Shown: piece after piece, positions 1 to 58,546 of the stretch
Numbering within the stretch: position 1 is the stretch's first letter
Layout of the letters: each line of letters opens with the position of its first letter
Translations under genes and position numbers: made by a program
Notes under the pieces: model-generated
What the model was told of the DNA's origin: nothing
Database searches by the model: none
The model's input: the letters and a program-made list of their open reading frames with translations, nothing else
Source of the DNA: Candidatus Pacebacteria bacterium UBA6180
GTDB taxonomy: Bacteria; Patescibacteriota; Microgenomatia; UBA1400; PJMF01
NCBI GenBank assembly: GCA_002422165.1
Contig: DITQ01000007.1
Location: forward strand, 1-58,546
Length of the DNA stretch: 58,546 nt
Direction of reading: 5' to 3'

Positions 1-905
1 CAGAGCCCCATGGTGTGTTGGTCGGTAGCTAGTTCTTGGTAATAGGTTTCGAGTCTTGGGTTTGAGTCGCTGCCCACGTCCTTGACTCTGTTAAAAATGC
101 CTTCTGCAAATTCGGCAGTTTCGTCGTGAATGATGGTGGGGTCGATGATGATTGGATATGCTCGATCAGGATCGGCTAGCCAGTCGGCATCAACCACCAG
201 GCGAATAGAGTATGAAGTTTCCTCATCATGCGATTTATTTAGCGCAGAAATTTTTGAACTATTTTTGTCTTCAATTTGTAATAAAACATCGTCAGTGCGA
301 TTGCCGGCAGCATCAATGGCAAATGGTTTTTCGAAGTGAAAAAGATAGTTGTTATTCCCATCATAAAAAACAGGAGAAACGAGTCCAGAGACAAACTCTC
401 TGGGGTAGGCGCCTTGAAAAATGCTATTAAAAGTAAAAACATTGTTTACGCGGCCATTTTTTTCTTGTCTTGGCTCATTTAAGATGATCTCTTCCTTGAG
501 GCCATTGGTTAGGGTTTCGTAGCGCAGGTCGACTCCTGGCTCTATTTGAGAAAAAATAATGCTATTGTTGCCTGAATTTTGAACACTGATTTGTTTATCT
601 TCATTGTCTGCAGGATAGGTAAAAACAATGTTTGCACCACTTGGTAAGCTAAAAACGACAATTGGCTTGCCCTCTCGTAAGCCCAGCTTACTAGTGAAAA
701 TTTTATTTTGAGCTTGGTATTGGTATGTTTCGTTTTTAATAGTTTTGAATCGAGGAGCTTGGGGGGGTAATCGATAAGCCCAGATTAGCAGGCCAGCAGT
801 GATTACTATAAGTGAAATTGCTAGTAAATATATGCGCCATGTAGCTGGGTTAATTTTTTTAACTTGAGTGAGCAGCTGGAGAGGTAGAGTGAGCTTTTTT
901 TTCAT
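1..905 (-). CDS. membrane-anchored hypothetical protein, C-terminal part cut off by window edge (absent from supplied ORF track)
   Basis: Hand translation of the minus strand from ATG 905-903 stays open down to position 3 (about 300 codons). It begins MKKKLTLPLQLLTQVKKINPATWRIYLLAISLIVITAGLLIWAYRLPP (signal-anchor helix). Later segments read FEKPFAIDAAGNRTDDV and DPTIIHDETAEFAEGIFNRV...YYQELATDQHTMGL. The ATG overlaps the TAA stop of the giant gene (TAATG). Confidence 0.6.
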   Translation of the reverse strand, partial: MKKKLTLPLQLLTQVKKINPATWRIYLLAISLIVITAGLLIWAYRLPPQAPRFKTIKNETYQYQAQNKIFTSKLGLREGKPIVVFSLPSGANIVFTYPADNEDKQISVQNSGNNSIIFSQIEPGVDLRYETLTNGLKEEIILNEPRQEKNGRVNNVFTFNSIFQGAYPREFVSGLVSPVFYDGNNNYLFHFEKPFAIDAAGNRTDDVLLQIEDKNSSKISALNKSHDEETSYSIRLVVDADWLADPDRAYPIIIDPTIIHDETAEFAEGIFNRVKDVGSDSNPRLETYYQELATDQHTMGL

Positions 906-3900
906 TAGTTGAGTTGAATGATCCACCAATTAAAAGTAACGTCTTGACCAAGTGGATAGTCAATGCCGACGGTAAAGATAGCATCATTTTCTGGAGTAAA
1001 AGGACTGTCAGCAATTTTGTTTTTGACGTAGAGAACCTGGTTGTTGGTGGAGTTAAGTGGTGTGACATAGATCATACTGTTTTCCTCTAATTTGGCGCTG
1101 GTGATAGTGATCTCGGTGCTGCCAGCTGGCAAAATGGCTTGACCAGCGCTTCTTTGAGCATTGACCAGCTCTCCAGAGTTAGTTGCTGTATTAACTTGTC
1201 CAAGGCGTAGGGAGCCAGTCAATGATAAATCTCCGCTGGCTGAAAAACTTGCCACAGGTTGTAAGCTTTCGTTTACAAAAGCGAAGCTGCTGTGTCTCAG
1301 ATCCTCACCATTTTCATCGAGCGTGACCAATTGTACCTGGATGTCTTCTCCTGGGCGATCGGCGCCAATTAGGTTAGTGAGCAGAGTACCTTGAGCGCGC
1401 AATTCCTCTGTCACTTCTAGAGCACCGGCTACCCGCAGGTCGCCATTTATGCTCACAAAACCCTGCGAATCAAGCTGCATTAGGCCAGCCAATAAAGATA
1501 GTTTGCCAAGACCAGCGGGCTGAATGGAGAAGGTGAAGTCGTTTTCTTCTGCTAGTTCTGGCTGGTAACTGATGAAATTGGCGCCGAAGATAGTTTGATC
1601 GCCAATCATCAGGTTTTGACCAAGCTTGAGTGAGCCAGCCATGTAAGCGCTGCCATTAACTTCGAAGTAATTTTGAATAAAAGCGCTGTCAGCGATCATA
1701 GTTAGGTCTTGGTTTAGAGTTCCGAGAGGGTCGAGGCTGGCCGCAGCAGTTGCCAGATTGACGTTGAGTTCTTGAGCCAGTTGAGTGAGATATTCATCAG
1801 TTTGTTGATTTTGGTTGCCAAAAAGAGAAGCGAGCAAGGTTGGCTGAGACAGAGTGCTTTCGATTTGACTAGTTAGTCGCTCTTGGAGACCGCTGATAAC
1901 ATTAGCGCTGATACTGTTGGCCTCGATGTTGTTGGCGTAGAGTGTGCCAGAGACGGTGGCATTTTCAAGCTCAGCAAGTTTGCTTTCGATAGAATTTATT
2001 CGAGCGGAATTGACATCTAATTCTTCAGCTTGAATTGCAGTAGCGTTGAGTTGGCCGGTAATAGTGGCGTCGGTGGCTGTTAACTGTCCAAGCTTGGTGC
2101 GCCCGTCCACTCGCAAGTCTTCTGCTACTAACAAATCACCGGTGATTTTGTTGTCGGCGTTGATAACTAATTCTTGATTATTTGTGTCAATCAAGTTGGT
2201 GGTAATTCGTTTGGCAATTAACCGCTCGCTGATGTTGACAGTTTCAGCCGCAAGCTCTTTGGTTTTGATAAAGCCAGCGGTAAGCCGGGCGACGAAAACA
2301 TCGGCAAAAGCAGCGACGCGATTACTAATGCCTGTCGGGGTGGCAACAGCGTAGCTGGTGGGGGAGCTACCTGTAAGTATTAATTCTCCTACATTGTTGA
2401 AAACAGCGCCCTGTTGGTTAACTAGGGCAGCAAGGGCAGAGATTTGCCCCTGTTGCTCTTGGATTCCGGCGGTCAGAAGAGCTTCAAAACCAGAGGGGTT
2501 ATACCACTTGTAGCCTTCTTCGTCAGTAGAAATCATGTGTGGCAGGACGCCTTCCACTTCTTGGGCAATAAAACCGTAGTTGAGCTTGTCAGAGCTAGAA
2601 CCAAATTTCTCGTGATGAAGATCGTTCCAGCGGAAGGAGATCGGGTTGAGAGCAAGAATTTTTTCTATAGAACTGCCACTTAAGTTTTCTTCGACATTTT
2701 TCAAGCGGTAGTCAGACGTATTAGTCCAGGCAGTGCCAGTTGAAAGTCCGGCGGTGCCAACAACACTAATGCGGTGAGTTCCTGGATTGGTGGTGCCAAA
2801 ACCAGTTCGCTGGTTGGCGTCAATGCGCATGGCCTCTAGGATTCCTCCACTGTTGGAGCGTGAATAAAATGCCAAATAACTATCGAGATTGCCACTTGTG
2901 GCATTTGATTTGCCTGCTTTTATGCCACCAAATCCAGCAGAAGCTCCACCAGAATTATAAACGCCACGCAGAGCAATGCCTGCCCCGCCATCAATGCTTA
3001 GGGCAGTGGTATCTTCCAAAGTGACTGTGCTAACACCACCCCCTATGGTGTTAACAAGATTAGAATAAACATGCAGTCTACTAGTACTTAGAGCTATGCC
3101 GCCAATTCCGACATTGCCATCGCCACCAATAGTCATCCTTGTAAGAGGGATGCTGCTTCCTGTAGGGACGGTGGCAAAATGCATCAGAGATCCACGCGCC
3201 GATCCAGTCCAGCTTTCTGTTGCTTGCATTTGAATGATTCCTGCATCGGCAAAAGAAGAACCATCATAGCCAGCAAAACTAAATCCACCCAAAAAGTCAT
3301 TGCTTTGTACGGCGCTGGGACTACTGAGTGTACCCCGTGCTTTTCTGACATAGCTTCTGGTTTGACCCGAATCATTACTGTATCTATCCAGATACATTCC
3401 CTGGTTGCTGCTTGAATCAGCGATTACATGCAGGGCCACATTTGGAGTGGTGGTGCCGATGCCGACATTGCCGTTTGCATCAATGCGCAGTCTTTCACTT
3501 CCTGAAGTCGAAAGGGCAAGTTGATTAATAGTTGGCCTAAACATACCGTTGTCTGGGTCGCTGGAGAAACTAAAAGCTGGAGCTGCCGCAGAACCATCAG
3601 CTGCAAGCATTAGCCTGCCAGAAGTAATGACGCTAGTGCCTCCTAACTGTAAATTGCCAGAAGTCAAATTAATTGAACCATTGATGGTAAGCTTTTGATC
3701 TGGAGTGGTGGTGCCAATTCCGACATTGCCAGTACTTTTGTCCAAATATAACTGATTGTCAAAAAATGCAATATCGCCATTAGAAGTTGAATCTGTGCCG
3801 AAGCTGAAAATATTGCTGGTCGTGTCATAGGAAATAATGCCTTCATCGGTTAGGGAAGTACCGATGTGAAGAGTGTCTCCGCCGAGGAAGAGGTCTTTCC

Positions 3901-6900
3901 AGCGTTTGGCATCGCTGCCCAAGTTTTGAGTATCGTTGACATTGGGCAACAAGTCGCCATTGGAGTTAATGGATAGCACGGTGGTTCCGTTATACGAAAA
4001 GTTAGCTAGAGTTCCATCGTGCGACAGTCCGAGATAGTTGGTACCACCACCATCATAAATGCGCAGGCTTTCGTAACCAGTAGCGTAGAGATAACTGCCG
4101 GCATCGGTCCAAGGGCTAGCCATAGAAGCTGTCGAGGCACCAGTCACATTTAGTTTGAGGTTTTGAGTTTCGCCACTAAAGTTGTACAGGCGGACGTTGT
4201 TGTCATCAGCTTGTTCGACGCGAAAGCCAGTTTCGCCAAGCCAGGTGATGCCGTATTGAGTGATATAAGTGTTGGTTTTGGTGCTGCCGCGAGCGAATTG
4301 AAAGCGGACCTTGAGTTGATTGCCTGCAGCCGGGAAAGTACAAGAGTATTCTCTCTCTGGTAGAGTGTAATTGGCGGTATCGGTGCCAACCAGAGTACAA
4401 GTGGTGTAATTGCTGCCGTTATCGACACTAGCTTGGACAGTGATGGAGTTGCTGCCATCACTGCCGTCGAGGAGTGGAGACATCCAGAGAACAGCGGAGC
4501 CAATGTTTTTGGGGAGAGTGTAAGTTTTACTGACGAAGTTGCCAGAGGTGGAGGTGGCATTGTCATCCAGACCCATAGTTTTGATTCCGCTAGCTGCGGA
4601 GCCAACGGCGTAGAGGGTTTCGCCGACAGCAAGGCTAGTTACATCTTCATCGAGAATAGAGGCTCCTCCAGAGGGTGTGTTGCCCGAAGCGATATATTTT
4701 TTGACGGCGGCGTCGCTGTTTAGCTGGATTTTGGTAAGACCTCCCAGGGTGGTGGAGTTGAGACCGACGTAGAGATATTGATTGTTGAGATCCGGAGTGA
4801 CAACTCCGACAGTGTTAGTGCCAGTACTGGCGTACTGCAGTTGCTGGTTGGTGTCTGCAGCACCGCTGGCCAAGCTTGTGCTGTGAGACTGGAGTGCACG
4901 ATAGCCCACTTGATACATATTTTTGATTTGAGCTGCCGTGAGCTCAGTGGCTGTAACCATCACCTCATCTATTTGTCCGTTAAAGTATTGAGTGCCTGAT
5001 GGGTAATATCCAATGTAAAATACATCGGTGTTATCCATACTTGAAGTGAAAGCAGTAGAATTCGCATTGTCTAGCACCCCGTCTATATAAAGACTTACTC
5101 CTGAGTTACGGTTGGCTACGCCGACAACATGGTGCCATTTCCCATCATTTACGCTAATATTGCTGTCAACTTGACTAGCAGTTGAGGCTCCATCTACATT
5201 GTAAAATCTCACTTTACCATTAGTTTGAACGTTGAGAAGATATGTGCCTGCCCCCCCCGCGTTGCCTTTTCGAATGATGCTTTGTATCGCAGCGCTATTT
5301 GATGTTTTGATCCAGGCGCTCAACGTGTAGTTTGATGTCCCCATATCCAGCTTGCTTGTTCCTCCGCACGCAGCATCAGTACAAGACATATATTCGCTGC
5401 TTCCATCAAAATCTGTTGCAGTTCCTCTAACTCCAGAAACTGAATCGCCGCCAGCTGTAATATTCGTGCCAGTTAGAACGTTGGCTTTGCTTGAGACGTC
5501 CTCAAAATCTGAGGCTGCGTTGCTGTTGTTTAGTGACCACATGCCGCGAACGTCACCAATCATCTCTTCGCTAATATAGTCTTTGGTGTAGTATTTGACT
5601 GATCCGCCTGATTCGACTGAACCATCGCCAATATTGGCACGACCTTGTTTTTCGTGTAGTGCGGTCACACCCGCAGTGGTGCCGATGTAGATAACGTTTG
5701 AATTTGGGTCGTTGGTTGATGCGAGTGGGGAAACAGATAGCGACTTGATCTCATTTGCCGCAATAGCTCCAGCAATTGACATGCCATTGGTGCTCCATCC
5801 ACCTGTTTCGTTTGAAAGCATATAAAAACCATTGCGATACTGAGCAATGGACGTCTCTGATCCAGGTATTCCATGAATGCCATAATAAACATCGAGAGTG
5901 GTGCGAGGTGCGGTGGCGTTATCTGAGGCGAGATACAAATCGCCACGTTCTGTTAGGGCAACCTTGGATGTGCGGTAGGCAGCAGCGATCTGAGATCCCA
6001 AGAAGACGTCTGCTTTGCTGCCATTTGTCTCATTAATTATGGTGGTTCCACCATCTGCGCTGGTGGCGCCGGTGGCCACCGCTACAAACTGTTTCGGGGA
6101 GACAGTGCCGGTGGCGGTCCAGGTGTAACAGTAAAATGTTGTGCTCCCTAGGTTTCCATCGGCAGCATCACTGGCTGAAATTCGTTGAGTAAAACTAGAA
6201 TTTTGAATGTTGCTTGCAATACCCGTCAATCTTTGGTTTGCATTTACACACTCTGATAAACTGCTTGGGGCAGTTGTTGTTTTTGAAGATGCTAAAGTTG
6301 TAGTTATTCTTGGCACATCATTGAATGTGTATGGTAATTTGACAGTTTCAGTAACAGTGGTTGCCGCTGCTCCTTGAATATATCCCCAGCCACTGACTGT
6401 TATTTCTTGTGTTGGCTGATTAGGGATTACAGCAGCGGCAACGTCGTTGACTTGATTTGATACAAGAGCAACAGTAGAGTTTATCGTTGTATAAGATCCG
6501 GTTGAGCTGTTTCTCCCAGAAATTGAATGTGAGTGGATGGCCTGTGATGATGCTTCAACGACAATGTTGCTATCAGTTGCGAAATTTGGTTTGACCAGTG
6601 AGCCGCTTGAAGCACCTGTCTGTCCAATATAAAGATTGCCATTGAGCATTTCTACTGATTGAGGATTTCTGCCAGTGGTTGCTCCCTGAAGATAGCCATT
6701 GGTAGTGCTGTCAAATCTCATCCACATCTTTTGGGTGTCGGCGTCAATAATGTCAACGTACCCAGCACCACCTGTGCCGCTAGCCACAACATAACTTCTC
6801 TCTGGAAATTGTTGTTTTGCTCCTCTTATTGCAGATTCTGGCTCGATATACCAAGAAGCAATTTTGAAGACGTCTCCCACGTTGTAATTAACTCCTCCAG

Positions 6901-9900
6901 TAAAAGTGACCGAGACACCAGTAGAGCCCAGGGTTTGAGTTAAGCCTGGAGTTATTGTTACTCCGGCAGCACTTTTGCCATTATAGTTAGTCCAATCAAA
7001 AGTGGTGGGGGATTTGATGGTTATATAAATTGTGCGGGGGGTAGAGTCAGTGCCAGTTGCCTTGATCAAGGAACCGTTATACTTGGTCGTCAAGTTGGGA
7101 TTTTTGTCAGCCAATGTTCCTGCTTGAGAATAGGTAGCGCTACCGGTAGCAACTGAGAGGGTGACGCCGTTATACCAATTGGGGTCGATGCCTAGTTCAA
7201 CTAGAACTTCTGGTGTGCTGTCTTGGCTTCGATCATAATAAAACGTGTCATTGACAGTATTGCTGCCGAGATAAGTTTGGCCATCATTATCAGTAGTAGA
7301 AGTGCTCATGGTTTGCCCACCCATAAGTCCAGCGCGCCCAGCTTGAATTCTTTGGTTGAGATTGATGTAATTGCTGCTGCCGTCGTCACCCAGGTCAAAA
7401 TTGTAACTAGAGGTGGTGTTGGAGCTGTCCATTTTGGTGCCATCTTCTAGTGTGTCAAAAACCATACCGGTGTGAAGCGTGTCAGTTGAGGTGTTTGTCT
7501 CTTGGGTTGGCACATAGCTGTTGAGACTGTTGTGGTATAGGCCTTTTTGAGTGTCTTTTCCTTCCCAAGCGATGGCCGGCTTGTAAGCAGCGTCGAGCAA
7601 TTTCCAGTTGCCTTGAGCATCAATCCAAGCGGAAGATAGCAAATTGCTGGTGTTGAGGCTATGGGTGACAGTGATGTAGTTACCATCAGCAATTGAGTTG
7701 GTGTTGCTGTAGAGAGTTCCTCCACAGTTGTACCAGACAGAACCGTTGTAGCATTGATGAGTGTCAGTAGTAGTATTGAAGATAATGGCTCCCTCTCCGA
7801 CAGCAGTTGGAGTCTCTGCGAAGCGTCCGACCTGCAGCTGGCCACCCATGGTGACATTGCCAGCAGCAGTAGCATTGGCTCCAATAATTGCGCTACCAGC
7901 GATGTTAAGCGCGGTTGAGACGGCTGCTGGGTCTAGAAAATAATTTTTGTTGGTAAAATCGTAGTATTTCTCAGCGTTGACAGAACCGTTGACAGTTAGT
8001 TTTTCATCTGGAGTGGTGGTGCCAATGCCCACGTTGCCACCATTATCAAGGACGAGTTGGTTGCTAATTCCATCGACGTTCACGACCAAGTCTCCATTGG
8101 AGTTCATCTGAAAATCAGTGTAAATGGAACCCTCAGTGTGAGTGAGGCGCAATTGGGGATTGCTGGCGTCAACGATTTCTAAGCGTCTGGCAGGAGTAAC
8201 AGTGCCGATCCCGACTGATCCTCCAAAAAAGCCATTATTTGCATTGATTAAGCTATTGCCAGCTAAAGAAATATTGCCAGAGGCGGCATCGAGAGTAATG
8301 TCGCCACTATCATTGGAGATAGTTGAAGTTGCCCCAGCAATTTGTAAACGACTGGTGGGATCAGCCAGGCCAATACCAACATTTCCACCACTAGTGATGA
8401 CGAATTGTGTTTGACCAGAGGCAGAAGCTGTGAAGATATCTCCCGAGCCGTTTTGTTCCAGAATGAGCGTGGCCAGGTTGGTGGCGCCAGAGAAGGAAGC
8501 GACAGCTTTGTCAGTATCGAGGCTTCTGACATCGAGAGTAGCTAGGGGGTTGGTGGTGCCGATGCCGATCTTGTTGCTTGAGCCATCTAAATACAGTAAA
8601 CCAGAACTAATATTCCAGGCGCTGCTGCCGAGGGTGGTAGTTAGGGTCGAACCAGAGAAACTAAAATTTACATCATTGTCAGTGCCGAAGTAGAGTGGTC
8701 CGCTGTCTGCTAGGTACAGACTAGAAATTTTGTTGCTTCCGCCAGAGCTAGGATTGCCTAGGGGGAGTCCTCCGAGTGGGTAAATATAGCTGCCTGCATC
8801 TACCCAGAGCGAGTCGCCACCCCCACCAGTGCCGATATCTTCCCAATCTCCGTCAGAATGTTTGAATTGCAGAGTGCCAGCGTTGTCACGCAATCCATAG
8901 CCGCTGGTGCCGATGGTTGAGCCCCAGTTTAGGTAGCTAGAAGCGGCTAGACCCAGATTTCCGCCGCTAAAGATAAAAGCATCATCGGTAGTGTAAGTGA
9001 TGGAGCCGGTGTCTCCATCAGAAGCATACATGCTAAGCACGGCATTGGCGGTGGTACCAGTGCCAATCCTAACGGCGTTGGCGCTGACATCGACGGAGAA
9101 GGGAGCGGTTAGAGAATTAGCACCAACAGCAAAATCATCACTGGTAGAAGTCAAGTGGGTGATAGTGCCAGCATCAGTCCAGAGACCTAGAGTGCCGCCG
9201 ACTATGTTGCTGAGCGCATCGTCTAGATCAAACAGCACTCCTTGGACATTAGTGGAGTTAGAGTAAGTAAATTGATCATTGGCGCCAATCAGGTAGGCTC
9301 CACTGTCAGTCGGCGAACTAATTTCTCCTAAGGCTGTGGTGCCATTGAAGATGAGTGTGTTGGGGCTAGTGATGTAGGTATTGCCGATCAAAGTTGTTGC
9401 GCCAGAGACACTAGCATCACCTTGTATGTCAACTATTCCACTCCCATCTGGAGCCAAGATGATGTCGCCATCAGAACCAGAGCTGGTTTGAATAATGATC
9501 TGATTGGCTTCAATCGTTAATCCAGAACTAGACGTTGTTGCTTTGATGACAGGGTTGTCAGTGCCCAAAACTACTTCGCCACTGCTGTTCATCATTAGGA
9601 TGGTGCTGTGAGTGGCGATTTCAGCTGGAGGGAGACCTTGGAGCGTTTCAGAGTTGAGAGCGTAGGCGACGGTGCGAATCGGCTGGCGAGGGGCCAGAAT
9701 CTCCGAGAGGACTTCGACCTCCAGCCAAACATTACTGTTTTCGGTGAAAACACTGTCGTTTATTGGCGCGCCACAGTCGTCTCCATCATTGCCGTCGCCA
9801 ACGCCAGCTCCCAAGTTGGTGTTAAAAATCCCATCCTGATCAGGGTCTATGCTACAAGTGTTGGATGACCAGAGCAGGGTTCCTCCAGTATCGGCATCAT

Positions 9901-10759
9901 AGAGGCGAAAAGTCATGTCGGTGGGCGTAGAAATTGGACTCTGGGCAGTATTGGTTAGGCGACCCTGGTAGGACAGGATCCGGTTGGGGGCGTTAGGAAT
10001 ACTTGGGTAGGCCATCGAGATCAAAGCCTGGCCGAATTGCTGATAGGCAAAATAGGCTAGACCGCCCAAAAACAAGAAGAGGGCTAGTAAGTTAAGGAGA
10101 ACGAGCAATCGACTGCTTTGTTTTTTGCTTTTACTTTGGGTTTTTAACTCTGGTTGCAGCGTTTTATTCGGTTTTTCTGCCTTTTTCTGGTCGATAATTT
10201 GGCGCTCTATTTGTTCCTGATTGGTTTGGACTGTTTCATTTTTGATGTTGGGCAAGGGAATTTCCGAGGTGAGGAGGTTTTGCTCTTTGAGCCAGATTTT
10301 GAATTGAGTGATGCTGACCAACTTACGCTTAATACTGTTTTCTTTGAGACCCTTGTCTCTCTGGTAGTGAGCAAAAGCCAATAGTTTGGGTTTGTTTCCA
10401 AGTTCGCTTAGTTTGGTGGCGCCGGTAAAATCCAAAAATTGCTTGATATCGCTTTTGTAATTGCGAATGGTGGAAGATGAGCAGCCGGTCTGCTTAACTG
10501 CTAAGAGGTAGTCGCTGAGATGCTGATTGATGTTTTTTGTTTTAGTTTGGTTGGCGAAAGTCTGACTTTGGGTTTTGTGTTGGATTTTTTGGGTGGCCAG
10601 CTGTTTTAAATTTGTTGTTTCTGGTTTGCTTAGATTTTTCCTGTCTTTTTCAACTAAAAGCGCAGCCTCAGGCTGCTTGGGTGCTTTCCAGCTAGTTGGT
10701 TTGGGTATTTTGGCAAGCATTAGTTGACTAGTCTTTTTTTCTTGTCTAATCCAGATCAT
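905..10759 (-). CDS. giant (3284 aa) membrane-anchored tail-fibre-like surface protein: integrase core-binding-like domain, TM helix, fibre repeats, LamG, internal peptidase S74 domain
   Basis: Single uninterrupted ORF in the track. Recurrent GNVGIGTTTP..L.V fibre motifs (at least 7 copies). YQGRLT...LW...PRQPI...VAYAL module follows the TM helix. LamG-like and S74-like segments are listed separately. All overlapping ORFs are short shadow ORFs. Confidence 0.9.
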   Translation of the reverse strand: MIWIRQEKKTSQLMLAKIPKPTSWKAPKQPEAALLVEKDRKNLSKPETTNLKQLATQKIQHKTQSQTFANQTKTKNINQHLSDYLLAVKQTGCSSSTIRNYKSDIKQFLDFTGATKLSELGNKPKLLAFAHYQRDKGLKENSIKRKLVSITQFKIWLKEQNLLTSEIPLPNIKNETVQTNQEQIERQIIDQKKAEKPNKTLQPELKTQSKSKKQSSRLLVLLNLLALFLFLGGLAYFAYQQFGQALISMAYPSIPNAPNRILSYQGRLTNTAQSPISTPTDMTFRLYDADTGGTLLWSSNTCSIDPDQDGIFNTNLGAGVGDGNDGDDCGAPINDSVFTENSNVWLEVEVLSEILAPRQPIRTVAYALNSETLQGLPPAEIATHSTILMMNSSGEVVLGTDNPVIKATTSSSGLTIEANQIIIQTSSGSDGDIILAPDGSGIVDIQGDASVSGATTLIGNTYITSPNTLIFNGTTALGEISSPTDSGAYLIGANDQFTYSNSTNVQGVLFDLDDALSNIVGGTLGLWTDAGTITHLTSTSDDFAVGANSLTAPFSVDVSANAVRIGTGTTANAVLSMYASDGDTGSITYTTDDAFIFSGGNLGLAASSYLNWGSTIGTSGYGLRDNAGTLQFKHSDGDWEDIGTGGGGDSLWVDAGSYIYPLGGLPLGNPSSGGSNKISSLYLADSGPLYFGTDNDVNFSFSGSTLTTTLGSSAWNISSGLLYLDGSSNKIGIGTTNPLATLDVRSLDTDKAVASFSGATNLATLILEQNGSGDIFTASASGQTQFVITSGGNVGIGLADPTSRLQIAGATSTISNDSGDITLDAASGNISLAGNSLINANNGFFGGSVGIGTVTPARRLEIVDASNPQLRLTHTEGSIYTDFQMNSNGDLVVNVDGISNQLVLDNGGNVGIGTTTPDEKLTVNGSVNAEKYYDFTNKNYFLDPAAVSTALNIAGSAIIGANATAAGNVTMGGQLQVGRFAETPTAVGEGAIIFNTTTDTHQCYNGSVWYNCGGTLYSNTNSIADGNYITVTHSLNTSNLLSSAWIDAQGNWKLLDAAYKPAIAWEGKDTQKGLYHNSLNSYVPTQETNTSTDTLHTGMVFDTLEDGTKMDSSNTTSSYNFDLGDDGSSNYINLNQRIQAGRAGLMGGQTMSTSTTDNDGQTYLGSNTVNDTFYYDRSQDSTPEVLVELGIDPNWYNGVTLSVATGSATYSQAGTLADKNPNLTTKYNGSLIKATGTDSTPRTIYITIKSPTTFDWTNYNGKSAAGVTITPGLTQTLGSTGVSVTFTGGVNYNVGDVFKIASWYIEPESAIRGAKQQFPERSYVVASGTGGAGYVDIIDADTQKMWMRFDSTTNGYLQGATTGRNPQSVEMLNGNLYIGQTGASSGSLVKPNFATDSNIVVEASSQAIHSHSISGRNSSTGSYTTINSTVALVSNQVNDVAAAVIPNQPTQEITVSGWGYIQGAAATTVTETVKLPYTFNDVPRITTTLASSKTTTAPSSLSECVNANQRLTGIASNIQNSSFTQRISASDAADGNLGSTTFYCYTWTATGTVSPKQFVAVATGATSADGGTTIINETNGSKADVFLGSQIAAAYRTSKVALTERGDLYLASDNATAPRTTLDVYYGIHGIPGSETSIAQYRNGFYMLSNETGGWSTNGMSIAGAIAANEIKSLSVSPLASTNDPNSNVIYIGTTAGVTALHEKQGRANIGDGSVESGGSVKYYTKDYISEEMIGDVRGMWSLNNSNAASDFEDVSSKANVLTGTNITAGGDSVSGVRGTATDFDGSSEYMSCTDAACGGTSKLDMGTSNYTLSAWIKTSNSAAIQSIIRKGNAGGAGTYLLNVQTNGKVRFYNVDGASTASQVDSNISVNDGKWHHVVGVANRNSGVSLYIDGVLDNANSTAFTSSMDNTDVFYIGYYPSGTQYFNGQIDEVMVTATELTAAQIKNMYQVGYRALQSHSTSLASGAADTNQQLQYASTGTNTVGVVTPDLNNQYLYVGLNSTTLGGLTKIQLNSDAAVKKYIASGNTPSGGASILDEDVTSLAVGETLYAVGSAASGIKTMGLDDNATSTSGNFVSKTYTLPKNIGSAVLWMSPLLDGSDGSNSITVQASVDNGSNYTTCTLVGTDTANYTLPEREYSCTFPAAGNQLKVRFQFARGSTKTNTYITQYGITWLGETGFRVEQADDNNVRLYNFSGETQNLKLNVTGASTASMASPWTDAGSYLYATGYESLRIYDGGGTNYLGLSHDGTLANFSYNGTTVLSINSNGDLLPNVNDTQNLGSDAKRWKDLFLGGDTLHIGTSLTDEGIISYDTTSNIFSFGTDSTSNGDIAFFDNQLYLDKSTGNVGIGTTTPDQKLTINGSINLTSGNLQLGGTSVITSGRLMLAADGSAAAPAFSFSSDPDNGMFRPTINQLALSTSGSERLRIDANGNVGIGTTTPNVALHVIADSSSNQGMYLDRYSNDSGQTRSYVRKARGTLSSPSAVQSNDFLGGFSFAGYDGSSFADAGIIQMQATESWTGSARGSLMHFATVPTGSSIPLTRMTIGGDGNVGIGGIALSTSRLHVYSNLVNTIGGGVSTVTLEDTTALSIDGGAGIALRGVYNSGGASAGFGGIKAGKSNATSGNLDSYLAFYSRSNSGGILEAMRIDANQRTGFGTTNPGTHRISVVGTAGLSTGTAWTNTSDYRLKNVEENLSGSSIEKILALNPISFRWNDLHHEKFGSSSDKLNYGFIAQEVEGVLPHMISTDEEGYKWYNPSGFEALLTAGIQEQQGQISALAALVNQQGAVFNNVGELILTGSSPTSYAVATPTGISNRVAAFADVFVARLTAGFIKTKELAAETVNISERLIAKRITTNLIDTNNQELVINADNKITGDLLVAEDLRVDGRTKLGQLTATDATITGQLNATAIQAEELDVNSARINSIESKLAELENATVSGTLYANNIEANSISANVISGLQERLTSQIESTLSQPTLLASLFGNQNQQTDEYLTQLAQELNVNLATAAASLDPLGTLNQDLTMIADSAFIQNYFEVNGSAYMAGSLKLGQNLMIGDQTIFGANFISYQPELAEENDFTFSIQPAGLGKLSLLAGLMQLDSQGFVSINGDLRVAGALEVTEELRAQGTLLTNLIGADRPGEDIQVQLVTLDENGEDLRHSSFAFVNESLQPVASFSASGDLSLTGSLRLGQVNTATNSGELVNAQRSAGQAILPAGSTEITITSAKLEENSMIYVTPLNSTNNQVLYVKNKIADSPFTPENDAIFTVGIDYPLGQDVTFNWWIIQLN
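2405..2716 (-). other. peptidase S74 / intramolecular chaperone auto-processing domain (starts at Ser2682)
   Basis: SDYRLKNVEENLSGSSIEKILALNPISFRWNDLHHEKFGSSSDKLNYGFIAQEVEGVLPHMISTDEEGYKWYNPSGFEALLTAGIQEQQGQISAL matches the family pattern SD.R.K..I..l.....l..L.pv.y.......iGfIAQEv..v.Pe.v.....g...v.Y..l..l...aiqe. Confidence 0.8.
4900..5450 (-). other. LamG / concanavalin-A-like lectin domain in giant protein 1 (aa ~1770-1950)
   Basis: GVRGTATDFDGSSEYMSC...YTLSAWIKTS...DGKWHHVVGV...LYIDGVL...FYIGY...FNGQIDEVMVTATELTAAQIKNMY is the typical Laminin_G_3 pattern (F.G....i......fTisaWik....W.hv......lYvDG......iG.......f.G.iDev.i). Confidence 0.7.
5251..5258 (-). repeat. C8/G8 homopolymer tract inside giant gene 1 (codons GCG GGG GGG GCA, NAGGAG)
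   Basis: Direct read: ctg cccccccc gc. It is the longest G/C homopolymer I noticed in the window. A G7 tract also lies at 761-767 in the downstream coupled ORF. Confidence 0.9.
10035..10110 (-). other. single predicted transmembrane helix of giant protein (aa ~217-241)
   Basis: LLVLLNLLALFLFLGGLAYFAYQQF is preceded by a Lys-rich stretch (KTQSKSKKQSSR). By the positive-inside rule the N-terminus is cytoplasmic. Confidence 0.7.
10265..10530 (-). other. phage-integrase N-terminal SAM-like / core-binding domain (aa ~77-165 of giant protein), no catalytic domain attached
   Basis: HLSDYLLAVKQTGCSSSTIRNYKSDIKQFLDFTGATKLSELGNKPKLLAFAHYQRDKGLKENSIKRKLVSITQFKIWLKEQNLL follows the helix pattern of XerC/XerD-type core-binding domains (S..T...Y..dl..F..f ... 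S...R.ls.l..F..w). Recognised by eye, not by HMM. Confidence 0.6.
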
Positions 10760-11236
10760 TAGACGGTTTTTGAAGCTTCATTTTTATTAACTTTTACTAG
10801 TCTAGATAAGCCTCGAAGTGCAGGCAAGAGGGAAGATTGTTTCGGGTTTCACTTTGTTTTCCAAAAAAGTTTAACTCGAGGAACAACCTTTCTTTTTGAC
10901 AGGTAATTTTCACGGTTTTTCATAGCTAACAAAATAGCGCAAAACAGCTCAATTTGGCAAAGTGGCCACTAAACTCTCATTTTTGTCAAAATTGTTTTCC
11001 ACAGCTTTAGTGCTTGTGAATTAACTTAATTGCAGTGTATTATGTGAAGGGAAAACTAAAAATACGGGTTTTAAACAGGTTCAATGAAGAGATCGATGGT
11101 GCTTATGATCTGGAGAGCAGAGTGTGAGTTGGTGTAAATCTGTTCGCAGGGTTGTTACAAAACAGGCTTTGGGTATTTGCAGTTGTGAAAAACTCCTTTC
11201 AGTCCTTGCCTGGCACCAGTAATATTACAGAAAAAT

Positions 11237-11980
11237 ATGCGACAAAACACTAAAACTATCTTGTTGTTTCTCTTTCCAAGTGCTGACGAGCCAGTTTGGA
11301 TGACTTTTGCACATTTATCTAGCGTTGTGCCAAAACTGACTCAAGCTGGTTTAGCATCGGCCCTGTTTCTTTTGGACAAAAAAGAGCTGTTACGAATTGA
11401 TAAAACTGGTAGCGAGTGGCGTTACAGCCTAAGTTCACATGGCGTCAGCCACCTCAAAGGTCTATTTCCGGCTCTTTCTACTGCGCACGAAAAGAAGCAG
11501 CCGAGCTGGTTGTTATTGGTTTTTTTAACTGCCCCTAAGGCTGACAAGAATTTCCGTTACTTGCGTGCTTACTTGAGTCAAAATCAGGCAGTTACCTTGA
11601 CACGAGCAGTTTATCTATTATTTCGCCATCTGGCAGAAAAAGTTTTACCAGAATTGGAAAGATCATATAAAAATGCGGTTTTGGTGGTGGAGTTGGGGGA
11701 TTGGGTCTTTGGAGATGACTACAAGATTATAGGACAGAGATCTGGACTAGATGACCTTTTTGAGCTTTACTCAAGTATTAGCAAAGAGCTTGACCGACTG
11801 ATAAGCATCAAAAGCACGGGCAAAATATTCACTCAGCAGGAAAATTTAGATTTTCATTCGGCTTTAAACCGCTTTTTAAACCTACTAGAACAGGACACTG
11901 CTTTATTAGGGGTTTATTTTCCAGAGGTAGTGACTGCTTCTGAATTGCTCAATAAGCTACAAAAATGTGTGAAAATATAG
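11237..11980 (+). CDS. PaaX-like winged-helix transcriptional regulator (putative), divergent from giant gene 1
   Basis: GLASALFLLDKKELLRIDKTGSEWRYSLSSHGVSHL followed by PSWLLLVFLTAPKADKNFRYLRAYLSQNQAVTLTRAVYLL parallels E. coli PaaX segments (FVRTALFRLNKEGWLDVSRIGRRSFYSLSDKGLRL ... WDGKWLLLL...KKQLIWQGFGALAPSL). Similarity judged by eye. Confidence 0.5.
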   Translation: MRQNTKTILLFLFPSADEPVWMTFAHLSSVVPKLTQAGLASALFLLDKKELLRIDKTGSEWRYSLSSHGVSHLKGLFPALSTAHEKKQPSWLLLVFLTAPKADKNFRYLRAYLSQNQAVTLTRAVYLLFRHLAEKVLPELERSYKNAVLVVELGDWVFGDDYKIIGQRSGLDDLFELYSSISKELDRLISIKSTGKIFTQQENLDFHSALNRFLNLLEQDTALLGVYFPEVVTASELLNKLQKCVKI

Positions 11981-12463
11981 GATTTTCGGATTATATTTGT
12001 CATTTATCACTGTTTTTGCCTGGTTTGATCACCTAAAATTTATCATTTTCTTGCTTTTAACGTTTTTTTCTTGACTTATATACAGTTTTTACCTTATTTT
12101 GGTTTTCATAAGCCGAATAAAATATAGTTTTGGGTGTCATAAAATTAGTAAAAACCCAAAGCAATAAATAATAGAAGGATCTATTAATAAGCAAAAAAGT
12201 ATTTTTTCGTTAATTTATCTACCAGGCTTTGCAAGAATAAAGCGGTAAATTTGCGAGAATAATATATTTGGATATAATTATTGTACTTTGGAAAACATTT
12301 GGGTAAAAACCAGGCTGAATTTATATTTTTAACCGAAATATGGTTTGCGTTAGTAGCGATGAAATGCAAAAAGCATTAGTCTTTCCTTCGGCTGGCAATA
12401 GCTATAATTCAGCTGGTTTTATCCTTATGCGGATGCAAACTATAGGATTATAATTTTGCCAAA

Positions 12464-12492
12464 TTGCCTTCTCTAATCAAAAGCGGTACAAT
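12464..12492 (+). promoter_or_regulatory. candidate sigma70-type promoter for leuS
   Basis: TTGCCT (12464-12469), 17-nt spacer, TACAAT (12487-12492). GAGGAAGG Shine-Dalgarno at 12501-12508 lies before ATG 12517. Confidence 0.3.
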
Positions 12493-12516
12493 CATTTCCT
12501 GAGGAAGGAAACTTTT

Positions 12517-15030
12517 ATGCCAGATCATCAGTATGATCACCAAATGACAGAAGAAAAGTGGCTCGCCGCTTGGGAGAAGTCCCGCTTGTTTTTGGGGACC
12601 GATTTGGCCTTGAGTGGAGAAGACGTTGCTGACAAGGAGTACTTGCTATACGCCTTCGCTTATCCTTCCGGTTCTGGTTTGCATGTCGGCCATGTAGAGC
12701 CCAAGACTGCTCTCGACATCCAAGCTCGTTTCAAGCGCATGACCGGCAAGAAAGTCTTCTTCCCGGTTGGTTGGGACGCTTTTGGCCTGCCAGCTGAGAA
12801 CTACGCCATCAAAACCGGCACTCACCCAAAGCAAACCACCAAAGCCGCCATTGATACTTTTCGCGGTCAAGTCAAGCGCCTGGGCATTTCCTACGACTGG
12901 GACCAGGAAATTGCCACCAGCCACCCAGAGTATTATCGTTGGACACAGTGGATTTTCCAACAGCTTTACCGCAAAGATTTGGCCTATCAGGCTGAAGGCA
13001 AAGTTAATTGGTGTCCTTCCTGCCAGACAGTCCTAGCTAACGAGCAGGTGGTTGATGGCCTCTGCGAACGCTGCGACAGTCAAGTTATCCAAAAGGATCT
13101 CAAGCAGTGGTATTTCAAAATTACCGCCTACCAAGATGAGTTGATCGAGGGTCTCCAAGACGTAGACTGGCCCAACGCCACCAAGCAGCAGCAGATTAAT
13201 TGGATTGGCAAGTCCGCTGGCCTGAGCATCGATTTCACTCTTGTCGAGAATAAGCAGAAACTAAGCGTTTGGACGAAGTTTCACGAAACAGTTTTTGGGA
13301 CGACTTTTTTGGTGATTGCTCCGGAGAAGTTTCTGGAACTGAAGTTAGATAAGCTTCTGCCAACCGCCAGAGTTGAAGCCGTTCAAAACTATCTAGACCA
13401 AGCCTTCAAGAAAACTGAAGAAGAGCGCAAGATCGGGGAGAAGGACAAAACTGGTGTCGACACTGGCCTGGAGGTCATCAATCCTGTCAACGGGGAGGTC
13501 GTTCCTCTCTATATCGCCGATTACGTCCTGATGAATGTCGGCACTGGCATCGTGATGGGCGTGCCGGCTCATGATGAGCGCGACTTCGCTTTTGCCAAAA
13601 AATACCAACTGCCCATTAGGCAAGTGGTGAGCTATGCAGATCATGAGCTAAACCAGGCAGTGGCTGCTGGCAAAAAATCCTTCGAGGGAGAAGGCGAGCT
13701 GGTCAACTCAAAGCAATTTGACGGTTTGTCCGCCTGGGGAGAAGGCAAACAACAAATGGCTGAGTGGATGATTGAGCAAGGTTTTTCCAAGTGGCAGACC
13801 ACCTACAAGCTCCGCGACTGGCTGATTTCTCGCCAGCGCTACTGGGGTGCACCGATTCCCGTAGTCTATGATCCAGAAGGTCAGCCACACTTAGTCAAGG
13901 AAGAGCATTTGCCCTGGATGCTGCCTGAGGACGTCGATTTCAAGCCGACCGGGGAGTCGCCACTGCGTTCGTCCAAAGAGTTTCAGGAGCGTGTCGAGCG
14001 CCTCTATGGCAAGGGCTGGACGCCCGAGTACGACACCATGGATACTTTCGTGGATTCAAGCTGGTATTACTTGAGGTACTGCAGCGCTCGCGATGACCAG
14101 CAGTTCGCGGATCGCTGCAAACTTTCGACCTGGTTGCCAGTTGATTTTTACCTGATTGGTCCAGAACACATCGTCTTACACTTGCTTTACTCGAGGTTTT
14201 TCACTAAGTTCTTGCGCGACGAAGGCTATATTAAACTGTCTTCTGGCGAACCTTTTGCCAAGATGCGCCACCAGGGGATGATTCTCGGGCCTGATGGTAA
14301 GAAGATGAGTAAGAGCAAAGGTAACGTCATCAATCCGGACGAAATAATCAAGGAATATGGTGCCGACACCTTGCGCGTTTACGAGATGTTCATGGGCCCA
14401 CTTGATGCGGATAAGCCCTGGAATCCACGCGCAGTGGCTGGGGTGGCTAGGTTTTTGCGCAAAGCTTATCGCTTGGTCCAAAATCAGCTGCAGCGCCACC
14501 TAAAGCAAGTCTCTCCAGACAAGCGGCGAGCAGAACTAGTGGCCAAGTTGCATTGGGCGATCCAGAAGTTGACCGCTGACTTGCCAGAGTTCAAATACAA
14601 CACCGCCATCGCTGCCTTGATGGAGCTGACCAACCTTTTCGAAAAGTTAGATCAGGATGAGCTGTTACTGCTAGAGAAGGAGGAGTTATTAGCTTTCATT
14701 AAGCTCCTGGCTCCGCTAGCGCCTTTTATTGCTGAAGAGTTGTATGATCAAGCTCGAGTCTTGGGCTTGTCGATGCAGCTTTCAGTACACTTGGAATCTT
14801 GGCCGACTTACGACGTCAGTTTGTTGTTTCGCGAAGAGCAAAACCTGGTTATTCAGGTCAACGGTAGAGTGCGGGCACAAATGGCCTGGCCGACAACTCG
14901 CTTGACCGACCAAGCAGCCATTTTGGAGGCAGCCAAGGGTTTAGCCGACCTAGAAAAGTGGCTAGCTGATAAGACGATCGTCAAAGAAATCTACGTGCCT
15001 GGCAAAGTTGTTAACTTGGTGGTTAAGTAG
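12517..15030 (+). CDS. leuS: leucyl-tRNA synthetase
   Basis: 837 aa. Class I motifs are present: HIGH-type YPSGSGLHVGH and KMSKS (GKKMSKSKGNV). Typical LeuRS segments WDAFGLPAEN and CP1 editing insert. Confidence 0.95.
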   Translation: MPDHQYDHQMTEEKWLAAWEKSRLFLGTDLALSGEDVADKEYLLYAFAYPSGSGLHVGHVEPKTALDIQARFKRMTGKKVFFPVGWDAFGLPAENYAIKTGTHPKQTTKAAIDTFRGQVKRLGISYDWDQEIATSHPEYYRWTQWIFQQLYRKDLAYQAEGKVNWCPSCQTVLANEQVVDGLCERCDSQVIQKDLKQWYFKITAYQDELIEGLQDVDWPNATKQQQINWIGKSAGLSIDFTLVENKQKLSVWTKFHETVFGTTFLVIAPEKFLELKLDKLLPTARVEAVQNYLDQAFKKTEEERKIGEKDKTGVDTGLEVINPVNGEVVPLYIADYVLMNVGTGIVMGVPAHDERDFAFAKKYQLPIRQVVSYADHELNQAVAAGKKSFEGEGELVNSKQFDGLSAWGEGKQQMAEWMIEQGFSKWQTTYKLRDWLISRQRYWGAPIPVVYDPEGQPHLVKEEHLPWMLPEDVDFKPTGESPLRSSKEFQERVERLYGKGWTPEYDTMDTFVDSSWYYLRYCSARDDQQFADRCKLSTWLPVDFYLIGPEHIVLHLLYSRFFTKFLRDEGYIKLSSGEPFAKMRHQGMILGPDGKKMSKSKGNVINPDEIIKEYGADTLRVYEMFMGPLDADKPWNPRAVAGVARFLRKAYRLVQNQLQRHLKQVSPDKRRAELVAKLHWAIQKLTADLPEFKYNTAIAALMELTNLFEKLDQDELLLLEKEELLAFIKLLAPLAPFIAEELYDQARVLGLSMQLSVHLESWPTYDVSLLFREEQNLVIQVNGRVRAQMAWPTTRLTDQAAILEAAKGLADLEKWLADKTIVKEIYVPGKVVNLVVK

Positions 15031-15098
15031 GCGCTCTGGCTGGGCAGTTTAGCTGATGATCACACTTCTGGTAATCTGCCGGGCGGATAATTGACTAG

Positions 15099-15728
15099 AT
15101 GTCAAAAATCCTGCGTTTTTTATCCTTTTTCATTCCAATCTTGATGCTCCTGGCAGGTTTAATTTTGCTTGGTCTGTCTTGGAGTAGCTTACAATCTGGG
15201 GTCGCTAGTTTGGAGTGTTTTTGTCCTTCTTGTCCAGAGACAGCAGTCGCGCAGGCTGGTGTAGCTAGTCTGGGAATGATTAAATTAGACATCCAAGGCG
15301 CGGTCAAAAAGCCTGGTGTTTACGAGTTGCAGGTTGGGCAGCGCTTAGCTGATTTAGTGGCGGCGGCGGGTGGTTTTAGTGATCAGGCTGACCGACTTTA
15401 CGTCGTCAAAACCCTCAATTTAGCCAAGGAACTCAAGAACCAAGATAAAATTTATATTCCCTTCTTCGAGGAGACTGCCGCTGCATCCAATAATACCGCT
15501 ATTCCTCAAGTAGGAAGCTCCTCTTCTGGAGAGGGTGTTGCCGACTCTGGCCTAATCTCAGTCAACACCGCCACAGCTGCTCAGCTTCAAAGTCTCTCTG
15601 GAATTGGTGAAGTTAAGTCACAGGCGATCATTGCCAATCGTCCCTACGCTAGTTTAGATGAGTTGGTTACTAAGAAGGTGATTTCAGAAAACCTATTTAA
15701 CAGCTTGGCCGAACAAATTAGCCTGTGA
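15099..15728 (+). CDS. comEA: ComEA-type DNA-binding competence protein (SLBB + helix-hairpin-helix)
   Basis: N-terminal TM helix. SLBB-like DIQGAVKKPGVYELQVGQRLADLVAAAGG. C-terminal HhH: ISVNTATAAQLQSLSGIGEVKSQAIIANRPYASLDEL. Confidence 0.85.
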   Translation: MSKILRFLSFFIPILMLLAGLILLGLSWSSLQSGVASLECFCPSCPETAVAQAGVASLGMIKLDIQGAVKKPGVYELQVGQRLADLVAAAGGFSDQADRLYVVKTLNLAKELKNQDKIYIPFFEETAAASNNTAIPQVGSSSSGEGVADSGLISVNTATAAQLQSLSGIGEVKSQAIIANRPYASLDELVTKKVISENLFNSLAEQISL

Positions 15729-15875
15729 ATTATAGGCTTTAGCGACTTTGTTTGACTGTTTGTCATTCAAGATGATTGATTGCTAAAAAGAGGCTTTTAA
15801 AGGGGTGGTGGAGCATCTTTGACTAATTTAATCAATTTGGTGACAAAAGTAGTAGTTTTCGTATCAAAAAGATAG

Positions 15876-17219
15876 ATGACTTATAAGCAATTTAAAAAAA
15901 TACAAGTTTATATATTGATCACTTTAATATATTTTATATTCACGAATAATTACCAATTAATATTTAAGACCCGAAACAGATTGACACTAGATCAAAATTT
16001 CCTCTCTCAGATCGTTTTGAGCGAAAAACTTGTTAAAAACGAAGGAACACCGAAAAATACTGGTCAAAAATGGCTTTTACAGCCTAGTGAGCTCGTGGAG
16101 GACCTCTTTGTAGGTGAATATATCAAAGAAAAACAGAGTGAGTCAGTTAGCAGACAAGTAGTCCTCATTGATAGCTCTACTTTCTGGTTAAAAAGGTTGA
16201 TTGATGAGCTTATTAAGCTTGAAAGATATTTTCTGATTTCGGTAAAAGATCGCTTCAACACCAGCCAAAAAGCCCTGCTGCATTGGCGCAATAGTTTCCT
16301 CGAGAGTCTTGAGGGGAGCCCTGACTCCAGATCTGCACCTCTGGCCAATGGACTGCTCTTTGGTGATGTCTCTGGTATTAGTCAAGATGACTATCAGTCT
16401 TTTAAAGTTATTGGGATCTTACACATTCTATCAGCTTCGTCCGCTAATTTCACCATTTTTTTGCACTTTGGGCTTTTATTTTGGCGTCCATTCCTGCCTT
16501 TCTTGACTAAAAAGCAGCTTTTTTTGCTTCATTTTGCTCTAACTTTGCTCTATTTTTCTCTGGTGGGGCCGGCACCCTCGACGACACGGGCTTTTATGAC
16601 CCTTTCTTTGTGTTTTATTGCTAGTTTCCTGTTGCAGCGAGCTAGTTCGTCTCTTTTCAATCTATACCTAGCAGGGTTTTTAATCGTATTGATCAATCCA
16701 ATTTATCTACGGGCACTGGGTTTTCAATTCTCATTTTTGGCTAGTTTTGGGATTTTATTCATGTATAGGTATTTGGAAAAAGAGCCGTGGGTAGGACAAA
16801 ATTACCTATACAGAAGCTTGCTATTAACTTTTTGCGCTCAATTTTTTTTGTTGCCAATTATGATTTATAGTTTCGCCGAAGTGAATTACATTGCCTTTCT
16901 TGCCAACCTCATTGTTCTACCTCTGGTGGAGATGCTGACTGTGATGTTTTTGGCTTCATTTATGGCTCTTTTTTTGAACAAGCTGTTGGCGTTAGTGGTT
17001 TGGCAACAGCTTTTATCCACTTTGACCTCAAACTTATTGGATATATTATTTACTCTAATTGAATTTATAGAGAAAATTCCCTGGAAAATCTTTACATTTG
17101 AGAGCAATAAAGACCTATTTACAGCTATATTTATCTTAATAGACATCGGAGGAATAATTGCCCTCAATACCTTGAAATATAAAAAGTACTCAAAAAATCA
17201 ATATAGGATTTTTAAATGA
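15876..17219 (+). CDS. comEC: ComEC/Rec2 membrane channel part (competence domain only)
   Basis: Polytopic membrane protein with LANGLLFGDVSGISQDDYQSFKVIGILHILSASSANFTIF, the hallmark of the ComEC competence domain. It stops at TGA 17217-19, overlapping the next ATG. Confidence 0.8.
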   Translation: MTYKQFKKIQVYILITLIYFIFTNNYQLIFKTRNRLTLDQNFLSQIVLSEKLVKNEGTPKNTGQKWLLQPSELVEDLFVGEYIKEKQSESVSRQVVLIDSSTFWLKRLIDELIKLERYFLISVKDRFNTSQKALLHWRNSFLESLEGSPDSRSAPLANGLLFGDVSGISQDDYQSFKVIGILHILSASSANFTIFLHFGLLFWRPFLPFLTKKQLFLLHFALTLLYFSLVGPAPSTTRAFMTLSLCFIASFLLQRASSSLFNLYLAGFLIVLINPIYLRALGFQFSFLASFGILFMYRYLEKEPWVGQNYLYRSLLLTFCAQFFLLPIMIYSFAEVNYIAFLANLIVLPLVEMLTVMFLASFMALFLNKLLALVVWQQLLSTLTSNLLDILFTLIEFIEKIPWKIFTFESNKDLFTAIFILIDIGGIIALNTLKYKKYSKNQYRIFK

Positions 17220-18211
17220 AAATGTTCCTTTTTTTAATCATCAGTATTTTTTTGTGGCGTGAATTGTATGTCAAATGGCCCGACAAGCTGCTTCACCTCG
17301 TAGTTTGCGACGTGGGGCAGGGAGATGCGATTCTATTTAGCTACATGGGGCAGCAAATTTTAATTGATGCTGGGCCAAATGACAAAATTATTAACTGCTT
17401 AAATGACAAAATGCCTTTTTGGGATAAAAAGATTGATATATTAATCTTAACTCATTATGATGAAGATCACATTGGTGGATTCAAGCATGTGGCGCAAAGT
17501 TATGAGATTGGTTATGTTTTTTTACCTCTTACCGATTATAAGGAAAGCAAGACTTTCCTCGAGTTACAAGAGCGTTTATTGGCAATGCAAGAGCTTGGAT
17601 TGAAGATCAAACAGCCGTTTTTAGGCCAACAGATTAGCTTGGTCGAATTTAAGCCTGAGTACCAGGCTAAGTACAATAGTATGCTTACTTTAGATTTAAC
17701 TTTTTTGACCCCTTTCGTGTTAGACGCAGAGCAATATGTATTACTCGAGGAAAACCAGCGTTTTGCTTGGCAAAACACCGAAACATACTTATCGGCCGCA
17801 GAGTGGCAAAAAACAGCCACTTTAGAGAGCAATAATAATGGATCTATCGCAACATTTATTCAATTTGGGGAGCTTAAAATATTACTAACCGGAGACCTCG
17901 AGTTGCCCAGAGAAGTAGCACTCATAGAGCGCAGTCTGATAGGTCGAGTAGACGTCCAAAAAGCAGGGCACCATGGGTCAAAAACCGCTTCTGGACTCGA
18001 CTTTCTTGAGGCAACTCGACCCGAAATGGGGCTAATTTCTTGCGGTCTAAACAACAAATTTTCGCACCCACATCCAGAGGTATTGAGCAATTTTGCTGCA
18101 ACTCTTACAAAAATTGTCCGCACAGATGAGTTGGGGACCATAGAAATCCTCAGTGATGGGCAGAAATTTTGGTTAAAGGACGAAAAACAAAATCTTTTGT
18201 GGAAAAAATAA
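17216..18211 (+). CDS. comEC: ComEC-type metallo-beta-lactamase nuclease domain as a separate ORF
   Basis: N-terminal TM helix, then VCDVGQGDAILF, THYDEDHIGG (HxHxDH-type) and AGHHGSKTAS motifs typical of the ComEC C-terminal MBL domain. ATGA overlap with the preceding ORF, and a TAA lies in-frame immediately upstream. Confidence 0.8.
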   Translation: MKMFLFLIISIFLWRELYVKWPDKLLHLVVCDVGQGDAILFSYMGQQILIDAGPNDKIINCLNDKMPFWDKKIDILILTHYDEDHIGGFKHVAQSYEIGYVFLPLTDYKESKTFLELQERLLAMQELGLKIKQPFLGQQISLVEFKPEYQAKYNSMLTLDLTFLTPFVLDAEQYVLLEENQRFAWQNTETYLSAAEWQKTATLESNNNGSIATFIQFGELKILLTGDLELPREVALIERSLIGRVDVQKAGHHGSKTASGLDFLEATRPEMGLISCGLNNKFSHPHPEVLSNFAATLTKIVRTDELGTIEILSDGQKFWLKDEKQNLLWKK

Positions 18212-18719
18212 TTCCCAAATGATTGACCGGCTAACTCAAAAAAGCAAATTTTTTTTGCAATTAGCGACTCCCACTATGCCAAATTTTTGTACACTTTGCA
18301 AGCTTTTGCCAACTATCTTTGGCATAAAACCTGCACTAAATCGAGTTAAAAGATGTTCAAAAATAGCTTTTAGTAGTGTTCGTTTTAGAATAATTTTATT
18401 CAATTAAAAAGTTTAGCAAGCAGCAAAAACTCAGTAGAAATAGCGATTAGAACTTTTAAGAACGGCTTTTGTTTGGGTCGTCTCTCACAGTGGGACCACG
18501 CAGCATGCAAAAGAGTGCTCGCAAAGTCCATTACAAACTATTAAAAGACATTTTTCTAATTTTTACCCATATCGAACACAAAATTTTTGCCATAAAAACG
18601 CCAAATTTAATCAAAAGCAAATTTTTTCTGAGGGTATAAAATGTATTCAATTAGCTTCGTCTTTGCTTCGCATTTTTCTGGGACTAGATTTTTGAGCCAA
18701 GCGTCTTAAAATTAAGAGC

Positions 18720-20069
18720 ATGAGTTCTATGTTCCAAGTCAGTGATTTGCAAATTAAGCTCGCCAAAACCACCCGTCACTTACCGGTGCTTTTGGTAGAT
18801 ATTAAAAATAGCAAGTCAGTTACCACGATGATGTTAGCTAATACTGGCTCGCGCTACGAAACTGAAAATGAGGAAGGTTTGGCTCATTTTTTCGAACACA
18901 TGGTTTTTAAGGGTACGGCGAAGTTTCCCAGTGCTCACGCAATTTCTACTACTTTGGACAGCGTTGGCGCAGACTTCAACGCCTTCACCAGCAAAGAATA
19001 TACTGGCTACTACGTGCGCTCGGCAGCCGATCATTTCGGCATGGCTCTAGACGTGCTTTCTGACATGTTGTTTCAACCTAAGCTTCGTCAAAAAGACATC
19101 GACCGCGAGAAGGGGGTGATTGTCGAAGAGCTCAATATGTACAAGGATAATCCTTCCGCTCACATTGCCGATGTTTTTGACCAGCTAGTCTTTGCTAAAC
19201 GTGAAATGGCACACCCCATCATCGGGCGCAAGGAAACGATCAATTCTTTTGTCACTGCCGATTTCCAGCAATTCCTCAGCAAATACTACGGCCCAGAAAA
19301 CTTATTACTGGTTGTGGCTGGCGGCTTGGCTTCGCTAGCCAGCAATCAAGCTGCTCTGCTGGAGCAAATAGAACAGACTTTAGATAGGTTTCAAGGCGAA
19401 CGATCGTCAGAGAAAAATCCTTTTCCTAAGTCAACATCGACAGCTGTCGCCGTGATGGCTCAAAACAGTCTTAGTCCTCAAAAGTTTAACTTGGTCAAAC
19501 GAGAGACCGAACAAGCCCATTTCGTGATGGCTTGGCCGTCAATAAGTGCTGATCATCCGACTCGTCACGCACTGCAAGTGCTTTCTACCATCGTGGGAGG
19601 CAACATGAGCTCACGTTTGTTTAGTAAAGTTAGGGAAGAATTGGGCCTGGCCTATTACGTGCACTCAGACTTAGAGTTTTTTCATGATGTTGGGTTGTTT
19701 GGTTGTAGTGCTGGAGTTGATCAGAACCGCGCAGAAGAGGCGATTAAGGTTAGCAAGGAAGTTTTCACTGATTTGCTTAGTAGCAAGGCGAAAATTGGCT
19801 CAGAGGAGCTCGCCAAAGCCAAAGCATATTTGCGCGGTAAAACTTTATTAGGTTTGGAAAACAGCAATTCCGTGGCGCAGTTTTTTGGCTTACGTCGTTT
19901 GTTGCGCGAAGAAATCTTGTCGGTGGAGGAGACTTTGGCTAAAATTGAGGCGGTTAGCATCGATGAGTTGAAGCAGTTGATAGAGGAAATTATTCGTCCT
20001 GACGAGCTGCGATTGGCGATTATTGGCAACTTTAAAAAGGAAGAAAAGCTGCGTTTAGCGATGTCTTAA
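18720..20069 (+). CDS. M16 (pitrilysin/insulinase) family zinc peptidase
   Basis: Inverted zinc motif HFFEHMVFKGT (HxxEH) near the N-terminus. Size of 449 aa is typical for the family. Confidence 0.85.
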   Translation: MSSMFQVSDLQIKLAKTTRHLPVLLVDIKNSKSVTTMMLANTGSRYETENEEGLAHFFEHMVFKGTAKFPSAHAISTTLDSVGADFNAFTSKEYTGYYVRSAADHFGMALDVLSDMLFQPKLRQKDIDREKGVIVEELNMYKDNPSAHIADVFDQLVFAKREMAHPIIGRKETINSFVTADFQQFLSKYYGPENLLLVVAGGLASLASNQAALLEQIEQTLDRFQGERSSEKNPFPKSTSTAVAVMAQNSLSPQKFNLVKRETEQAHFVMAWPSISADHPTRHALQVLSTIVGGNMSSRLFSKVREELGLAYYVHSDLEFFHDVGLFGCSAGVDQNRAEEAIKVSKEVFTDLLSSKAKIGSEELAKAKAYLRGKTLLGLENSNSVAQFFGLRRLLREEILSVEETLAKIEAVSIDELKQLIEEIIRPDELRLAIIGNFKKEEKLRLAMS

Positions 20070-20201
20070 TTTATCTTTTGATATATTAAACGATATTAAA
20101 GTTAGTGTAGAAAGCAGCCAAACACGAACAAAGCACCAAAACAGCTAACTTTTGATATACTATTAGTTATTAATTAATATTTAGATAGAGAAAGGTAAAA
20201 T

Positions 20202-20684
20202 ATGAAAGTGACTAGAACTGCGGTCTTAGTTAAGCCAGATGGCTTGCAAAGAGGCTTGATTGGCGAGATTATTTCTCGCTTCGAACGCAAAGGTCTTAAG
20301 CTAGTGGGGCTCAAGATGGTTCGCATGACTGAGGGCATGCTTGATCAGTGGTATATGGAGCACCGCGACAAAAGTTTTTTCAAGAATTTGAAAAGTTTTA
20401 TGTCCTCGATGCCAATTGTAGCCATGGTTTGGGAAGGCATTGACGCTGTGCCTGTGGTTCGCAAATTGGTCGGTACCACCTTAGGTCGTGAAGCTGAAGG
20501 CGGCTCGATTAGAGGTGACTTCGGTATGAGTCAGCAAATGAATCTAATTCACGCTTCGTCCAACAATACTGACGCTGAGCGTGAAATCGGTATCGTTTTC
20601 AATGCCGACGAATTGTTTGGCTATCACAGCGTGGTAGAAGCAGTCGTTTACGCTGAAGGCGAAGTTGAGTACGAGGGGTTGTAA
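20202..20684 (+). CDS. ndk: nucleoside diphosphate kinase
   Basis: TAVLVKPDGLQRGLIGEIISRFERKGLKLVGLKM, and active-site region NLIHASSN (NxxHxS). Confidence 0.9.
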   Translation: MKVTRTAVLVKPDGLQRGLIGEIISRFERKGLKLVGLKMVRMTEGMLDQWYMEHRDKSFFKNLKSFMSSMPIVAMVWEGIDAVPVVRKLVGTTLGREAEGGSIRGDFGMSQQMNLIHASSNNTDAEREIGIVFNADELFGYHSVVEAVVYAEGEVEYEGL

Positions 20685-20731
20685 AGCAGGTCGAAGTAGA
20701 CAAAACTCTAGCTTCGTGCCATCATGGGTGC

Positions 20732-21769
20732 ATGTCTCAAAAACTTACCCAAACCCCCTTTTTTGTCGATGATGCTGCTCTCAAAAACCTGAAGCTAGTG
20801 GCAGTCGCGTACTCGCACGTCGACCGCGATGATTTTCCGACTCAGGGTTCCTACGAAGCAGAACTGGAAGTGGAGGATCGAGCCGAAGAGGTGATTGCCG
20901 AAGTCGCCAAGTTAGGCGTGGCAGTCAAGGGTTACGCCGCCAATCAGTATTTTTTCACTAATATTCTGGTGGACAAGCCCGACCTAGTGCTAAACCTAGT
21001 CGACACCGTCCGCGGTCTTGACGGTTTGCAGCCTGCTGTGCCAGGTGCTTTGGAGCTGTCTGGCATCAAATACACTGGTTCCGGTCTGCGTGGCTTGGTG
21101 CTTGGTAATGATCGACACATGTTTAAGCAGATGTTGATTGCCCATGATATCCCGACTCCAGCTTACAAGTTCATCAAAGATATGCGCTCGAGGATTCCAG
21201 AGGAGCTTGGCTTGCCTCTGATCGTCAAGCTCAACGAGAGTGGCGGTAGTGTCGGCATCGACAACAAGGCAGTCAAGGAAACCCTTGATTCGGCGACCAA
21301 AAAAGTTGCTCAAATGCTTGAAGCGCATAAGATGCACGTCATCGTCGAGCAATTTATCGGTGGGCCAGAAATCACGGCGGTGGCTTATCATGATGGTCAT
21401 AAGCGTCATGTTTTCTTGGGCCAAAAGATCTTTCGTGTCAAGCCAGATGGCAAACATAACTTTACTAGTTTAGAGAGCTATGACAATGCCAAGGCCTATT
21501 ACTACAAAATTCCCGACCAAGAAGTGATCGACTTAATCACGCCGCTGGTGTTACGAGCTTTTGAAAGTCAAGATTACCGCGACTATGCCAAGTTTGATAT
21601 TCGTTATGATGAGGCGAGTAAAACGCCTTACTTTATCGACTGTAATCCCAACACTGCTCTTGGTCCAGATAAGGGCTTGCCGATGACTGAAGTGCTTGGT
21701 TTGCATGGTATCGATTTTACTCATTTACTCAAGAGTTTGTTATCCAAATATGCAGCCTTGATCAAGTAA
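20732..21769 (+). CDS. ATP-grasp ligase, divergent D-alanine--D-alanine ligase family
   Basis: ALELSGIKYTGSGLRGLVLGNDRHMFKQMLIAHDIPTP resembles Ddl (LLEL.GIPYTGSGV.AS....DK...K). LIVKLNESGGSVGI is an ATP-grasp P-loop-like segment. It lacks the Ddl HG..GEDG motif. Confidence 0.6.
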   Translation: MSQKLTQTPFFVDDAALKNLKLVAVAYSHVDRDDFPTQGSYEAELEVEDRAEEVIAEVAKLGVAVKGYAANQYFFTNILVDKPDLVLNLVDTVRGLDGLQPAVPGALELSGIKYTGSGLRGLVLGNDRHMFKQMLIAHDIPTPAYKFIKDMRSRIPEELGLPLIVKLNESGGSVGIDNKAVKETLDSATKKVAQMLEAHKMHVIVEQFIGGPEITAVAYHDGHKRHVFLGQKIFRVKPDGKHNFTSLESYDNAKAYYYKIPDQEVIDLITPLVLRAFESQDYRDYAKFDIRYDEASKTPYFIDCNPNTALGPDKGLPMTEVLGLHGIDFTHLLKSLLSKYAALIK

Positions 21770-21772
21770 ACT

Positions 21773-22390
21773 ATGGTGCAAGTACAGCGTGTCACTCAAA
21801 TTTCTGAAGCTCATTGTGGACCAGCAGTTTTGCAAATGCTTCTAGAAACGGTGGGAGTTAGCACTGACCAGGAGACCATTACTGATCTGGCGGGTGTAAC
21901 TGAAACCATCGAAGAGCAGGGCACTCGAGTCGATCAGCTAGCCTTGGCTTGTCAGCAGATCGCTCCACACGTTCAGTTTTGGTACAAGTACTACGCCAAT
22001 TTGGAAGACCTAAAGTATCTGTTACAGCAGGGGATCCCGGTGGGGGTGGAGTGGCAAGGCTTGTTTTACCAGTCGCTTGAGGAAGAAGCGGAAGCTGTGG
22101 GGGAGGATGCTGATGAAACCGACTTCGGTCACTATAGCGTAGTAGTGTACTTCGACGAGGAGATTGAGCAGCTAGTTTTAGTGGATCCTTATAAGGATTT
22201 TCGATACCGGGATCGAGTGATAGACATGCAGACTTTTTTACGTCGCTGGTGGGACAGTAATGAATTGATTGACGAAAAAAGCGGTCGCAAAATTTTGGTT
22301 AACGATACTCATTTGTTGTTTTTTGTCACTGCGGAAGATGTAGAGCTGTCGACGGAGCGAGGATTTAAGAGTTTTGGGAGGGTGGAGTAG
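21773..22390 (+). CDS. C39-like papain-fold cysteine peptidase domain protein
   Basis: Candidate catalytic Cys in SEAHCGPAVLQMLL and His in FGHYSVVVYFDEE. There is an acidic insert EEEAEAVGEDADETD. It starts 4 nt after the ATP-grasp stop. Confidence 0.5.
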   Translation: MVQVQRVTQISEAHCGPAVLQMLLETVGVSTDQETITDLAGVTETIEEQGTRVDQLALACQQIAPHVQFWYKYYANLEDLKYLLQQGIPVGVEWQGLFYQSLEEEAEAVGEDADETDFGHYSVVVYFDEEIEQLVLVDPYKDFRYRDRVIDMQTFLRRWWDSNELIDEKSGRKILVNDTHLLFFVTAEDVELSTERGFKSFGRVE

Positions 22391-22394
22391 GTTG

Positions 22395-22484
22395 GTGCCC
22401 CTAAGCATTTTTAATCCACACAGGGTAATTCTAGATCTAGTTGATTTAATGAACACTTTTCTACCTGATGTGAGGCGACTTGAG
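22395..22484 (+). repeat. 90-bp direct repeat, copy 1 (3' of C39-like gene)
   Basis: gtgcccctaagcatttttaatccacacagggtaattctagatctagttgatttaatgaacacttttctacctgatgtgaggcgacttgag matches 23683-23772 at 84 of 90 positions by hand alignment. It contains the palindrome CTAGATCTAG (22431-22440). Confidence 0.9.
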
Positions 22485-22530
22485 TTGAGCTGTTAGCGAT
22501 CTCTCAGTGTGGGGAAGTGAACTGTTGAAG

Positions 22531-22539
22531 TGATACAAT
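22531..22539 (+). promoter_or_regulatory. candidate extended -10 promoter element for GNAT gene
   Basis: TGATACAAT (TGnTAnnnT) lies 12 nt upstream of ATG 22551, so the leader would be very short. Weak evidence. Confidence 0.2.
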
Positions 22540-22550
22540 TAAATTAACTG

Positions 22551-23393
22551 ATGAATTATCAAATAAAAAACATCAATTTAATAAAAAACAACACTCCTAT
22601 AGCTTGGGCAGAAATAGAAGGATGGAATCCTGGAGTTTATGACGCCAGGGCTTTTTATGCAGTAGATAATCGCGGTTATTTTGTTGGATATATAGGTAAT
22701 AAGGCAATATCTTCTATCTCAGCTGTTGCATATGACAAAACATTTGGGTTTTTAGGTTTTTATATAGTGAAGCCAGAACATCGAGGTAAAGAATATGGTG
22801 TTAAGATTTGGAATGAGGCTTTGAAGCATTTGCCAACTCAAAACATTGGTCTTGATGGAGTAGTTGAGCAACAAGATAACTATAAAAAATCTGGATTTAA
22901 ATTAGCCTACAAAAATGTTCGCTATCAAGGTAAAGGCATTGATAAAATTTTGCTTGCAAAGCACTTGGTCAATTTGTCAGAAATTCCTTTCGAACAGTTG
23001 CAAAAATATGATGACCAAATATTTCCAACCTCTAGACCGTCATTTTTGAAAGAATGGATTAAACAACCAAACAGCCTTTCTCTAGGATATGTTGAATCTG
23101 GAAAGTTGGTTGGTTATGGAATGGTAAGAAAATGTAAAAATGGTTTTAAAGTCGGGCCGTTATTCGCAAATGATGTAACTATCGCTGATGGTTTATTTCA
23201 AGCACTTAGGTCTTTTGTAGGTAAGGAAGAAACAATTTTCTTAGATGTTCCAGTACCGAATAAAAAGGCAATAGAAATGGCAAGAATTTGCAACATGACG
23301 CCAGTTTTCGAAACAGCTAGAATGTATACTAAGAAAGCCCCAAAAACTCCTATTAAAAAAGTGTTTGGCGTGACGACGTTTGAAGTTGGGTAA
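22551..23393 (+). CDS. GNAT family N-acetyltransferase (two-domain, YitH-like)
   Basis: FLGFYIVKPEHRGKEYGVKIWNEAL is a GNAT motif A (Q/RxxGxG/A-like). Length of 280 aa with a second C-terminal fold. Markedly lower GC than the flanks. Confidence 0.75.
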   Translation: MNYQIKNINLIKNNTPIAWAEIEGWNPGVYDARAFYAVDNRGYFVGYIGNKAISSISAVAYDKTFGFLGFYIVKPEHRGKEYGVKIWNEALKHLPTQNIGLDGVVEQQDNYKKSGFKLAYKNVRYQGKGIDKILLAKHLVNLSEIPFEQLQKYDDQIFPTSRPSFLKEWIKQPNSLSLGYVESGKLVGYGMVRKCKNGFKVGPLFANDVTIADGLFQALRSFVGKEETIFLDVPVPNKKAIEMARICNMTPVFETARMYTKKAPKTPIKKVFGVTTFEVG

Positions 23394-23397
23394 AAAT

Positions 23398-23652
23398 ATG
23401 GAAATTAAAGATAATAATTTGTTTAATACCATTGTTCAAATAGCCATTCCAGTTCTAACTATTTCTGTACAAATTGCTATAGCAATGAAACTTCCTCAAT
23501 GGGGTTTAGTTATAAATATGATAGCTCAACCATTTTGGATTTATTCTGCTTGGAAAGCATATAAACAAGCAGGTCAAATTGGTCTTTTAATCACTACAAT
23601 ACTGGTTACCATTGTAATAGCATTAGGGTTAATAAATTATTGGTTGGTTTAA
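23398..23652 (+). CDS. small three-TM membrane protein, unknown function
   Basis: ATG at 23398, 4 nt after the GNAT stop (the track starts it at TTG 23380). There are three hydrophobic segments. Low GC. Confidence 0.5.
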   Translation: MEIKDNNLFNTIVQIAIPVLTISVQIAIAMKLPQWGLVINMIAQPFWIYSAWKAYKQAGQIGLLITTILVTIVIALGLINYWLV

Positions 23653-23682
23653 AACCAAGCTTTGGTTTGCTGATTGAGAATC

Positions 23683-23772
23683 GTGCCCCTAAGCATTTTT
23701 AATCCACACAAGGTAATCCTAGATCTAGTTGACCTAATGAACACTTTTCTACCTGATTTGAGGAGACTTGAG
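23683..23772 (+). repeat. 90-bp direct repeat, copy 2 (3' of small membrane protein gene)
   Basis: See copy 1. The palindrome CTAGATCTAG lies at 23719-23728. Confidence 0.9.
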
Positions 23773-23786
23773 CTGGCTTATTAAAC

Positions 23787-23816
23787 TTGACTCAGTTTGA
23801 GATAAGAGAATATACT
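23787..23816 (+). promoter_or_regulatory. candidate sigma70-type promoter
   Basis: TTGACT (23787-23792), 18-nt spacer, TATACT (23811-23816). This argues that the downstream ORF starts at ATG 23856 rather than TTG 23787. Confidence 0.35.
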
Positions 23817-23855
23817 GCAATTAGCACGTTTGTTCTTAAATTAAATAAGGTCATT

Positions 23856-24122
23856 ATGGCAAAAGAAGAAATAAAAACCGACAGACCATCAGCTCAAAGC
23901 ATATTTCAAAATTGTGCTGCGATTAGAAATATGCAGTATATACTTGAATTAAATCCAGAAAATCAAGTCATTCGAAAAAAACTAGAAAGTTCAACTAGAC
24001 AAATGAGAGTAGCAATACAGCTTTGGGGTGGGGCTGAAGAAATTGATGGATGGTTGCTTAATAATGATCCTGGTCACAGCTTATTGAGCAAAATTGAAGA
24101 GATGGATTGGAGTTGGTTGTGA
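23856..24122 (+). CDS. hypothetical protein (88 aa)
   Basis: ORF with AAGG 9 nt upstream of ATG 23856. No recognisable motifs. Low GC. Confidence 0.4.
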   Translation: MAKEEIKTDRPSAQSIFQNCAAIRNMQYILELNPENQVIRKKLESSTRQMRVAIQLWGGAEEIDGWLLNNDPGHSLLSKIEEMDWSWL

Positions 24123-24165
24123 GAAAAATTTATTTATTTGTTAATTCGTCCTAAACGGTGTCTTG

Positions 24166-24237
24166 TGCCCTCACCAAGAATCGAACTTGGATTTAAGGTT
24201 TAGGAAACCTCCGTTCTATCCGTTGAACTATGAGGGC
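24166..24237 (-). tRNA. tRNA-Arg (anticodon CCT)
   Basis: Hand-folded cloverleaf: GCCCTCA TA GTTC AACGGATA GAAC G GAGGT TTCCTAA ACCTT AAAT CCAAG TTCGATT CTTGG TGAGGGC A. 72 nt, no encoded CCA. Confidence 0.85.
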
Positions 24238-24245
24238 GTTTCTCA

Positions 24246-25295
24246 TTAGTCGCTATTATAAACCACTTTGAGCCGGCGCAAATCATCGCCGTAGCCGCGC
24301 AGGTAGCTGTCATCCAGCTGGCTGAAGATCTGGCGAGTCAGGTAGTTGTCGAATTCAAGCATTTTCACGTCTGGATCAGGGTGGGCGCCACGCCACAAGT
24401 TTGGCAACGCGGCTTTTTGAGCCAAAAGTCGTACTCTTTGGTGATAGAAGTATTTTCTAAGCCAGTTGAAAGTTGGAGGTGGGGCAGTGCTATCCTTACT
24501 GATCCTAATGGCGTCCACCAGGCCTTGAGTATCTGCAAAGGGGCAGCCACAAGCGATGACGAAAACTTCGGGGTGCTGGCGGCGCAGGTAGCGCAACAAC
24601 TGTTTGACTTGACGGCTAGCTGTTTCTGCGGTTTGCAAGTGCGAGTTGAAGTAGGGAGCGTAGAGAAAGTCCAGTTTGAGGACTTTAATTCCCCATTTTT
24701 CGATGATTTGGTCCAAACTCTTGAAGATGTATTCTTTGACTCTTTTCTGCCCGAAATCGAGTAAATATTTGCGGTAGAAGAGGTGATCAAGTGGGGGGAA
24801 GCTACGAAAGCCGTTGACTAGCCGGTTGTTTTGATCGCGAACGAAGAATTCTGGGTGTTGCTGGAGCAGGGCTGAGTCTGGCGAGGCCAGAAAGGGTGCT
24901 AGCCACAAGCCAGGTTGGAAGCGCAGTTTTTTGATCTCGCGAGCGAGCGCAGTGATGCCGCCTGGAAACTTGTCGTGGTTTGCTGCCTGCCAGTCGCCCC
25001 ATTTGGTCCAGCCGTCGTCGATGATGATAGTGTCGACGGGGAGTTTAAATTTTTGACAGAGCTTGGTTTGCTCGAGGATTTTTTCCGCAGTAATTTTCTC
25101 TCCTAGGGCATACCACGAGCACCAGTACCCTTGTGGCTTGGAGAGACGGAGAGTTGTTTTTTTGTTGGAATATTGCTTTGCTTTTGGTGACTGTTGGTTT
25201 GGCAGGGGGCAATAATCCCAACGAGGCCAAGGCAGCCAGGCTGGCTTTGCTGGGCTCCATGATTGCCAGGGTGTATATGAAGGCATGGGTTCCAT
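24246..25295 (-). CDS. alpha-galactosidase-like glycoside hydrolase (clan GH-D, GH36/GH27-like TIM barrel)
   Basis: VDTIIIDDGWTKWGDW (DDGW motif), FQPGLWLAPF, VLKLDFLYAP (KxD nucleophile region) and ACGCPF. Confidence 0.6.
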   Translation of the reverse strand: MEPMPSYTPWQSWSPAKPAWLPWPRWDYCPLPNQQSPKAKQYSNKKTTLRLSKPQGYWCSWYALGEKITAEKILEQTKLCQKFKLPVDTIIIDDGWTKWGDWQAANHDKFPGGITALAREIKKLRFQPGLWLAPFLASPDSALLQQHPEFFVRDQNNRLVNGFRSFPPLDHLFYRKYLLDFGQKRVKEYIFKSLDQIIEKWGIKVLKLDFLYAPYFNSHLQTAETASRQVKQLLRYLRRQHPEVFVIACGCPFADTQGLVDAIRISKDSTAPPPTFNWLRKYFYHQRVRLLAQKAALPNLWRGAHPDPDVKMLEFDNYLTRQIFSQLDDSYLRGYGDDLRRLKVVYNSD

Positions 25296-25304
25296 TATAA
25301 ACTT

Positions 25305-26171
25305 TTAAGCTTCTAGTTTATTTTGTGCAAAAATAATCTTGGTTTCGCCCATGGGTTTTCTTTCAGCAAGTTTGGATATTCCTCTTAAAAAATAAAGTTG
25401 AAAAGTTAACCTAAAGATCAGTGGCAAAGTTGATTTGTTTAAGCTACCTAAGTTTTTAAGGATGGTTATTATGTTTTGTATTTTTAATTCTTTATGTAGA
25501 GAATCAAATTCCTTGGGAACTTTTTCCCCAGCTTCAAGATTTAATTTATGCTTTTTTAAATCTCTTCGACTAAACAAAACTAGGCCGGCAGCAAAATCTT
25601 CATGATAATCTCTTAAGGCATCTAGCTCTGCCCAGGCGCTTATGATTTTGTCAAACTCTTCTGAATCACGATCTCCAGAAAAACTACGTTTGAATAGTAC
25701 ATATGATAAAACTTCTAGATAAGAAAGCAAATTCAATGAATTTCTCTTTACCTGATATATTTCTGGTAGAGGCTTGTTATACAAGATAGCTATTGTGTCT
25801 AAATAAAAACCTTTGATTCCATTTATCAAGTTTTGGATTACTTCCTTCTTTCTATCTGTATTTGCCAATCCTTGAACAACTAATTCGTGATATGGATCTG
25901 TATCGCCGCTTATTTTAAAATCATTGCTTTTTAATGATTCTAAAAACCTAATCTCATTTCTTAAGAACACCTTTGTTTTTTTGGGATTTTTTCCTTCATC
26001 TACAACATCATCCAAATATCTGATGTATGCGTAGAAATTTCTACCAGCCAGGTATTTTTCTTTGTCAATTAGTTTTATGAACTGAATTAGCAATCTGCCA
26101 GCAACCACCCTCTCATTTTTTTCGAAATTAGTTGCAATTTTTTTTGCTAAGCTTGATATTGTTTCTGTCAT
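25305..26171 (-). CDS. squalene/phytoene synthase family (trans-isoprenyl diphosphate synthase, head-to-head) protein
   Basis: First Asp-rich motif YAYIRYLDDVVDE (Y..lR..DD..D). Second motif LDALRDYHEDFAAGL (D..ED...G). GC is far below the neighbours. Confidence 0.55.
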   Translation of the reverse strand: MTETISSLAKKIATNFEKNERVVAGRLLIQFIKLIDKEKYLAGRNFYAYIRYLDDVVDEGKNPKKTKVFLRNEIRFLESLKSNDFKISGDTDPYHELVVQGLANTDRKKEVIQNLINGIKGFYLDTIAILYNKPLPEIYQVKRNSLNLLSYLEVLSYVLFKRSFSGDRDSEEFDKIISAWAELDALRDYHEDFAAGLVLFSRRDLKKHKLNLEAGEKVPKEFDSLHKELKIQNIITILKNLGSLNKSTLPLIFRLTFQLYFLRGISKLAERKPMGETKIIFAQNKLEA

Positions 26172-26349
26172 TTTAGATCTAAGATTGTATCAAATAAAAA
26201 ATCTGGCATATGACCAGCTTTTCAATGTTGTCGCCCTCTTCGAGGATACTCCCAAAGAGTACTTGCTAGGTGAACTTTGTTCACTTAGCGAGCGCTAGGC
26301 GGGCGCTTCGACTCCCAGCTATTTTTGCCGTATATTTTCTCGCTCGCCG

Positions 26350-26423
26350 TCGGAGTGACAGGACTCGAACCTGCGACCTCGGCGTTCCGAACACCGCGCG
26401 CTAGCCATCTGCGCTACACTCCG
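26350..26423 (-). tRNA. tRNA-Pro (anticodon CGG)
   Basis: Hand-folded cloverleaf: CGGAGTG TA GCGC AGATGGCTA GCGC G CGGTG TTCGGAA CGCCG AGGTC GCAGG TTCGAGT CCTGT CACTCCG A. 74 nt, no encoded CCA. Confidence 0.85.
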
Positions 26424-26448
26424 TTGAAGGTAATCTTAGTTTTCCCGC

Positions 26449-27924
26449 TTATTTTAAATCAATCACGTATAAATTGTTGGGTGAATCTGGACTGAAGCTC
26501 GTCTTAGTTATAAGCTTGCTGCCGTCTGGCCATGGATAGACGAAGTCGTCGGCAAATGGACCAGAGTAAATGGTGGTGTTGTTGGTGCCGTCATACTCCA
26601 TAATTTTGATTTTGCCATCTTCGACGAAAAGCAGATGTCTGGAGTCTGGGAACCACTGGATGGTGTTGAGGCGCACGGCAGTATAGTAATTAGTGAAAGC
26701 TTGAGCTGTATGGCGATTGTTGTCCTTCTGCAAACGCAAAAAGGCAGCAGGAGAAGTCTCAAGGGTTTTAGGTAGACTGGAGGAGAGGTCGTTAGCCAAA
26801 AGGCTTTTTTCTGTCGAAAATGAGGCTTCGCTTGAATTTTCTAAATCACTTAATAAATCTGGTAGGGCAGCAACGGTGGCAACTTTGAAGTTTTTGTCTT
26901 CTTCGCGATCGTAGACGTATATTGCTCCTGGTTCGAGGGTGCGAGCTTCTTCTTGGGTGCTGGCAGCTGGCACGGGTGGAACGATGCCTTCCGCTAGAGT
27001 GGCAGCGGCAGTCGCTGTGTAGAGGAGGCGCTTTTTATCTGGAGAAATGTAGACGTTCTTGGCCGAAGTGGTGGCAATTTCGAGTATCTCTGGTGGGAAT
27101 TTGGCCAGAAACTGGCGCTCTCGCAAGTAGATTTCTTCCTCCCAGGCAGCCAAGATATCTTTCTTCTGGAAACGAATGTCTTTTTGGTCGGCTAGGTTGA
27201 TTTTCTTGTCTATTGAAAACATCATTTCCTTGTTTTTTGTCAAAACCATGACCTCAGTGCTATCTGGTGACCAGATAATTTCGGCATGGCCAAGTTCCAA
27301 ATCGACGACATTGTCAGTGATTTGTTTGGGCCCACTTTGCAAGGAGAGAAAATTGCTGTTGAGATCGAGGACGTAGAAGCCATTTTTGGTCAAAGTGCTG
27401 GCTTGATCAGTAAAAAAGAGAATCTTTTGTCCATCTGGTGAAGGGTGGACGTTGTCGATGCCGGTAAAAGTCAAGGGACTGATGCTCGGGGCAGCGGGAA
27501 AAAGCACGGCGTTGGTTTGAGTAACCAGCTCGCTCTGAATTTGCAACTGCTTGCTCCAGGGAGAGTAGCCGTCTTTGACGATGCGAATGTGGTAAGTCTC
27601 TGGTTCGATATAGATGGTGTCGTCAGTGGCCGTAATCAAGCGGTCATCGATGAAGACGGATGCCCCTGGAGGAAAAGAGTTAGCGTTGAGTAGACCAGTG
27701 TTGGCGACAAAGCCGTTTTTGGTGACACGCCAGCTGCCACGAGCGTACTGGATGGCGAAATAGCTGCCCATGGCTACGATGATAATCGAGAGTAGAGTGT
27801 AGACGACTCGCGAGCCGAGGATATCAAGTAGGCGATTTAAAAAACCTTTTGGTTTGTTTGGCATTGTTTTTTTATTAACCTTTTTGTTACTTGAGAACAG
27901 TGCATTGAAGTCGCTGATCACCAA
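26449..27924 (-). CDS. PEGA domain plus TolB-like beta-propeller membrane-anchored protein
   Basis: N-terminal TM helix. PEGA-type FPPGASVFIDDRLITATDDTIYIEPETYHIRIVKDGYSPW. Later repeated SPDG/SPD..-type propeller blades. Start is uncertain (TTG 27924 or ATG 27864). Confidence 0.65.
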   Translation of the reverse strand: MVISDFNALFSSNKKVNKKTMPNKPKGFLNRLLDILGSRVVYTLLSIIIVAMGSYFAIQYARGSWRVTKNGFVANTGLLNANSFPPGASVFIDDRLITATDDTIYIEPETYHIRIVKDGYSPWSKQLQIQSELVTQTNAVLFPAAPSISPLTFTGIDNVHPSPDGQKILFFTDQASTLTKNGFYVLDLNSNFLSLQSGPKQITDNVVDLELGHAEIIWSPDSTEVMVLTKNKEMMFSIDKKINLADQKDIRFQKKDILAAWEEEIYLRERQFLAKFPPEILEIATTSAKNVYISPDKKRLLYTATAAATLAEGIVPPVPAASTQEEARTLEPGAIYVYDREEDKNFKVATVAALPDLLSDLENSSEASFSTEKSLLANDLSSSLPKTLETSPAAFLRLQKDNNRHTAQAFTNYYTAVRLNTIQWFPDSRHLLFVEDGKIKIMEYDGTNNTTIYSGPFADDFVYPWPDGSKLITKTSFSPDSPNNLYVIDLK

Positions 27925-28059
27925 TGTAAATAAGCAATTTGTGTCTAAACAGCGACTTCATTGAGTGAGACGAAGCTTGTCAACTTAAAGGGTTAACAAT
28001 TTTATTCGAACGTCACTGTTCTTAAGTAACAAAAGTTTAAATGCTATTATAACAAGCAG

Positions 28060-29082
28060 ATGTTCAAAAGTCTTTCAAAAAAAATCGCCATCGACCTGGG
28101 AGCTGACAAAATTAGGATTGTAGCGGTTGAAAAGTTGACTGCGGCAGTGTGGGAGCTGTCTGCAACTGATTTGCGCAGTAAAATGCTCGAGGAAGATGCT
28201 TGCTTGGTGCGCAAGAAAGATTCTAAAAAAGTCATCGCTGTCGGCAGTGAGGCCTTAGCGATGCGCGGTCGCCTCGATCAATCGCTAGAATTGATTTTTC
28301 CTTTTTGGCAGAGTCGCATCATCGATCAAAAAGCCGCCAGCGATCTGCTCAAAAATTTACTGCGCAGGGTTTTTAATGGGTTGGTTTTTAGTCCCGAAGT
28401 TTTGGTGACGACGGTGGCGGCGACGACGCTAGTTGAGCAGAAACTCCTTAGTCAATTGTTTTACGAGCTAGGCTTCTCTAAGGTCCACTTGATCGCTGAG
28501 CCGCTCGCCGCCGCCATTGGCGCAGGTGTGCCGATTGCTGATTCTTCTGGCACACTGCTGTTGCACATGGGGGCGAGCAGTCTGCAATTCACCAGCATTG
28601 CCTTGGGTTCAGTGCTTTTCGTCAAACGTAGTGACCTGGCTGGTTTTCGCCTCGATCGAGCAATTCGCGACCATTTGGCGTGGCGCGAGAACTTTCAGAT
28701 TTCACTCGAGAGTGCCAAGGCGCTCAAACAGCAAGTCTTTGGCTTGCAAGATAATAAGCGCAGTTTGACAGTGATGGGCAAAAGCCAAAATGGCGCCAAC
28801 CCCCTGGAGCTTGGGATCAAAAATGAGTTGCTAACACCTGTCGCTAATCTATTTAAATTAGAGTGCAGCGCACTTCTGCAAACTTTGTTGGCAGATTTGC
28901 CACCAGAATTGACCCAAGACGTGACGCGTAAGGGCTTGCTTCTGTCTGGTGGTTTGGCCAAGGTGCAGGGCTTGGAAGAATTTTTACTCGAGGAATTTAA
29001 GCTGCCTGTGGCTTTACTTGAAGATTCAGAGCTTTTGGCAATAATGGGCGCAGCAGAAATGATGCGCAGCGGCAGTGTTTAG
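28060..29082 (+). CDS. divergent MreB/Mbl-like actin-fold protein
   Basis: IAIDLGADKIRIV, VIAVGSEALAMRGR, LIAEPLAAAIGAGVPI and LLLSGGLAKVQGLEEFL follow MreB order. The phosphate-binding motifs are degenerate (DLGA for DLGT, HMGASS for DIGGGT). Confidence 0.6.
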   Translation: MFKSLSKKIAIDLGADKIRIVAVEKLTAAVWELSATDLRSKMLEEDACLVRKKDSKKVIAVGSEALAMRGRLDQSLELIFPFWQSRIIDQKAASDLLKNLLRRVFNGLVFSPEVLVTTVAATTLVEQKLLSQLFYELGFSKVHLIAEPLAAAIGAGVPIADSSGTLLLHMGASSLQFTSIALGSVLFVKRSDLAGFRLDRAIRDHLAWRENFQISLESAKALKQQVFGLQDNKRSLTVMGKSQNGANPLELGIKNELLTPVANLFKLECSALLQTLLADLPPELTQDVTRKGLLLSGGLAKVQGLEEFLLEEFKLPVALLEDSELLAIMGAAEMMRSGSV

Positions 29083-30443
29083 TTTTTCACTTCTTTGACT
29101 TGCAACCACCACTGACTTTGGCGACAGAGTTTTTTAGTGTCTTTTTGGGGTTGAGCTAACAGCTTTTTAATGGCTTCTTCTAAGAAAATGGTGTTTTGCG
29201 AACCTTTGACCAGGAGTAAATCGCCTGGAAGTAGCTCTGCAGCAAGAGCTTGGCCAGCTAGCGTGGAATTGTCAAAATGCTTAACGGCGATTCCCGATGT
29301 CTCCAGAATTGGCAACACCACTTGACGCATGGTTTCACCGACTAGGTAAACTTGCTCGACTTTTTTAGCGATTAAAAGTTGCGTTAATTGTTGATGTACG
29401 TTTTGTGTACTTTCGCCTAGTTCTCGCATGTCGCCAAGCAATACCAATTTACGACCGGTTTGCTGCTTTATCTCGAGAAAAGCGGTCAGCATCGGCAGCA
29501 TCGAAGAGGCATTGTAGGAGCTATCGATAATCAGCGAGTCATTTCGTCCTGCCAAAATACTGGCGCGGCTGGCAGGTAGTTGTAAATCACGCTCGAGAAT
29601 TTTCCTGATTTCACTCAGACTCAAGCCCGCCCTCAGACCAAGCAAGATTGCTGGAGCGATACTGGCTGCATATTGGCCAAAGAGGAAATAATTATCAAAT
29701 TCCAGAGAAATTTGTTGTTTGGTGAGAATGTTGCTTTGCCAAGTGAAACGGCTAGTAAGTTGATTGCCTGTTAGTTCGATGCTTTGCTGTAAGAGCTGGA
29801 GAGTAGTGTCAGCTCCAGAGCCAAAAGTAAGCTGCTTGGCTTTGCTGCCTTTGCAGGTTTGCATGACATTAGCGTCATTAGCGTTGAGTAGTGCGAGACC
29901 GTCAGCTGGCAGCGACAAAATCAATTTGGCTTTTTCCGCAGCGATGAGTGCGATTAGTCGCTGCTGTTGGGCTGCTTTACTGAGTTTTTGATCAGCTAGC
30001 AAATAATCGAAGGCAAAAGCGTGGTTGATGCCAGCTCCCAGGAAGACGCCGATTTGTGGACGGATGATGCTAAGCAAGTAAGCCATGTTTTTGGGTGGGA
30101 GTGGGCTGTCGATGCCCATTTCCACCAGGTAGTAGTCAAACTTTTGCCAATTGGTCAGGAGTTGCCAGGGTGCGAGCAGCAAAACCCGCAGCCAATCAAA
30201 CACTGAGTAGTCGCGCATGCTAAGCCCCAAAATGTCGAGCGGAATGCCAGATTCAGAGTTGGCCCCGAAGCTGGCTTTGACGCTGTATCTGGCTGCTAGC
30301 ACGGTGTAGATGGCGTTGCGGGTGCTGCTTTTGCCAGCGCTGCCGGTGATGCCGATGATCTGTCCGTAGAGCTGCTTGCGCAGCTGCAGGCGGGCGCACA
30401 GGCGGAGGTAGGTGAGGACGAGTAGGCCGAGTTGTTGTCTCAT
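29079..30443 (-). CDS. murF: UDP-MurNAc-tripeptide--D-alanyl-D-alanine ligase-like Mur ligase (short N-terminus)
   Basis: P-loop IGITGSAGKSSTRN. GANSESGIPLDILGL, YLVEMGID, LVLLGDMRELGE and LLLVKGSQ match MurF landmarks. The usual N-terminal domain is replaced by a hydrophobic leader. ATGA overlap with the upstream gene. Confidence 0.7.
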   Translation of the reverse strand: MRQQLGLLVLTYLRLCARLQLRKQLYGQIIGITGSAGKSSTRNAIYTVLAARYSVKASFGANSESGIPLDILGLSMRDYSVFDWLRVLLLAPWQLLTNWQKFDYYLVEMGIDSPLPPKNMAYLLSIIRPQIGVFLGAGINHAFAFDYLLADQKLSKAAQQQRLIALIAAEKAKLILSLPADGLALLNANDANVMQTCKGSKAKQLTFGSGADTTLQLLQQSIELTGNQLTSRFTWQSNILTKQQISLEFDNYFLFGQYAASIAPAILLGLRAGLSLSEIRKILERDLQLPASRASILAGRNDSLIIDSSYNASSMLPMLTAFLEIKQQTGRKLVLLGDMRELGESTQNVHQQLTQLLIAKKVEQVYLVGETMRQVVLPILETSGIAVKHFDNSTLAGQALAAELLPGDLLLVKGSQNTIFLEEAIKKLLAQPQKDTKKLCRQSQWWLQVKEVKN

Positions 30444-33118
30444 GATGCTTCCTTGACTAGTTTGGCAAAAGTTGCGCCTCGCTCTGCGTAATTTTCAAAA
30501 CTGTTGTAACTGGCGCTGGCGGGACTGAGCAAAACCACGTCACCAGCTTGAGCGAGTTTTTTGGCTAACATTGTGGCTTCTCTTAGGTCGGTCACCAGCG
30601 TACTGGTGAGACCTGCTGCTTGGGCTTGCTCATGGAGGCGCTTGCCCGTGTCAGGTAGGGCGATGATGTGTTTGACTCGGCTTTGTTTAGCTTGCTCGAT
30701 CAATTCGCTGAAATCTTGCTCGCGTTCGTAGCCGCCAGCTAGCAAGATGACTGTGTCAGGCTCGAAGCTGCGCAGAGCCATGATGGCGGCGTGCGGGTTG
30801 ACGGCAATCGAATCATCGATGTAGCGCACGCCGCCCCTCTCCGCCACCAACTCTAGGCGGTGGGGTAGACCGCGAAAATTTCTGATGGTTTGGCGAATGC
30901 GTTCAGTACTGATACCGAAATGTTTAGCGACAATGATGGCAGGCAAAATATTGTAGAGATTGTGTGGGCCAAGTAGGGCGATTTCGCTAACCGGCATGAT
31001 TTTTTCACCTTGGTAGTGAAGATTCTCGTCTTGCAGGTAGGAGGTCGCTTGTGAGTCGGTGAGAGAGTGAGTTAATTTCTGACCGCTGCTTAGCTTGGCC
31101 ATCGCCGCTGCGCCTTCCAGCTGTGGGTTGTAAATTAGGAGGTCGCTGTTTTTTTGGTGGCGAGCAATGGCGCTTTTGGACTGGAAATAGCTTGCGAAAT
31201 CTTTGTAGTAGTCCAAATGCTCTGGCTTGATATCAAGCACGACACTGACTTCTGGGCTGTCTTGTAGCTCTGCCAACTGGTGACAAGAAAGCTCGGCCAC
31301 CACCAGAGTTTGAGCAGTGATTTCTATGATTTTATTGAGCGGCGCTTCGCCGATGTTGCCAAGCAGCACAGTGTCGAGCTTCTCACTTTTGAGTAGCTCA
31401 TAAATCAACTGACTAGTGGTGCTTTTGCCCTTGGTGCCGGTTATGCCGATGATTTGGCCAGGGCAGAGGTCGAAAAACATCTGAGTGTTGGACCAAATTT
31501 GCTTGCCCGCTGCCATCGCCTGCTGAATTTCTGGAGTGCTGATGGGGATGCCAGCGGTTTTGATGATAATGTCATATTGATTTAGATTGCGTAGATAATC
31601 AGGGCTGAAGTAAGTTTGCAGGCGGGCGGAGTCAAACTCAGCCAGATCTTGACTGCGATCCTTCTGGTCAGCTACGGCGATGGTTTTGTCTGGATAGTGG
31701 CTGCGTAGAAAACGCAAGCTTGACAAGCCTTCTTGGCCAAGGCCGAGAATGAGCACGGAACTGCTAGCAAGCTGCTCGAAGGGTCGCTGGCTTTTGATTT
31801 TTTGCTTGAGTGCTCGCAAAAAAGGCGTGCCGCTCTGGTCTCTCTGCCAGGCAAGCAACAAGGCCTCGCGCACTTCGGCAAAAGTACCGACGCACTCGAA
31901 GGGTTTTTTATCTCCAAAGCCGGCCAGGTCGAGTAAAGTCTGCTCTAGCTCTGGTTTGGCGAATAAATTTTCCTTGAAAATTTCCTCGCGGACGATTTTT
32001 TCATCCAAAAAGGCTGAGAGCATGGTAAAGACGAAAGCACACTTGGGACAATTGTGGCACCAAGTGCCGCTTTTTTGGCCGACGTTGCAGCTGCGCATCA
32101 AGCGCAGCACCTTGGCAAAGCGTGGGTCTGCTGCCTGGTAAGCGCAAAGTTTCTCAGTGATCTCGAGCTCCGAAAAGGCTCGCAGCATCGAGCGGTACTG
32201 GGGGGAGGTATTTTGGTCAACGAACAGGTGCTCCGTGGCGTAATGGCGAAATTTCTGCTCGAACTCGAAGCTTTTGGAGTACTGGTGGTTAATTTTGCGA
32301 CCCAAGTAGGTCAAATTTTCTTCTTCGCTGCTCTGTTCGTTGCCTAGCCAGATGTGCTGCTGGCCATAGAGGTAGGCGACAGTGCTGCTAGCAAAGGCCA
32401 AGTAGGCGCTAAAAGGCGTGTGGCCGTTGAAATAACCTTGGGTGTTGAGCTCGATGAGCTGGGGATCGATGCGTCGCTCCAGAGTGATGATTTCTCTGCA
32501 ATGGCCTTCTGCTTGCATTAGTTGTGCGATGTGGGTGGCAGCTGGTGAGTGAGGGGCAAGCAATAAGACGTCGTAGGGCAGTTTTTTCTCTTCGATCATT
32601 GCGAGTACCGTTGCCGAATCCTTGCCGCCGCCCACGGGGATGAGAATGTGGGCTTGGTTAGTGGCTGGCGCTGACGGTGAAGCAGTGGGTGACTTCTCAC
32701 CCTCACCCTCCTCGAGTCGCCAAGTGACGAAGTCGTCTGAAGTGAAATCAATTTGGTTTTGGTAAAAAAACTCGCCCAAACCCTGCAACAACAAATCCTG
32801 CCAAAACTCGAGCATCTCTGGCACAAATTGCCCTTGGTGAGTGATCACAATTTCTCTGGGGCAGGCGGCTTTGTAGTAGCTAGGAATTTCGGCCAAGCCT
32901 AGTTGAAAAAACAGGCGATCAAGTTGCTGGTCTAGAGGGGCTTGCAGACGCGCCAGCACCTCTGGTGGGAGGTTTTTGAAAGTGAGTTGTGGGCGAAAAC
33001 TGATCTCTGGCTCGAGTAGCAGCTTGAAAGTCAGCACCAGATCTCGATCGGCAATTTGCCATTCGTAACCGCTGTAAATCAGGCGGGGGTGACGGGAGCG
33101 AAGAGAATCTAGATCCAT
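30440..33118 (-). CDS. murD: fusion protein: N-terminal PP-loop (adenine-nucleotide alpha-hydrolase-like) domain + C-terminal MurD-type UDP-MurNAc-L-Ala--glutamate ligase
   Basis: The C-terminal half has MurD landmarks: VLILGLGQEGLS Rossmann start, IIGITGTKGKSTTS P-loop, VVAELSCHQL, PEHLDYY. The N-terminal ~450 aa has ILIPVGGGKDSATVLAM (SGGKDS-type PP-loop) and CHNCPKCAFVF. Confidence 0.75.
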   Translation of the reverse strand: MDLDSLRSRHPRLIYSGYEWQIADRDLVLTFKLLLEPEISFRPQLTFKNLPPEVLARLQAPLDQQLDRLFFQLGLAEIPSYYKAACPREIVITHQGQFVPEMLEFWQDLLLQGLGEFFYQNQIDFTSDDFVTWRLEEGEGEKSPTASPSAPATNQAHILIPVGGGKDSATVLAMIEEKKLPYDVLLLAPHSPAATHIAQLMQAEGHCREIITLERRIDPQLIELNTQGYFNGHTPFSAYLAFASSTVAYLYGQQHIWLGNEQSSEEENLTYLGRKINHQYSKSFEFEQKFRHYATEHLFVDQNTSPQYRSMLRAFSELEITEKLCAYQAADPRFAKVLRLMRSCNVGQKSGTWCHNCPKCAFVFTMLSAFLDEKIVREEIFKENLFAKPELEQTLLDLAGFGDKKPFECVGTFAEVREALLLAWQRDQSGTPFLRALKQKIKSQRPFEQLASSSVLILGLGQEGLSSLRFLRSHYPDKTIAVADQKDRSQDLAEFDSARLQTYFSPDYLRNLNQYDIIIKTAGIPISTPEIQQAMAAGKQIWSNTQMFFDLCPGQIIGITGTKGKSTTSQLIYELLKSEKLDTVLLGNIGEAPLNKIIEITAQTLVVAELSCHQLAELQDSPEVSVVLDIKPEHLDYYKDFASYFQSKSAIARHQKNSDLLIYNPQLEGAAAMAKLSSGQKLTHSLTDSQATSYLQDENLHYQGEKIMPVSEIALLGPHNLYNILPAIIVAKHFGISTERIRQTIRNFRGLPHRLELVAERGGVRYIDDSIAVNPHAAIMALRSFEPDTVILLAGGYEREQDFSELIEQAKQSRVKHIIALPDTGKRLHEQAQAAGLTSTLVTDLREATMLAKKLAQAGDVVLLSPASASYNSFENYAERGATFAKLVKEAS

Positions 33119-33172
33119 AGTGTTGTTTCATTTTACTATACCAGGGCAATTGTTGTATATTGATGTCTAATT

Positions 33173-33952
33173 GTGCAAACCACCTCCCTTTTTCAACTAT
33201 CCATCCTCACCGAACCTAAGGCGGCGGTCCTCGCTGCCCTTCGCAAACTCCTTCAGCAGCCAGACGCCAAAACCACCATCATTTGCACTCCAAACCCCGA
33301 GCAAATAGTCATGGCGAGGCATGATCAGACCTTTGCAAAGCATTTGCGCCAGGCAGATTATCTTTTGCCAGACGGTATTGGTTTGGTTTGGGCCAGTCGT
33401 TTACTGCATTTTTTCGGTCGAGCCAAGCAGTCCATCAGCGAGCGCATCGCTGGGGTGGAAGTAGTCGAGGCCTTGTTGCGTGAGGCGGAGACCCACAAGC
33501 TTACCACTCTCATCATCGGCGGCCGCGACTACCAGGGTTCTTTTGAAGGCGAAGCCTTCGAGGACGAGCGAAGTTTGAAGAAGCTTCGTCCGCTGCTTTA
33601 CTGGACAGAAGGTTATCAGGACAAAGCTGAAATTTTGCCAGTGGAGGAGTTGGCTCTGGAGAAAATTATTAAGCGTCTGCGACCTACGCTAGTTTTCGTG
33701 GCCTTGGGAGCTCCAGATCAGGAGCGTTGGCTTAGTGAACACCGCTCGCTGTTGGAGCAGTCGAGAGTCAAAATCGCTATGGTAGTCGGTGGATCTTTTG
33801 ACTTTATTTTGGGCAAAGTGCCGCGCGCACCACGCCTGTGGCAAAAATTTGGCTTCGAGTGGTTGTGGAGACTTTATCAGCAGCCTTGGCGTAAGCGACG
33901 CCAGTTACGCTTGCTGCAGTTCATCGCGCTTACATTTCGCGAATTGTTCTAA
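33173..33952 (+). CDS. WecB/TagA/CpsF family glycosyltransferase
   Basis: IICTPNPEQIVMARHD, ADYLLPDGIGLVWAS, VFVALGAPDQERW and GFEWLWRL are family landmarks. GTG start. Confidence 0.8.
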   Translation: MQTTSLFQLSILTEPKAAVLAALRKLLQQPDAKTTIICTPNPEQIVMARHDQTFAKHLRQADYLLPDGIGLVWASRLLHFFGRAKQSISERIAGVEVVEALLREAETHKLTTLIIGGRDYQGSFEGEAFEDERSLKKLRPLLYWTEGYQDKAEILPVEELALEKIIKRLRPTLVFVALGAPDQERWLSEHRSLLEQSRVKIAMVVGGSFDFILGKVPRAPRLWQKFGFEWLWRLYQQPWRKRRQLRLLQFIALTFRELF

Positions 33953-33954
33953 AT

Positions 33955-34230
33955 TTATTCTTCGTCTTCGATGCCGTTGGGGTTGACGCCGAGCAGCCAG
34001 AGAACGGCTTCTTTCTTGTAGCGGCGGTCACCGCGCGAGTTGATGCGGATGGCGGGGAGTTTGCCGCGCTTGCCCCAGCGTTTGATGGTTAGAGGGGAGA
34101 CGCGCAGTAGGTCAGCTACTTCGCGGACGGTCAAGAGGTCTGGTAAGTTCTTGATATCTAGCTTATTGGCGTCGTCAGCGCGGCCGGTTCTTTTGTCGTC
34201 GTCGCTGATGATGGCGGTGTTGTCGTTCAT
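33955..34230 (-). CDS. excisionase/MerR-type helix-turn-helix DNA-binding protein (91 aa)
   Basis: LLTVREVADLLRVSPLTIKRWGKRGKLPAIRINSRGDRRYKKEAV is the HTH_17/excisionase pattern. ATG 34230 is preferred over the non-ATG start at 34395 used by the track. Confidence 0.7.
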   Translation of the reverse strand: MNDNTAIISDDDKRTGRADDANKLDIKNLPDLLTVREVADLLRVSPLTIKRWGKRGKLPAIRINSRGDRRYKKEAVLWLLGVNPNGIEDEE

Positions 34231-34513
34231 TTTGCCTTTCTGTGCGGTCTTTTTTAGACCTTGGTTATTTGTACTCCAGCCTATAACTTTAGAGGCTGGC
34301 GGTGAGAGTGGAACTTTATAGATCAAAATATTCTTTTGATCTATATCCAACAGTAACAGATTGTGACTGAGTGGGTCAAGAGGGAAAATGAGCAATTTGG
34401 CTGTTTAGACTTTTCAGAGATTTTACACAAAAGAGGCCTATATTGTTTTGTAGCGCTTGAAAAAGGCGAAATCATAGACCTATAATTTATGAGAATGATG
34501 AAATGTGGGAAAA

Positions 34514-37500
34514 CTAATGTTCGACGGCTTGAATAGTGATGGTGAGAGTTTTTTCACTACCGCTGTTTGAGGGGTCGGGAGCAGTAAATCTAAGGTCGAA
34601 ATCCTGGGTGCTGCTAGCAGTGAGGTTGGTGACTAATTCTTGATAAGTATTAACTGTTATAAATTTAATCCAATCATCTCCTCCGTTAATAGAAAACTCA
34701 TGAACAAAAGTATCTTCTCCTGGAGTTGAGCCCAGCGTCCATCCTGCCGGAGCACTGGTTTTTATATTGAGATCAACATCGAGAAGGCCGTCATTTTCGG
34801 CTGTTTGTGTTTCGTTTAAGGCAATGGTGTCAACACTTGCTCCTGGACCGATGATGCCATACTCGACTATTCCATCAGTAGTTATAGTTACGGATATAAA
34901 ATTGGCAGTTAGTAAAATTTTATCAAAAACAACGCTGTTGTCCTTATTCCAAATGGCGAATATGTAATTACCACCGTTTACTAAAGATGAGCTAATGTAG
35001 GTATTGGTCCCACCAGTTTGCCATGTGACTTCAGCTTCCCACTCTGACGCATCGTCACAATTGGTGGCAGCACTACAGACCGAGTAATAGATGTTGCTTG
35101 TACTTGTATCGATCCAAAAAGCGTAAAGGTCGTTGTTTGAGGTGTTGATTGAAAGAGTAGGGTAAGAATGGCTGTTGTTTGCGTTGTCTGCCACTAGGAT
35201 TGCGCTGGACCAAGAAGAGCCATTCCAAGTGCGAGCGCTAATTTGATTGGTGCTTTCATCGTCAACGAATATTAAGTAGAGATTGCCAACTCCATCTCCG
35301 ACAAGAGAAAAACTGTCGGCGATATTTGCAGGAATTGTGTCGATTGAGGTGCTTGTTCCAGGACCACTACTACCAGGCGTGTAGGTGTAAAGATCTTCCA
35401 TTTCTTGATTAGTGAGTGCTCGATTATATATCCTGATATCATCAATGCCTCCGTTTTCTATTTCGGAGTCTACATCTAGTTCTCCAATTAGCAAGTTATT
35501 ATTATTGGCGATCGTAGAGGATCCAAGGATTGAGGCGCCGTACATACTTACCCCATCAATAAAGGAAATTATAGAATTATTTGATCTGTTGATAACGCAT
35601 CCAACTAGGTGCCATTCTCCGTCATCTAACCCACTTGAGTAGAGAGAATTAGTGACATCGACGTTAGTTCCATCATTGATAGAGCAAACAAATGGATATG
35701 CCCCTCCGCTATTGCTTATGTAAAATTTGTAACCTGGAAATGCTGGATTGAAATCGTATCCTTTTTGGGCGATATCGAACAGATTGCTCTCTAGAGAAGT
35801 AAATTTAATCCAGGTTGTTAAAGTAAAGCTTTGGGAGGCAGAAAAATCTAGCTCTCCTCCTGCTGGGTCGTTGACAGAGATTTGTTGGTGAGATGAGTTG
35901 ATGGTCATGGCCAAGCCATCATTAAACTGACCAGTAGTCCAGGCAGCATTGCTTATATTGCCATTGTTTCCATTACCCGAGCTGTCATTCGCTGTTGAAC
36001 CTGTTCCTTCGTCTAAATTCCAGTATCCAACGAGACCGTTGTCCAGATCACTTCCTCCTTCGACGCACGAGTTACCGCCTGGCTGATCCAACCAAGTGCC
36101 TTCAGTGTAATAGCATCCCTCAAGGCTGCTGCCCATTGCAAAAACTGCGTACATGTCGCCATCACCCAAACTTGCTAGGTTGGCGTAAACGTTATCGCTA
36201 CTATTGCTTGTGTCGGCAAGACTAAAGACAGCGTCATCACTATCCTCTGGTAGATCATTGGGGTCATTTGATTCTTTGATTGTTTTGATGTAGTAAACGC
36301 CATCGCCACTGAAGCGGGCGGCTACCCAGACGTTATTTGAAGAATCTCTAGTGACAACGGGGTAGGAGTAGTTGTCTGTGACATCTGTACCATCGAAGAT
36401 AGTTTCCTCTGATCCCCAGCCAAAACTAGCGCTAGGGTATGAGGAGGCTTTGTGTCCCCGAATGTCGTTGTTAGTGCTGAAGACGATAAACGCATTAGAG
36501 CCATCAGCTTCGATGGAAAAATCTGATGAGGGAGCTGTAATTCTAGCATTTTCATTCTCAGTCCAACTATCGCCATCATCAGTGCTGTATTCAAACTCTA
36601 TTCTTCCGTCATTTTCTTCATAGTAGCTTCGCCAATACCTGGTGCCATCGTACCAAGTTTTGCGTTGAAAAGAGTTGGTAATTTCACCTGTATTGCTTGG
36701 AGGAGGTGTAGTTATAACGATACCCCATTGAATACTTGTTCCATCAAACCACTGCGCAAAAACTTCCTCAACTCCAGAATAATTGCTGGTGAGGTAGGTA
36801 TTGGTACCTGTCGTTTTCCATTCTGTTTCGGCAGCCCAATCACTGTCTTCGTCACAGTTGCTAGTGATATCGCAAACTGAGTAGTAAATATAAGAAGTTG
36901 AGGTGTCAATCCAGAAGGCATATAAGTTGCCACTGTTGGTGTCTAGAGTGAGGGTGGGGTAAGAGTGATTATCGCTAGCAGAGTCGGTTACAAGAGTGGC
37001 AGTGCTCCAGGTTGTCCCATTATATTTGCGGTAACTAATTTGGTCGGTGGATTCGTTATCGACATAGATCAGATGAACATTGCCTGAAGAGTCAGCAACG
37101 GTAGAGAAGGTGTCTTGTAAATTGGCGGGAATGGTGTCGATAGTGTCATAGTTGCCACCACCTGCAGTGGGGTCATGTTCGTAGAGATCGCTAACCTCGG
37201 AGGAACTAAGCGTCCGATTGTATAGACGAACGTCGTCAAGAACTCCGTCATAATAAGCACCCTGACTTGACCAATAGCCAAGTACAAAGTTGGCAGTGCT
37301 GTCGAAAGTGTTGATGGTGGTCGAAACTGGAAAGTCTTCGTTTGTGAGCTCAGAGCCGTCTTTGTAAAGACGTACGGTTGACCCGTCATAGGTTACGGTC
37401 ATGAGTGCCCAAGTGCTCGTGGTAAATCCTCCAAAGGTGACAGCTTCAATGCCTCCACCAGCCCAACCATCATCATCGAGCATCACTCCGACACCACTGT

Positions 37501-40500
37501 TTTCCCAGGTGAACATGTTATATGACCAACCGCCACCGGCTCCATAACCCATAATTTGACCATAGGCGTTGAAGGTTTCGACCTTGATCCAGGCACTCAT
37601 GGTGAAATTTTTCCCAACGTTAAATTCGGGTTGGTCGGCTACGTAAAGATACTCGGTATCATTGGCCTCAAAATCTGCGCCATAACCGAATTTACCAGTT
37701 GTTCTGGCGATAGTGTTGCCGGTACCGCTTTCGGTAAGGTTATTGCCGTAGGAAGAGGAGTCAATACGGGTAGCACCAGCTGCTTCTTCCATTTGCCAAT
37801 AGGCAACGAGGCCGTCATAAAGTGTTCCAGCACTTGCCCCAGTGCAAGAATCTCCGGCGCTATCTTGCCATTCTGGTACGGAGTTGACCCATTTACAACC
37901 GGCGAGTGTGGTGCCTAAAGCATAGGTAATATACATATTTTGGGAAGTCATGGGAGCGAGATTGCCGTAGACATTGCTGTTGGTGTTGGCTTGATCAGCA
38001 AGAGAGTAGACATCATCACCCGAGTCTTCTGGCAAATCGTTGGTGCCGCTCGTTTCTTTGATGGTGCGCATATAGTAGACGCCATCGCCGGTATATCGAG
38101 CGGCTACCCAGACGTAATCGCTACTATCGCGCTTAATTACTGGATAAGAGTAATCATCGGTTGATCCAGAGCCGTTTAGAACTGTTTCTTCGCTACCCCA
38201 GGAGAAACCCTCATCGGGATATGAGGAGGCTTTGCGACCTTTGATGTCGTTGCTGCTGGTGTAAACAATAAAGGCATTGCCATCGTCAGCTTCGATGGAG
38301 AAATCTGATGAGGGAGCTGTAATTCTAGCACTTGTATTCTCAGTCCAGCTCTCACCATTATTAGTACTATATTCAAATTCTATCCTTCCATTATTTTCAT
38401 CATAATAACTTCTCCAATGTCTGATCCCGTCATACCAAGTTTTGCGTTGAAAAGAGTTGGTAGTCTCGCTTACATCGATTGGAGGAGGTTCGATGATAAT
38501 AATGTCCCATTGGATATTTGTTCCATCAAACCACTGGGCGAAAATTTGATCAGATTCTGAATAGTTACTAACTACTAAAGTATTGTCTTCTGTAGTTTGC
38601 CAGGCTGTTTGGGCAGCCCATTCGCTCGGGCTATCGCAGCCAGTGCTAATGTCACAAGTTGAGTAGTAAATATTACCGCTTGAGGTGTCAATCCAGAATG
38701 CGTAGAGATTGTTGTTTGAGATGTCGATTGAAAGGGTGGGGTAGGCATGGTTATCGTTGGCTGCGTCTGAGACAAGAGTGGCAGAGCTCCAGGTAGATCC
38801 GTTGTATTTGCGGTAACTAATTTGATCGGTTGACTCATCGTCGACGAAGATAAGGTGGATGTCGCCAGTGCTGTCGGAAACAGCTGAGAGTGATTTGGTA
38901 ATATCGTCTAGACCAGTGTCTATTGAAGTAGGACTTCCATCCCAAGCACTACCATTATAGTTTTTACCTTCGATCGTCGTGCCGTCTATCCAGACAGCAT
39001 AGGCATTGTTGCTAGTACGAGGCACTAAGATTCCATATTTGTTAACATTGGAAGAGGAGTCGAGAGCAGTAGCACTATCCCAAGTGGCGTTGTTACTGGC
39101 ACTAGCACTTCGAATTGCATTGAAAGTGTAGGTGTCAGCATTATTTCCAGTAGCACTCACCCAGAGCTTATCGGAAGTATCTTGTGTGACAAATGGGTGC
39201 TTATAGTAGTTGGTGGCACTACTTCCATTAAACGCCACTGATTCAGTTCCCCAAGAAAATCCAGCATCAGGATAACTACTTGCCTTACGAACTTCAATAT
39301 CATAGCCAGGTTGGCTAAGAACATCAATTTCTGTTTCAGCAAGGTCTCGATTATAAATACGGACGTCATCAATATTGCCCTTGAAAGGATGTAAATTATT
39401 GCTGCGATAACCTATGCGGAAATTTGCATTCCCTCCTCCATACGTAGTTGTATTAGAAAATTGGTAAGTATCAACTATTTCTCCATCAACAAAGAGGGTC
39501 GCAGCTCCAGAACTGCTGACGGTGTATCCGACATGTCGCCAGACGTTTAAATCGCTTTCAGTAAAGGCATATCCAGAATTGACACCGTATTCACCATTTG
39601 TTCCATTATGAGACTTGAAGAAATATAAAATGTTATCGACACCAATAGAAAAAGTGTATTGTCTATTTGGCGCATCACTCCATTTGCTCAAAATTTCTGA
39701 CTCAGTACCCTTGGTGCTAGGGAGTTCGGTCATGTAAATCCACGCAGAAATAGTTAATGGAAAAGAGAGGTCATGTTCATCATGGTTGCCCATATCTACA
39801 AAATCATCATTGCCATCAAATGCGCCTGCACGGTCAAATTTGGCAGTAGAAGTTGTGGTTGCACCTCCTCCTCCGGTGCCATGTTTTGCATTTGCCGAGG
39901 AGTCTATGACTTCGCCAGTTGTGCCGTTCCAACTTGACTCATTCAATTTCCAGTAGCCGAGGAGCCCATTGGTGATGAGGTTATCTACGTTGGCAACTTC
40001 TTCGGTTTTGTAGGCAATATAGCTTTCGGTGTTTTTGCCCCATATGGAGAAATCTGATGAGGGAGCTGTAATTCTAGCACTTGTATTCTCAGTCCAGCTC
40101 TCACCATTATTAGTACTATATTCAAATTCTATCCTTCCATTATTTTCATCATAATAACTTCTCCAATGTCTGATCCCGTCATACCAAGTTTTGCGTTGAA
40201 AAGAGTTGGCATTTGGATCGGTATTCGAGCAAGACCCTCCAGTAAAATCCCAAAGTGTGTAGTTGCTCCCAGTCGAGTTGGGAGCATTGATACACTCAGT
40301 GGCGGTGGAGTAGTTTACGTCAACGTAATTTACTGAGACTGAGGAGGGTGGTGGGTCAATCGTCCAGACTGTGGCGGCAGTTCCAGGGTTGAGAGTCAAG
40401 AGTTCTGAGGAGGCACCAGTGAGTGTGAGACCATTGGTAATGGTGGTGGTGATACTAGAGGGGAAGGTGATTGTTCTGGCACTACTGCCTGTAGCGGAGA

Positions 40501-43303
40501 GATTGTAAAAAGTATTTGTGCCGGTGATTACTTGGGTGCTGCCACCACCACCTGTCAGGTTAACTGTACTTGAGTTGGAGGTAAAAGTACCAGAATTAGC
40601 CCAGTTGCCGGCGACATTGAGTGTGCCGTTGGCTGAGAGCGTGGCGTTATTTGTAATATTGAGGGCATTAGCAATATTGATAGTGGGGGAGGTTCCACCA
40701 ACTGTGGTAGCGAAAGTAGTGGAGCCATTACCAATCGTAAGATTATGGAATCCAATTGTGCCAGGTGTACCTGCACAACTTGAGCCGTCAGCGCCGATAC
40801 AGTTGGAGCCTGAAGCAGAAGAGAGCATCGTCGTGGTGGCAGAGGATGATTGGGAAATAGTGGCGCCGGAGGCAACTTTGATCGATCCAGAATTGGTCAC
40901 TCCGCTCGCTCCAACAGTCAAATTATTGGCTCCCAGCCCAAAAGTGCCTGCCGAGAGCAGCAATTCACGATTGACAGTAGTTGTGCCGATCGCATTGAAG
41001 GGACCAGTGCCATTGAGGACTAAATCATAATAAGTCGTGTTTTGAATGTCCGAACTAGACCCACCAGTGAAAACAGTGGTGTTGGTAGAAGGGGTAAAAG
41101 TACCACTATCTACATAAAGTGGTCGAGCAGTGCCATTTCCAGTGCCAGATAGAGTGAGGGTTTCACTCCCTCCAGAGTAAGTTCCTCCAGAGACAATATG
41201 GAGTTTGCTGACGTTGACGTTGGCACCAGGAGCGTAACCTCCAGCCACATGCAGCTCGTCTGAACCTTGTGCTGTAGTGGCAGTGAGGACGTTGCCACCT
41301 GGACAATTGTAAGTGCGATCGCCCGACGTCGGGTAAGTGGCTTGAGTAGTACAGATGTGTGAATTGGTGGTGTTGCCTGAATTGTGGTTATAGATCGCCG
41401 TTTTGTCGATGTAAAGGTGGGCATTGCTGATGTTGGAACCACTGGCGATGGTAAAAGCATTAGCATTGATGGTGGAGTGGCCATCCACGTAAACTGCTAC
41501 GGTATTGCCAGCTGACATGTCTACATCGACAGAATAGCTGGAAGTTTGACTAGTGACGACAGTTGGTGTTCCATTATTGACCGACACTGCCACCGAAACC
41601 GCGGTGCCGTTGGTGCTTGATTCGCTGCCTGAGGCGTAAATATTGCCTGCGATGGTGGTTAGCTCGGTGTAATAAACGGTGATTCTGACGCGAAAAATGC
41701 TGGTGGTGGTAGCAGTACCATATCTTGCAACTTTGAGAGAGACGCCGAAGTTGGAAGCGTTGACATCGGAAGGGGTGAGACTGGCTCCCCAATCATCAGT
41801 CTCTGTTCCGAAGGATTTAATGATTTTTGAAGCAGTTATTATGGAATTATCAGAATTGTTATTGCCCGTTTCTGTTCCGCCTTTCAGTATCTGTACGCTG
41901 TTCCAGCGGTGACGGTTAGTGTTTGCAGCTTGCTGTTCAACTTCCACAATTACTCCGTCAATTGTGGCGGTACTGGGGATGGAGAAACCGAAGTTAGTAG
42001 CTCGCAGTCGCTGTGATGTGCCTCCAGCAGTGCCGGTATTGAACGTTGCCGCAGTGCTGGTGGTATTTCCGACGACGTTAGTTGGATTGGTCCAAGCAGT
42101 GGTGCCGCCGTCATTATAATTAGCGCCAGTGCCGGCCCAATTTGGTCCAGCGACGGCATCAGAAGCAATCTGCCAACTTCGACTTTCCTGGAACAGGATA
42201 GCTTCATCGCTATAGGAAACGAATCTAAGTGGGCCGAGAGAGTAAAATTCTGGTGAGACATCGGGAGCATCAAAGGTGTAAGACAACTCGATTTCTTGAC
42301 CAGCCTTTAAGTTTACTGGCCAGATGAGATTGAGGTGTTTGTCTTTTTGTTCGCTGCTGACGCCTTTGACCTCAAAACTTGCAGGCACCCTTTCCCTAAT
42401 TTCACCCACGAAATCTTGTTCTGCTTTGACCTTGAAAGTCATGGTGTAGGGAGCCAGCGGCCAAATTCTAGTTGGTCCCACGCGTTGCACCTCGAAGGGC
42501 TGGTCCACTAAGACTTCAAAATGGTCGTCAATTGCAAAATCGTTGTCTAAGTTGACTAGGCGCAGTTGGTAAAGGCCCTGCTCTGTCAGTGCGAAATGAG
42601 TGAAGTAATCAGGGGTCATGGTGAAATTATTGCCATCACAACTGCCGGATTTTTTAATTTCTTCAAGAGCGGTGTTCAGCACCGTCTGACTGCCGCTTGG
42701 CGCGGTGATGGTTAATTCTAGATTCGCATCACAGAGGGTGTCGCCACGATGATCTAGGGCGGCAATTTGTAGGTAGGCAGTTTCTTCAGGTTTGTAAATG
42801 GACTTATCAGAGTTGATTGCCAGGACGCCCCAGTAAAATTCTTGAGTGAGAGTTTTGCCGTCCCGCACAACGTCTAGTCGATATTTTCCTGGCTTGAGTT
42901 TTTCTCGCGGAATTTCGACGAGCATGCTGTCATCAGCTTCTGTGACTTTGAAGTTTGTTATTTCTAAACCAAGTTCATTTGTCACTGTTACTTCAACATC
43001 TTCTTTCCAATCTGGATTGTTTGCTCCGAAAAGCTTGCGAAAAAAACGCGTGCTTCTAGTAAGCAGTCCTGGTCGTTCTGAAATGTCAAAAGCAGCGTCA
43101 TCACTGGCGCTAAAGGAGTGTTTTTTGGCGCGAACGCTAAGTTCGTGAGCATTGGTGATTGCTGGTTCTGGTGAGGTACTAGCCTGGAGCTGCTGTTGGC
43201 CGCTAGCAAAGGGGAGAAGAAGAAAAAAACTAAGCGCCAAAAATAAACCAGGCAACAAGCGAAATGGCGATTTTGGAGCAGTTGTAGTTTTCATAAAATA
43301 CAC
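34514..43303 (-). CDS. giant (2929 aa) secreted surface protein: signal peptide, MG/Ig-like region, beta-helix-like region, three (Asp-box propeller-like + LamG) supermodules, C-terminal beta domain
   Basis: Uninterrupted ORF. Signal peptide LLPGLFLALSFFLLLPFASGQ. Segment NSFQRKTWYDG.R.WRSYY.EN.GRIEFEYST..G.SWTEN..ARITAPSSDFSI occurs three times (Asp-box-like S..DG.SW). Three LamG domains. Overlapping ORFs are shadows. Confidence 0.9.
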   Translation of the reverse strand: MYFMKTTTAPKSPFRLLPGLFLALSFFLLLPFASGQQQLQASTSPEPAITNAHELSVRAKKHSFSASDDAAFDISERPGLLTRSTRFFRKLFGANNPDWKEDVEVTVTNELGLEITNFKVTEADDSMLVEIPREKLKPGKYRLDVVRDGKTLTQEFYWGVLAINSDKSIYKPEETAYLQIAALDHRGDTLCDANLELTITAPSGSQTVLNTALEEIKKSGSCDGNNFTMTPDYFTHFALTEQGLYQLRLVNLDNDFAIDDHFEVLVDQPFEVQRVGPTRIWPLAPYTMTFKVKAEQDFVGEIRERVPASFEVKGVSSEQKDKHLNLIWPVNLKAGQEIELSYTFDAPDVSPEFYSLGPLRFVSYSDEAILFQESRSWQIASDAVAGPNWAGTGANYNDGGTTAWTNPTNVVGNTTSTAATFNTGTAGGTSQRLRATNFGFSIPSTATIDGVIVEVEQQAANTNRHRWNSVQILKGGTETGNNNSDNSIITASKIIKSFGTETDDWGASLTPSDVNASNFGVSLKVARYGTATTTSIFRVRITVYYTELTTIAGNIYASGSESSTNGTAVSVAVSVNNGTPTVVTSQTSSYSVDVDMSAGNTVAVYVDGHSTINANAFTIASGSNISNAHLYIDKTAIYNHNSGNTTNSHICTTQATYPTSGDRTYNCPGGNVLTATTAQGSDELHVAGGYAPGANVNVSKLHIVSGGTYSGGSETLTLSGTGNGTARPLYVDSGTFTPSTNTTVFTGGSSSDIQNTTYYDLVLNGTGPFNAIGTTTVNRELLLSAGTFGLGANNLTVGASGVTNSGSIKVASGATISQSSSATTTMLSSASGSNCIGADGSSCAGTPGTIGFHNLTIGNGSTTFATTVGGTSPTINIANALNITNNATLSANGTLNVAGNWANSGTFTSNSSTVNLTGGGGSTQVITGTNTFYNLSATGSSARTITFPSSITTTITNGLTLTGASSELLTLNPGTAATVWTIDPPPSSVSVNYVDVNYSTATECINAPNSTGSNYTLWDFTGGSCSNTDPNANSFQRKTWYDGIRHWRSYYDENNGRIEFEYSTNNGESWTENTSARITAPSSDFSIWGKNTESYIAYKTEEVANVDNLITNGLLGYWKLNESSWNGTTGEVIDSSANAKHGTGGGGATTTSTAKFDRAGAFDGNDDFVDMGNHDEHDLSFPLTISAWIYMTELPSTKGTESEILSKWSDAPNRQYTFSIGVDNILYFFKSHNGTNGEYGVNSGYAFTESDLNVWRHVGYTVSSSGAATLFVDGEIVDTYQFSNTTTYGGGNANFRIGYRSNNLHPFKGNIDDVRIYNRDLAETEIDVLSQPGYDIEVRKASSYPDAGFSWGTESVAFNGSSATNYYKHPFVTQDTSDKLWVSATGNNADTYTFNAIRSASASNNATWDSATALDSSSNVNKYGILVPRTSNNAYAVWIDGTTIEGKNYNGSAWDGSPTSIDTGLDDITKSLSAVSDSTGDIHLIFVDDESTDQISYRKYNGSTWSSATLVSDAANDNHAYPTLSIDISNNNLYAFWIDTSSGNIYYSTCDISTGCDSPSEWAAQTAWQTTEDNTLVVSNYSESDQIFAQWFDGTNIQWDIIIIEPPPIDVSETTNSFQRKTWYDGIRHWRSYYDENNGRIEFEYSTNNGESWTENTSARITAPSSDFSIEADDGNAFIVYTSSNDIKGRKASSYPDEGFSWGSEETVLNGSGSTDDYSYPVIKRDSSDYVWVAARYTGDGVYYMRTIKETSGTNDLPEDSGDDVYSLADQANTNSNVYGNLAPMTSQNMYITYALGTTLAGCKWVNSVPEWQDSAGDSCTGASAGTLYDGLVAYWQMEEAAGATRIDSSSYGNNLTESGTGNTIARTTGKFGYGADFEANDTEYLYVADQPEFNVGKNFTMSAWIKVETFNAYGQIMGYGAGGGWSYNMFTWENSGVGVMLDDDGWAGGGIEAVTFGGFTTSTWALMTVTYDGSTVRLYKDGSELTNEDFPVSTTINTFDSTANFVLGYWSSQGAYYDGVLDDVRLYNRTLSSSEVSDLYEHDPTAGGGNYDTIDTIPANLQDTFSTVADSSGNVHLIYVDNESTDQISYRKYNGTTWSTATLVTDSASDNHSYPTLTLDTNSGNLYAFWIDTSTSYIYYSVCDITSNCDEDSDWAAETEWKTTGTNTYLTSNYSGVEEVFAQWFDGTSIQWGIVITTPPPSNTGEITNSFQRKTWYDGTRYWRSYYEENDGRIEFEYSTDDGDSWTENENARITAPSSDFSIEADGSNAFIVFSTNNDIRGHKASSYPSASFGWGSEETIFDGTDVTDNYSYPVVTRDSSNNVWVAARFSGDGVYYIKTIKESNDPNDLPEDSDDAVFSLADTSNSSDNVYANLASLGDGDMYAVFAMGSSLEGCYYTEGTWLDQPGGNSCVEGGSDLDNGLVGYWNLDEGTGSTANDSSGNGNNGNISNAAWTTGQFNDGLAMTINSSHQQISVNDPAGGELDFSASQSFTLTTWIKFTSLESNLFDIAQKGYDFNPAFPGYKFYISNSGGAYPFVCSINDGTNVDVTNSLYSSGLDDGEWHLVGCVINRSNNSIISFIDGVSMYGASILGSSTIANNNNLLIGELDVDSEIENGGIDDIRIYNRALTNQEMEDLYTYTPGSSGPGTSTSIDTIPANIADSFSLVGDGVGNLYLIFVDDESTNQISARTWNGSSWSSAILVADNANNSHSYPTLSINTSNNDLYAFWIDTSTSNIYYSVCSAATNCDDASEWEAEVTWQTGGTNTYISSSLVNGGNYIFAIWNKDNSVVFDKILLTANFISVTITTDGIVEYGIIGPGASVDTIALNETQTAENDGLLDVDLNIKTSAPAGWTLGSTPGEDTFVHEFSINGGDDWIKFITVNTYQELVTNLTASSTQDFDLRFTAPDPSNSGSEKTLTITIQAVEH
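35390..36045 (-). other. LamG domain 3 of giant protein 2
   Basis: LVGYWNLDEGTGSTANDSSGNGNNGN...FTLTTWIKF...GEWHLVGCV...FIDGVSM...GGIDDIRIYNRALTNQEMEDLY. Confidence 0.7.
36513..36678 (-). repeat. 166-bp intragenic repeat, diverged copy C (roughly 80% identical)
   Basis: Same length and same ends (atgga...aagagttgg). Many substitutions in between. It encodes the TRYWRSYYEENDGRIEFEYSTDDGDSW variant. Confidence 0.85.
37170..37815 (-). other. LamG domain 2 of giant protein 2
   Basis: LVAYWQMEEAAGATRIDSSSYGNNLTE...FTMSAWIKVE...LYKDGSEL...YDGVLDDVRLYNRTLSSSEVSDLY. Confidence 0.7.
38295..38460 (-). repeat. 166-bp intragenic repeat, copy A
   Basis: Identical to 40044-40209. It encodes ...NSFQRKTWYDGIRHWRSYYDENNGRIEFEYSTNNGESWTENTSARITAPSSDFSI. 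Confidence 0.95.
39310..39970 (-). other. LamG domain 1 of giant protein 2
   Basis: LLGYWKLNESSWNGTTGEVIDSSANAKHG...FDGNDDFVDMG...LTISAWIY...LFVDGEIV...FKGNIDDVRIYNRDLAETEI. Confidence 0.7.
40044..40209 (-). repeat. 166-bp intragenic repeat, copy B (100% identical to copy A)
   Basis: Base-by-base comparison of 40044-40209 with 38295-38460 shows no mismatch. The flanks diverge immediately on both sides. Confidence 0.95.
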
Positions 43304-43398
43304 CGAAAATCAGAGGTGCACGCTATTCACTTCGAACCTTCAGTTTACCACTATTATGAGGTGGGATTCAAATCAAATATGTTATTGGAAATGACCTC

Positions 43399-44046
43399 TT
43401 AACATCTAGTAATCACAGATTTAAACTCATTTTTTACTAATTGATCTATTTTTTTATTGTCGACCAGTTTTTTGTTTTGTTTGAGCTTGCCAAGTTTTGT
43501 TGTAACTTTAGCTTTTTTCCAATTCCACTTGCTACTACTGACGATAAAAGTTGCTTTGCTTTGTAAAATTTTCCTTACACCATTTTTGATGTCTTGACCG
43601 AACCAGAGCGGACTTCCATAAGGAGCGACTAGCACAACTTGCCCTGTTTTTTGGCAAGTTTCTATGGCTCCTTGGACGAAGTGGCGGTTGGCTTCTTTTC
43701 TTTCGTTCAAGCCGAGGCTAGCAGGATAGAAAAGACACAAAAATTTCATTATTAGATTGGTTGGATATAGTTCTTCACGTCGGTAAACTGGCCAGAAATT
43801 GATTTGGTAAGTTTGAATAAACCAATTCGTTACCTGTTTCATCAGGGGCACGTGCAGCACATAGCCAGCCAGTGGCATGCTGACTTTGACATTATGAGTT
43901 TTGACTAGATATCTGGCGGTAAATAAAATATCGAGCGCGTTGCGGTGGGCGTCCAATACGAGCAAGCCAGATTTTTGCAGGTGTCTAGCGATGGAATTCG
44001 ACATAAAACAGTTGATTATAGCTTGGATTTGGAGAATAATGACCAT
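43399..44046 (-). CDS. lysophospholipid acyltransferase (PlsC-like) family protein, putative
   Basis: HX4D motif in LLVLDAHRNALDILF. Other acyltransferase blocks are weak. Start may be ATG 44004. Confidence 0.4.
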   Translation of the reverse strand: MVIILQIQAIINCFMSNSIARHLQKSGLLVLDAHRNALDILFTARYLVKTHNVKVSMPLAGYVLHVPLMKQVTNWFIQTYQINFWPVYRREELYPTNLIMKFLCLFYPASLGLNERKEANRHFVQGAIETCQKTGQVVLVAPYGSPLWFGQDIKNGVRKILQSKATFIVSSSKWNWKKAKVTTKLGKLKQNKKLVDNKKIDQLVKNEFKSVITRC

Positions 44047-44048
44047 AT

Positions 44049-44426
44049 ATGAAAGAAAACAAACTCTCCTACTTCGTCTCGGTTTTGGCCCTCATTTTTT
44101 TGCTTTTGGGGATTTATGGCAGTGTCAGGACGGCGCTCAACTTCTATTTATTTGAGAAATACCCAAGCGGTGGAGTTTTATCTTTCAACAATTACTATGG
44201 TGAACGCGAAGAGGATTGTGCTTACCCGATGACTTACTACAGCATAGAAGGTCAAACTCGTCCTGCTACGGCCGATGAGGAAAAAATGGCCGGCGAGCAA
44301 AAAGAACTTTGTTTGAGTCGCGTGGCTAAATCTCGCGAAACCGCCAAGGTCAACGACATCAGCGTGTCGCTCTTTTATCTCTTTCTTGGAGCGGGGATTT
44401 TTGTGGGGAAAAGGTATTTGAAGTAG
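44049..44426 (+). CDS. small membrane protein, unknown function
   Basis: 125-aa ORF with N- and C-terminal hydrophobic helices. No motifs recognised. Confidence 0.45.
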   Translation: MKENKLSYFVSVLALIFLLLGIYGSVRTALNFYLFEKYPSGGVLSFNNYYGEREEDCAYPMTYYSIEGQTRPATADEEKMAGEQKELCLSRVAKSRETAKVNDISVSLFYLFLGAGIFVGKRYLK

Positions 44427-44499
44427 GGGAGTCTCTGATTTCTTGAAATCCTTGCGTTCGTCACTTATAATGCTTGTGGAATATAAACAATAGGGTTTT

Positions 44500-44742
44500 A
44501 TGTCAGCAACACCAGAACAACCAGCACAACCGGAACAAGAAAGATTTATTCAAGAGGAAAGCGACCTTCTTCAATCAGCACTAGAAAAAATTCAAGAAAT
44601 TTATTTTAAATCCGGAGAAGATAGAGAAAACCCAGGGTTCAAAGGAGCTGTTGAAGAAGCAAAAAGCAAGCTTCCTGAAAAGCTTAAGGGATTATTTGAC
44701 AGGATGGTTGAGGTGGCAATCACCAAAGATCCAACAACTTAA
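44500..44742 (+). CDS. small acidic hypothetical protein
   Basis: 80-aa ORF followed by a strong terminator hairpin. No motifs recognised. Confidence 0.4.
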   Translation: MSATPEQPAQPEQERFIQEESDLLQSALEKIQEIYFKSGEDRENPGFKGAVEEAKSKLPEKLKGLFDRMVEVAITKDPTT

Positions 44743-44765
44743 TTTTTTATATTTTTGTCATTCCA

Positions 44766-44798
44766 AAAACCCGCGCCTTATAGCGCGGGTTTTCTTTT
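44766..44798. terminator. bidirectional rho-independent terminator between convergent genes
   Basis: aaaaACCCGCGCcttataGCGCGGGTtttcttttg: GC-rich 8-9 bp stem flanked by an A-run and a T-run. It serves the small ORF (+) and rplL (-). Confidence 0.8.
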
Positions 44799-44824
44799 GC
44801 TGTTTGTGAAGAATCGAGGAATTT

Positions 44825-45229
44825 TTACTTCAATTCAACGACACAACCGGCCTCTTCCAAGGTTTTCTTGGCGGCTTCGGCGTCTTCCTTCTTGGCGCCT
44901 TCTAAGACTGGCTTAGGGGCGGACTCGACGAAGGTCTTGGCATCACCTAAACCGAGTTCTGGTTTGAGAGTGCGGACTGCCTTAATGGCGGCAATCTTGT
45001 TGCTGCCAGCTTCCTTGAGGATGACGTCAAATTCGTCTTGCTCGGCGGCGGCTGGAGCAGCTCCGGCGGCACCTGCAGGCATAGCACCCATCATCATGGG
45101 AGCAGCTGCGGTCACACCAAAGGTGTCTTCCAAAGCGGTGACTAGTTCAGAGACTTCCATGAGGGAGAGTTCTTTGACGGCGTCGACCATTTTTTGGACT
45201 TTTTCTGAGAGTTTTTTCTCGTCTGCCAT
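44825..45229 (-). CDS. rplL: 50S ribosomal protein L7/L12
   Basis: N-terminal dimerisation helix, Ala/Pro-rich hinge ([22 protein letters not shown]), C-terminal [11 protein letters not shown]...GLGDAK. Confidence 0.95.
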
Positions 45230-45278
45230 ATGTTTGTTCCTTTCTATAATTGATATTTGTTTCTACAGCTAATTAATA

Positions 45279-45782
45279 TTATTTCTTCTCGGCGATGGCT
45301 TTCATCACGTAGACTAAGTTGCGAGCGCTTGCTTGCAGGACATTGACCAGGCCTTGACCCGGGCTCTTGAGTCTTTGGATCAGCATGACGATCAGCTCGT
45401 TCTTGCCTGGGAGCTTGCTGAGGGTCTGGACTTCTTCTCTGGACAAAACTTTGCCATCCATGAAGCCTTGTTTGATCTCGATCAGATCGCTGTCCTCATG
45501 AAACTTAACTAAAGCCTTGATGGCTGCGACGGGATCAGAGTAGGAAAAAACCGCGGCGCTCATGCCTTGGAGGGACTTAGTTAGCTGACCCTTGCCAACA
45601 GCGATGTCGATCAGGGTATTCTTGGTGACAAACATCTCGCCACCAGCTTCCTGGAGGGCAGCCCGCAACTCAGTCAATTTCTTGACGTTGGCGCCAGAAT
45701 AGTCGATGACCACCATCGAAGCGGCTTTATTTAATTTGTCTTGAATCAGTTTGACCTGTTCTTGATTGTGTTGGTTTGGCAT
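45279..45782 (-). CDS. rplJ: 50S ribosomal protein L10
   Basis: VVIDYSGANVKKLTELRAALQEAGGEMFVTKNTL is the typical L10 core. It lies immediately upstream of rplL. Confidence 0.9.
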   Translation of the reverse strand: MPNQHNQEQVKLIQDKLNKAASMVVIDYSGANVKKLTELRAALQEAGGEMFVTKNTLIDIAVGKGQLTKSLQGMSAAVFSYSDPVAAIKALVKFHEDSDLIEIKQGFMDGKVLSREEVQTLSKLPGKNELIVMLIQRLKSPGQGLVNVLQASARNLVYVMKAIAEKK

Positions 45783-45966
45783 AGGCTCCTTTACAAAAAA
45801 CTACTAAGTTGATTTCAAATTTCAAAACTCTAAACCGAAGGGGGAGTGAGGCAAACGCAAAAAGGGGAAAATAACAAACAAGCTATTTATCCTCGGTGCG
45901 ATTTTTAACTTCTCTTTCGGGTTTATGCCAGACTGAGAAGCCACACTGTCTTTGGAATAGAAGGGC

Positions 45967-45972
45967 ATTATA
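45967..45972 (-). promoter_or_regulatory. candidate -10 box (TATAAT) for rplJ-rplL, giving a ~185-nt leader
   Basis: Minus-strand TATAAT in gttgTATAATgccc. The -35 element is weak. Confidence 0.25.
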
Positions 45973-46026
45973 CAACAAAAACTTTATGGATAGAAGAGGG
46001 AGTTGATTTGTGTCATAATCAATCCA

Positions 46027-48132
46027 ATGAAACTGCGCCAACTATTTGCTGCTGGCTTACTGCTTCTTTTGGCAGTCGCTCCCACTTTGGCTAAAGAATA
46101 CTCAATCGACCGAGTAGATATCAAGGCCACGCTTAACAAAGATGGTGCCTTGAAAGTGACAGAAGAACGTCAATTTGACTTTCAGGGTGATTATCGCTTC
46201 GTCTACCAAACCATCTCCAAAAAATCAGATCGCAGCGAGCCCTACTTGCTCGAGAAGTTTCAGCTCTGCGAGAAGACTTCCGGTCTTTGTTACCGAGAGC
46301 TAGATGAAACACAAGTCAACCTTTCTGCGCCACGGGAGAATCCTGATCGCACTTTTGTGGTGGTCGATCGCGGCGACGAGTATTATCTGCAGTGGCATTT
46401 CCAGGCTAATTACCAGACGATGGACTTTGTCTTGACTTATGAAGTCGAAAATGCCGTCACTCGTCACCAGGACGTGGCGGAGTTTTACTGGCAGTTTGTC
46501 GGTGCGGACTGGGAAGTAGCCAGTCAAAACGTTAGCGCTCGACTCTATTTACCCAGTCAGTTGCTAGCGAGCCAGGTGGACGAAGTGCAGGCTTTTGGTC
46601 ATGGTCCTTTGGCAGCGACAGTTAGCATTGCTGCTTTGCCAGATCGAGAAACTGGCGCTTTTACGGTCGACTGGCAAGCAAGCGAGTTGGCAGTAGGTAA
46701 GTTTTTTGAGGGTCGAGTACTTTTGCCGCGCACTTTGTTTTTGGGTGAAGATAATGGTCAGCTAACTAAAGCAGCGATTTTAGCAGAAGAAGAGTCTTTC
46801 ATCGCTGCCACGATCAAGCAGTTGCAAAAAGCTGAGCGCTTGGCCTGGCTTTATTTAGTTGCGGCGCTTGTTTTGGCTGTGGCCGGCCTATTGTTGACAT
46901 TGATGGAAATCGCCAAATTCTGGCGACTAGGCAAGGACAAGGCCCTGCAGAAACTAAGCGGAGTTTGGGAGCCACCTGCTGATCGTGAGCCAGCTCAAGT
47001 TTGGCAAGTTTTAACTGCCAAAACGACTCTCAACCCAAAAGTTTTTACGGCCACGGTTTTGGCACTGGTCCAAAAAAAGCTATTCAAAATTACTCGTAGT
47101 CAGCAAAAAGAAGGCTTTATCAAGAAAGAATATCGCTACTATTTGGAAAAAACTTCTCGTGTGGTTGCTGGTATAGATGAAGTCGAAAAAGGGGACAGAG
47201 TGGTGGAGTTGGCAGCGGTGGAGCTGGAAGTTTACGAATTTCTGACTCGCAAAATCGCCAAAATTTACCTCAAATACTTGGACGAGCACACCAAAGAGTG
47301 GGTGACTCGGACGGCGCTTAGTGCCGCTCCTACCGCTGCCACCAAGCGCCGCTTGGCCCTGACCGACATTGCTGCCTACATCAAGACCTATCCTTCTTCG
47401 AGTTACACTTTTTTCAAATCTTTGGAGAAAATTTCTTTTCAAGCCGCGCTCAAGGACGGTCTTTTCGAGCCAGAGTCTTATGCCTATTCTAAGAGCTTTT
47501 CGGCTTGGAGGGTTTTCATTGTGGCCATGTTAGCCTTTGGCTTGATTTTCATCAGTAGCAGCTTGCTAAATCAAGAAATTGACCAAGCAATTAAAGTAAT
47601 AGCGCAGTTGGCCGCTCTAGCTTCATTTATAGTTAGTTTCACATTTTTCGCCTTAAGCATGGCTTTGGTGGCGCTTCAGCATTTTTCCAACAAGCGCAGC
47701 AAGAAGGGTTGGGAAGAGGCTAGCGCCTGGCAGGGTTTCCGTCGCCACATGACTGCTTACCAAAAAACCGCCAAATACACCATCGACAGCGTGATTCTAT
47801 GGGAAAAGTACTTGATTTACGGAACTTTGTTTGGCGTGTCAGTCAAAGTTTTGTCACAGCTGCCGGTTCATTTTTCAGCTGGAGATCAGCAGGTGTTGGC
47901 AAGCTACTGGGGAGTGCGAGCTAGCAATGATCTGACTTCTTCATCGATGGCTGACTTAGGCGCAATTAGCTTAGGTTCCCTGACGGACTCGCTTAATTCG
48001 CTGGGTGGTGCTTTTGCCAATTTAACCAACTCTGCCAGTCGTAGTTACGGCGCCTCTGGCGCTTCATCAAGCGGCGGTTTCTCTGGGGGTGGGGGAGGCG
48101 GTGGAGGTGGTGGTGGCGGTGGAGCTGGTTAA
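46027..48132 (+). CDS. DUF2207 family membrane protein with C-terminal poly-glycine tail
   Basis: Signal peptide. KEYSIDRVDIKATLNKDGALKVTEERQFDFQGDYRFVYQTI is the typical DUF2207 start. Internal TM helices, tail SSGGFSGGGGGGGGGGGGGAG. ATG 46027 is preferred to TTG 46003. Confidence 0.7.
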   Translation: MKLRQLFAAGLLLLLAVAPTLAKEYSIDRVDIKATLNKDGALKVTEERQFDFQGDYRFVYQTISKKSDRSEPYLLEKFQLCEKTSGLCYRELDETQVNLSAPRENPDRTFVVVDRGDEYYLQWHFQANYQTMDFVLTYEVENAVTRHQDVAEFYWQFVGADWEVASQNVSARLYLPSQLLASQVDEVQAFGHGPLAATVSIAALPDRETGAFTVDWQASELAVGKFFEGRVLLPRTLFLGEDNGQLTKAAILAEEESFIAATIKQLQKAERLAWLYLVAALVLAVAGLLLTLMEIAKFWRLGKDKALQKLSGVWEPPADREPAQVWQVLTAKTTLNPKVFTATVLALVQKKLFKITRSQQKEGFIKKEYRYYLEKTSRVVAGIDEVEKGDRVVELAAVELEVYEFLTRKIAKIYLKYLDEHTKEWVTRTALSAAPTAATKRRLALTDIAAYIKTYPSSSYTFFKSLEKISFQAALKDGLFEPESYAYSKSFSAWRVFIVAMLAFGLIFISSSLLNQEIDQAIKVIAQLAALASFIVSFTFFALSMALVALQHFSNKRSKKGWEEASAWQGFRRHMTAYQKTAKYTIDSVILWEKYLIYGTLFGVSVKVLSQLPVHFSAGDQQVLASYWGVRASNDLTSSSMADLGAISLGSLTDSLNSLGGAFANLTNSASRSYGASGASSSGGFSGGGGGGGGGGGGGAG

Positions 48133-48155
48133 TAACTCGTGATACTATTGACCTT

Positions 48156-49133
48156 ATGCAAAAATTTTTCCGCCTCTTTTTCTCTGGTTTCATGATGGGC
48201 TCAGCCGACACCGTGCCAGGTGTTTCCGGTGGGACCATTGCTTTTTTGCTGGGTATTTATGAGCAGCTGATTTATAGCATTAAACTTTTAAGTGGCGAGG
48301 TGGTGCGCTTGGTTCTTAGCTTGAAGATCAAAGAAGCCTGGGCCAAGGTGCCTTTTGGCTTTTTAGTGCCACTTGGACTTGGCATGGTGACGGCGGTGCT
48401 GGTCCTGTCAAACGGTATTTCCTACTTGCTCAAAAATCAGCCAGTTTACGTCTGGGCTTTCTTTTTTGGTCTAGTTATCGCTTCGATTCTCGTAGTCCGT
48501 AAGCGAGTGGTGACCTGGAATCGCCATGATTATTTGGCGATGCTGGCGACCGCGATTCTGGCTTACTTTATCGTCGGGGCTGTGCCAGTTGAGACCCCAG
48601 CGACGCTCTTGGCATTCTTTTTAGCAGGAGCGGTGGCGATTTGTGCGATGATCCTGCCGGGAGTGTCCGGTTCTTTTTTGCTAGTAATCATGGGCAAATA
48701 CGAGCAAATTCTAACCGCAGTTACGGAACAAAATCTCCTGGTTTTAGGCACGACAATGGTTGGCTCTGTAGTTGGCTTGGCTCTTTTCTCACGAGTTTTG
48801 TCCTGGCTTTTTACCAAACATCACGACATCGTGGTGGCGGCTTTGACCGGTTTTATGATCGGTTCGCTGCGCAAAGTTTGGCCCTTTAAAGAAGTTTTGA
48901 CGACTAGAATCAACAGTCACGGCGAGTTGGTGCCGCTTTTGGAGCGCAACGTTTTGCCGGTTTTTGACAGCTCACTTTTGTTGGCTTTGGTGCTGGTTGG
49001 ACTGGGCTTTGGCCTAATCATGTTCCTCGATCGCTTCCAGGTGACCAAGGAAAGTGTGACAGACGTGCAGGATAAGAAATTCGCCAAGGAGCACGCTAAG
49101 GCAGTCAAGTCGCAGAAGTCTGGGCAGATTTAA
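48156..49133 (+). CDS. DUF368 family polytopic membrane protein (family implicated in undecaprenyl-phosphate translocation)
   Basis: Duplicated signature VPGVSGGTIAFLLGIYE and LPGVSGSFLLVIMGKYE. Confidence 0.8.
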   Translation: MQKFFRLFFSGFMMGSADTVPGVSGGTIAFLLGIYEQLIYSIKLLSGEVVRLVLSLKIKEAWAKVPFGFLVPLGLGMVTAVLVLSNGISYLLKNQPVYVWAFFFGLVIASILVVRKRVVTWNRHDYLAMLATAILAYFIVGAVPVETPATLLAFFLAGAVAICAMILPGVSGSFLLVIMGKYEQILTAVTEQNLLVLGTTMVGSVVGLALFSRVLSWLFTKHHDIVVAALTGFMIGSLRKVWPFKEVLTTRINSHGELVPLLERNVLPVFDSSLLLALVLVGLGFGLIMFLDRFQVTKESVTDVQDKKFAKEHAKAVKSQKSGQI

Positions 49134-49275
49134 GCGCACGCTGTATGAGTCATGCTTAAACTTGCAAAAAGAAGACTGGCGTTTTACAATCACCTTTGTG
49201 TTAAATAGTTTTGCCAACCAAACCACCACTACCACTGCTTAAGAAGCGGGGTTTTGGTTGTTGTTTGCAAAGAAA

Positions 49276-49300
49276 CCCCGCCAGAGAGCGGGATTTTTTG
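49276..49300 (+). terminator. rho-independent terminator after DUF368 gene / upstream of thrS
   Basis: CCCGC cagaga GCGGG followed by ATTTTTTG. The 5' arm is shared with a longer upstream hairpin (49246-49281). Confidence 0.5.
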
Positions 49301-49383
49301 TTGTATGCCGGCCTATTTAAGCAACCAGCAAGCAAATTATCAAGAAACCAAGTAAAATAAAAACTACATCACAGAAAGGCACT

Positions 49384-51423
49384 ATGCCAAAAAGAAATCA
49401 AGTCGACCAAGCCGAGCAACTTTTCAAACTGCGTCACACCAGCGAGCACGTGCTGACTATGGCCATGGAGAAAATTTACGGCAGCGACGAGAAGAGCAAT
49501 CCCGTGGTGATCAAGGCCATGGGCCCAGCCATCGCTGAGGGTTTTTATTTCGACTTCGACCTGGCTGACAGTGCTCGGGAACAGGGACTGCGTATCACCG
49601 AAAAAGATTTCCCCAAAATCGAGAAGGAAATGAAAAAACTGATTCAGCAAAGCTTGTTGATGGAGCGCGTCGAGGTGTCACTCAAGGTAGCGCGCCAGGT
49701 TTTTGCTGCCAACCCTTACAAGCAAGAACTCTTGGATGGCTTGGAAAACGCTGAAGACTTCGAGCTTAGCGAATCCTCAAGCGACGGTCAGTCGATGGTT
49801 AAACACCAGATGCTCGAGAAAAATCCGAGCAAAATCACTTTTTACTTGACTGGCCGAGCCGAGCAGATCGAAGCAGACAAGAAGCTGCTAGCCGGTTTGG
49901 AAATGATGTCTGGTAGCGATGGCGCGAGCATCAGATTGGCTTCTTTCGTCGATCTGTGCAAGGGTCCACACGTCGCTAAAACTTCTGAAATCAAGGCTTT
50001 CAAGCTGCTTAGTGTCGCCGGCGCTTACTGGCGGGGCAGCGAGAAAAACAAAATGCTGACCCGCATCTACGGAACAGCTTTTACTTCTGCGGCGGAACTC
50101 GATGACTATCTGGCCAAGAAGCAGTTGGCCGAGGAACGCAACCACCGCAAGATTGGCAAGGAAATGGAGCTTTTTGCCATCATTCCCGAGATCGGTCAAG
50201 GTTTGCCGGTCTGGCTCCCCAACGGCTACGCCATGCGTCGCGTCCTGGAGGACTACATGATGAAGATGGAGCGCCGTTTCGGGTATGTCCACATCTTGAC
50301 CCCGCATTTGAATCGCAAAGAATTGTTTGAAAAATCAGGCCATTTAGGCTTTTATGATGAAAGTATGTACCCGCCTTTGACCTACGAGGAGAAAGATGAT
50401 TCGGGCAAAGTTATAGGCTCAGACGAAGTCTACTACCCCAAACCAATGAACTGTCCGGCGGGGATGATGGTCTACCGGCTCAAAAGTCACAGCTACCGCG
50501 ATCTGCCGATCAAAATGGGTGAGTTCGGCACGGTTTATCGTCGCGAGAAGTCTGGCGAACTGCACGGTCTGCAGCGCGTCCGCGGTTTCACCCAAAACGA
50601 CGCTCACATTTTTTGCACCCCCGCGCAGCTCAAGGAGCAATTCCGCGAAGTGATGCAGATGCTCGATCTTTTCTACGCCGACATGGGTTTTGATAACTAC
50701 CATTTCCGCCTGTCGCTTTCCGATCCTGACAAAGCCAAATTCCAGGCCTGCGGCAGTCGCAGTGACTGGGAACAGGCTGAGCGGATTTTGCGCGAAATCT
50801 TGGACGAAGCCGGCGTCGAGTACGTCGAAGCCAAGGGTGAAGCGGCTTTCTACGGCCCCAAGCTCGACGTCCAAGCAGTCAACGTCTTTGGCAAAGAGGA
50901 CAGCATCTCGACCATTCAAGTCGACTTCAACTTGCCGGAACGCTTCGACCTGTCTTACATCGATGAGAAAGGTGAGAAACAGCGACCCTTCGTCATCCAT
51001 CGTGCTCTAGTCGGTTCCTTTGAGCGTTTTTTCTCCTTCCTGATCGAGCACCACGGCGGCGATTTCCCCACCTGGCTGGCGCCAGTCCAGGTCAAAGTCT
51101 TGCCGATCGCCGATCGCCATCTGGCTTACGCCCGCCAAGTTTTCGAAATGCTGTTGGACGATGGCGTCCGCGTCGAGCTCGATGACCGCTCTGAGCGCTT
51201 GCAAGCCAAAATTCGCGCCGCTGAGACAGCTCGTGTGCCAATTATGCTGATCATCGGTGACAACGAAGTTGCTATCAAGCAAGTCGGCCTACGCGTGCGC
51301 GGCAAGGCACGGGAGCGAGCGGAAACACTGATCAAGTCTGGTAAATTGCAGGCAGAATTAAATCAAAGCGGAGACTTGGGTGTGAAAGATTTAAGTGTGC
51401 TAGAGGAATTTTTGCAGAAGTAA
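49384..51423 (+). CDS. thrS: threonyl-tRNA synthetase (no N-terminal TGS domain)
   Basis: Begins directly at the editing-domain motif LRHTSEHVL. Class II core present (FRRE-like VYRREKSGELHGLQRVRGFTQNDAHIF). C-terminal anticodon-binding domain PVQVKVLPI. Confidence 0.9.
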   Translation: MPKRNQVDQAEQLFKLRHTSEHVLTMAMEKIYGSDEKSNPVVIKAMGPAIAEGFYFDFDLADSAREQGLRITEKDFPKIEKEMKKLIQQSLLMERVEVSLKVARQVFAANPYKQELLDGLENAEDFELSESSSDGQSMVKHQMLEKNPSKITFYLTGRAEQIEADKKLLAGLEMMSGSDGASIRLASFVDLCKGPHVAKTSEIKAFKLLSVAGAYWRGSEKNKMLTRIYGTAFTSAAELDDYLAKKQLAEERNHRKIGKEMELFAIIPEIGQGLPVWLPNGYAMRRVLEDYMMKMERRFGYVHILTPHLNRKELFEKSGHLGFYDESMYPPLTYEEKDDSGKVIGSDEVYYPKPMNCPAGMMVYRLKSHSYRDLPIKMGEFGTVYRREKSGELHGLQRVRGFTQNDAHIFCTPAQLKEQFREVMQMLDLFYADMGFDNYHFRLSLSDPDKAKFQACGSRSDWEQAERILREILDEAGVEYVEAKGEAAFYGPKLDVQAVNVFGKEDSISTIQVDFNLPERFDLSYIDEKGEKQRPFVIHRALVGSFERFFSFLIEHHGGDFPTWLAPVQVKVLPIADRHLAYARQVFEMLLDDGVRVELDDRSERLQAKIRAAETARVPIMLIIGDNEVAIKQVGLRVRGKARERAETLIKSGKLQAELNQSGDLGVKDLSVLEEFLQK

Positions 51424-51427
51424 AGTT

Positions 51428-52420
51428 ATGAAAATCACTGCAGCCCGAGCTTTATCCAAGCAAATTCTCACCAAGCTTGGCTTTCCCGCCGAAGAAGCGG
51501 AGCTGATTACTCAGAACTTAATCGAAGCCGAGCTGGTAGAAAAGCCAACTCACGGCTTAATTCGCTTGCCAAACATCGCTAAACTGGTGGCAGAGGGCAA
51601 AATTGCCGTTGGTGGAGCAGAGATGTCGCTCATCAGCGAAACTCGCGCTAGTCTGCAATTCGATGGTCATCACAAAGCTGGTTTTTATGTGATCTACAAA
51701 TCTCTAGAGCAAGCCTTCACCAAGGCCAAAGCAACTGGCCTGGTGGCTGTGGCGCTCAAGAACCTGGCTTACGCCTCTGGATACATCGGCGATTACGCGC
51801 GACTGGCAGCGGAGCAGAATTTGATTTTCATCGGCTTTCACAATTCGCCTGCGGGCCTAGTACCCTTTGGCGCCAAGAGAAGCTTGTGGGGCACCAACCC
51901 CATCACCATCGGCGTGCCGACTCATGATGCGCCGGTGATTTTGGACATGGCCTCCTCCAAAACCACCTGGGGCAATCTACTACTCGCCAAATCTCTTGGC
52001 CAAACTTTGCCGACAACTGACCTGGCAATTGATCAAACTGGTGAGCCGACAAGTGATCCGGCAGCAGCGATGTTGGGTGGTTTATTACCCATTGCCGGCC
52101 ACAAAGGTTCTGGTTTGGCCCTGATCGTCGAACTTTTGGCTGGCGGCCTCAGCAATTCGCGGGTTGGCAAGGCAGTCGAAGGCGGTTGGGGTTCTTTTTA
52201 CTTGCTGCTTGATCCGACTTTGTTTCGAAGGCTTGATGATTTCAAAAATGACGTCCAAAAAGCCCTAGCAGAAATCAAGGCTGCGCCCAAGGCCAAAGCT
52301 GTCACAGAAATCTTTTTTCCTGGCGAGCAGGCTGCAAATAAACGACAAGCTAATTTACAGATGGGAACTATCGAAGTGAGTGAAAAATTGCTAAAAAACT
52401 TAGAGGAGATGAATACTTAA
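51428..52420 (+). CDS. Ldh_2 family (malate/L-lactate/sulfolactate-type) NAD(P)H-dependent dehydrogenase
   Basis: KPTHGLIRLPNI, NPITIGVP, IAGHKGSGLALIVELLAG are landmarks of the type-2 malate/lactate dehydrogenase family. Confidence 0.75.
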   Translation: MKITAARALSKQILTKLGFPAEEAELITQNLIEAELVEKPTHGLIRLPNIAKLVAEGKIAVGGAEMSLISETRASLQFDGHHKAGFYVIYKSLEQAFTKAKATGLVAVALKNLAYASGYIGDYARLAAEQNLIFIGFHNSPAGLVPFGAKRSLWGTNPITIGVPTHDAPVILDMASSKTTWGNLLLAKSLGQTLPTTDLAIDQTGEPTSDPAAAMLGGLLPIAGHKGSGLALIVELLAGGLSNSRVGKAVEGGWGSFYLLLDPTLFRRLDDFKNDVQKALAEIKAAPKAKAVTEIFFPGEQAANKRQANLQMGTIEVSEKLLKNLEEMNT

Positions 52421-52424
52421 AAAT

Positions 52425-52976
52425 ATGTCTTCAGTAAAGGAATCATCATCACAATTCGAAACTCCAGGCATTAAAAATTTTACACTAATGTCATTTGAAT
52501 TTGTTGGAAAAAAATTTGATGTGGTACTTTCTTACGTTAAGGAACTTGAGGAATTTTCTGATGATACCTGTTTAGTGAGCATTCAAGTTAAATCTGAAGG
52601 TCGAGATGCTGCTATTTTAACAGGCAAAATTAAACTCGATGCTCTCAATCATCGACAAGAGTTTTTTAGTTTAGGATTGGGCAACTCAGGAGTTTTTTAT
52701 GATAAACAGCTAAAGATCAGAACTAAAGCTGACCATGTGCCAGGATTGGTAGGAGAAACAATTAAACAGTTGATTTGCAACGAAATTTTCTACAAGTGGA
52801 CCTCATCAGACTCAGACGGTCTTTCTAAAGGTGCAAATATCATGTACAAACGTCTTAGTTCTGAAAAAGATGTAATTGTTGGGAAAATTTTTGTTCGCAG
52901 TCGTCCAAATTGGCTGCTGCGAACCCTAAACCTAGTTGAGGACGCTAATTATTATTACACTGTCTCAAAAAGATAA
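52425..52976 (+). CDS. hypothetical protein (low GC ORFan)
   Basis: 183-aa ORF starting 5 nt after the previous stop. No motifs recognised. GC is visibly lower than the flanks. Confidence 0.4.
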   Translation: MSSVKESSSQFETPGIKNFTLMSFEFVGKKFDVVLSYVKELEEFSDDTCLVSIQVKSEGRDAAILTGKIKLDALNHRQEFFSLGLGNSGVFYDKQLKIRTKADHVPGLVGETIKQLICNEIFYKWTSSDSDGLSKGANIMYKRLSSEKDVIVGKIFVRSRPNWLLRTLNLVEDANYYYTVSKR

Positions 52977-52979
52977 AAT

Positions 52980-53759
52980 TTACTCCTCTTCACTTTCTTC
53001 AATCAAAACTTTGATGCCAGGACCCATGCTGGGCGCCAGGCTTAGTTTGAGGATTTTGCCTTTGAGAGCTTTGATCAGAGCTTCGACGTTTTGCACTAGA
53101 TCTTTGCTATTCATGTCGGTTTTGCCAACGCTCAAATGCATCAGGGGAGCTTTTTTCTCAGTTTTGAGGTTGAAAGCACCGGCTTCCAAGGCCTTTTTCT
53201 TGAGCTCGGGGTTTGGGGTAAGAGTGCCGTTCTTGGGGTTTGGCATCAGACCTTTGGGTCCCAGGACCTTGGCAAACTTAGCCAACTTAGGCATGAACTC
53301 TGGGTGAGCGACGAGGACGTCGAAGTCGATCTTGCCGGCTTCGATGTCAGTGAGCAAAGCGGCGTCGACAATGGCGACGCGAACGCTTTTACCAGTCGAG
53401 TGGGGTAGAGCGAGTTCGACGCTCGCACCAACTTCACGAACGATGACGTGAGCTTCGACACTACCGACAAACTTGGAGTAGGATAGTTTCTTGACCAGTT
53501 CAACAGCTTCCTTGAGAGGATAAAGCTTGCTTTTGTCGAGGGTAGCGCGGACGGCCTGATATTTCTTACCGCGGACTTTTTTGGCTTTGGTGACTTTAGC
53601 GACGACTGGAGTGGTGTTTTCACCAGCTTCGGTAGAGTCGTTTGAAGCGGCCTCCGCCTCAATATTTTCTTCTGGAGCGGCGACAATTTTGACTTCACTT
53701 TCGGTGGCAGTCATGTCAACATTTTTTTTGCTTCCCATATTTAACTTTCTGTGGTGCAA
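52980..53759 (-). CDS. rplA: 50S ribosomal protein L1 with acidic N-terminal extension
   Basis: Core KKVRGKKYQAVRATLDKSKLYPLKEAVELVKKL...FDVLVAHPEFMPKLAK...LGPKGLMPNPK. It is preceded by ~50 extra residues rich in E/A/T. Start is uncertain (53759, 53738 or the later ATG at 53714 beginning MTATE). Confidence 0.9.
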   Translation of the reverse strand: MHHRKLNMGSKKNVDMTATESEVKIVAAPEENIEAEAASNDSTEAGENTTPVVAKVTKAKKVRGKKYQAVRATLDKSKLYPLKEAVELVKKLSYSKFVGSVEAHVIVREVGASVELALPHSTGKSVRVAIVDAALLTDIEAGKIDFDVLVAHPEFMPKLAKFAKVLGPKGLMPNPKNGTLTPNPELKKKALEAGAFNLKTEKKAPLMHLSVGKTDMNSKDLVQNVEALIKALKGKILKLSLAPSMGPGIKVLIEESEEE

Positions 53760-53813
53760 ACGGCCAGAGTAAAGCTTGAGCCTCCCACTTATTTTTTATA
53801 TTTTAGATCTAAA

Positions 53814-54236
53814 TTAAACGACGTCCACACCCATGGAGTTGGCGGCACCGACGACGCTGCGCATGGCAGCCTCGAGGTCGCGAGTGTTCATGTCGGGCAG
53901 TTTCTTCTCGGCGATGGCCTTGACTTGCTCCATGGTTAATTTGGCTTTGTTGTCCTTGCCTGGAGTGGCGCTACCAGCTTTGAGCTTGAGGGTCTGCTTG
54001 ATCAGGTCAGCCACTGGGGGCAACTTGAGGACGAAGGTAAAAGAATTGTTCTCGTAAATGGTGATTTCAGCCGGGATGACCTGACCCTTCTGGTCGGCTG
54101 TTTGGGCGTTGTACTGCTTGAGGAAGTCCATCATGTTGATGCCAGCTTGACCCAAAATTGGACCGACTGGAGGCGCAGGAGTAGCGGTCCCAGCGGGGAG
54201 GTTGAGTTTGAGAACGGATTTAATTTTTTTGGCCAT
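53814..54236 (-). CDS. rplK: 50S ribosomal protein L11
   Basis: MAKKIKSVLKLNLPAGTATPAPPVGPILGQAGINMMDF. ATG 54236 is chosen; the track extends 17 codons further upstream to an implausible start. Confidence 0.95.
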   Translation of the reverse strand: MAKKIKSVLKLNLPAGTATPAPPVGPILGQAGINMMDFLKQYNAQTADQKGQVIPAEITIYENNSFTFVLKLPPVADLIKQTLKLKAGSATPGKDNKAKLTMEQVKAIAEKKLPDMNTRDLEAAMRSVVGAANSMGVDVV

Positions 54237-54400
54237 ATGTGTCGCGACTTTGATTTTTCTCCTTGGTAGTCTCTCGAACAACCGCATCGAAAAATTAAAA
54301 TCGTTCCTTTCTTATTTTTTTCAATTGTTTAATTCATGCGCTAGTGAAATCTGAGAAGCGTGAGTCCCTAACCCACCAAATTTCAGCTGCGAAGAAAGAT

Positions 54401-54409
54401 ATTATAGCA
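54401..54409 (-). promoter_or_regulatory. candidate extended -10 promoter (TGCTATAAT) for rplK-rplA, giving a ~165-nt leader
   Basis: Minus strand reads catGCTATAATatc, i.e. TGnTATAAT, in the nusG-rplK spacer. Confidence 0.4.
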
Positions 54410-54416
54410 TGAATTA

Positions 54417-55028
54417 CTAAACCTTCTTGATCTGCAAAAAGTCCAGTTCGACTGGAGTCTCGCGACCGAAGATGTTGAGCAGGACTGTAACTTTGCCTTT
54501 TTCTTCGTCGATTTTGTCGACGCTGCCGAGAAAGTCGTTGAAGGGGCCGTCGACTACTTTGACTGCTTCGCCTTCGACGAAGTCGGCTTTGTAGGAGGCT
54601 TCGCCGTCTTGTTGGGTGTACTGGAGGATGGCTTCGACTTCGCGCTTGGGAAGTGGAGTGGGCTTGGAGCTCATGCCGACGAAACCAGTGACACCATCAG
54701 TGGTGCGAATAGCGAGCCAGGCGTCGTCAGTCATTTCGAGTTTGACCAGCATGTAGCCGGGGAAAATTTTCTCGCTGACGGTTTTGCGCTGGCCGCGGCG
54801 GATTTGAATTTTGTCTTGGGTAGGGATGAGGACTTGGACGATTTTATTGGTCAAGTGCAAGGTCTGAGCGCGCTGGCGTAGAGCCTCGGCGATTTTCTTC
54901 TCGTGACCAGAGTAAACGTGGACGACATACCACCGAGCTTTGGGGTTGTCGACATCAGAGATGTTGATCAGGTTCGAGGACTGATCTTTGACTTCTTCAA
55001 TTTCTGGAGTTTGAGCTTGATCGTTCAT
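54417..55028 (-). CDS. nusG: transcription termination/antitermination factor NusG
   Basis: NGN domain WYVVHVYSGHEKKIAEAL...FPGYMLVKLEM. KOW motif GEAVKVVDGPFNDFLGSV. Confidence 0.95.
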   Translation of the reverse strand: MNDQAQTPEIEEVKDQSSNLINISDVDNPKARWYVVHVYSGHEKKIAEALRQRAQTLHLTNKIVQVLIPTQDKIQIRRGQRKTVSEKIFPGYMLVKLEMTDDAWLAIRTTDGVTGFVGMSSKPTPLPKREVEAILQYTQQDGEASYKADFVEGEAVKVVDGPFNDFLGSVDKIDEEKGKVTVLLNIFGRETPVELDFLQIKKV

Positions 55029-55038
55029 AAGGAGGGTA

Positions 55039-55221
55039 TTATATCAGAATCTCCATGGCTTTTTGAAGGAGAAAATCAATACCGCCGAGATAAAGGGCGA
55101 TAAGGGTGGCGACTGCTACGACGAGTAGAGCCATGCGCTTGGTGGCGTCCTTGGTGGGCCAGGTGGTTTGCTTGAGCTCATTGCTGACCTCGCGGAAGTA
55201 TTGAGTGATTTTTTGCAACAT
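55039..55221 (-). CDS. secE: preprotein translocase subunit SecE
   Basis: 60 aa. FREVSNELKQTTWPTKDATKRMALLVVAVATLIALYLGGID is the classic SecE core. Positioned upstream of nusG. Confidence 0.9.
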   Translation of the reverse strand: MLQKITQYFREVSNELKQTTWPTKDATKRMALLVVAVATLIALYLGGIDFLLQKAMEILI

Positions 55222-55293
55222 AGTATTAGGTTGTTTGGATTCTAGCTGCTCGAGGGGCTTTTTTCAATTGCAATTAGTTTATTGAGCTTAAAA

Positions 55294-57252
55294 TTACAAT
55301 TTAAGAGGTTTGTCCTCTGGAATTTGCAACTTCTCTTCTGGTTTTGAATCTGACTTAGAGATTGGAATTGCCCAAGGATCTTTTTTGGCGCGAGAGATGG
55401 AGCCAATGATCAATGTTAGGGCCAAAAGCATGATGCCCCCGGCGATAGCCAGCCATTGCCAGGAAAAGCTGGCGAGGAAGCGGTTGAGGGTGGTTTGTAG
55501 AGGATTGCTCTGCAACTGTGGTTCCGGAGCAGACTCTGAGACTCTGGGGCTTGGAGTAGCAGTGATGGCTGCACTCGAGCTGGAATCTTCCTCTTGATCG
55601 CTCTTGTCGACCACACAAGTAGCACTCTCTGGATCGTCGGCTAGACGGCATTTGCCTCTATAACAGCGTAGGTCGGCATCGCAGTCACGGTTGCTATTGC
55701 AGCCTTGGTTGCAGCTATAGGTGGTAAGGTCATAAGCTTGGCTCGGTAAGAGTACGGTGCGACCACTCGAGTCAGTGTAGGAAGTAATATTGTTTTGGCC
55801 CTTATTAGCAACGATAGGGCTAGTGTTGCTGGTAGCGACAGTGCGCACGCTGCAGCTGCTACTCTCTAGATTTTGAGGATTACGGCAACTATTCCAGAAG
55901 CAAGCCAAGCCAGCAGCGCAGTCGTTGTTATTGGCACAGTATTGGTTGCAGCTGCGGTCGTTGGTTTGGATTCCAGGAGTGGCCAGACAGAGGGTGTTGC
56001 TGGGGTTGTTTTGATTGCGACATTGACCCTCGTAGCAAGTCAGGCCAGGCGCACAATTCTTACTCTGATCGCTGCCTTCGCCGCAAGCGTCGTTACAGTT
56101 TTTATAGTTGCTCTGGTCGCCGCTGCAGTAAGTGGTGTAGTAGCGAGCAGCAGAGATGTGTTGACCGCTGTTGTCGGTACTAAAGAGGCGGAAAAAATAT
56201 TCTTTGTTTGGTTCGAAGTTGAGCGGACCTTTGTTGCCAGTGGCGTGAGTGAAGCCTTTCGCGTTGACTATCAGGAAGTTGCCATTAGTCTGGTCGATAT
56301 TGCCTTCGACCTTCTTGTGGTAGAAGTCGCCAAATTCAGGACTACTGCTGACGTCAATCCAAGTGACATTTTTATACTGTTCTTTATTCCAAATAATGTA
56401 GAGGTTGCTGCCTTCGGTGGGTTGGTTGAGACAGCGGTCGTTGGAGTAGAGGTAGAAGTAGCTGCTGTTGGCGCTGATGGTTTTTGGATCAGTACATTGG
56501 CGGCTGATTTCACCCAAAGTTTCTTCTTCGTACCAGTAGCATTTGTCTGGTACGACGTTGTATTGGCGGGTTTGCCAGCCATTTTTACATTCACCCCAAG
56601 CAGTGTAGGCAAACTCGCATTGGGCGCGATCGATGCCGTTTTCGGTGACGTAATATTGGAAATCGAGGACAGTGGGTTTCTGGAGGATGTCCTCGTTAGT
56701 TTGACTCTCCAAAGCAGTGCTGTCTTGGCTAATTTTGATTTGTAAACTGCCTTCTTTTTGAGGGGTAAAGCTTAGCTCTGCGATTGTTCTCATCTCGTCT
56801 TGAGTGTTGAAAGGCGTGGCAGAGTCTTTTAGGTTAAGCAATAAAGTGACTGTGTAGCAATCTTTGGCACACAAGCTTTCTAAAACTTCTTCTTTGTTGA
56901 CTTCCAGAGCTGCAGGAATGGTGCCGGTAAATTTGATCTTGGAAGCATCAAGGAGGCCTTCATCAGCTATCACCTCGAAAATTAATTCTATGGATTTGAG
57001 ATTTTTATCCTTAGCATTGAGCTGGAGGGCAATTTTTTGCTCTTCTTTGACTTTGAGAGTGCTTTGACTAAAGGGATAGGTATTGAGTTCAGCGAGACCA
57101 GAGTCGACCATGGCGGCTTTGCGGGTGTCTAGACTTAGTTCTTCGTTAGGTTTCTGGAGAAACATGACAGCGAGTAGGGAAATCGCCATCACCAAGACGA
57201 CGATAAACAAGCCAAGAATGGCGAAGGGGTTAAATTTTTTGCTTTGCGACAT
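55294..57252 (-). CDS. Cys-rich surface protein with N- and C-terminal TM helices
   Basis: ATG 57252 (MSQSKKFNPFAILGLFIVVLVMAISLLAVMF) is preferred to the upstream start. Cohesin-like beta region, three Cys-rich modules, then WQWLAIAGGIMLLALTLIIGSI near the C-terminus. Confidence 0.7.
   Translation of the reverse strand: MSQSKKFNPFAILGLFIVVLVMAISLLAVMFLQKPNEELSLDTRKAAMVDSGLAELNTYPFSQSTLKVKEEQKIALQLNAKDKNLKSIELIFEVIADEGLLDASKIKFTGTIPAALEVNKEEVLESLCAKDCYTVTLLLNLKDSATPFNTQDEMRTIAELSFTPQKEGSLQIKISQDSTALESQTNEDILQKPTVLDFQYYVTENGIDRAQCEFAYTAWGECKNGWQTRQYNVVPDKCYWYEEETLGEISRQCTDPKTISANSSYFYLYSNDRCLNQPTEGSNLYIIWNKEQYKNVTWIDVSSSPEFGDFYHKKVEGNIDQTNGNFLIVNAKGFTHATGNKGPLNFEPNKEYFFRLFSTDNSGQHISAARYYTTYCSGDQSNYKNCNDACGEGSDQSKNCAPGLTCYEGQCRNQNNPSNTLCLATPGIQTNDRSCNQYCANNNDCAAGLACFWNSCRNPQNLESSSCSVRTVATSNTSPIVANKGQNNITSYTDSSGRTVLLPSQAYDLTTYSCNQGCNSNRDCDADLRCYRGKCRLADDPESATCVVDKSDQEEDSSSSAAITATPSPRVSESAPEPQLQSNPLQTTLNRFLASFSWQWLAIAGGIMLLALTLIIGSISRAKKDPWAIPISKSDSKPEEKLQIPEDKPLKL
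55640..56100 (-). repeat. three tandem ~30-aa Cys-rich modules (C-x3-C-x6-8-C-x5-C-x4-C)
   Basis: CNDACGEGSDQSKNCAPGLTCYEGQCRN / CNQYCANNNDCAAGLACFWNSCRN / CNQGCNSNRDCDADLRCYRGKCRL. Confidence 0.8.
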
Positions 57253-57435
57253 CGACACACAGCATAACGCTTTTTTGGGGTGGGGGTCAAGAGAGAGAAC
57301 TAAAATGCATAGACTATAATCATATTTAACGGAATTTTGCTTTACTTGAGTTAGCTGTCTTCTTTTCACTCGAATTAAGCTGATTTTTTCGTGCTATACT
57401 TTTTTACAAATTCTAAAAATAGAAACAGAAGGGTT

Positions 57436-58329
57436 ATGAATATGTCCGAAAAACTCGTCCGCAAGGCCATCATCACCGACGCTGGTTTTGCTAGTCGCTA
57501 TCTACCGATTACCAAAACCGTACCTAAGGGCATGTTGCCTTTTGGTAACCGGCCAGTGATGCAGTTGGTGATCGAAGAGTGTGTGGAAGCAGAAATCGAA
57601 GAAATTATTATTGTCTCCACGCCAGAAGGCAAGCCGATTTATGAGGATTATTTCAACAACAACGTCAACCGTATTCGCAAGCAGTTGGCAGCTCAAGGTA
57701 AAGAAGACCGCTACGAGCCCGTCCAACATGTTCTCGATTACCCCAAAATCACTGTAATTACGCAAGACGCCAGCTTGCCTTATGGTAATGGTTCACCGAT
57801 CGCCTCGGCCAAAGCTTACGTCGAGAATGAAGCGGCTTTTTTGGCAATTTACAGTGATGATGTGGTTTTTGGCTCACCGAGTGATGCCAAGGTGATGGCC
57901 GACGCTTTTCACGCCAATCCAGAATTAGCTGGGGTAATCATGTCTCAGGAAGTCGAGCAAGCGGTGGTCAATAAGTACGGCATCATTTCCTTCCGCCCAG
58001 GTAGCGATAGATTGCTTGACAATATTATCGAGAAGCCGGAAATCGGAGCCGAACCTTCGCTTTTGGCTTCTTATGGTCGTTATTTACTAACTCCAGAGAT
58101 TTTTGAATATCTAGTGCCCAGCAACTCTGGCAAAGATGGTGAGTTGTGGACAACCGACGCTATCACTCAAATTGCCAAAACAAAGCAAGTTTTAGTCGAG
58201 AAAACTAGAGGTGAGTGGATGACCACTGGCGATCCGGAAAACTACTTCAAAGCTCACCTGAAGTTTGTTCTGGAGCAGGAGAAGTATGGCCAGAAGGTGG
58301 CAGATTGGCTGAGAGAAATGGGGAAGTAG
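57436..58329 (+). CDS. galU: UTP--glucose-1-phosphate uridylyltransferase
   Basis: KAIITDAGFASRYLPITKTVPKGMLPFGNRPVMQLVIEE (G.G.R.LP.TK..PKEMLP) nucleotidyltransferase motif. GAAGG lies before ATG 57436. The track starts at GTG 57391. Confidence 0.85.
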   Translation: MNMSEKLVRKAIITDAGFASRYLPITKTVPKGMLPFGNRPVMQLVIEECVEAEIEEIIIVSTPEGKPIYEDYFNNNVNRIRKQLAAQGKEDRYEPVQHVLDYPKITVITQDASLPYGNGSPIASAKAYVENEAAFLAIYSDDVVFGSPSDAKVMADAFHANPELAGVIMSQEVEQAVVNKYGIISFRPGSDRLLDNIIEKPEIGAEPSLLASYGRYLLTPEIFEYLVPSNSGKDGELWTTDAITQIAKTKQVLVEKTRGEWMTTGDPENYFKAHLKFVLEQEKYGQKVADWLREMGK

Positions 58330-58546
58330 GATACCTTTCATCATAGCATTTCTGAGGGTAAAACGCCAGCTTTTTTTGTGGCTCTTTTTGTTCTAAACTG
58401 GCTTTAGTTTTCGCTTTAGCACCTTTACATTCCACTGTCATTTGCAAGGAAGCCAAGCAATGTTTTTCCTCAACAGCTCTTTTTTTGGCTTATGGAGGTT
58501 TGCTGTGTCTTTGGACACTGCATCTTCCTGCCACCTTGGTTTTTCC

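Follow-up and report, generated by a model that had tools for sequence, protein, structure and literature searches.

The closest described counterparts of the protein reported here are the MAT fibres of Bdellovibrio bacteriovorus, in which a conserved base is combined with a variable distal part that is exchanged by 'tip swapping', and in which a ~130-aa beta-rich domain stands immediately after a cleaved signal peptide (PMC10769870). Other points of comparison are provided by the ToxR, TcpP and CadC proteins, in which a cytoplasmic N-terminal DNA-binding-type domain is joined via a linker and a single N-in transmembrane (TM) helix to an extracytoplasmic domain, by MyRF, a single chain in which a TM segment accompanies both a DNA-binding domain and a trimerising autoprotease of the S74 type, and by the Xer and integron recombinases (XerC, XerD, XerA and IntI). 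A Pam-pilus preprint mentions, without further specification, a 'tail fibre-like protein' encoded close to pam operons, for which no connection to the family described below was found. Equally, the literature searched contained no account of a protein uniting a recombinase core-binding (CB) domain, a TM helix and a fibre, nor any of a patescibacterial PaaX.

Here, a giant open reading frame (ORF) of chromosomal origin from the Patescibacteria (Microgenomatia-type) was examined within a window of 58,546 nucleotides, this being the whole stretch of DNA that was analysed. A first-pass annotation had proposed that the ORF encodes a CB head, a linker, a single TM helix and an ectodomain of ~3040 residues, an architecture that is borne out by HMM searches, structural modelling and the distribution of charge. 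As judged from the sequences of its relatives, this reading is correct and even under-stated, in that the protein belongs to a conserved Patescibacteria family as opposed to being an oddity of one genome.

The likeness to the ToxR class is one of layout alone, since the cytoplasmic domain has a recombinase CB fold and not an OmpR-type winged helix, and the part predicted to lie outside the cell is a 3,000-aa fibre instead of a small sensor domain. With the Xer and integron recombinases the protein shares the CB domain only, as assessed by HMM and fold; unlike them it is membrane-tethered, fused to an extracellular fibre, devoid of a catalytic domain and, in some family members, equipped with two CB units. 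The comparison with MyRF is limited in another respect. There, the DNA-binding domain and the S74/ICA domain share one side of the membrane, and cleavage consequently frees a transcription factor, whereas here the order along the chain (CB domain at aa 77-165, TM helix at 217-247, S74 domain from 2682) places S74 outside, ~2,400 residues past the TM helix, and S74 cleavage therefore cannot free the CB head.

Domain organisation of the fibre protein

Table 1. Features of the fibre gene, its upstream spacer and the divergent gene; residue numbers refer to the ORF as listed.
Feature	Position	Strand	Basis
Giant fibre ORF, 3,284 aa as listed	905..10759	minus	ORF list and translation
N-terminal cytoplasmic extension, aa 14-76, Lys/Gln/Thr-rich, predicted disordered	10532..10720	minus	pLDDT <50; 19% Lys
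Xer-type core-binding (SAM-like) domain, aa 77-165, four to five helices	10265..10531	minus	Pfam, NCBIfam, AF2, Foldseek
Disordered linker, aa 166-216, Lys/Gln/Glu-rich	10112..10264	minus	AF2, composition
Single TM helix (signal-anchor), aa 217-247, predicted N-in	10019..10111	minus	Hydropathy, charge, AF2
Juxtamembrane motif L-A-[YF]-P-x-x-P-x-x-P-N-R, aa 248-260, nearly invariant	9980..10018	minus	Family alignment
Conserved beta-sandwich fibre-base module, aa ~261-380	9620..9979	minus	Homologues, AF2 (beta module 262-361)
Proximal tail-fibre repeats, aa ~700-1000; GGNVGIGTTTP-type at aa 792, 847 and 908	7760..8662	minus	Motif scan
Lineage-unique central region, aa ~1001-2200	4160..7759	minus	Tile map
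LamG/concanavalin-A-like lectin domain, aa 1804-1946, inside the unique region	4922..5350	minus	Laminin_G_3, E 2e-28
Distal fibre region, aa ~2300-2680, further GNVGIGTTTP repeats	2720..3862	minus	MAT-tip similarity
S74 intramolecular-chaperone/autoprotease domain, aa 2682-2741	2537..2716	minus	Peptidase_S74 (PF13884)
Long post-S74 region, aa 2742-3284 (~540 aa), coiled or beta-helical repeats	908..2536	minus	Search and tile map
Conserved box GTCTAATGATCTGG, family consensus GTCTAATGA(A)TCTGG	10751..10764	minus	Family upstream regions
Nucleotide-invariant ~75-nt spacer block	10995..11071		Back-to-back promoter-like hexamers; one of three AAACCCG repeats
PaaX-fold winged-helix regulator gene, 247 aa, divergent	11237..11980	plus	Synteny, AF2, Foldseek

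Assignment of residues 77-165 to the recombinase CB domains, as originally suggested, was upheld by Pfam. The Phage_int_SAM_1 model (PF02899) covers aa 89-160 and exceeds its gathering threshold (22.3 bits) both on the N-terminal fragment (33.1 bits) and on the complete sequence (27.9 bits), with weaker support being obtained from SAM_4 and SAM_5. The NCBIfam XerD, XerA and XerC models aligned only over ~100 positions at their N-termini (~2-110 of 263-300), and a CB family profile searched against the PDB matched the CB domain of lambda Int (2oxo), 3nrw and a Xer-like N-terminus. The AF2 model of the head contains a confident helical bundle (aa 77-159, pLDDT 80-93), and the compact Foldseek matches to its helical part were to integrases, one CB-domain protein and XerA. 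When the whole model was used, integrase, XerA and IntI folds were matched, the best of these matches having probabilities of 0.84-1.0 and rmsd values of 2.8-4.5 Å, but with E-values (0.016-0.3) that are not significant. These weak E-values are attributable to half of the 522-aa model being disordered, and the CB fold was called from match probabilities, rmsd and HMM evidence in their place. Of the two parts of a tyrosine recombinase, then, the N-terminal CB domain is present and the C-terminal R-H-R-Y domain is not: the Pfam search revealed no Phage_integrase catalytic domain (PF00589, R..HxxR..Y) in the protein, nor was one detected in any other window ORF scanned, in agreement with the first-pass annotation.

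Several features of the CB domain bear upon its possible activity. Signature positions (T97, N100, Y101, D104, Q107, F108, R145, K146, F153 and W156) are conserved, Lys or Arg is maintained across the family at positions 99, 102, 123, 145 and 146, and CB units are net basic, with a mean charge of +4.6 and a positive value in 87%. By AF2 and conservation, the conserved polar residues sit on predicted helices 95-112 and 140-159, the counterparts of helices B and D, with which the CB domains of Cre and Xer contact the groove. DNA binding by the head is plausible from the basic surface, the conserved Lys and Arg positions and this placement of polar residues; isolated recombinase CB domains are generally weak DNA binders.

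The distance from CB domain to TM helix has a family median of 85 aa. The TM segment (Kyte-Doolittle 2.41; pLDDT 85-89 in the AF2 model) is the only stretch of TM-grade hydrophobicity in the protein, and the uncharged run at this position ranges from 16 to 36 aa in the family. The family-wide mean number of Lys and Arg residues in the 20-aa flanks is 4.4 before the helix versus 1.0 after it, which by the positive-inside rule indicates an N-in orientation; the cytoplasmic location originally proposed for the head is thus retained, an N-out topology not being predicted. Conservation of the juxtamembrane motif that follows is close to complete, with A250 present in 80/81 sequences, P252 in 81/81, and P258 and R260 in 79/81 each.

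The lectin domain, S74 domain and tail-fibre repeats that had been noticed in the ectodomain were all recovered in searches. Six repeats of the type G-x-[VIF]-G-[IF]-G are present, the PHROG tail-fibre family phrog_9942 was matched with an E-value of 7e-21, the LamG region also matched laminin LG structures in a PDB sequence search, and Peptidase_S74 scored 38.5 bits against a threshold of 22. Comparison of the ectodomain with MAT fibres, and in particular with their S74 subgroup, indicates that the two are related, with likeness seen in the base module, in the beta-helix ahead of S74 and in the mosaic, variable middle. In each, the mature part appears to open with a conserved, beta-rich base module of ~130 aa, and both have long tail-fibre-like repeats, an S74 domain with SDxxxK (intact here as SDYRLK, aa 2682-2687) and a conserved base combined with an exchanged distal part, and Bdellovibrio too lives by attachment to other bacteria. 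In a phmmer search of the PDB, the top matches, to aa 2413-2680, were the MAT tips of Bd2439, Bd2133, Bd1334 and Bd3182 (8ol4, E 2.5e-7; 8ond, E 2.4e-6; also 8oml, 8ojn and 8on4). The differences are nevertheless considerable. The base module scores 22.6 bits against Bdello_MAT_N (NF053851), a weak match far under the NCBIfam cut-off of 60 bits; a CB domain, linker and TM helix precede it here, whereas MAT proteins have a cleaved signal peptide and no cytoplasmic domain; the present protein is about 3-4 times longer; and one or two copies are found per genome, as opposed to 21. The base module is common to non-CPR 'tail fiber domain-containing' proteins, in which an ordinary signal peptide sits directly before it, and the CB-linker-TM head is therefore taken to be a CPR-specific innovation.

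The tile map of related loci reveals a mosaic pattern of conserved head and unique middle, comparable to the 'tip swapping' of MAT fibres, with no counterpart of aa ~1001-2200 among 80 related loci, and the C-terminal ~400 aa are common to ~11 loci. Whereas ~140-160 aa are released when S74 forms the C-terminal end, Ser2682 is followed here by ~600 aa. Beyond the S74 Pfam match the chain continues for ~540 aa; in Bd3182, the part downstream of the cleavage site measures ~140 aa. Within this region, aa 2865-2948 gave a weak, below-threshold match to Bactofilin (E 0.28). The idea that S74 might be a general feature of the family was rejected, as none of 20 complete ORFs contains [ST]SD.R.K and S74 tiles occur in only 3-5 loci; being confined to a minority, S74 has no part in a general signalling mechanism.

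Divergent PaaX-fold regulator and conserved spacer

A gene encoding a PaaX-fold regulator is the conserved divergent partner of the fibre gene, from which it is separated by a ~500-bp spacer, 477 bp long in the window, with a conserved 15-nt box, an association that is new here. Synteny with the fibre gene was evident at 61/80 loci by tblastn and at 69 or more of 77 evaluable loci after profile comparison, the orientation is always divergent where the two are paired, and the pairing holds in the reciprocal test, starting from the partner. The AF2 model of the partner (pLDDT 85) matched E. coli PaaX (8a39) along the full-length fold (Foldseek E 4.9e-7, probability 1.0, 259 columns), with 3l09 and Rv0674 also being matched, and the N-terminus is a winged helix (DsvD wHTH match). 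Some homologues are named PaaX (JGI), with PF20803 recorded in only 2/55. In contrast to PaaX repressors, the window protein matched no Pfam or NCBIfam family, the curated PaaX models included, even at E<=10, and phenylacetate genes are absent nearby. The first-pass annotation had mentioned neither this gene nor the conserved elements of the spacer, and had overlooked the probable true start of the fibre protein.

The fibre protein probably starts at the ATG at 10720 (M14), giving a product of 3,271 aa, because homologues begin there. The listed ATG at 10759 falls within the conserved non-coding box, and close relatives show a 1-nt indel between box and start that is incompatible with coding there. 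Both candidate starts precede the CB domain, and the concern that translation might begin downstream of it does not apply.

The box lies ~35-45 nt upstream of the probable start codon. The sequence GTCTAAT occurs in 56/80 upstream regions versus 2/68 coding controls, and extension of the box to a palindrome, GTCTAAT-N7-ATTAGAC (10744-10764), is seen only in 10 close relatives. The box is present at 39/61 loci with the PaaX-like partner and at 0/16 without it, and may therefore simply be the partner's operator. RNAalifold identified no conserved pairs in 37 instances of the box, which favours a protein-binding site; since the spacer also had no Rfam match at E<=1, a leader RNA or riboswitch was rejected. 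An inverted operator pair flanking the spacer was likewise discarded, the partner-proximal CCAGAT copy being restricted to close relatives, as was a box-defined regulon within the window, where the box occurs once versus a chance expectation of 0.3.

Possible roles of the CB head

Patescibacteria had been proposed as the place to look for further proteins of this design, and it proved to be recurrent. Among 81 family heads taken from GTDB species representatives, Pfam detected a CB domain in 80 (best E 9e-27) and the family HMM in all, two tandem CB units being present in 16. A genome scan with an alignment of 7 module sequences located the base module in 211 GTDB species representatives. Of clusters at 50% identity, 253 were matched at E<=1e-30; at E<=1e-10 the number was 887, and lengths reached 7,697 aa. 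The fusion is kept over roughly 20-75% identity, which argues for selection.

The reading that we favour, tentatively and short of real confidence, is that of an anchored host-binding fibre with a DNA-binding CB head, whereby the state of the fibre feeds back on transcription. By homology, the fibre would trimerise, be located at the cell surface and bind glycans of the host cell, with its base held in the epibiont membrane. The CB head may retain DNA binding, placing one DNA-binding module under each fibre, as in the bitopic ToxR/CadC class. In this way the export of the fibre, its clustering or its engagement with a host could influence transcription, most plausibly that of its own divergon, jointly with the PaaX-like partner. 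The proposed link between contact and the nucleoid or gene expression is hypothetical, with circumstantial support from the basic CB surfaces, the conserved partner regulator and the conserved box. A narrower version, in which the CB head acts as a DNA-binding transducer that reads the GTCTAATGA(A)TCTGG box or another site and, with the PaaX-like partner, reports export or host engagement, seems doubtful; the CB module would be carried by each fibre, or left behind membrane-tethered after processing.

Host recognition and attachment sensing in Patescibacteria are largely obscure, most lineages being uncultured, and the family represents a concrete and widespread candidate, with at least 211 species representatives and the 253 clusters obtained at the stricter cut-off. 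Each member would combine a fast-evolving and presumably host-range-determining fibre with a conserved base that connects across the membrane to a domain of DNA-binding type, and would have its own dedicated regulator. Should the head prove to bind DNA, this would be the first instance of a recombinase CB domain serving as a membrane-tethered, non-catalytic module, and contact-dependent gene control in CPR would become testable with purified domains. If the transducer reading is true, the proteins would constitute a hitherto unknown class of one-component systems that sense contact and are peculiar to ultrasmall epibiotic bacteria.

Alternatively, the CB fold could have been co-opted for cytoplasmic anchoring, oligomerisation or export assistance with loss of DNA binding, for example by keeping three chains in register before export of a 3,000-aa ectodomain, by docking to a cytoplasmic or membrane partner, or by sequestering the PaaX-like regulator at the membrane through protein-protein contact in the manner of Mlc-PtsG. 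The CB domain is always close to the membrane on a flexible linker and is sometimes duplicated, the aromatic and hydrophobic residues that are strongly conserved in it belong to the core, the conserved partner is a candidate for binding, and the box follows the occurrence of the partner instead of being tied to the CB domain alone, all of which would fit. A mere spacer or plug would not be expected to retain the non-core Xer signature (T97, N100, D104, R145 and K146) or basic surface positions family-wide, however, and the literature search found no CB domain that serves purely protein-protein contacts; we consider a passive head questionable. It is rather unlikely that the CB-linker-TM segment is instead an over-sized signal sequence, cut by signal peptidase after Ala250, with the freed fibre attaching to the wall via its base module, as proposed for MAT fibres. 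Cleavage at A250 would uncouple head from fibre, leaving one CB-TM remnant per exported fibre to be degraded or released by intramembrane proteolysis, in the latter case perhaps as a soluble DNA-binding reporter of fibre export. The near-invariance of Ala250, followed by [YF]-P, and the position of the base module directly after a cleaved signal peptide in non-CPR relatives and MAT proteins are in keeping with such processing, and A250 is a possible, non-canonical -1 residue. Against this, position -3 is Pro in 31/81 sequences and Gln, Lys or Glu in 13 more, residues that are non-canonical there for signal peptidase I; the uncharged run, with its median of 29 aa, has the length of an anchor and not of an h-region; and positions +1 to +10 are conserved as strongly as the putative site, suggesting a structural motif.

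The basic CB domain and Lys-rich flanks would also suit a head that binds DNA non-specifically and couples the fibre base to the nucleoid or to DNA entering the cell, thereby placing the chromosome at the attachment pole or handing over DNA from ComEA/ComEC uptake. Compatible with this idea, the window contains comEA, comEC and a gene for an MBL-domain protein at a distance of 4-7 kb upstream, but comEA and comEC adjoin the locus only in the 13-17 closest relatives, which indicates shared ancestry as opposed to functional linkage, and the conserved pair has no other feature connected with DNA transport. A link with competence was accordingly rejected, and a DNA tether is very unlikely. Least credible, and in our view close to dismissible, is an origin of the gene as a mobile-element relic, either through recent fusion of a prophage tail fibre with an integrase, such a fusion also having been raised in the first-pass annotation, or through decay of an integrase, leaving a head that has no cellular role. 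The PHROG tail-fibre and S74 matches point in that direction, as does public annotation of fragments, but the base module is found in none of 2.9 million viral contigs, the window is one of housekeeping genes with conserved synteny, the nearest relatives of known structure for the ectodomain are the cellular MAT fibres, no remnant of a catalytic domain persists, and the fusion is intact and kept in 80/81 species across deep divergence. The annotation in question is the labelling, in public databases, of contig-end fragments of family genes as 'site-specific integrase', a naming that inflates mobile-element counts in CPR genomes.

Domain composition and topology of the giant protein

HMM scans of the uninterrupted giant ORF upheld the first-pass annotation, which had placed an integrase core-binding (CB) domain at residues ~77-165. 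Phage_int_SAM_1 matched at 33.1 bits with the N-terminal fragment and 27.9 bits with the whole protein (gathering threshold 22.3 bits), SAM_4 and SAM_5 matched the head more weakly, and the match to full-length NCBIfam XerD, XerA and XerC models was restricted to their first ~100 positions. As had also been claimed, no Phage_integrase catalytic domain was detected in this protein or in the other window ORFs scanned, and it is at the catalytic domain that membership of the tyrosine recombinases fails. The ectodomain features were likewise recovered, namely six fibre repeats of the G-x-V-G-I-G (GNVGIGTTTP) type, a LamG domain and an S74 domain with an intact SDxxxK catalytic motif (SDYRLK, aa 2682), in addition to a match to a PHROG tail-fibre family (E 7e-21). 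The remaining window is housekeeping in character (LeuRS, ThrRS, ribosomal proteins L1/L10/L11/L7/L12, NusG, Mur ligases, MreB).

Coordinates of features in the window, residues being numbered from the listed ATG at 10759
Feature	Nucleotides (strand)	Residues	Details
Giant gene	905-10759 (-)	1-3,284	9,855 nt
Helix bundle, 4-5 helices		77-159	AlphaFold2, pLDDT 80-93
Phage_int_SAM_1 match		89-160	
Transmembrane (TM) helix		217-247	AlphaFold2, confident; 31 residues
Beta-sandwich		262-361	AlphaFold2, confident
Laminin_G_3 match		1804-1946	E 2e-28
Peptidase_S74 match		2682-2741	38.5 bits, threshold 22
Tiles: head and base		~100-500	common to 56-80 loci
Tiles: repeat regions		700-1000, 2300-2500	common to about 20-40 loci
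Tiles: middle, LamG within		~1000-2200	0 loci in 11/12 tiles, 1 locus in 1 tile
Tiles: S74 region			common to 3-5 loci
Post-S74 region	908-2536	2742-3284	
Spacer	10721-11236		
Box	10751-10764		
Partner gene	11237-11980 (+)		247 aa
comEA and comEC	15099-18211 (+)		
comEC, Competence domain	15876-17219		
comEC, metallo-beta-lactamase domain	17216-18211		
Second Mur-ligase-like gene	29079-30443		
Mur-ligase protein	30440-33118 (-)		892 aa
MerR-type HTH gene	33955-34395		
Second giant ORF	34514-43303 (-)		2,929 aa

The true start of the giant gene is probably the ATG at 10720 (M14), giving a protein of 3,271 aa, since the aligned 'MPAK...' is where homologues begin and since the listed ATG falls within a conserved non-coding box; the listed ATG is further disfavoured because a 1-nt indel separates close relatives between box and start. 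A start downstream of the CB domain had been raised as an objection. However, the domain follows both candidate starts, with in-frame protein conservation throughout the family, and is translated whichever is used.

An AlphaFold2 model of residues 1-522, built on an alignment of 17 sequences, predicted the rest of the head, outside the bundle, the long helix and the beta-sandwich, to be disordered. Foldseek E-values were weak for this model, half of which is disordered, and for the helical part those matches that were both compact and of high probability were recombinase N-terminal domains. These were XerA (5hxy), integron integrase (2a3v), phage integrases (prob 1.0, ~100 columns at rmsd 2.8-3.6 A) and an entry called 'Core-binding (CB) domain-containing protein' (prob 0.99, rmsd 12.1 A). 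Searched against the PDB, a profile built from 75 CB units of the family hit an Xer-like N-terminus (1.3e-6), 3nrw and 2oxo, the core-binding domain of lambda Int. Chain 14 of PDB 9i5v (401 aa), named 'Ribosome-associated translation inhibitor RaiA', has an N-terminal core-binding domain of Xer-like type (residues 6-98), possibly another non-canonical CB context or a naming quirk.

Hydrophobicity reaches TM grade in just one segment of the giant protein (Kyte-Doolittle 2.41 at aa 218; next best 1.36). Across 81 family heads, the 20 residues preceding this segment contain a mean of 4.4 K+R compared with 1.0 after it, a clear positive-inside signal indicating a cytoplasmic N-terminus, as originally proposed.

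Distribution of the family and nature of the fibre

With the head as query, a word-indexed search retrieved 16 Patescibacteria proteins sharing the layout CB-linker-TM-conserved ecto module, nearly all of which end at contig ends and several of which are labelled 'site-specific integrase, partial'. Scanning one genome per GTDB species with the base module, the conserved beta-sandwich outside the membrane, gave 211 confirmed loci, 80 of which underlie the family counts. An exhaustive HMMER search of 1.84 billion representatives yielded 253 clusters at E<=1e-30 and 887 at E<=1e-10, with members of up to 7,697 aa. The base module lies 107-508 aa into the ORF at every locus, in ORFs of up to >3,900 aa, and Pfam Phage_int_SAM_1 was found in 80 of the 81 regions upstream of it (best E 9e-27); the survey of Patescibacteria proposed earlier thus recovers the same architecture repeatedly. 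With the family HMM, at least one CB unit was evident in all 81 heads, and two tandem units in 16. At four loci (L037, L052, L069 and L071) a distinct ORF of ~166 aa, upstream and in the same orientation, supplies either the initial half of the CB domain or an additional unit, which could be a real split head or an assembly frameshift. Conservation in 80 independent genomes rules out an assembly or annotation artefact. No description of the CB-TM-fibre layout was found in the literature searched. The family is widespread in CPR and mis-annotated, and opens host sensing in ultrasmall epibionts to direct testing.

Organism labels at base-module loci include Microgenomates, Woesebacteria, Pacebacteria, Shapirobacteria and Patescibacteria, and many others carry evidently wrong placeholder names. 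Among the 80 loci, many with the Patescibacteria-type gene pair are labelled 'uncultured Pseudomonadales', and the window's nearest relative, L001, is labelled 'TM6 ... GWF2_28_16' (11.5 kb, 40.6% GC); these public labels look unreliable.

Cutting the giant protein into tiles for comparison with the 80 loci revealed a mosaic (see table). L001 also lacks a counterpart of aa ~1000-2200, and the S74 motif was absent from all 20 complete family ORFs. When the whole protein was compared with PDB sequences, the best matches (best E 2.5e-7) were 8ol4, 8ond, 8oml, 8ojn and 8on4, fibre tips of the Bdellovibrio proteins Bd2439, Bd2133, Bd1334 and Bd3182 (PMC10769870), aligning to aa 2413-2680, immediately N-terminal of the S74 cleavage serine. 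[quoted passage not shown] The base module matches NCBIfam Bdello_MAT_N weakly (E 7e-5, 22.6 bits; cut-off 60 bits). It is also present in 'tail fiber domain-containing' proteins of Planctomycetes, Zixibacteria, Anaerolineae and Kiritimatiellae, directly after an ordinary cleavable signal peptide, and was found in no viral contig scanned. The MAT-tip matches, the mosaic pattern and the occurrence of the module in tail fibre proteins together identify the ectodomain as an adhesin of the MAT/tail-fibre type, whose base is conserved and whose specificity region evolves fast. The CB-linker-TM head is the Patescibacteria family's substitute for a signal peptide.

The region beyond S74 extends ~540 aa past the Pfam match and ~600 aa past the cleavage serine, compared with ~140 aa past the cleavage site in Bd3182 (PMC10769870). 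Given this length and the recurrence of the last ~400 aa in ~11 further loci, the 'released chaperone' may be functional in its own right; its bactofilin-like match is very weak and sub-threshold (E 0.28). The second giant ORF has an N-terminal hydrophobic signal without a CB head, three Laminin_G_3 domains and three near-identical ~330-aa repeats ('NSFQRKTWYDG.RHWRSYY...'), and lies directly upstream of a MerR-type HTH gene.

The divergent partner and the conserved spacer

New with respect to the first-pass annotation are a PaaX-fold partner and a conserved spacer. The partner, transcribed divergently from the giant gene, has no Pfam or NCBIfam match even at E<=10. Homologues (27-61% identity) adjoin the giant gene divergently at 61 of the 80 loci, and a divergent ~260-aa ORF occupying the same place in 8 of 16 apparently partner-less loci is a remote homologue (hhalign 95.6%, E 1.2e-8), such that the partner is present at at least 69 of 77 evaluable loci. 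Reciprocally, two distant partner homologues each have a divergent neighbour of >2,500 aa with Phage_int_SAM_1, and in one case S74 too. The AF2 model (pLDDT 85, pTM 0.75) matched E. coli PaaX 8a39 best in Foldseek (E 4.9e-7), followed by 3l09 and Rv0674, its N-terminus matches the winged-helix protein DsvD, and several homologues are named PaaX by JGI. The partner is accordingly a PaaX-fold winged-helix regulator.

The intervening spacer measures 450-660 bp at nearly all 61 loci (477 bp in the window), and contains nucleotide-invariant blocks among relatives whose proteins are just 50-65% identical, one of which (~75 nt) carries back-to-back promoter-like hexamers, as well as three AAACCCG repeats. 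The window has a single copy of a box that recurs family-wide, GTCTAATGA(A)TCTGG; this copy is located ~40 nt before the probable giant-gene start, and across loci the box lies 445-560 nt from the partner start codon. Its GTCTAAT core is found in 56 of 80 upstream regions compared with 2 of 68 coding controls, and the strict box only where a partner is recognisable (39/61 versus 0/16 loci; Fisher 1.6e-6, phylogeny ignored). Since neither conserved base-pairing in the box nor an Rfam match was found, it is more likely a protein-binding or promoter element.

Proposed function and alternatives

It is very probable that the protein is an anchored MAT-like adhesin with a cytoplasmic CB domain. DNA binding and regulation by the head is a more doubtful proposition, and the combined reading, of an anchored adhesin whose CB head binds DNA and regulates, falls slightly short of an even chance. 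By homology, the chains would trimerise to form a long surface fibre, the unique middle, LamG domain and tip would bind host-cell surface structures, and S74, where present, would be a folding chaperone cleaving at Ser2682. The head may retain nucleic-acid binding: the net charge of CB units averages +4.6, with 87% of units positive, and T97, N100, D104, R145 and K146 are family-invariant, with K/R at 99, 102 and 123, on two long helices that we equate with helices B and D of Cre, Xer and lambda Int, which contact the groove. The segments flanking the CB domain are Lys-rich and disordered, and the disordered linker (median 85 residues) could, by our estimate, span tens of nanometres, a distance likely to be significant in an ultrasmall cell. 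In the model favoured here, the head would link the condition of the fibre to transcription, acting jointly with the PaaX-like partner and most plausibly on its own divergon; this model is preferred because the layout matches that of bitopic membrane-tethered regulators of the ToxR/CadC class.

A passive CB fold, serving in anchoring, oligomerisation or partner docking, is unlikely, and slightly more so is a head that is a cleaved pro-region; residue 250 is indeed Ala in 80 of 81 sequences, but position -3 is Pro or polar in about half, the stretch free of charged residues is 29 aa long at the median, and conservation of residues +1 to +10 equals that of Ala250. A non-specific DNA or nucleoid tether, or a tie to DNA uptake, is improbable, comEA and comEC neighbouring the giant gene just in close relatives. 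That the gene is a recent prophage or integrase relic, an option akin to the domesticated tail-fibre/integrase fusion of the first-pass annotation, is highly improbable, given a base module missing from the viral contigs scanned and a fusion conserved family-wide.

The giant protein is best described as a variation on two known themes, the MAT/tail-fibre adhesins and the DNA-binding membrane proteins of bitopic topology. The fibre and the S74 domain speak for kinship with MAT fibres, whose defining signal-peptide start is not matched; the head and TM helix share the ToxR/CadC layout. The analogy with MyRF fails, as S74 and the DNA-binding-type domain lie on opposite membrane sides.

Elsewhere in the window are the competence genes comEA (SLBB+HHH_3) and comEC, the latter divided into two ORFs with a 4-nt overlap, an arrangement common to the closest relatives. 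In the Mur-ligase protein, MurD-like N, M and C domains fall within residues 454-867 and the ~450 residues before them match no Pfam family; the second Mur-ligase-like gene comes next.
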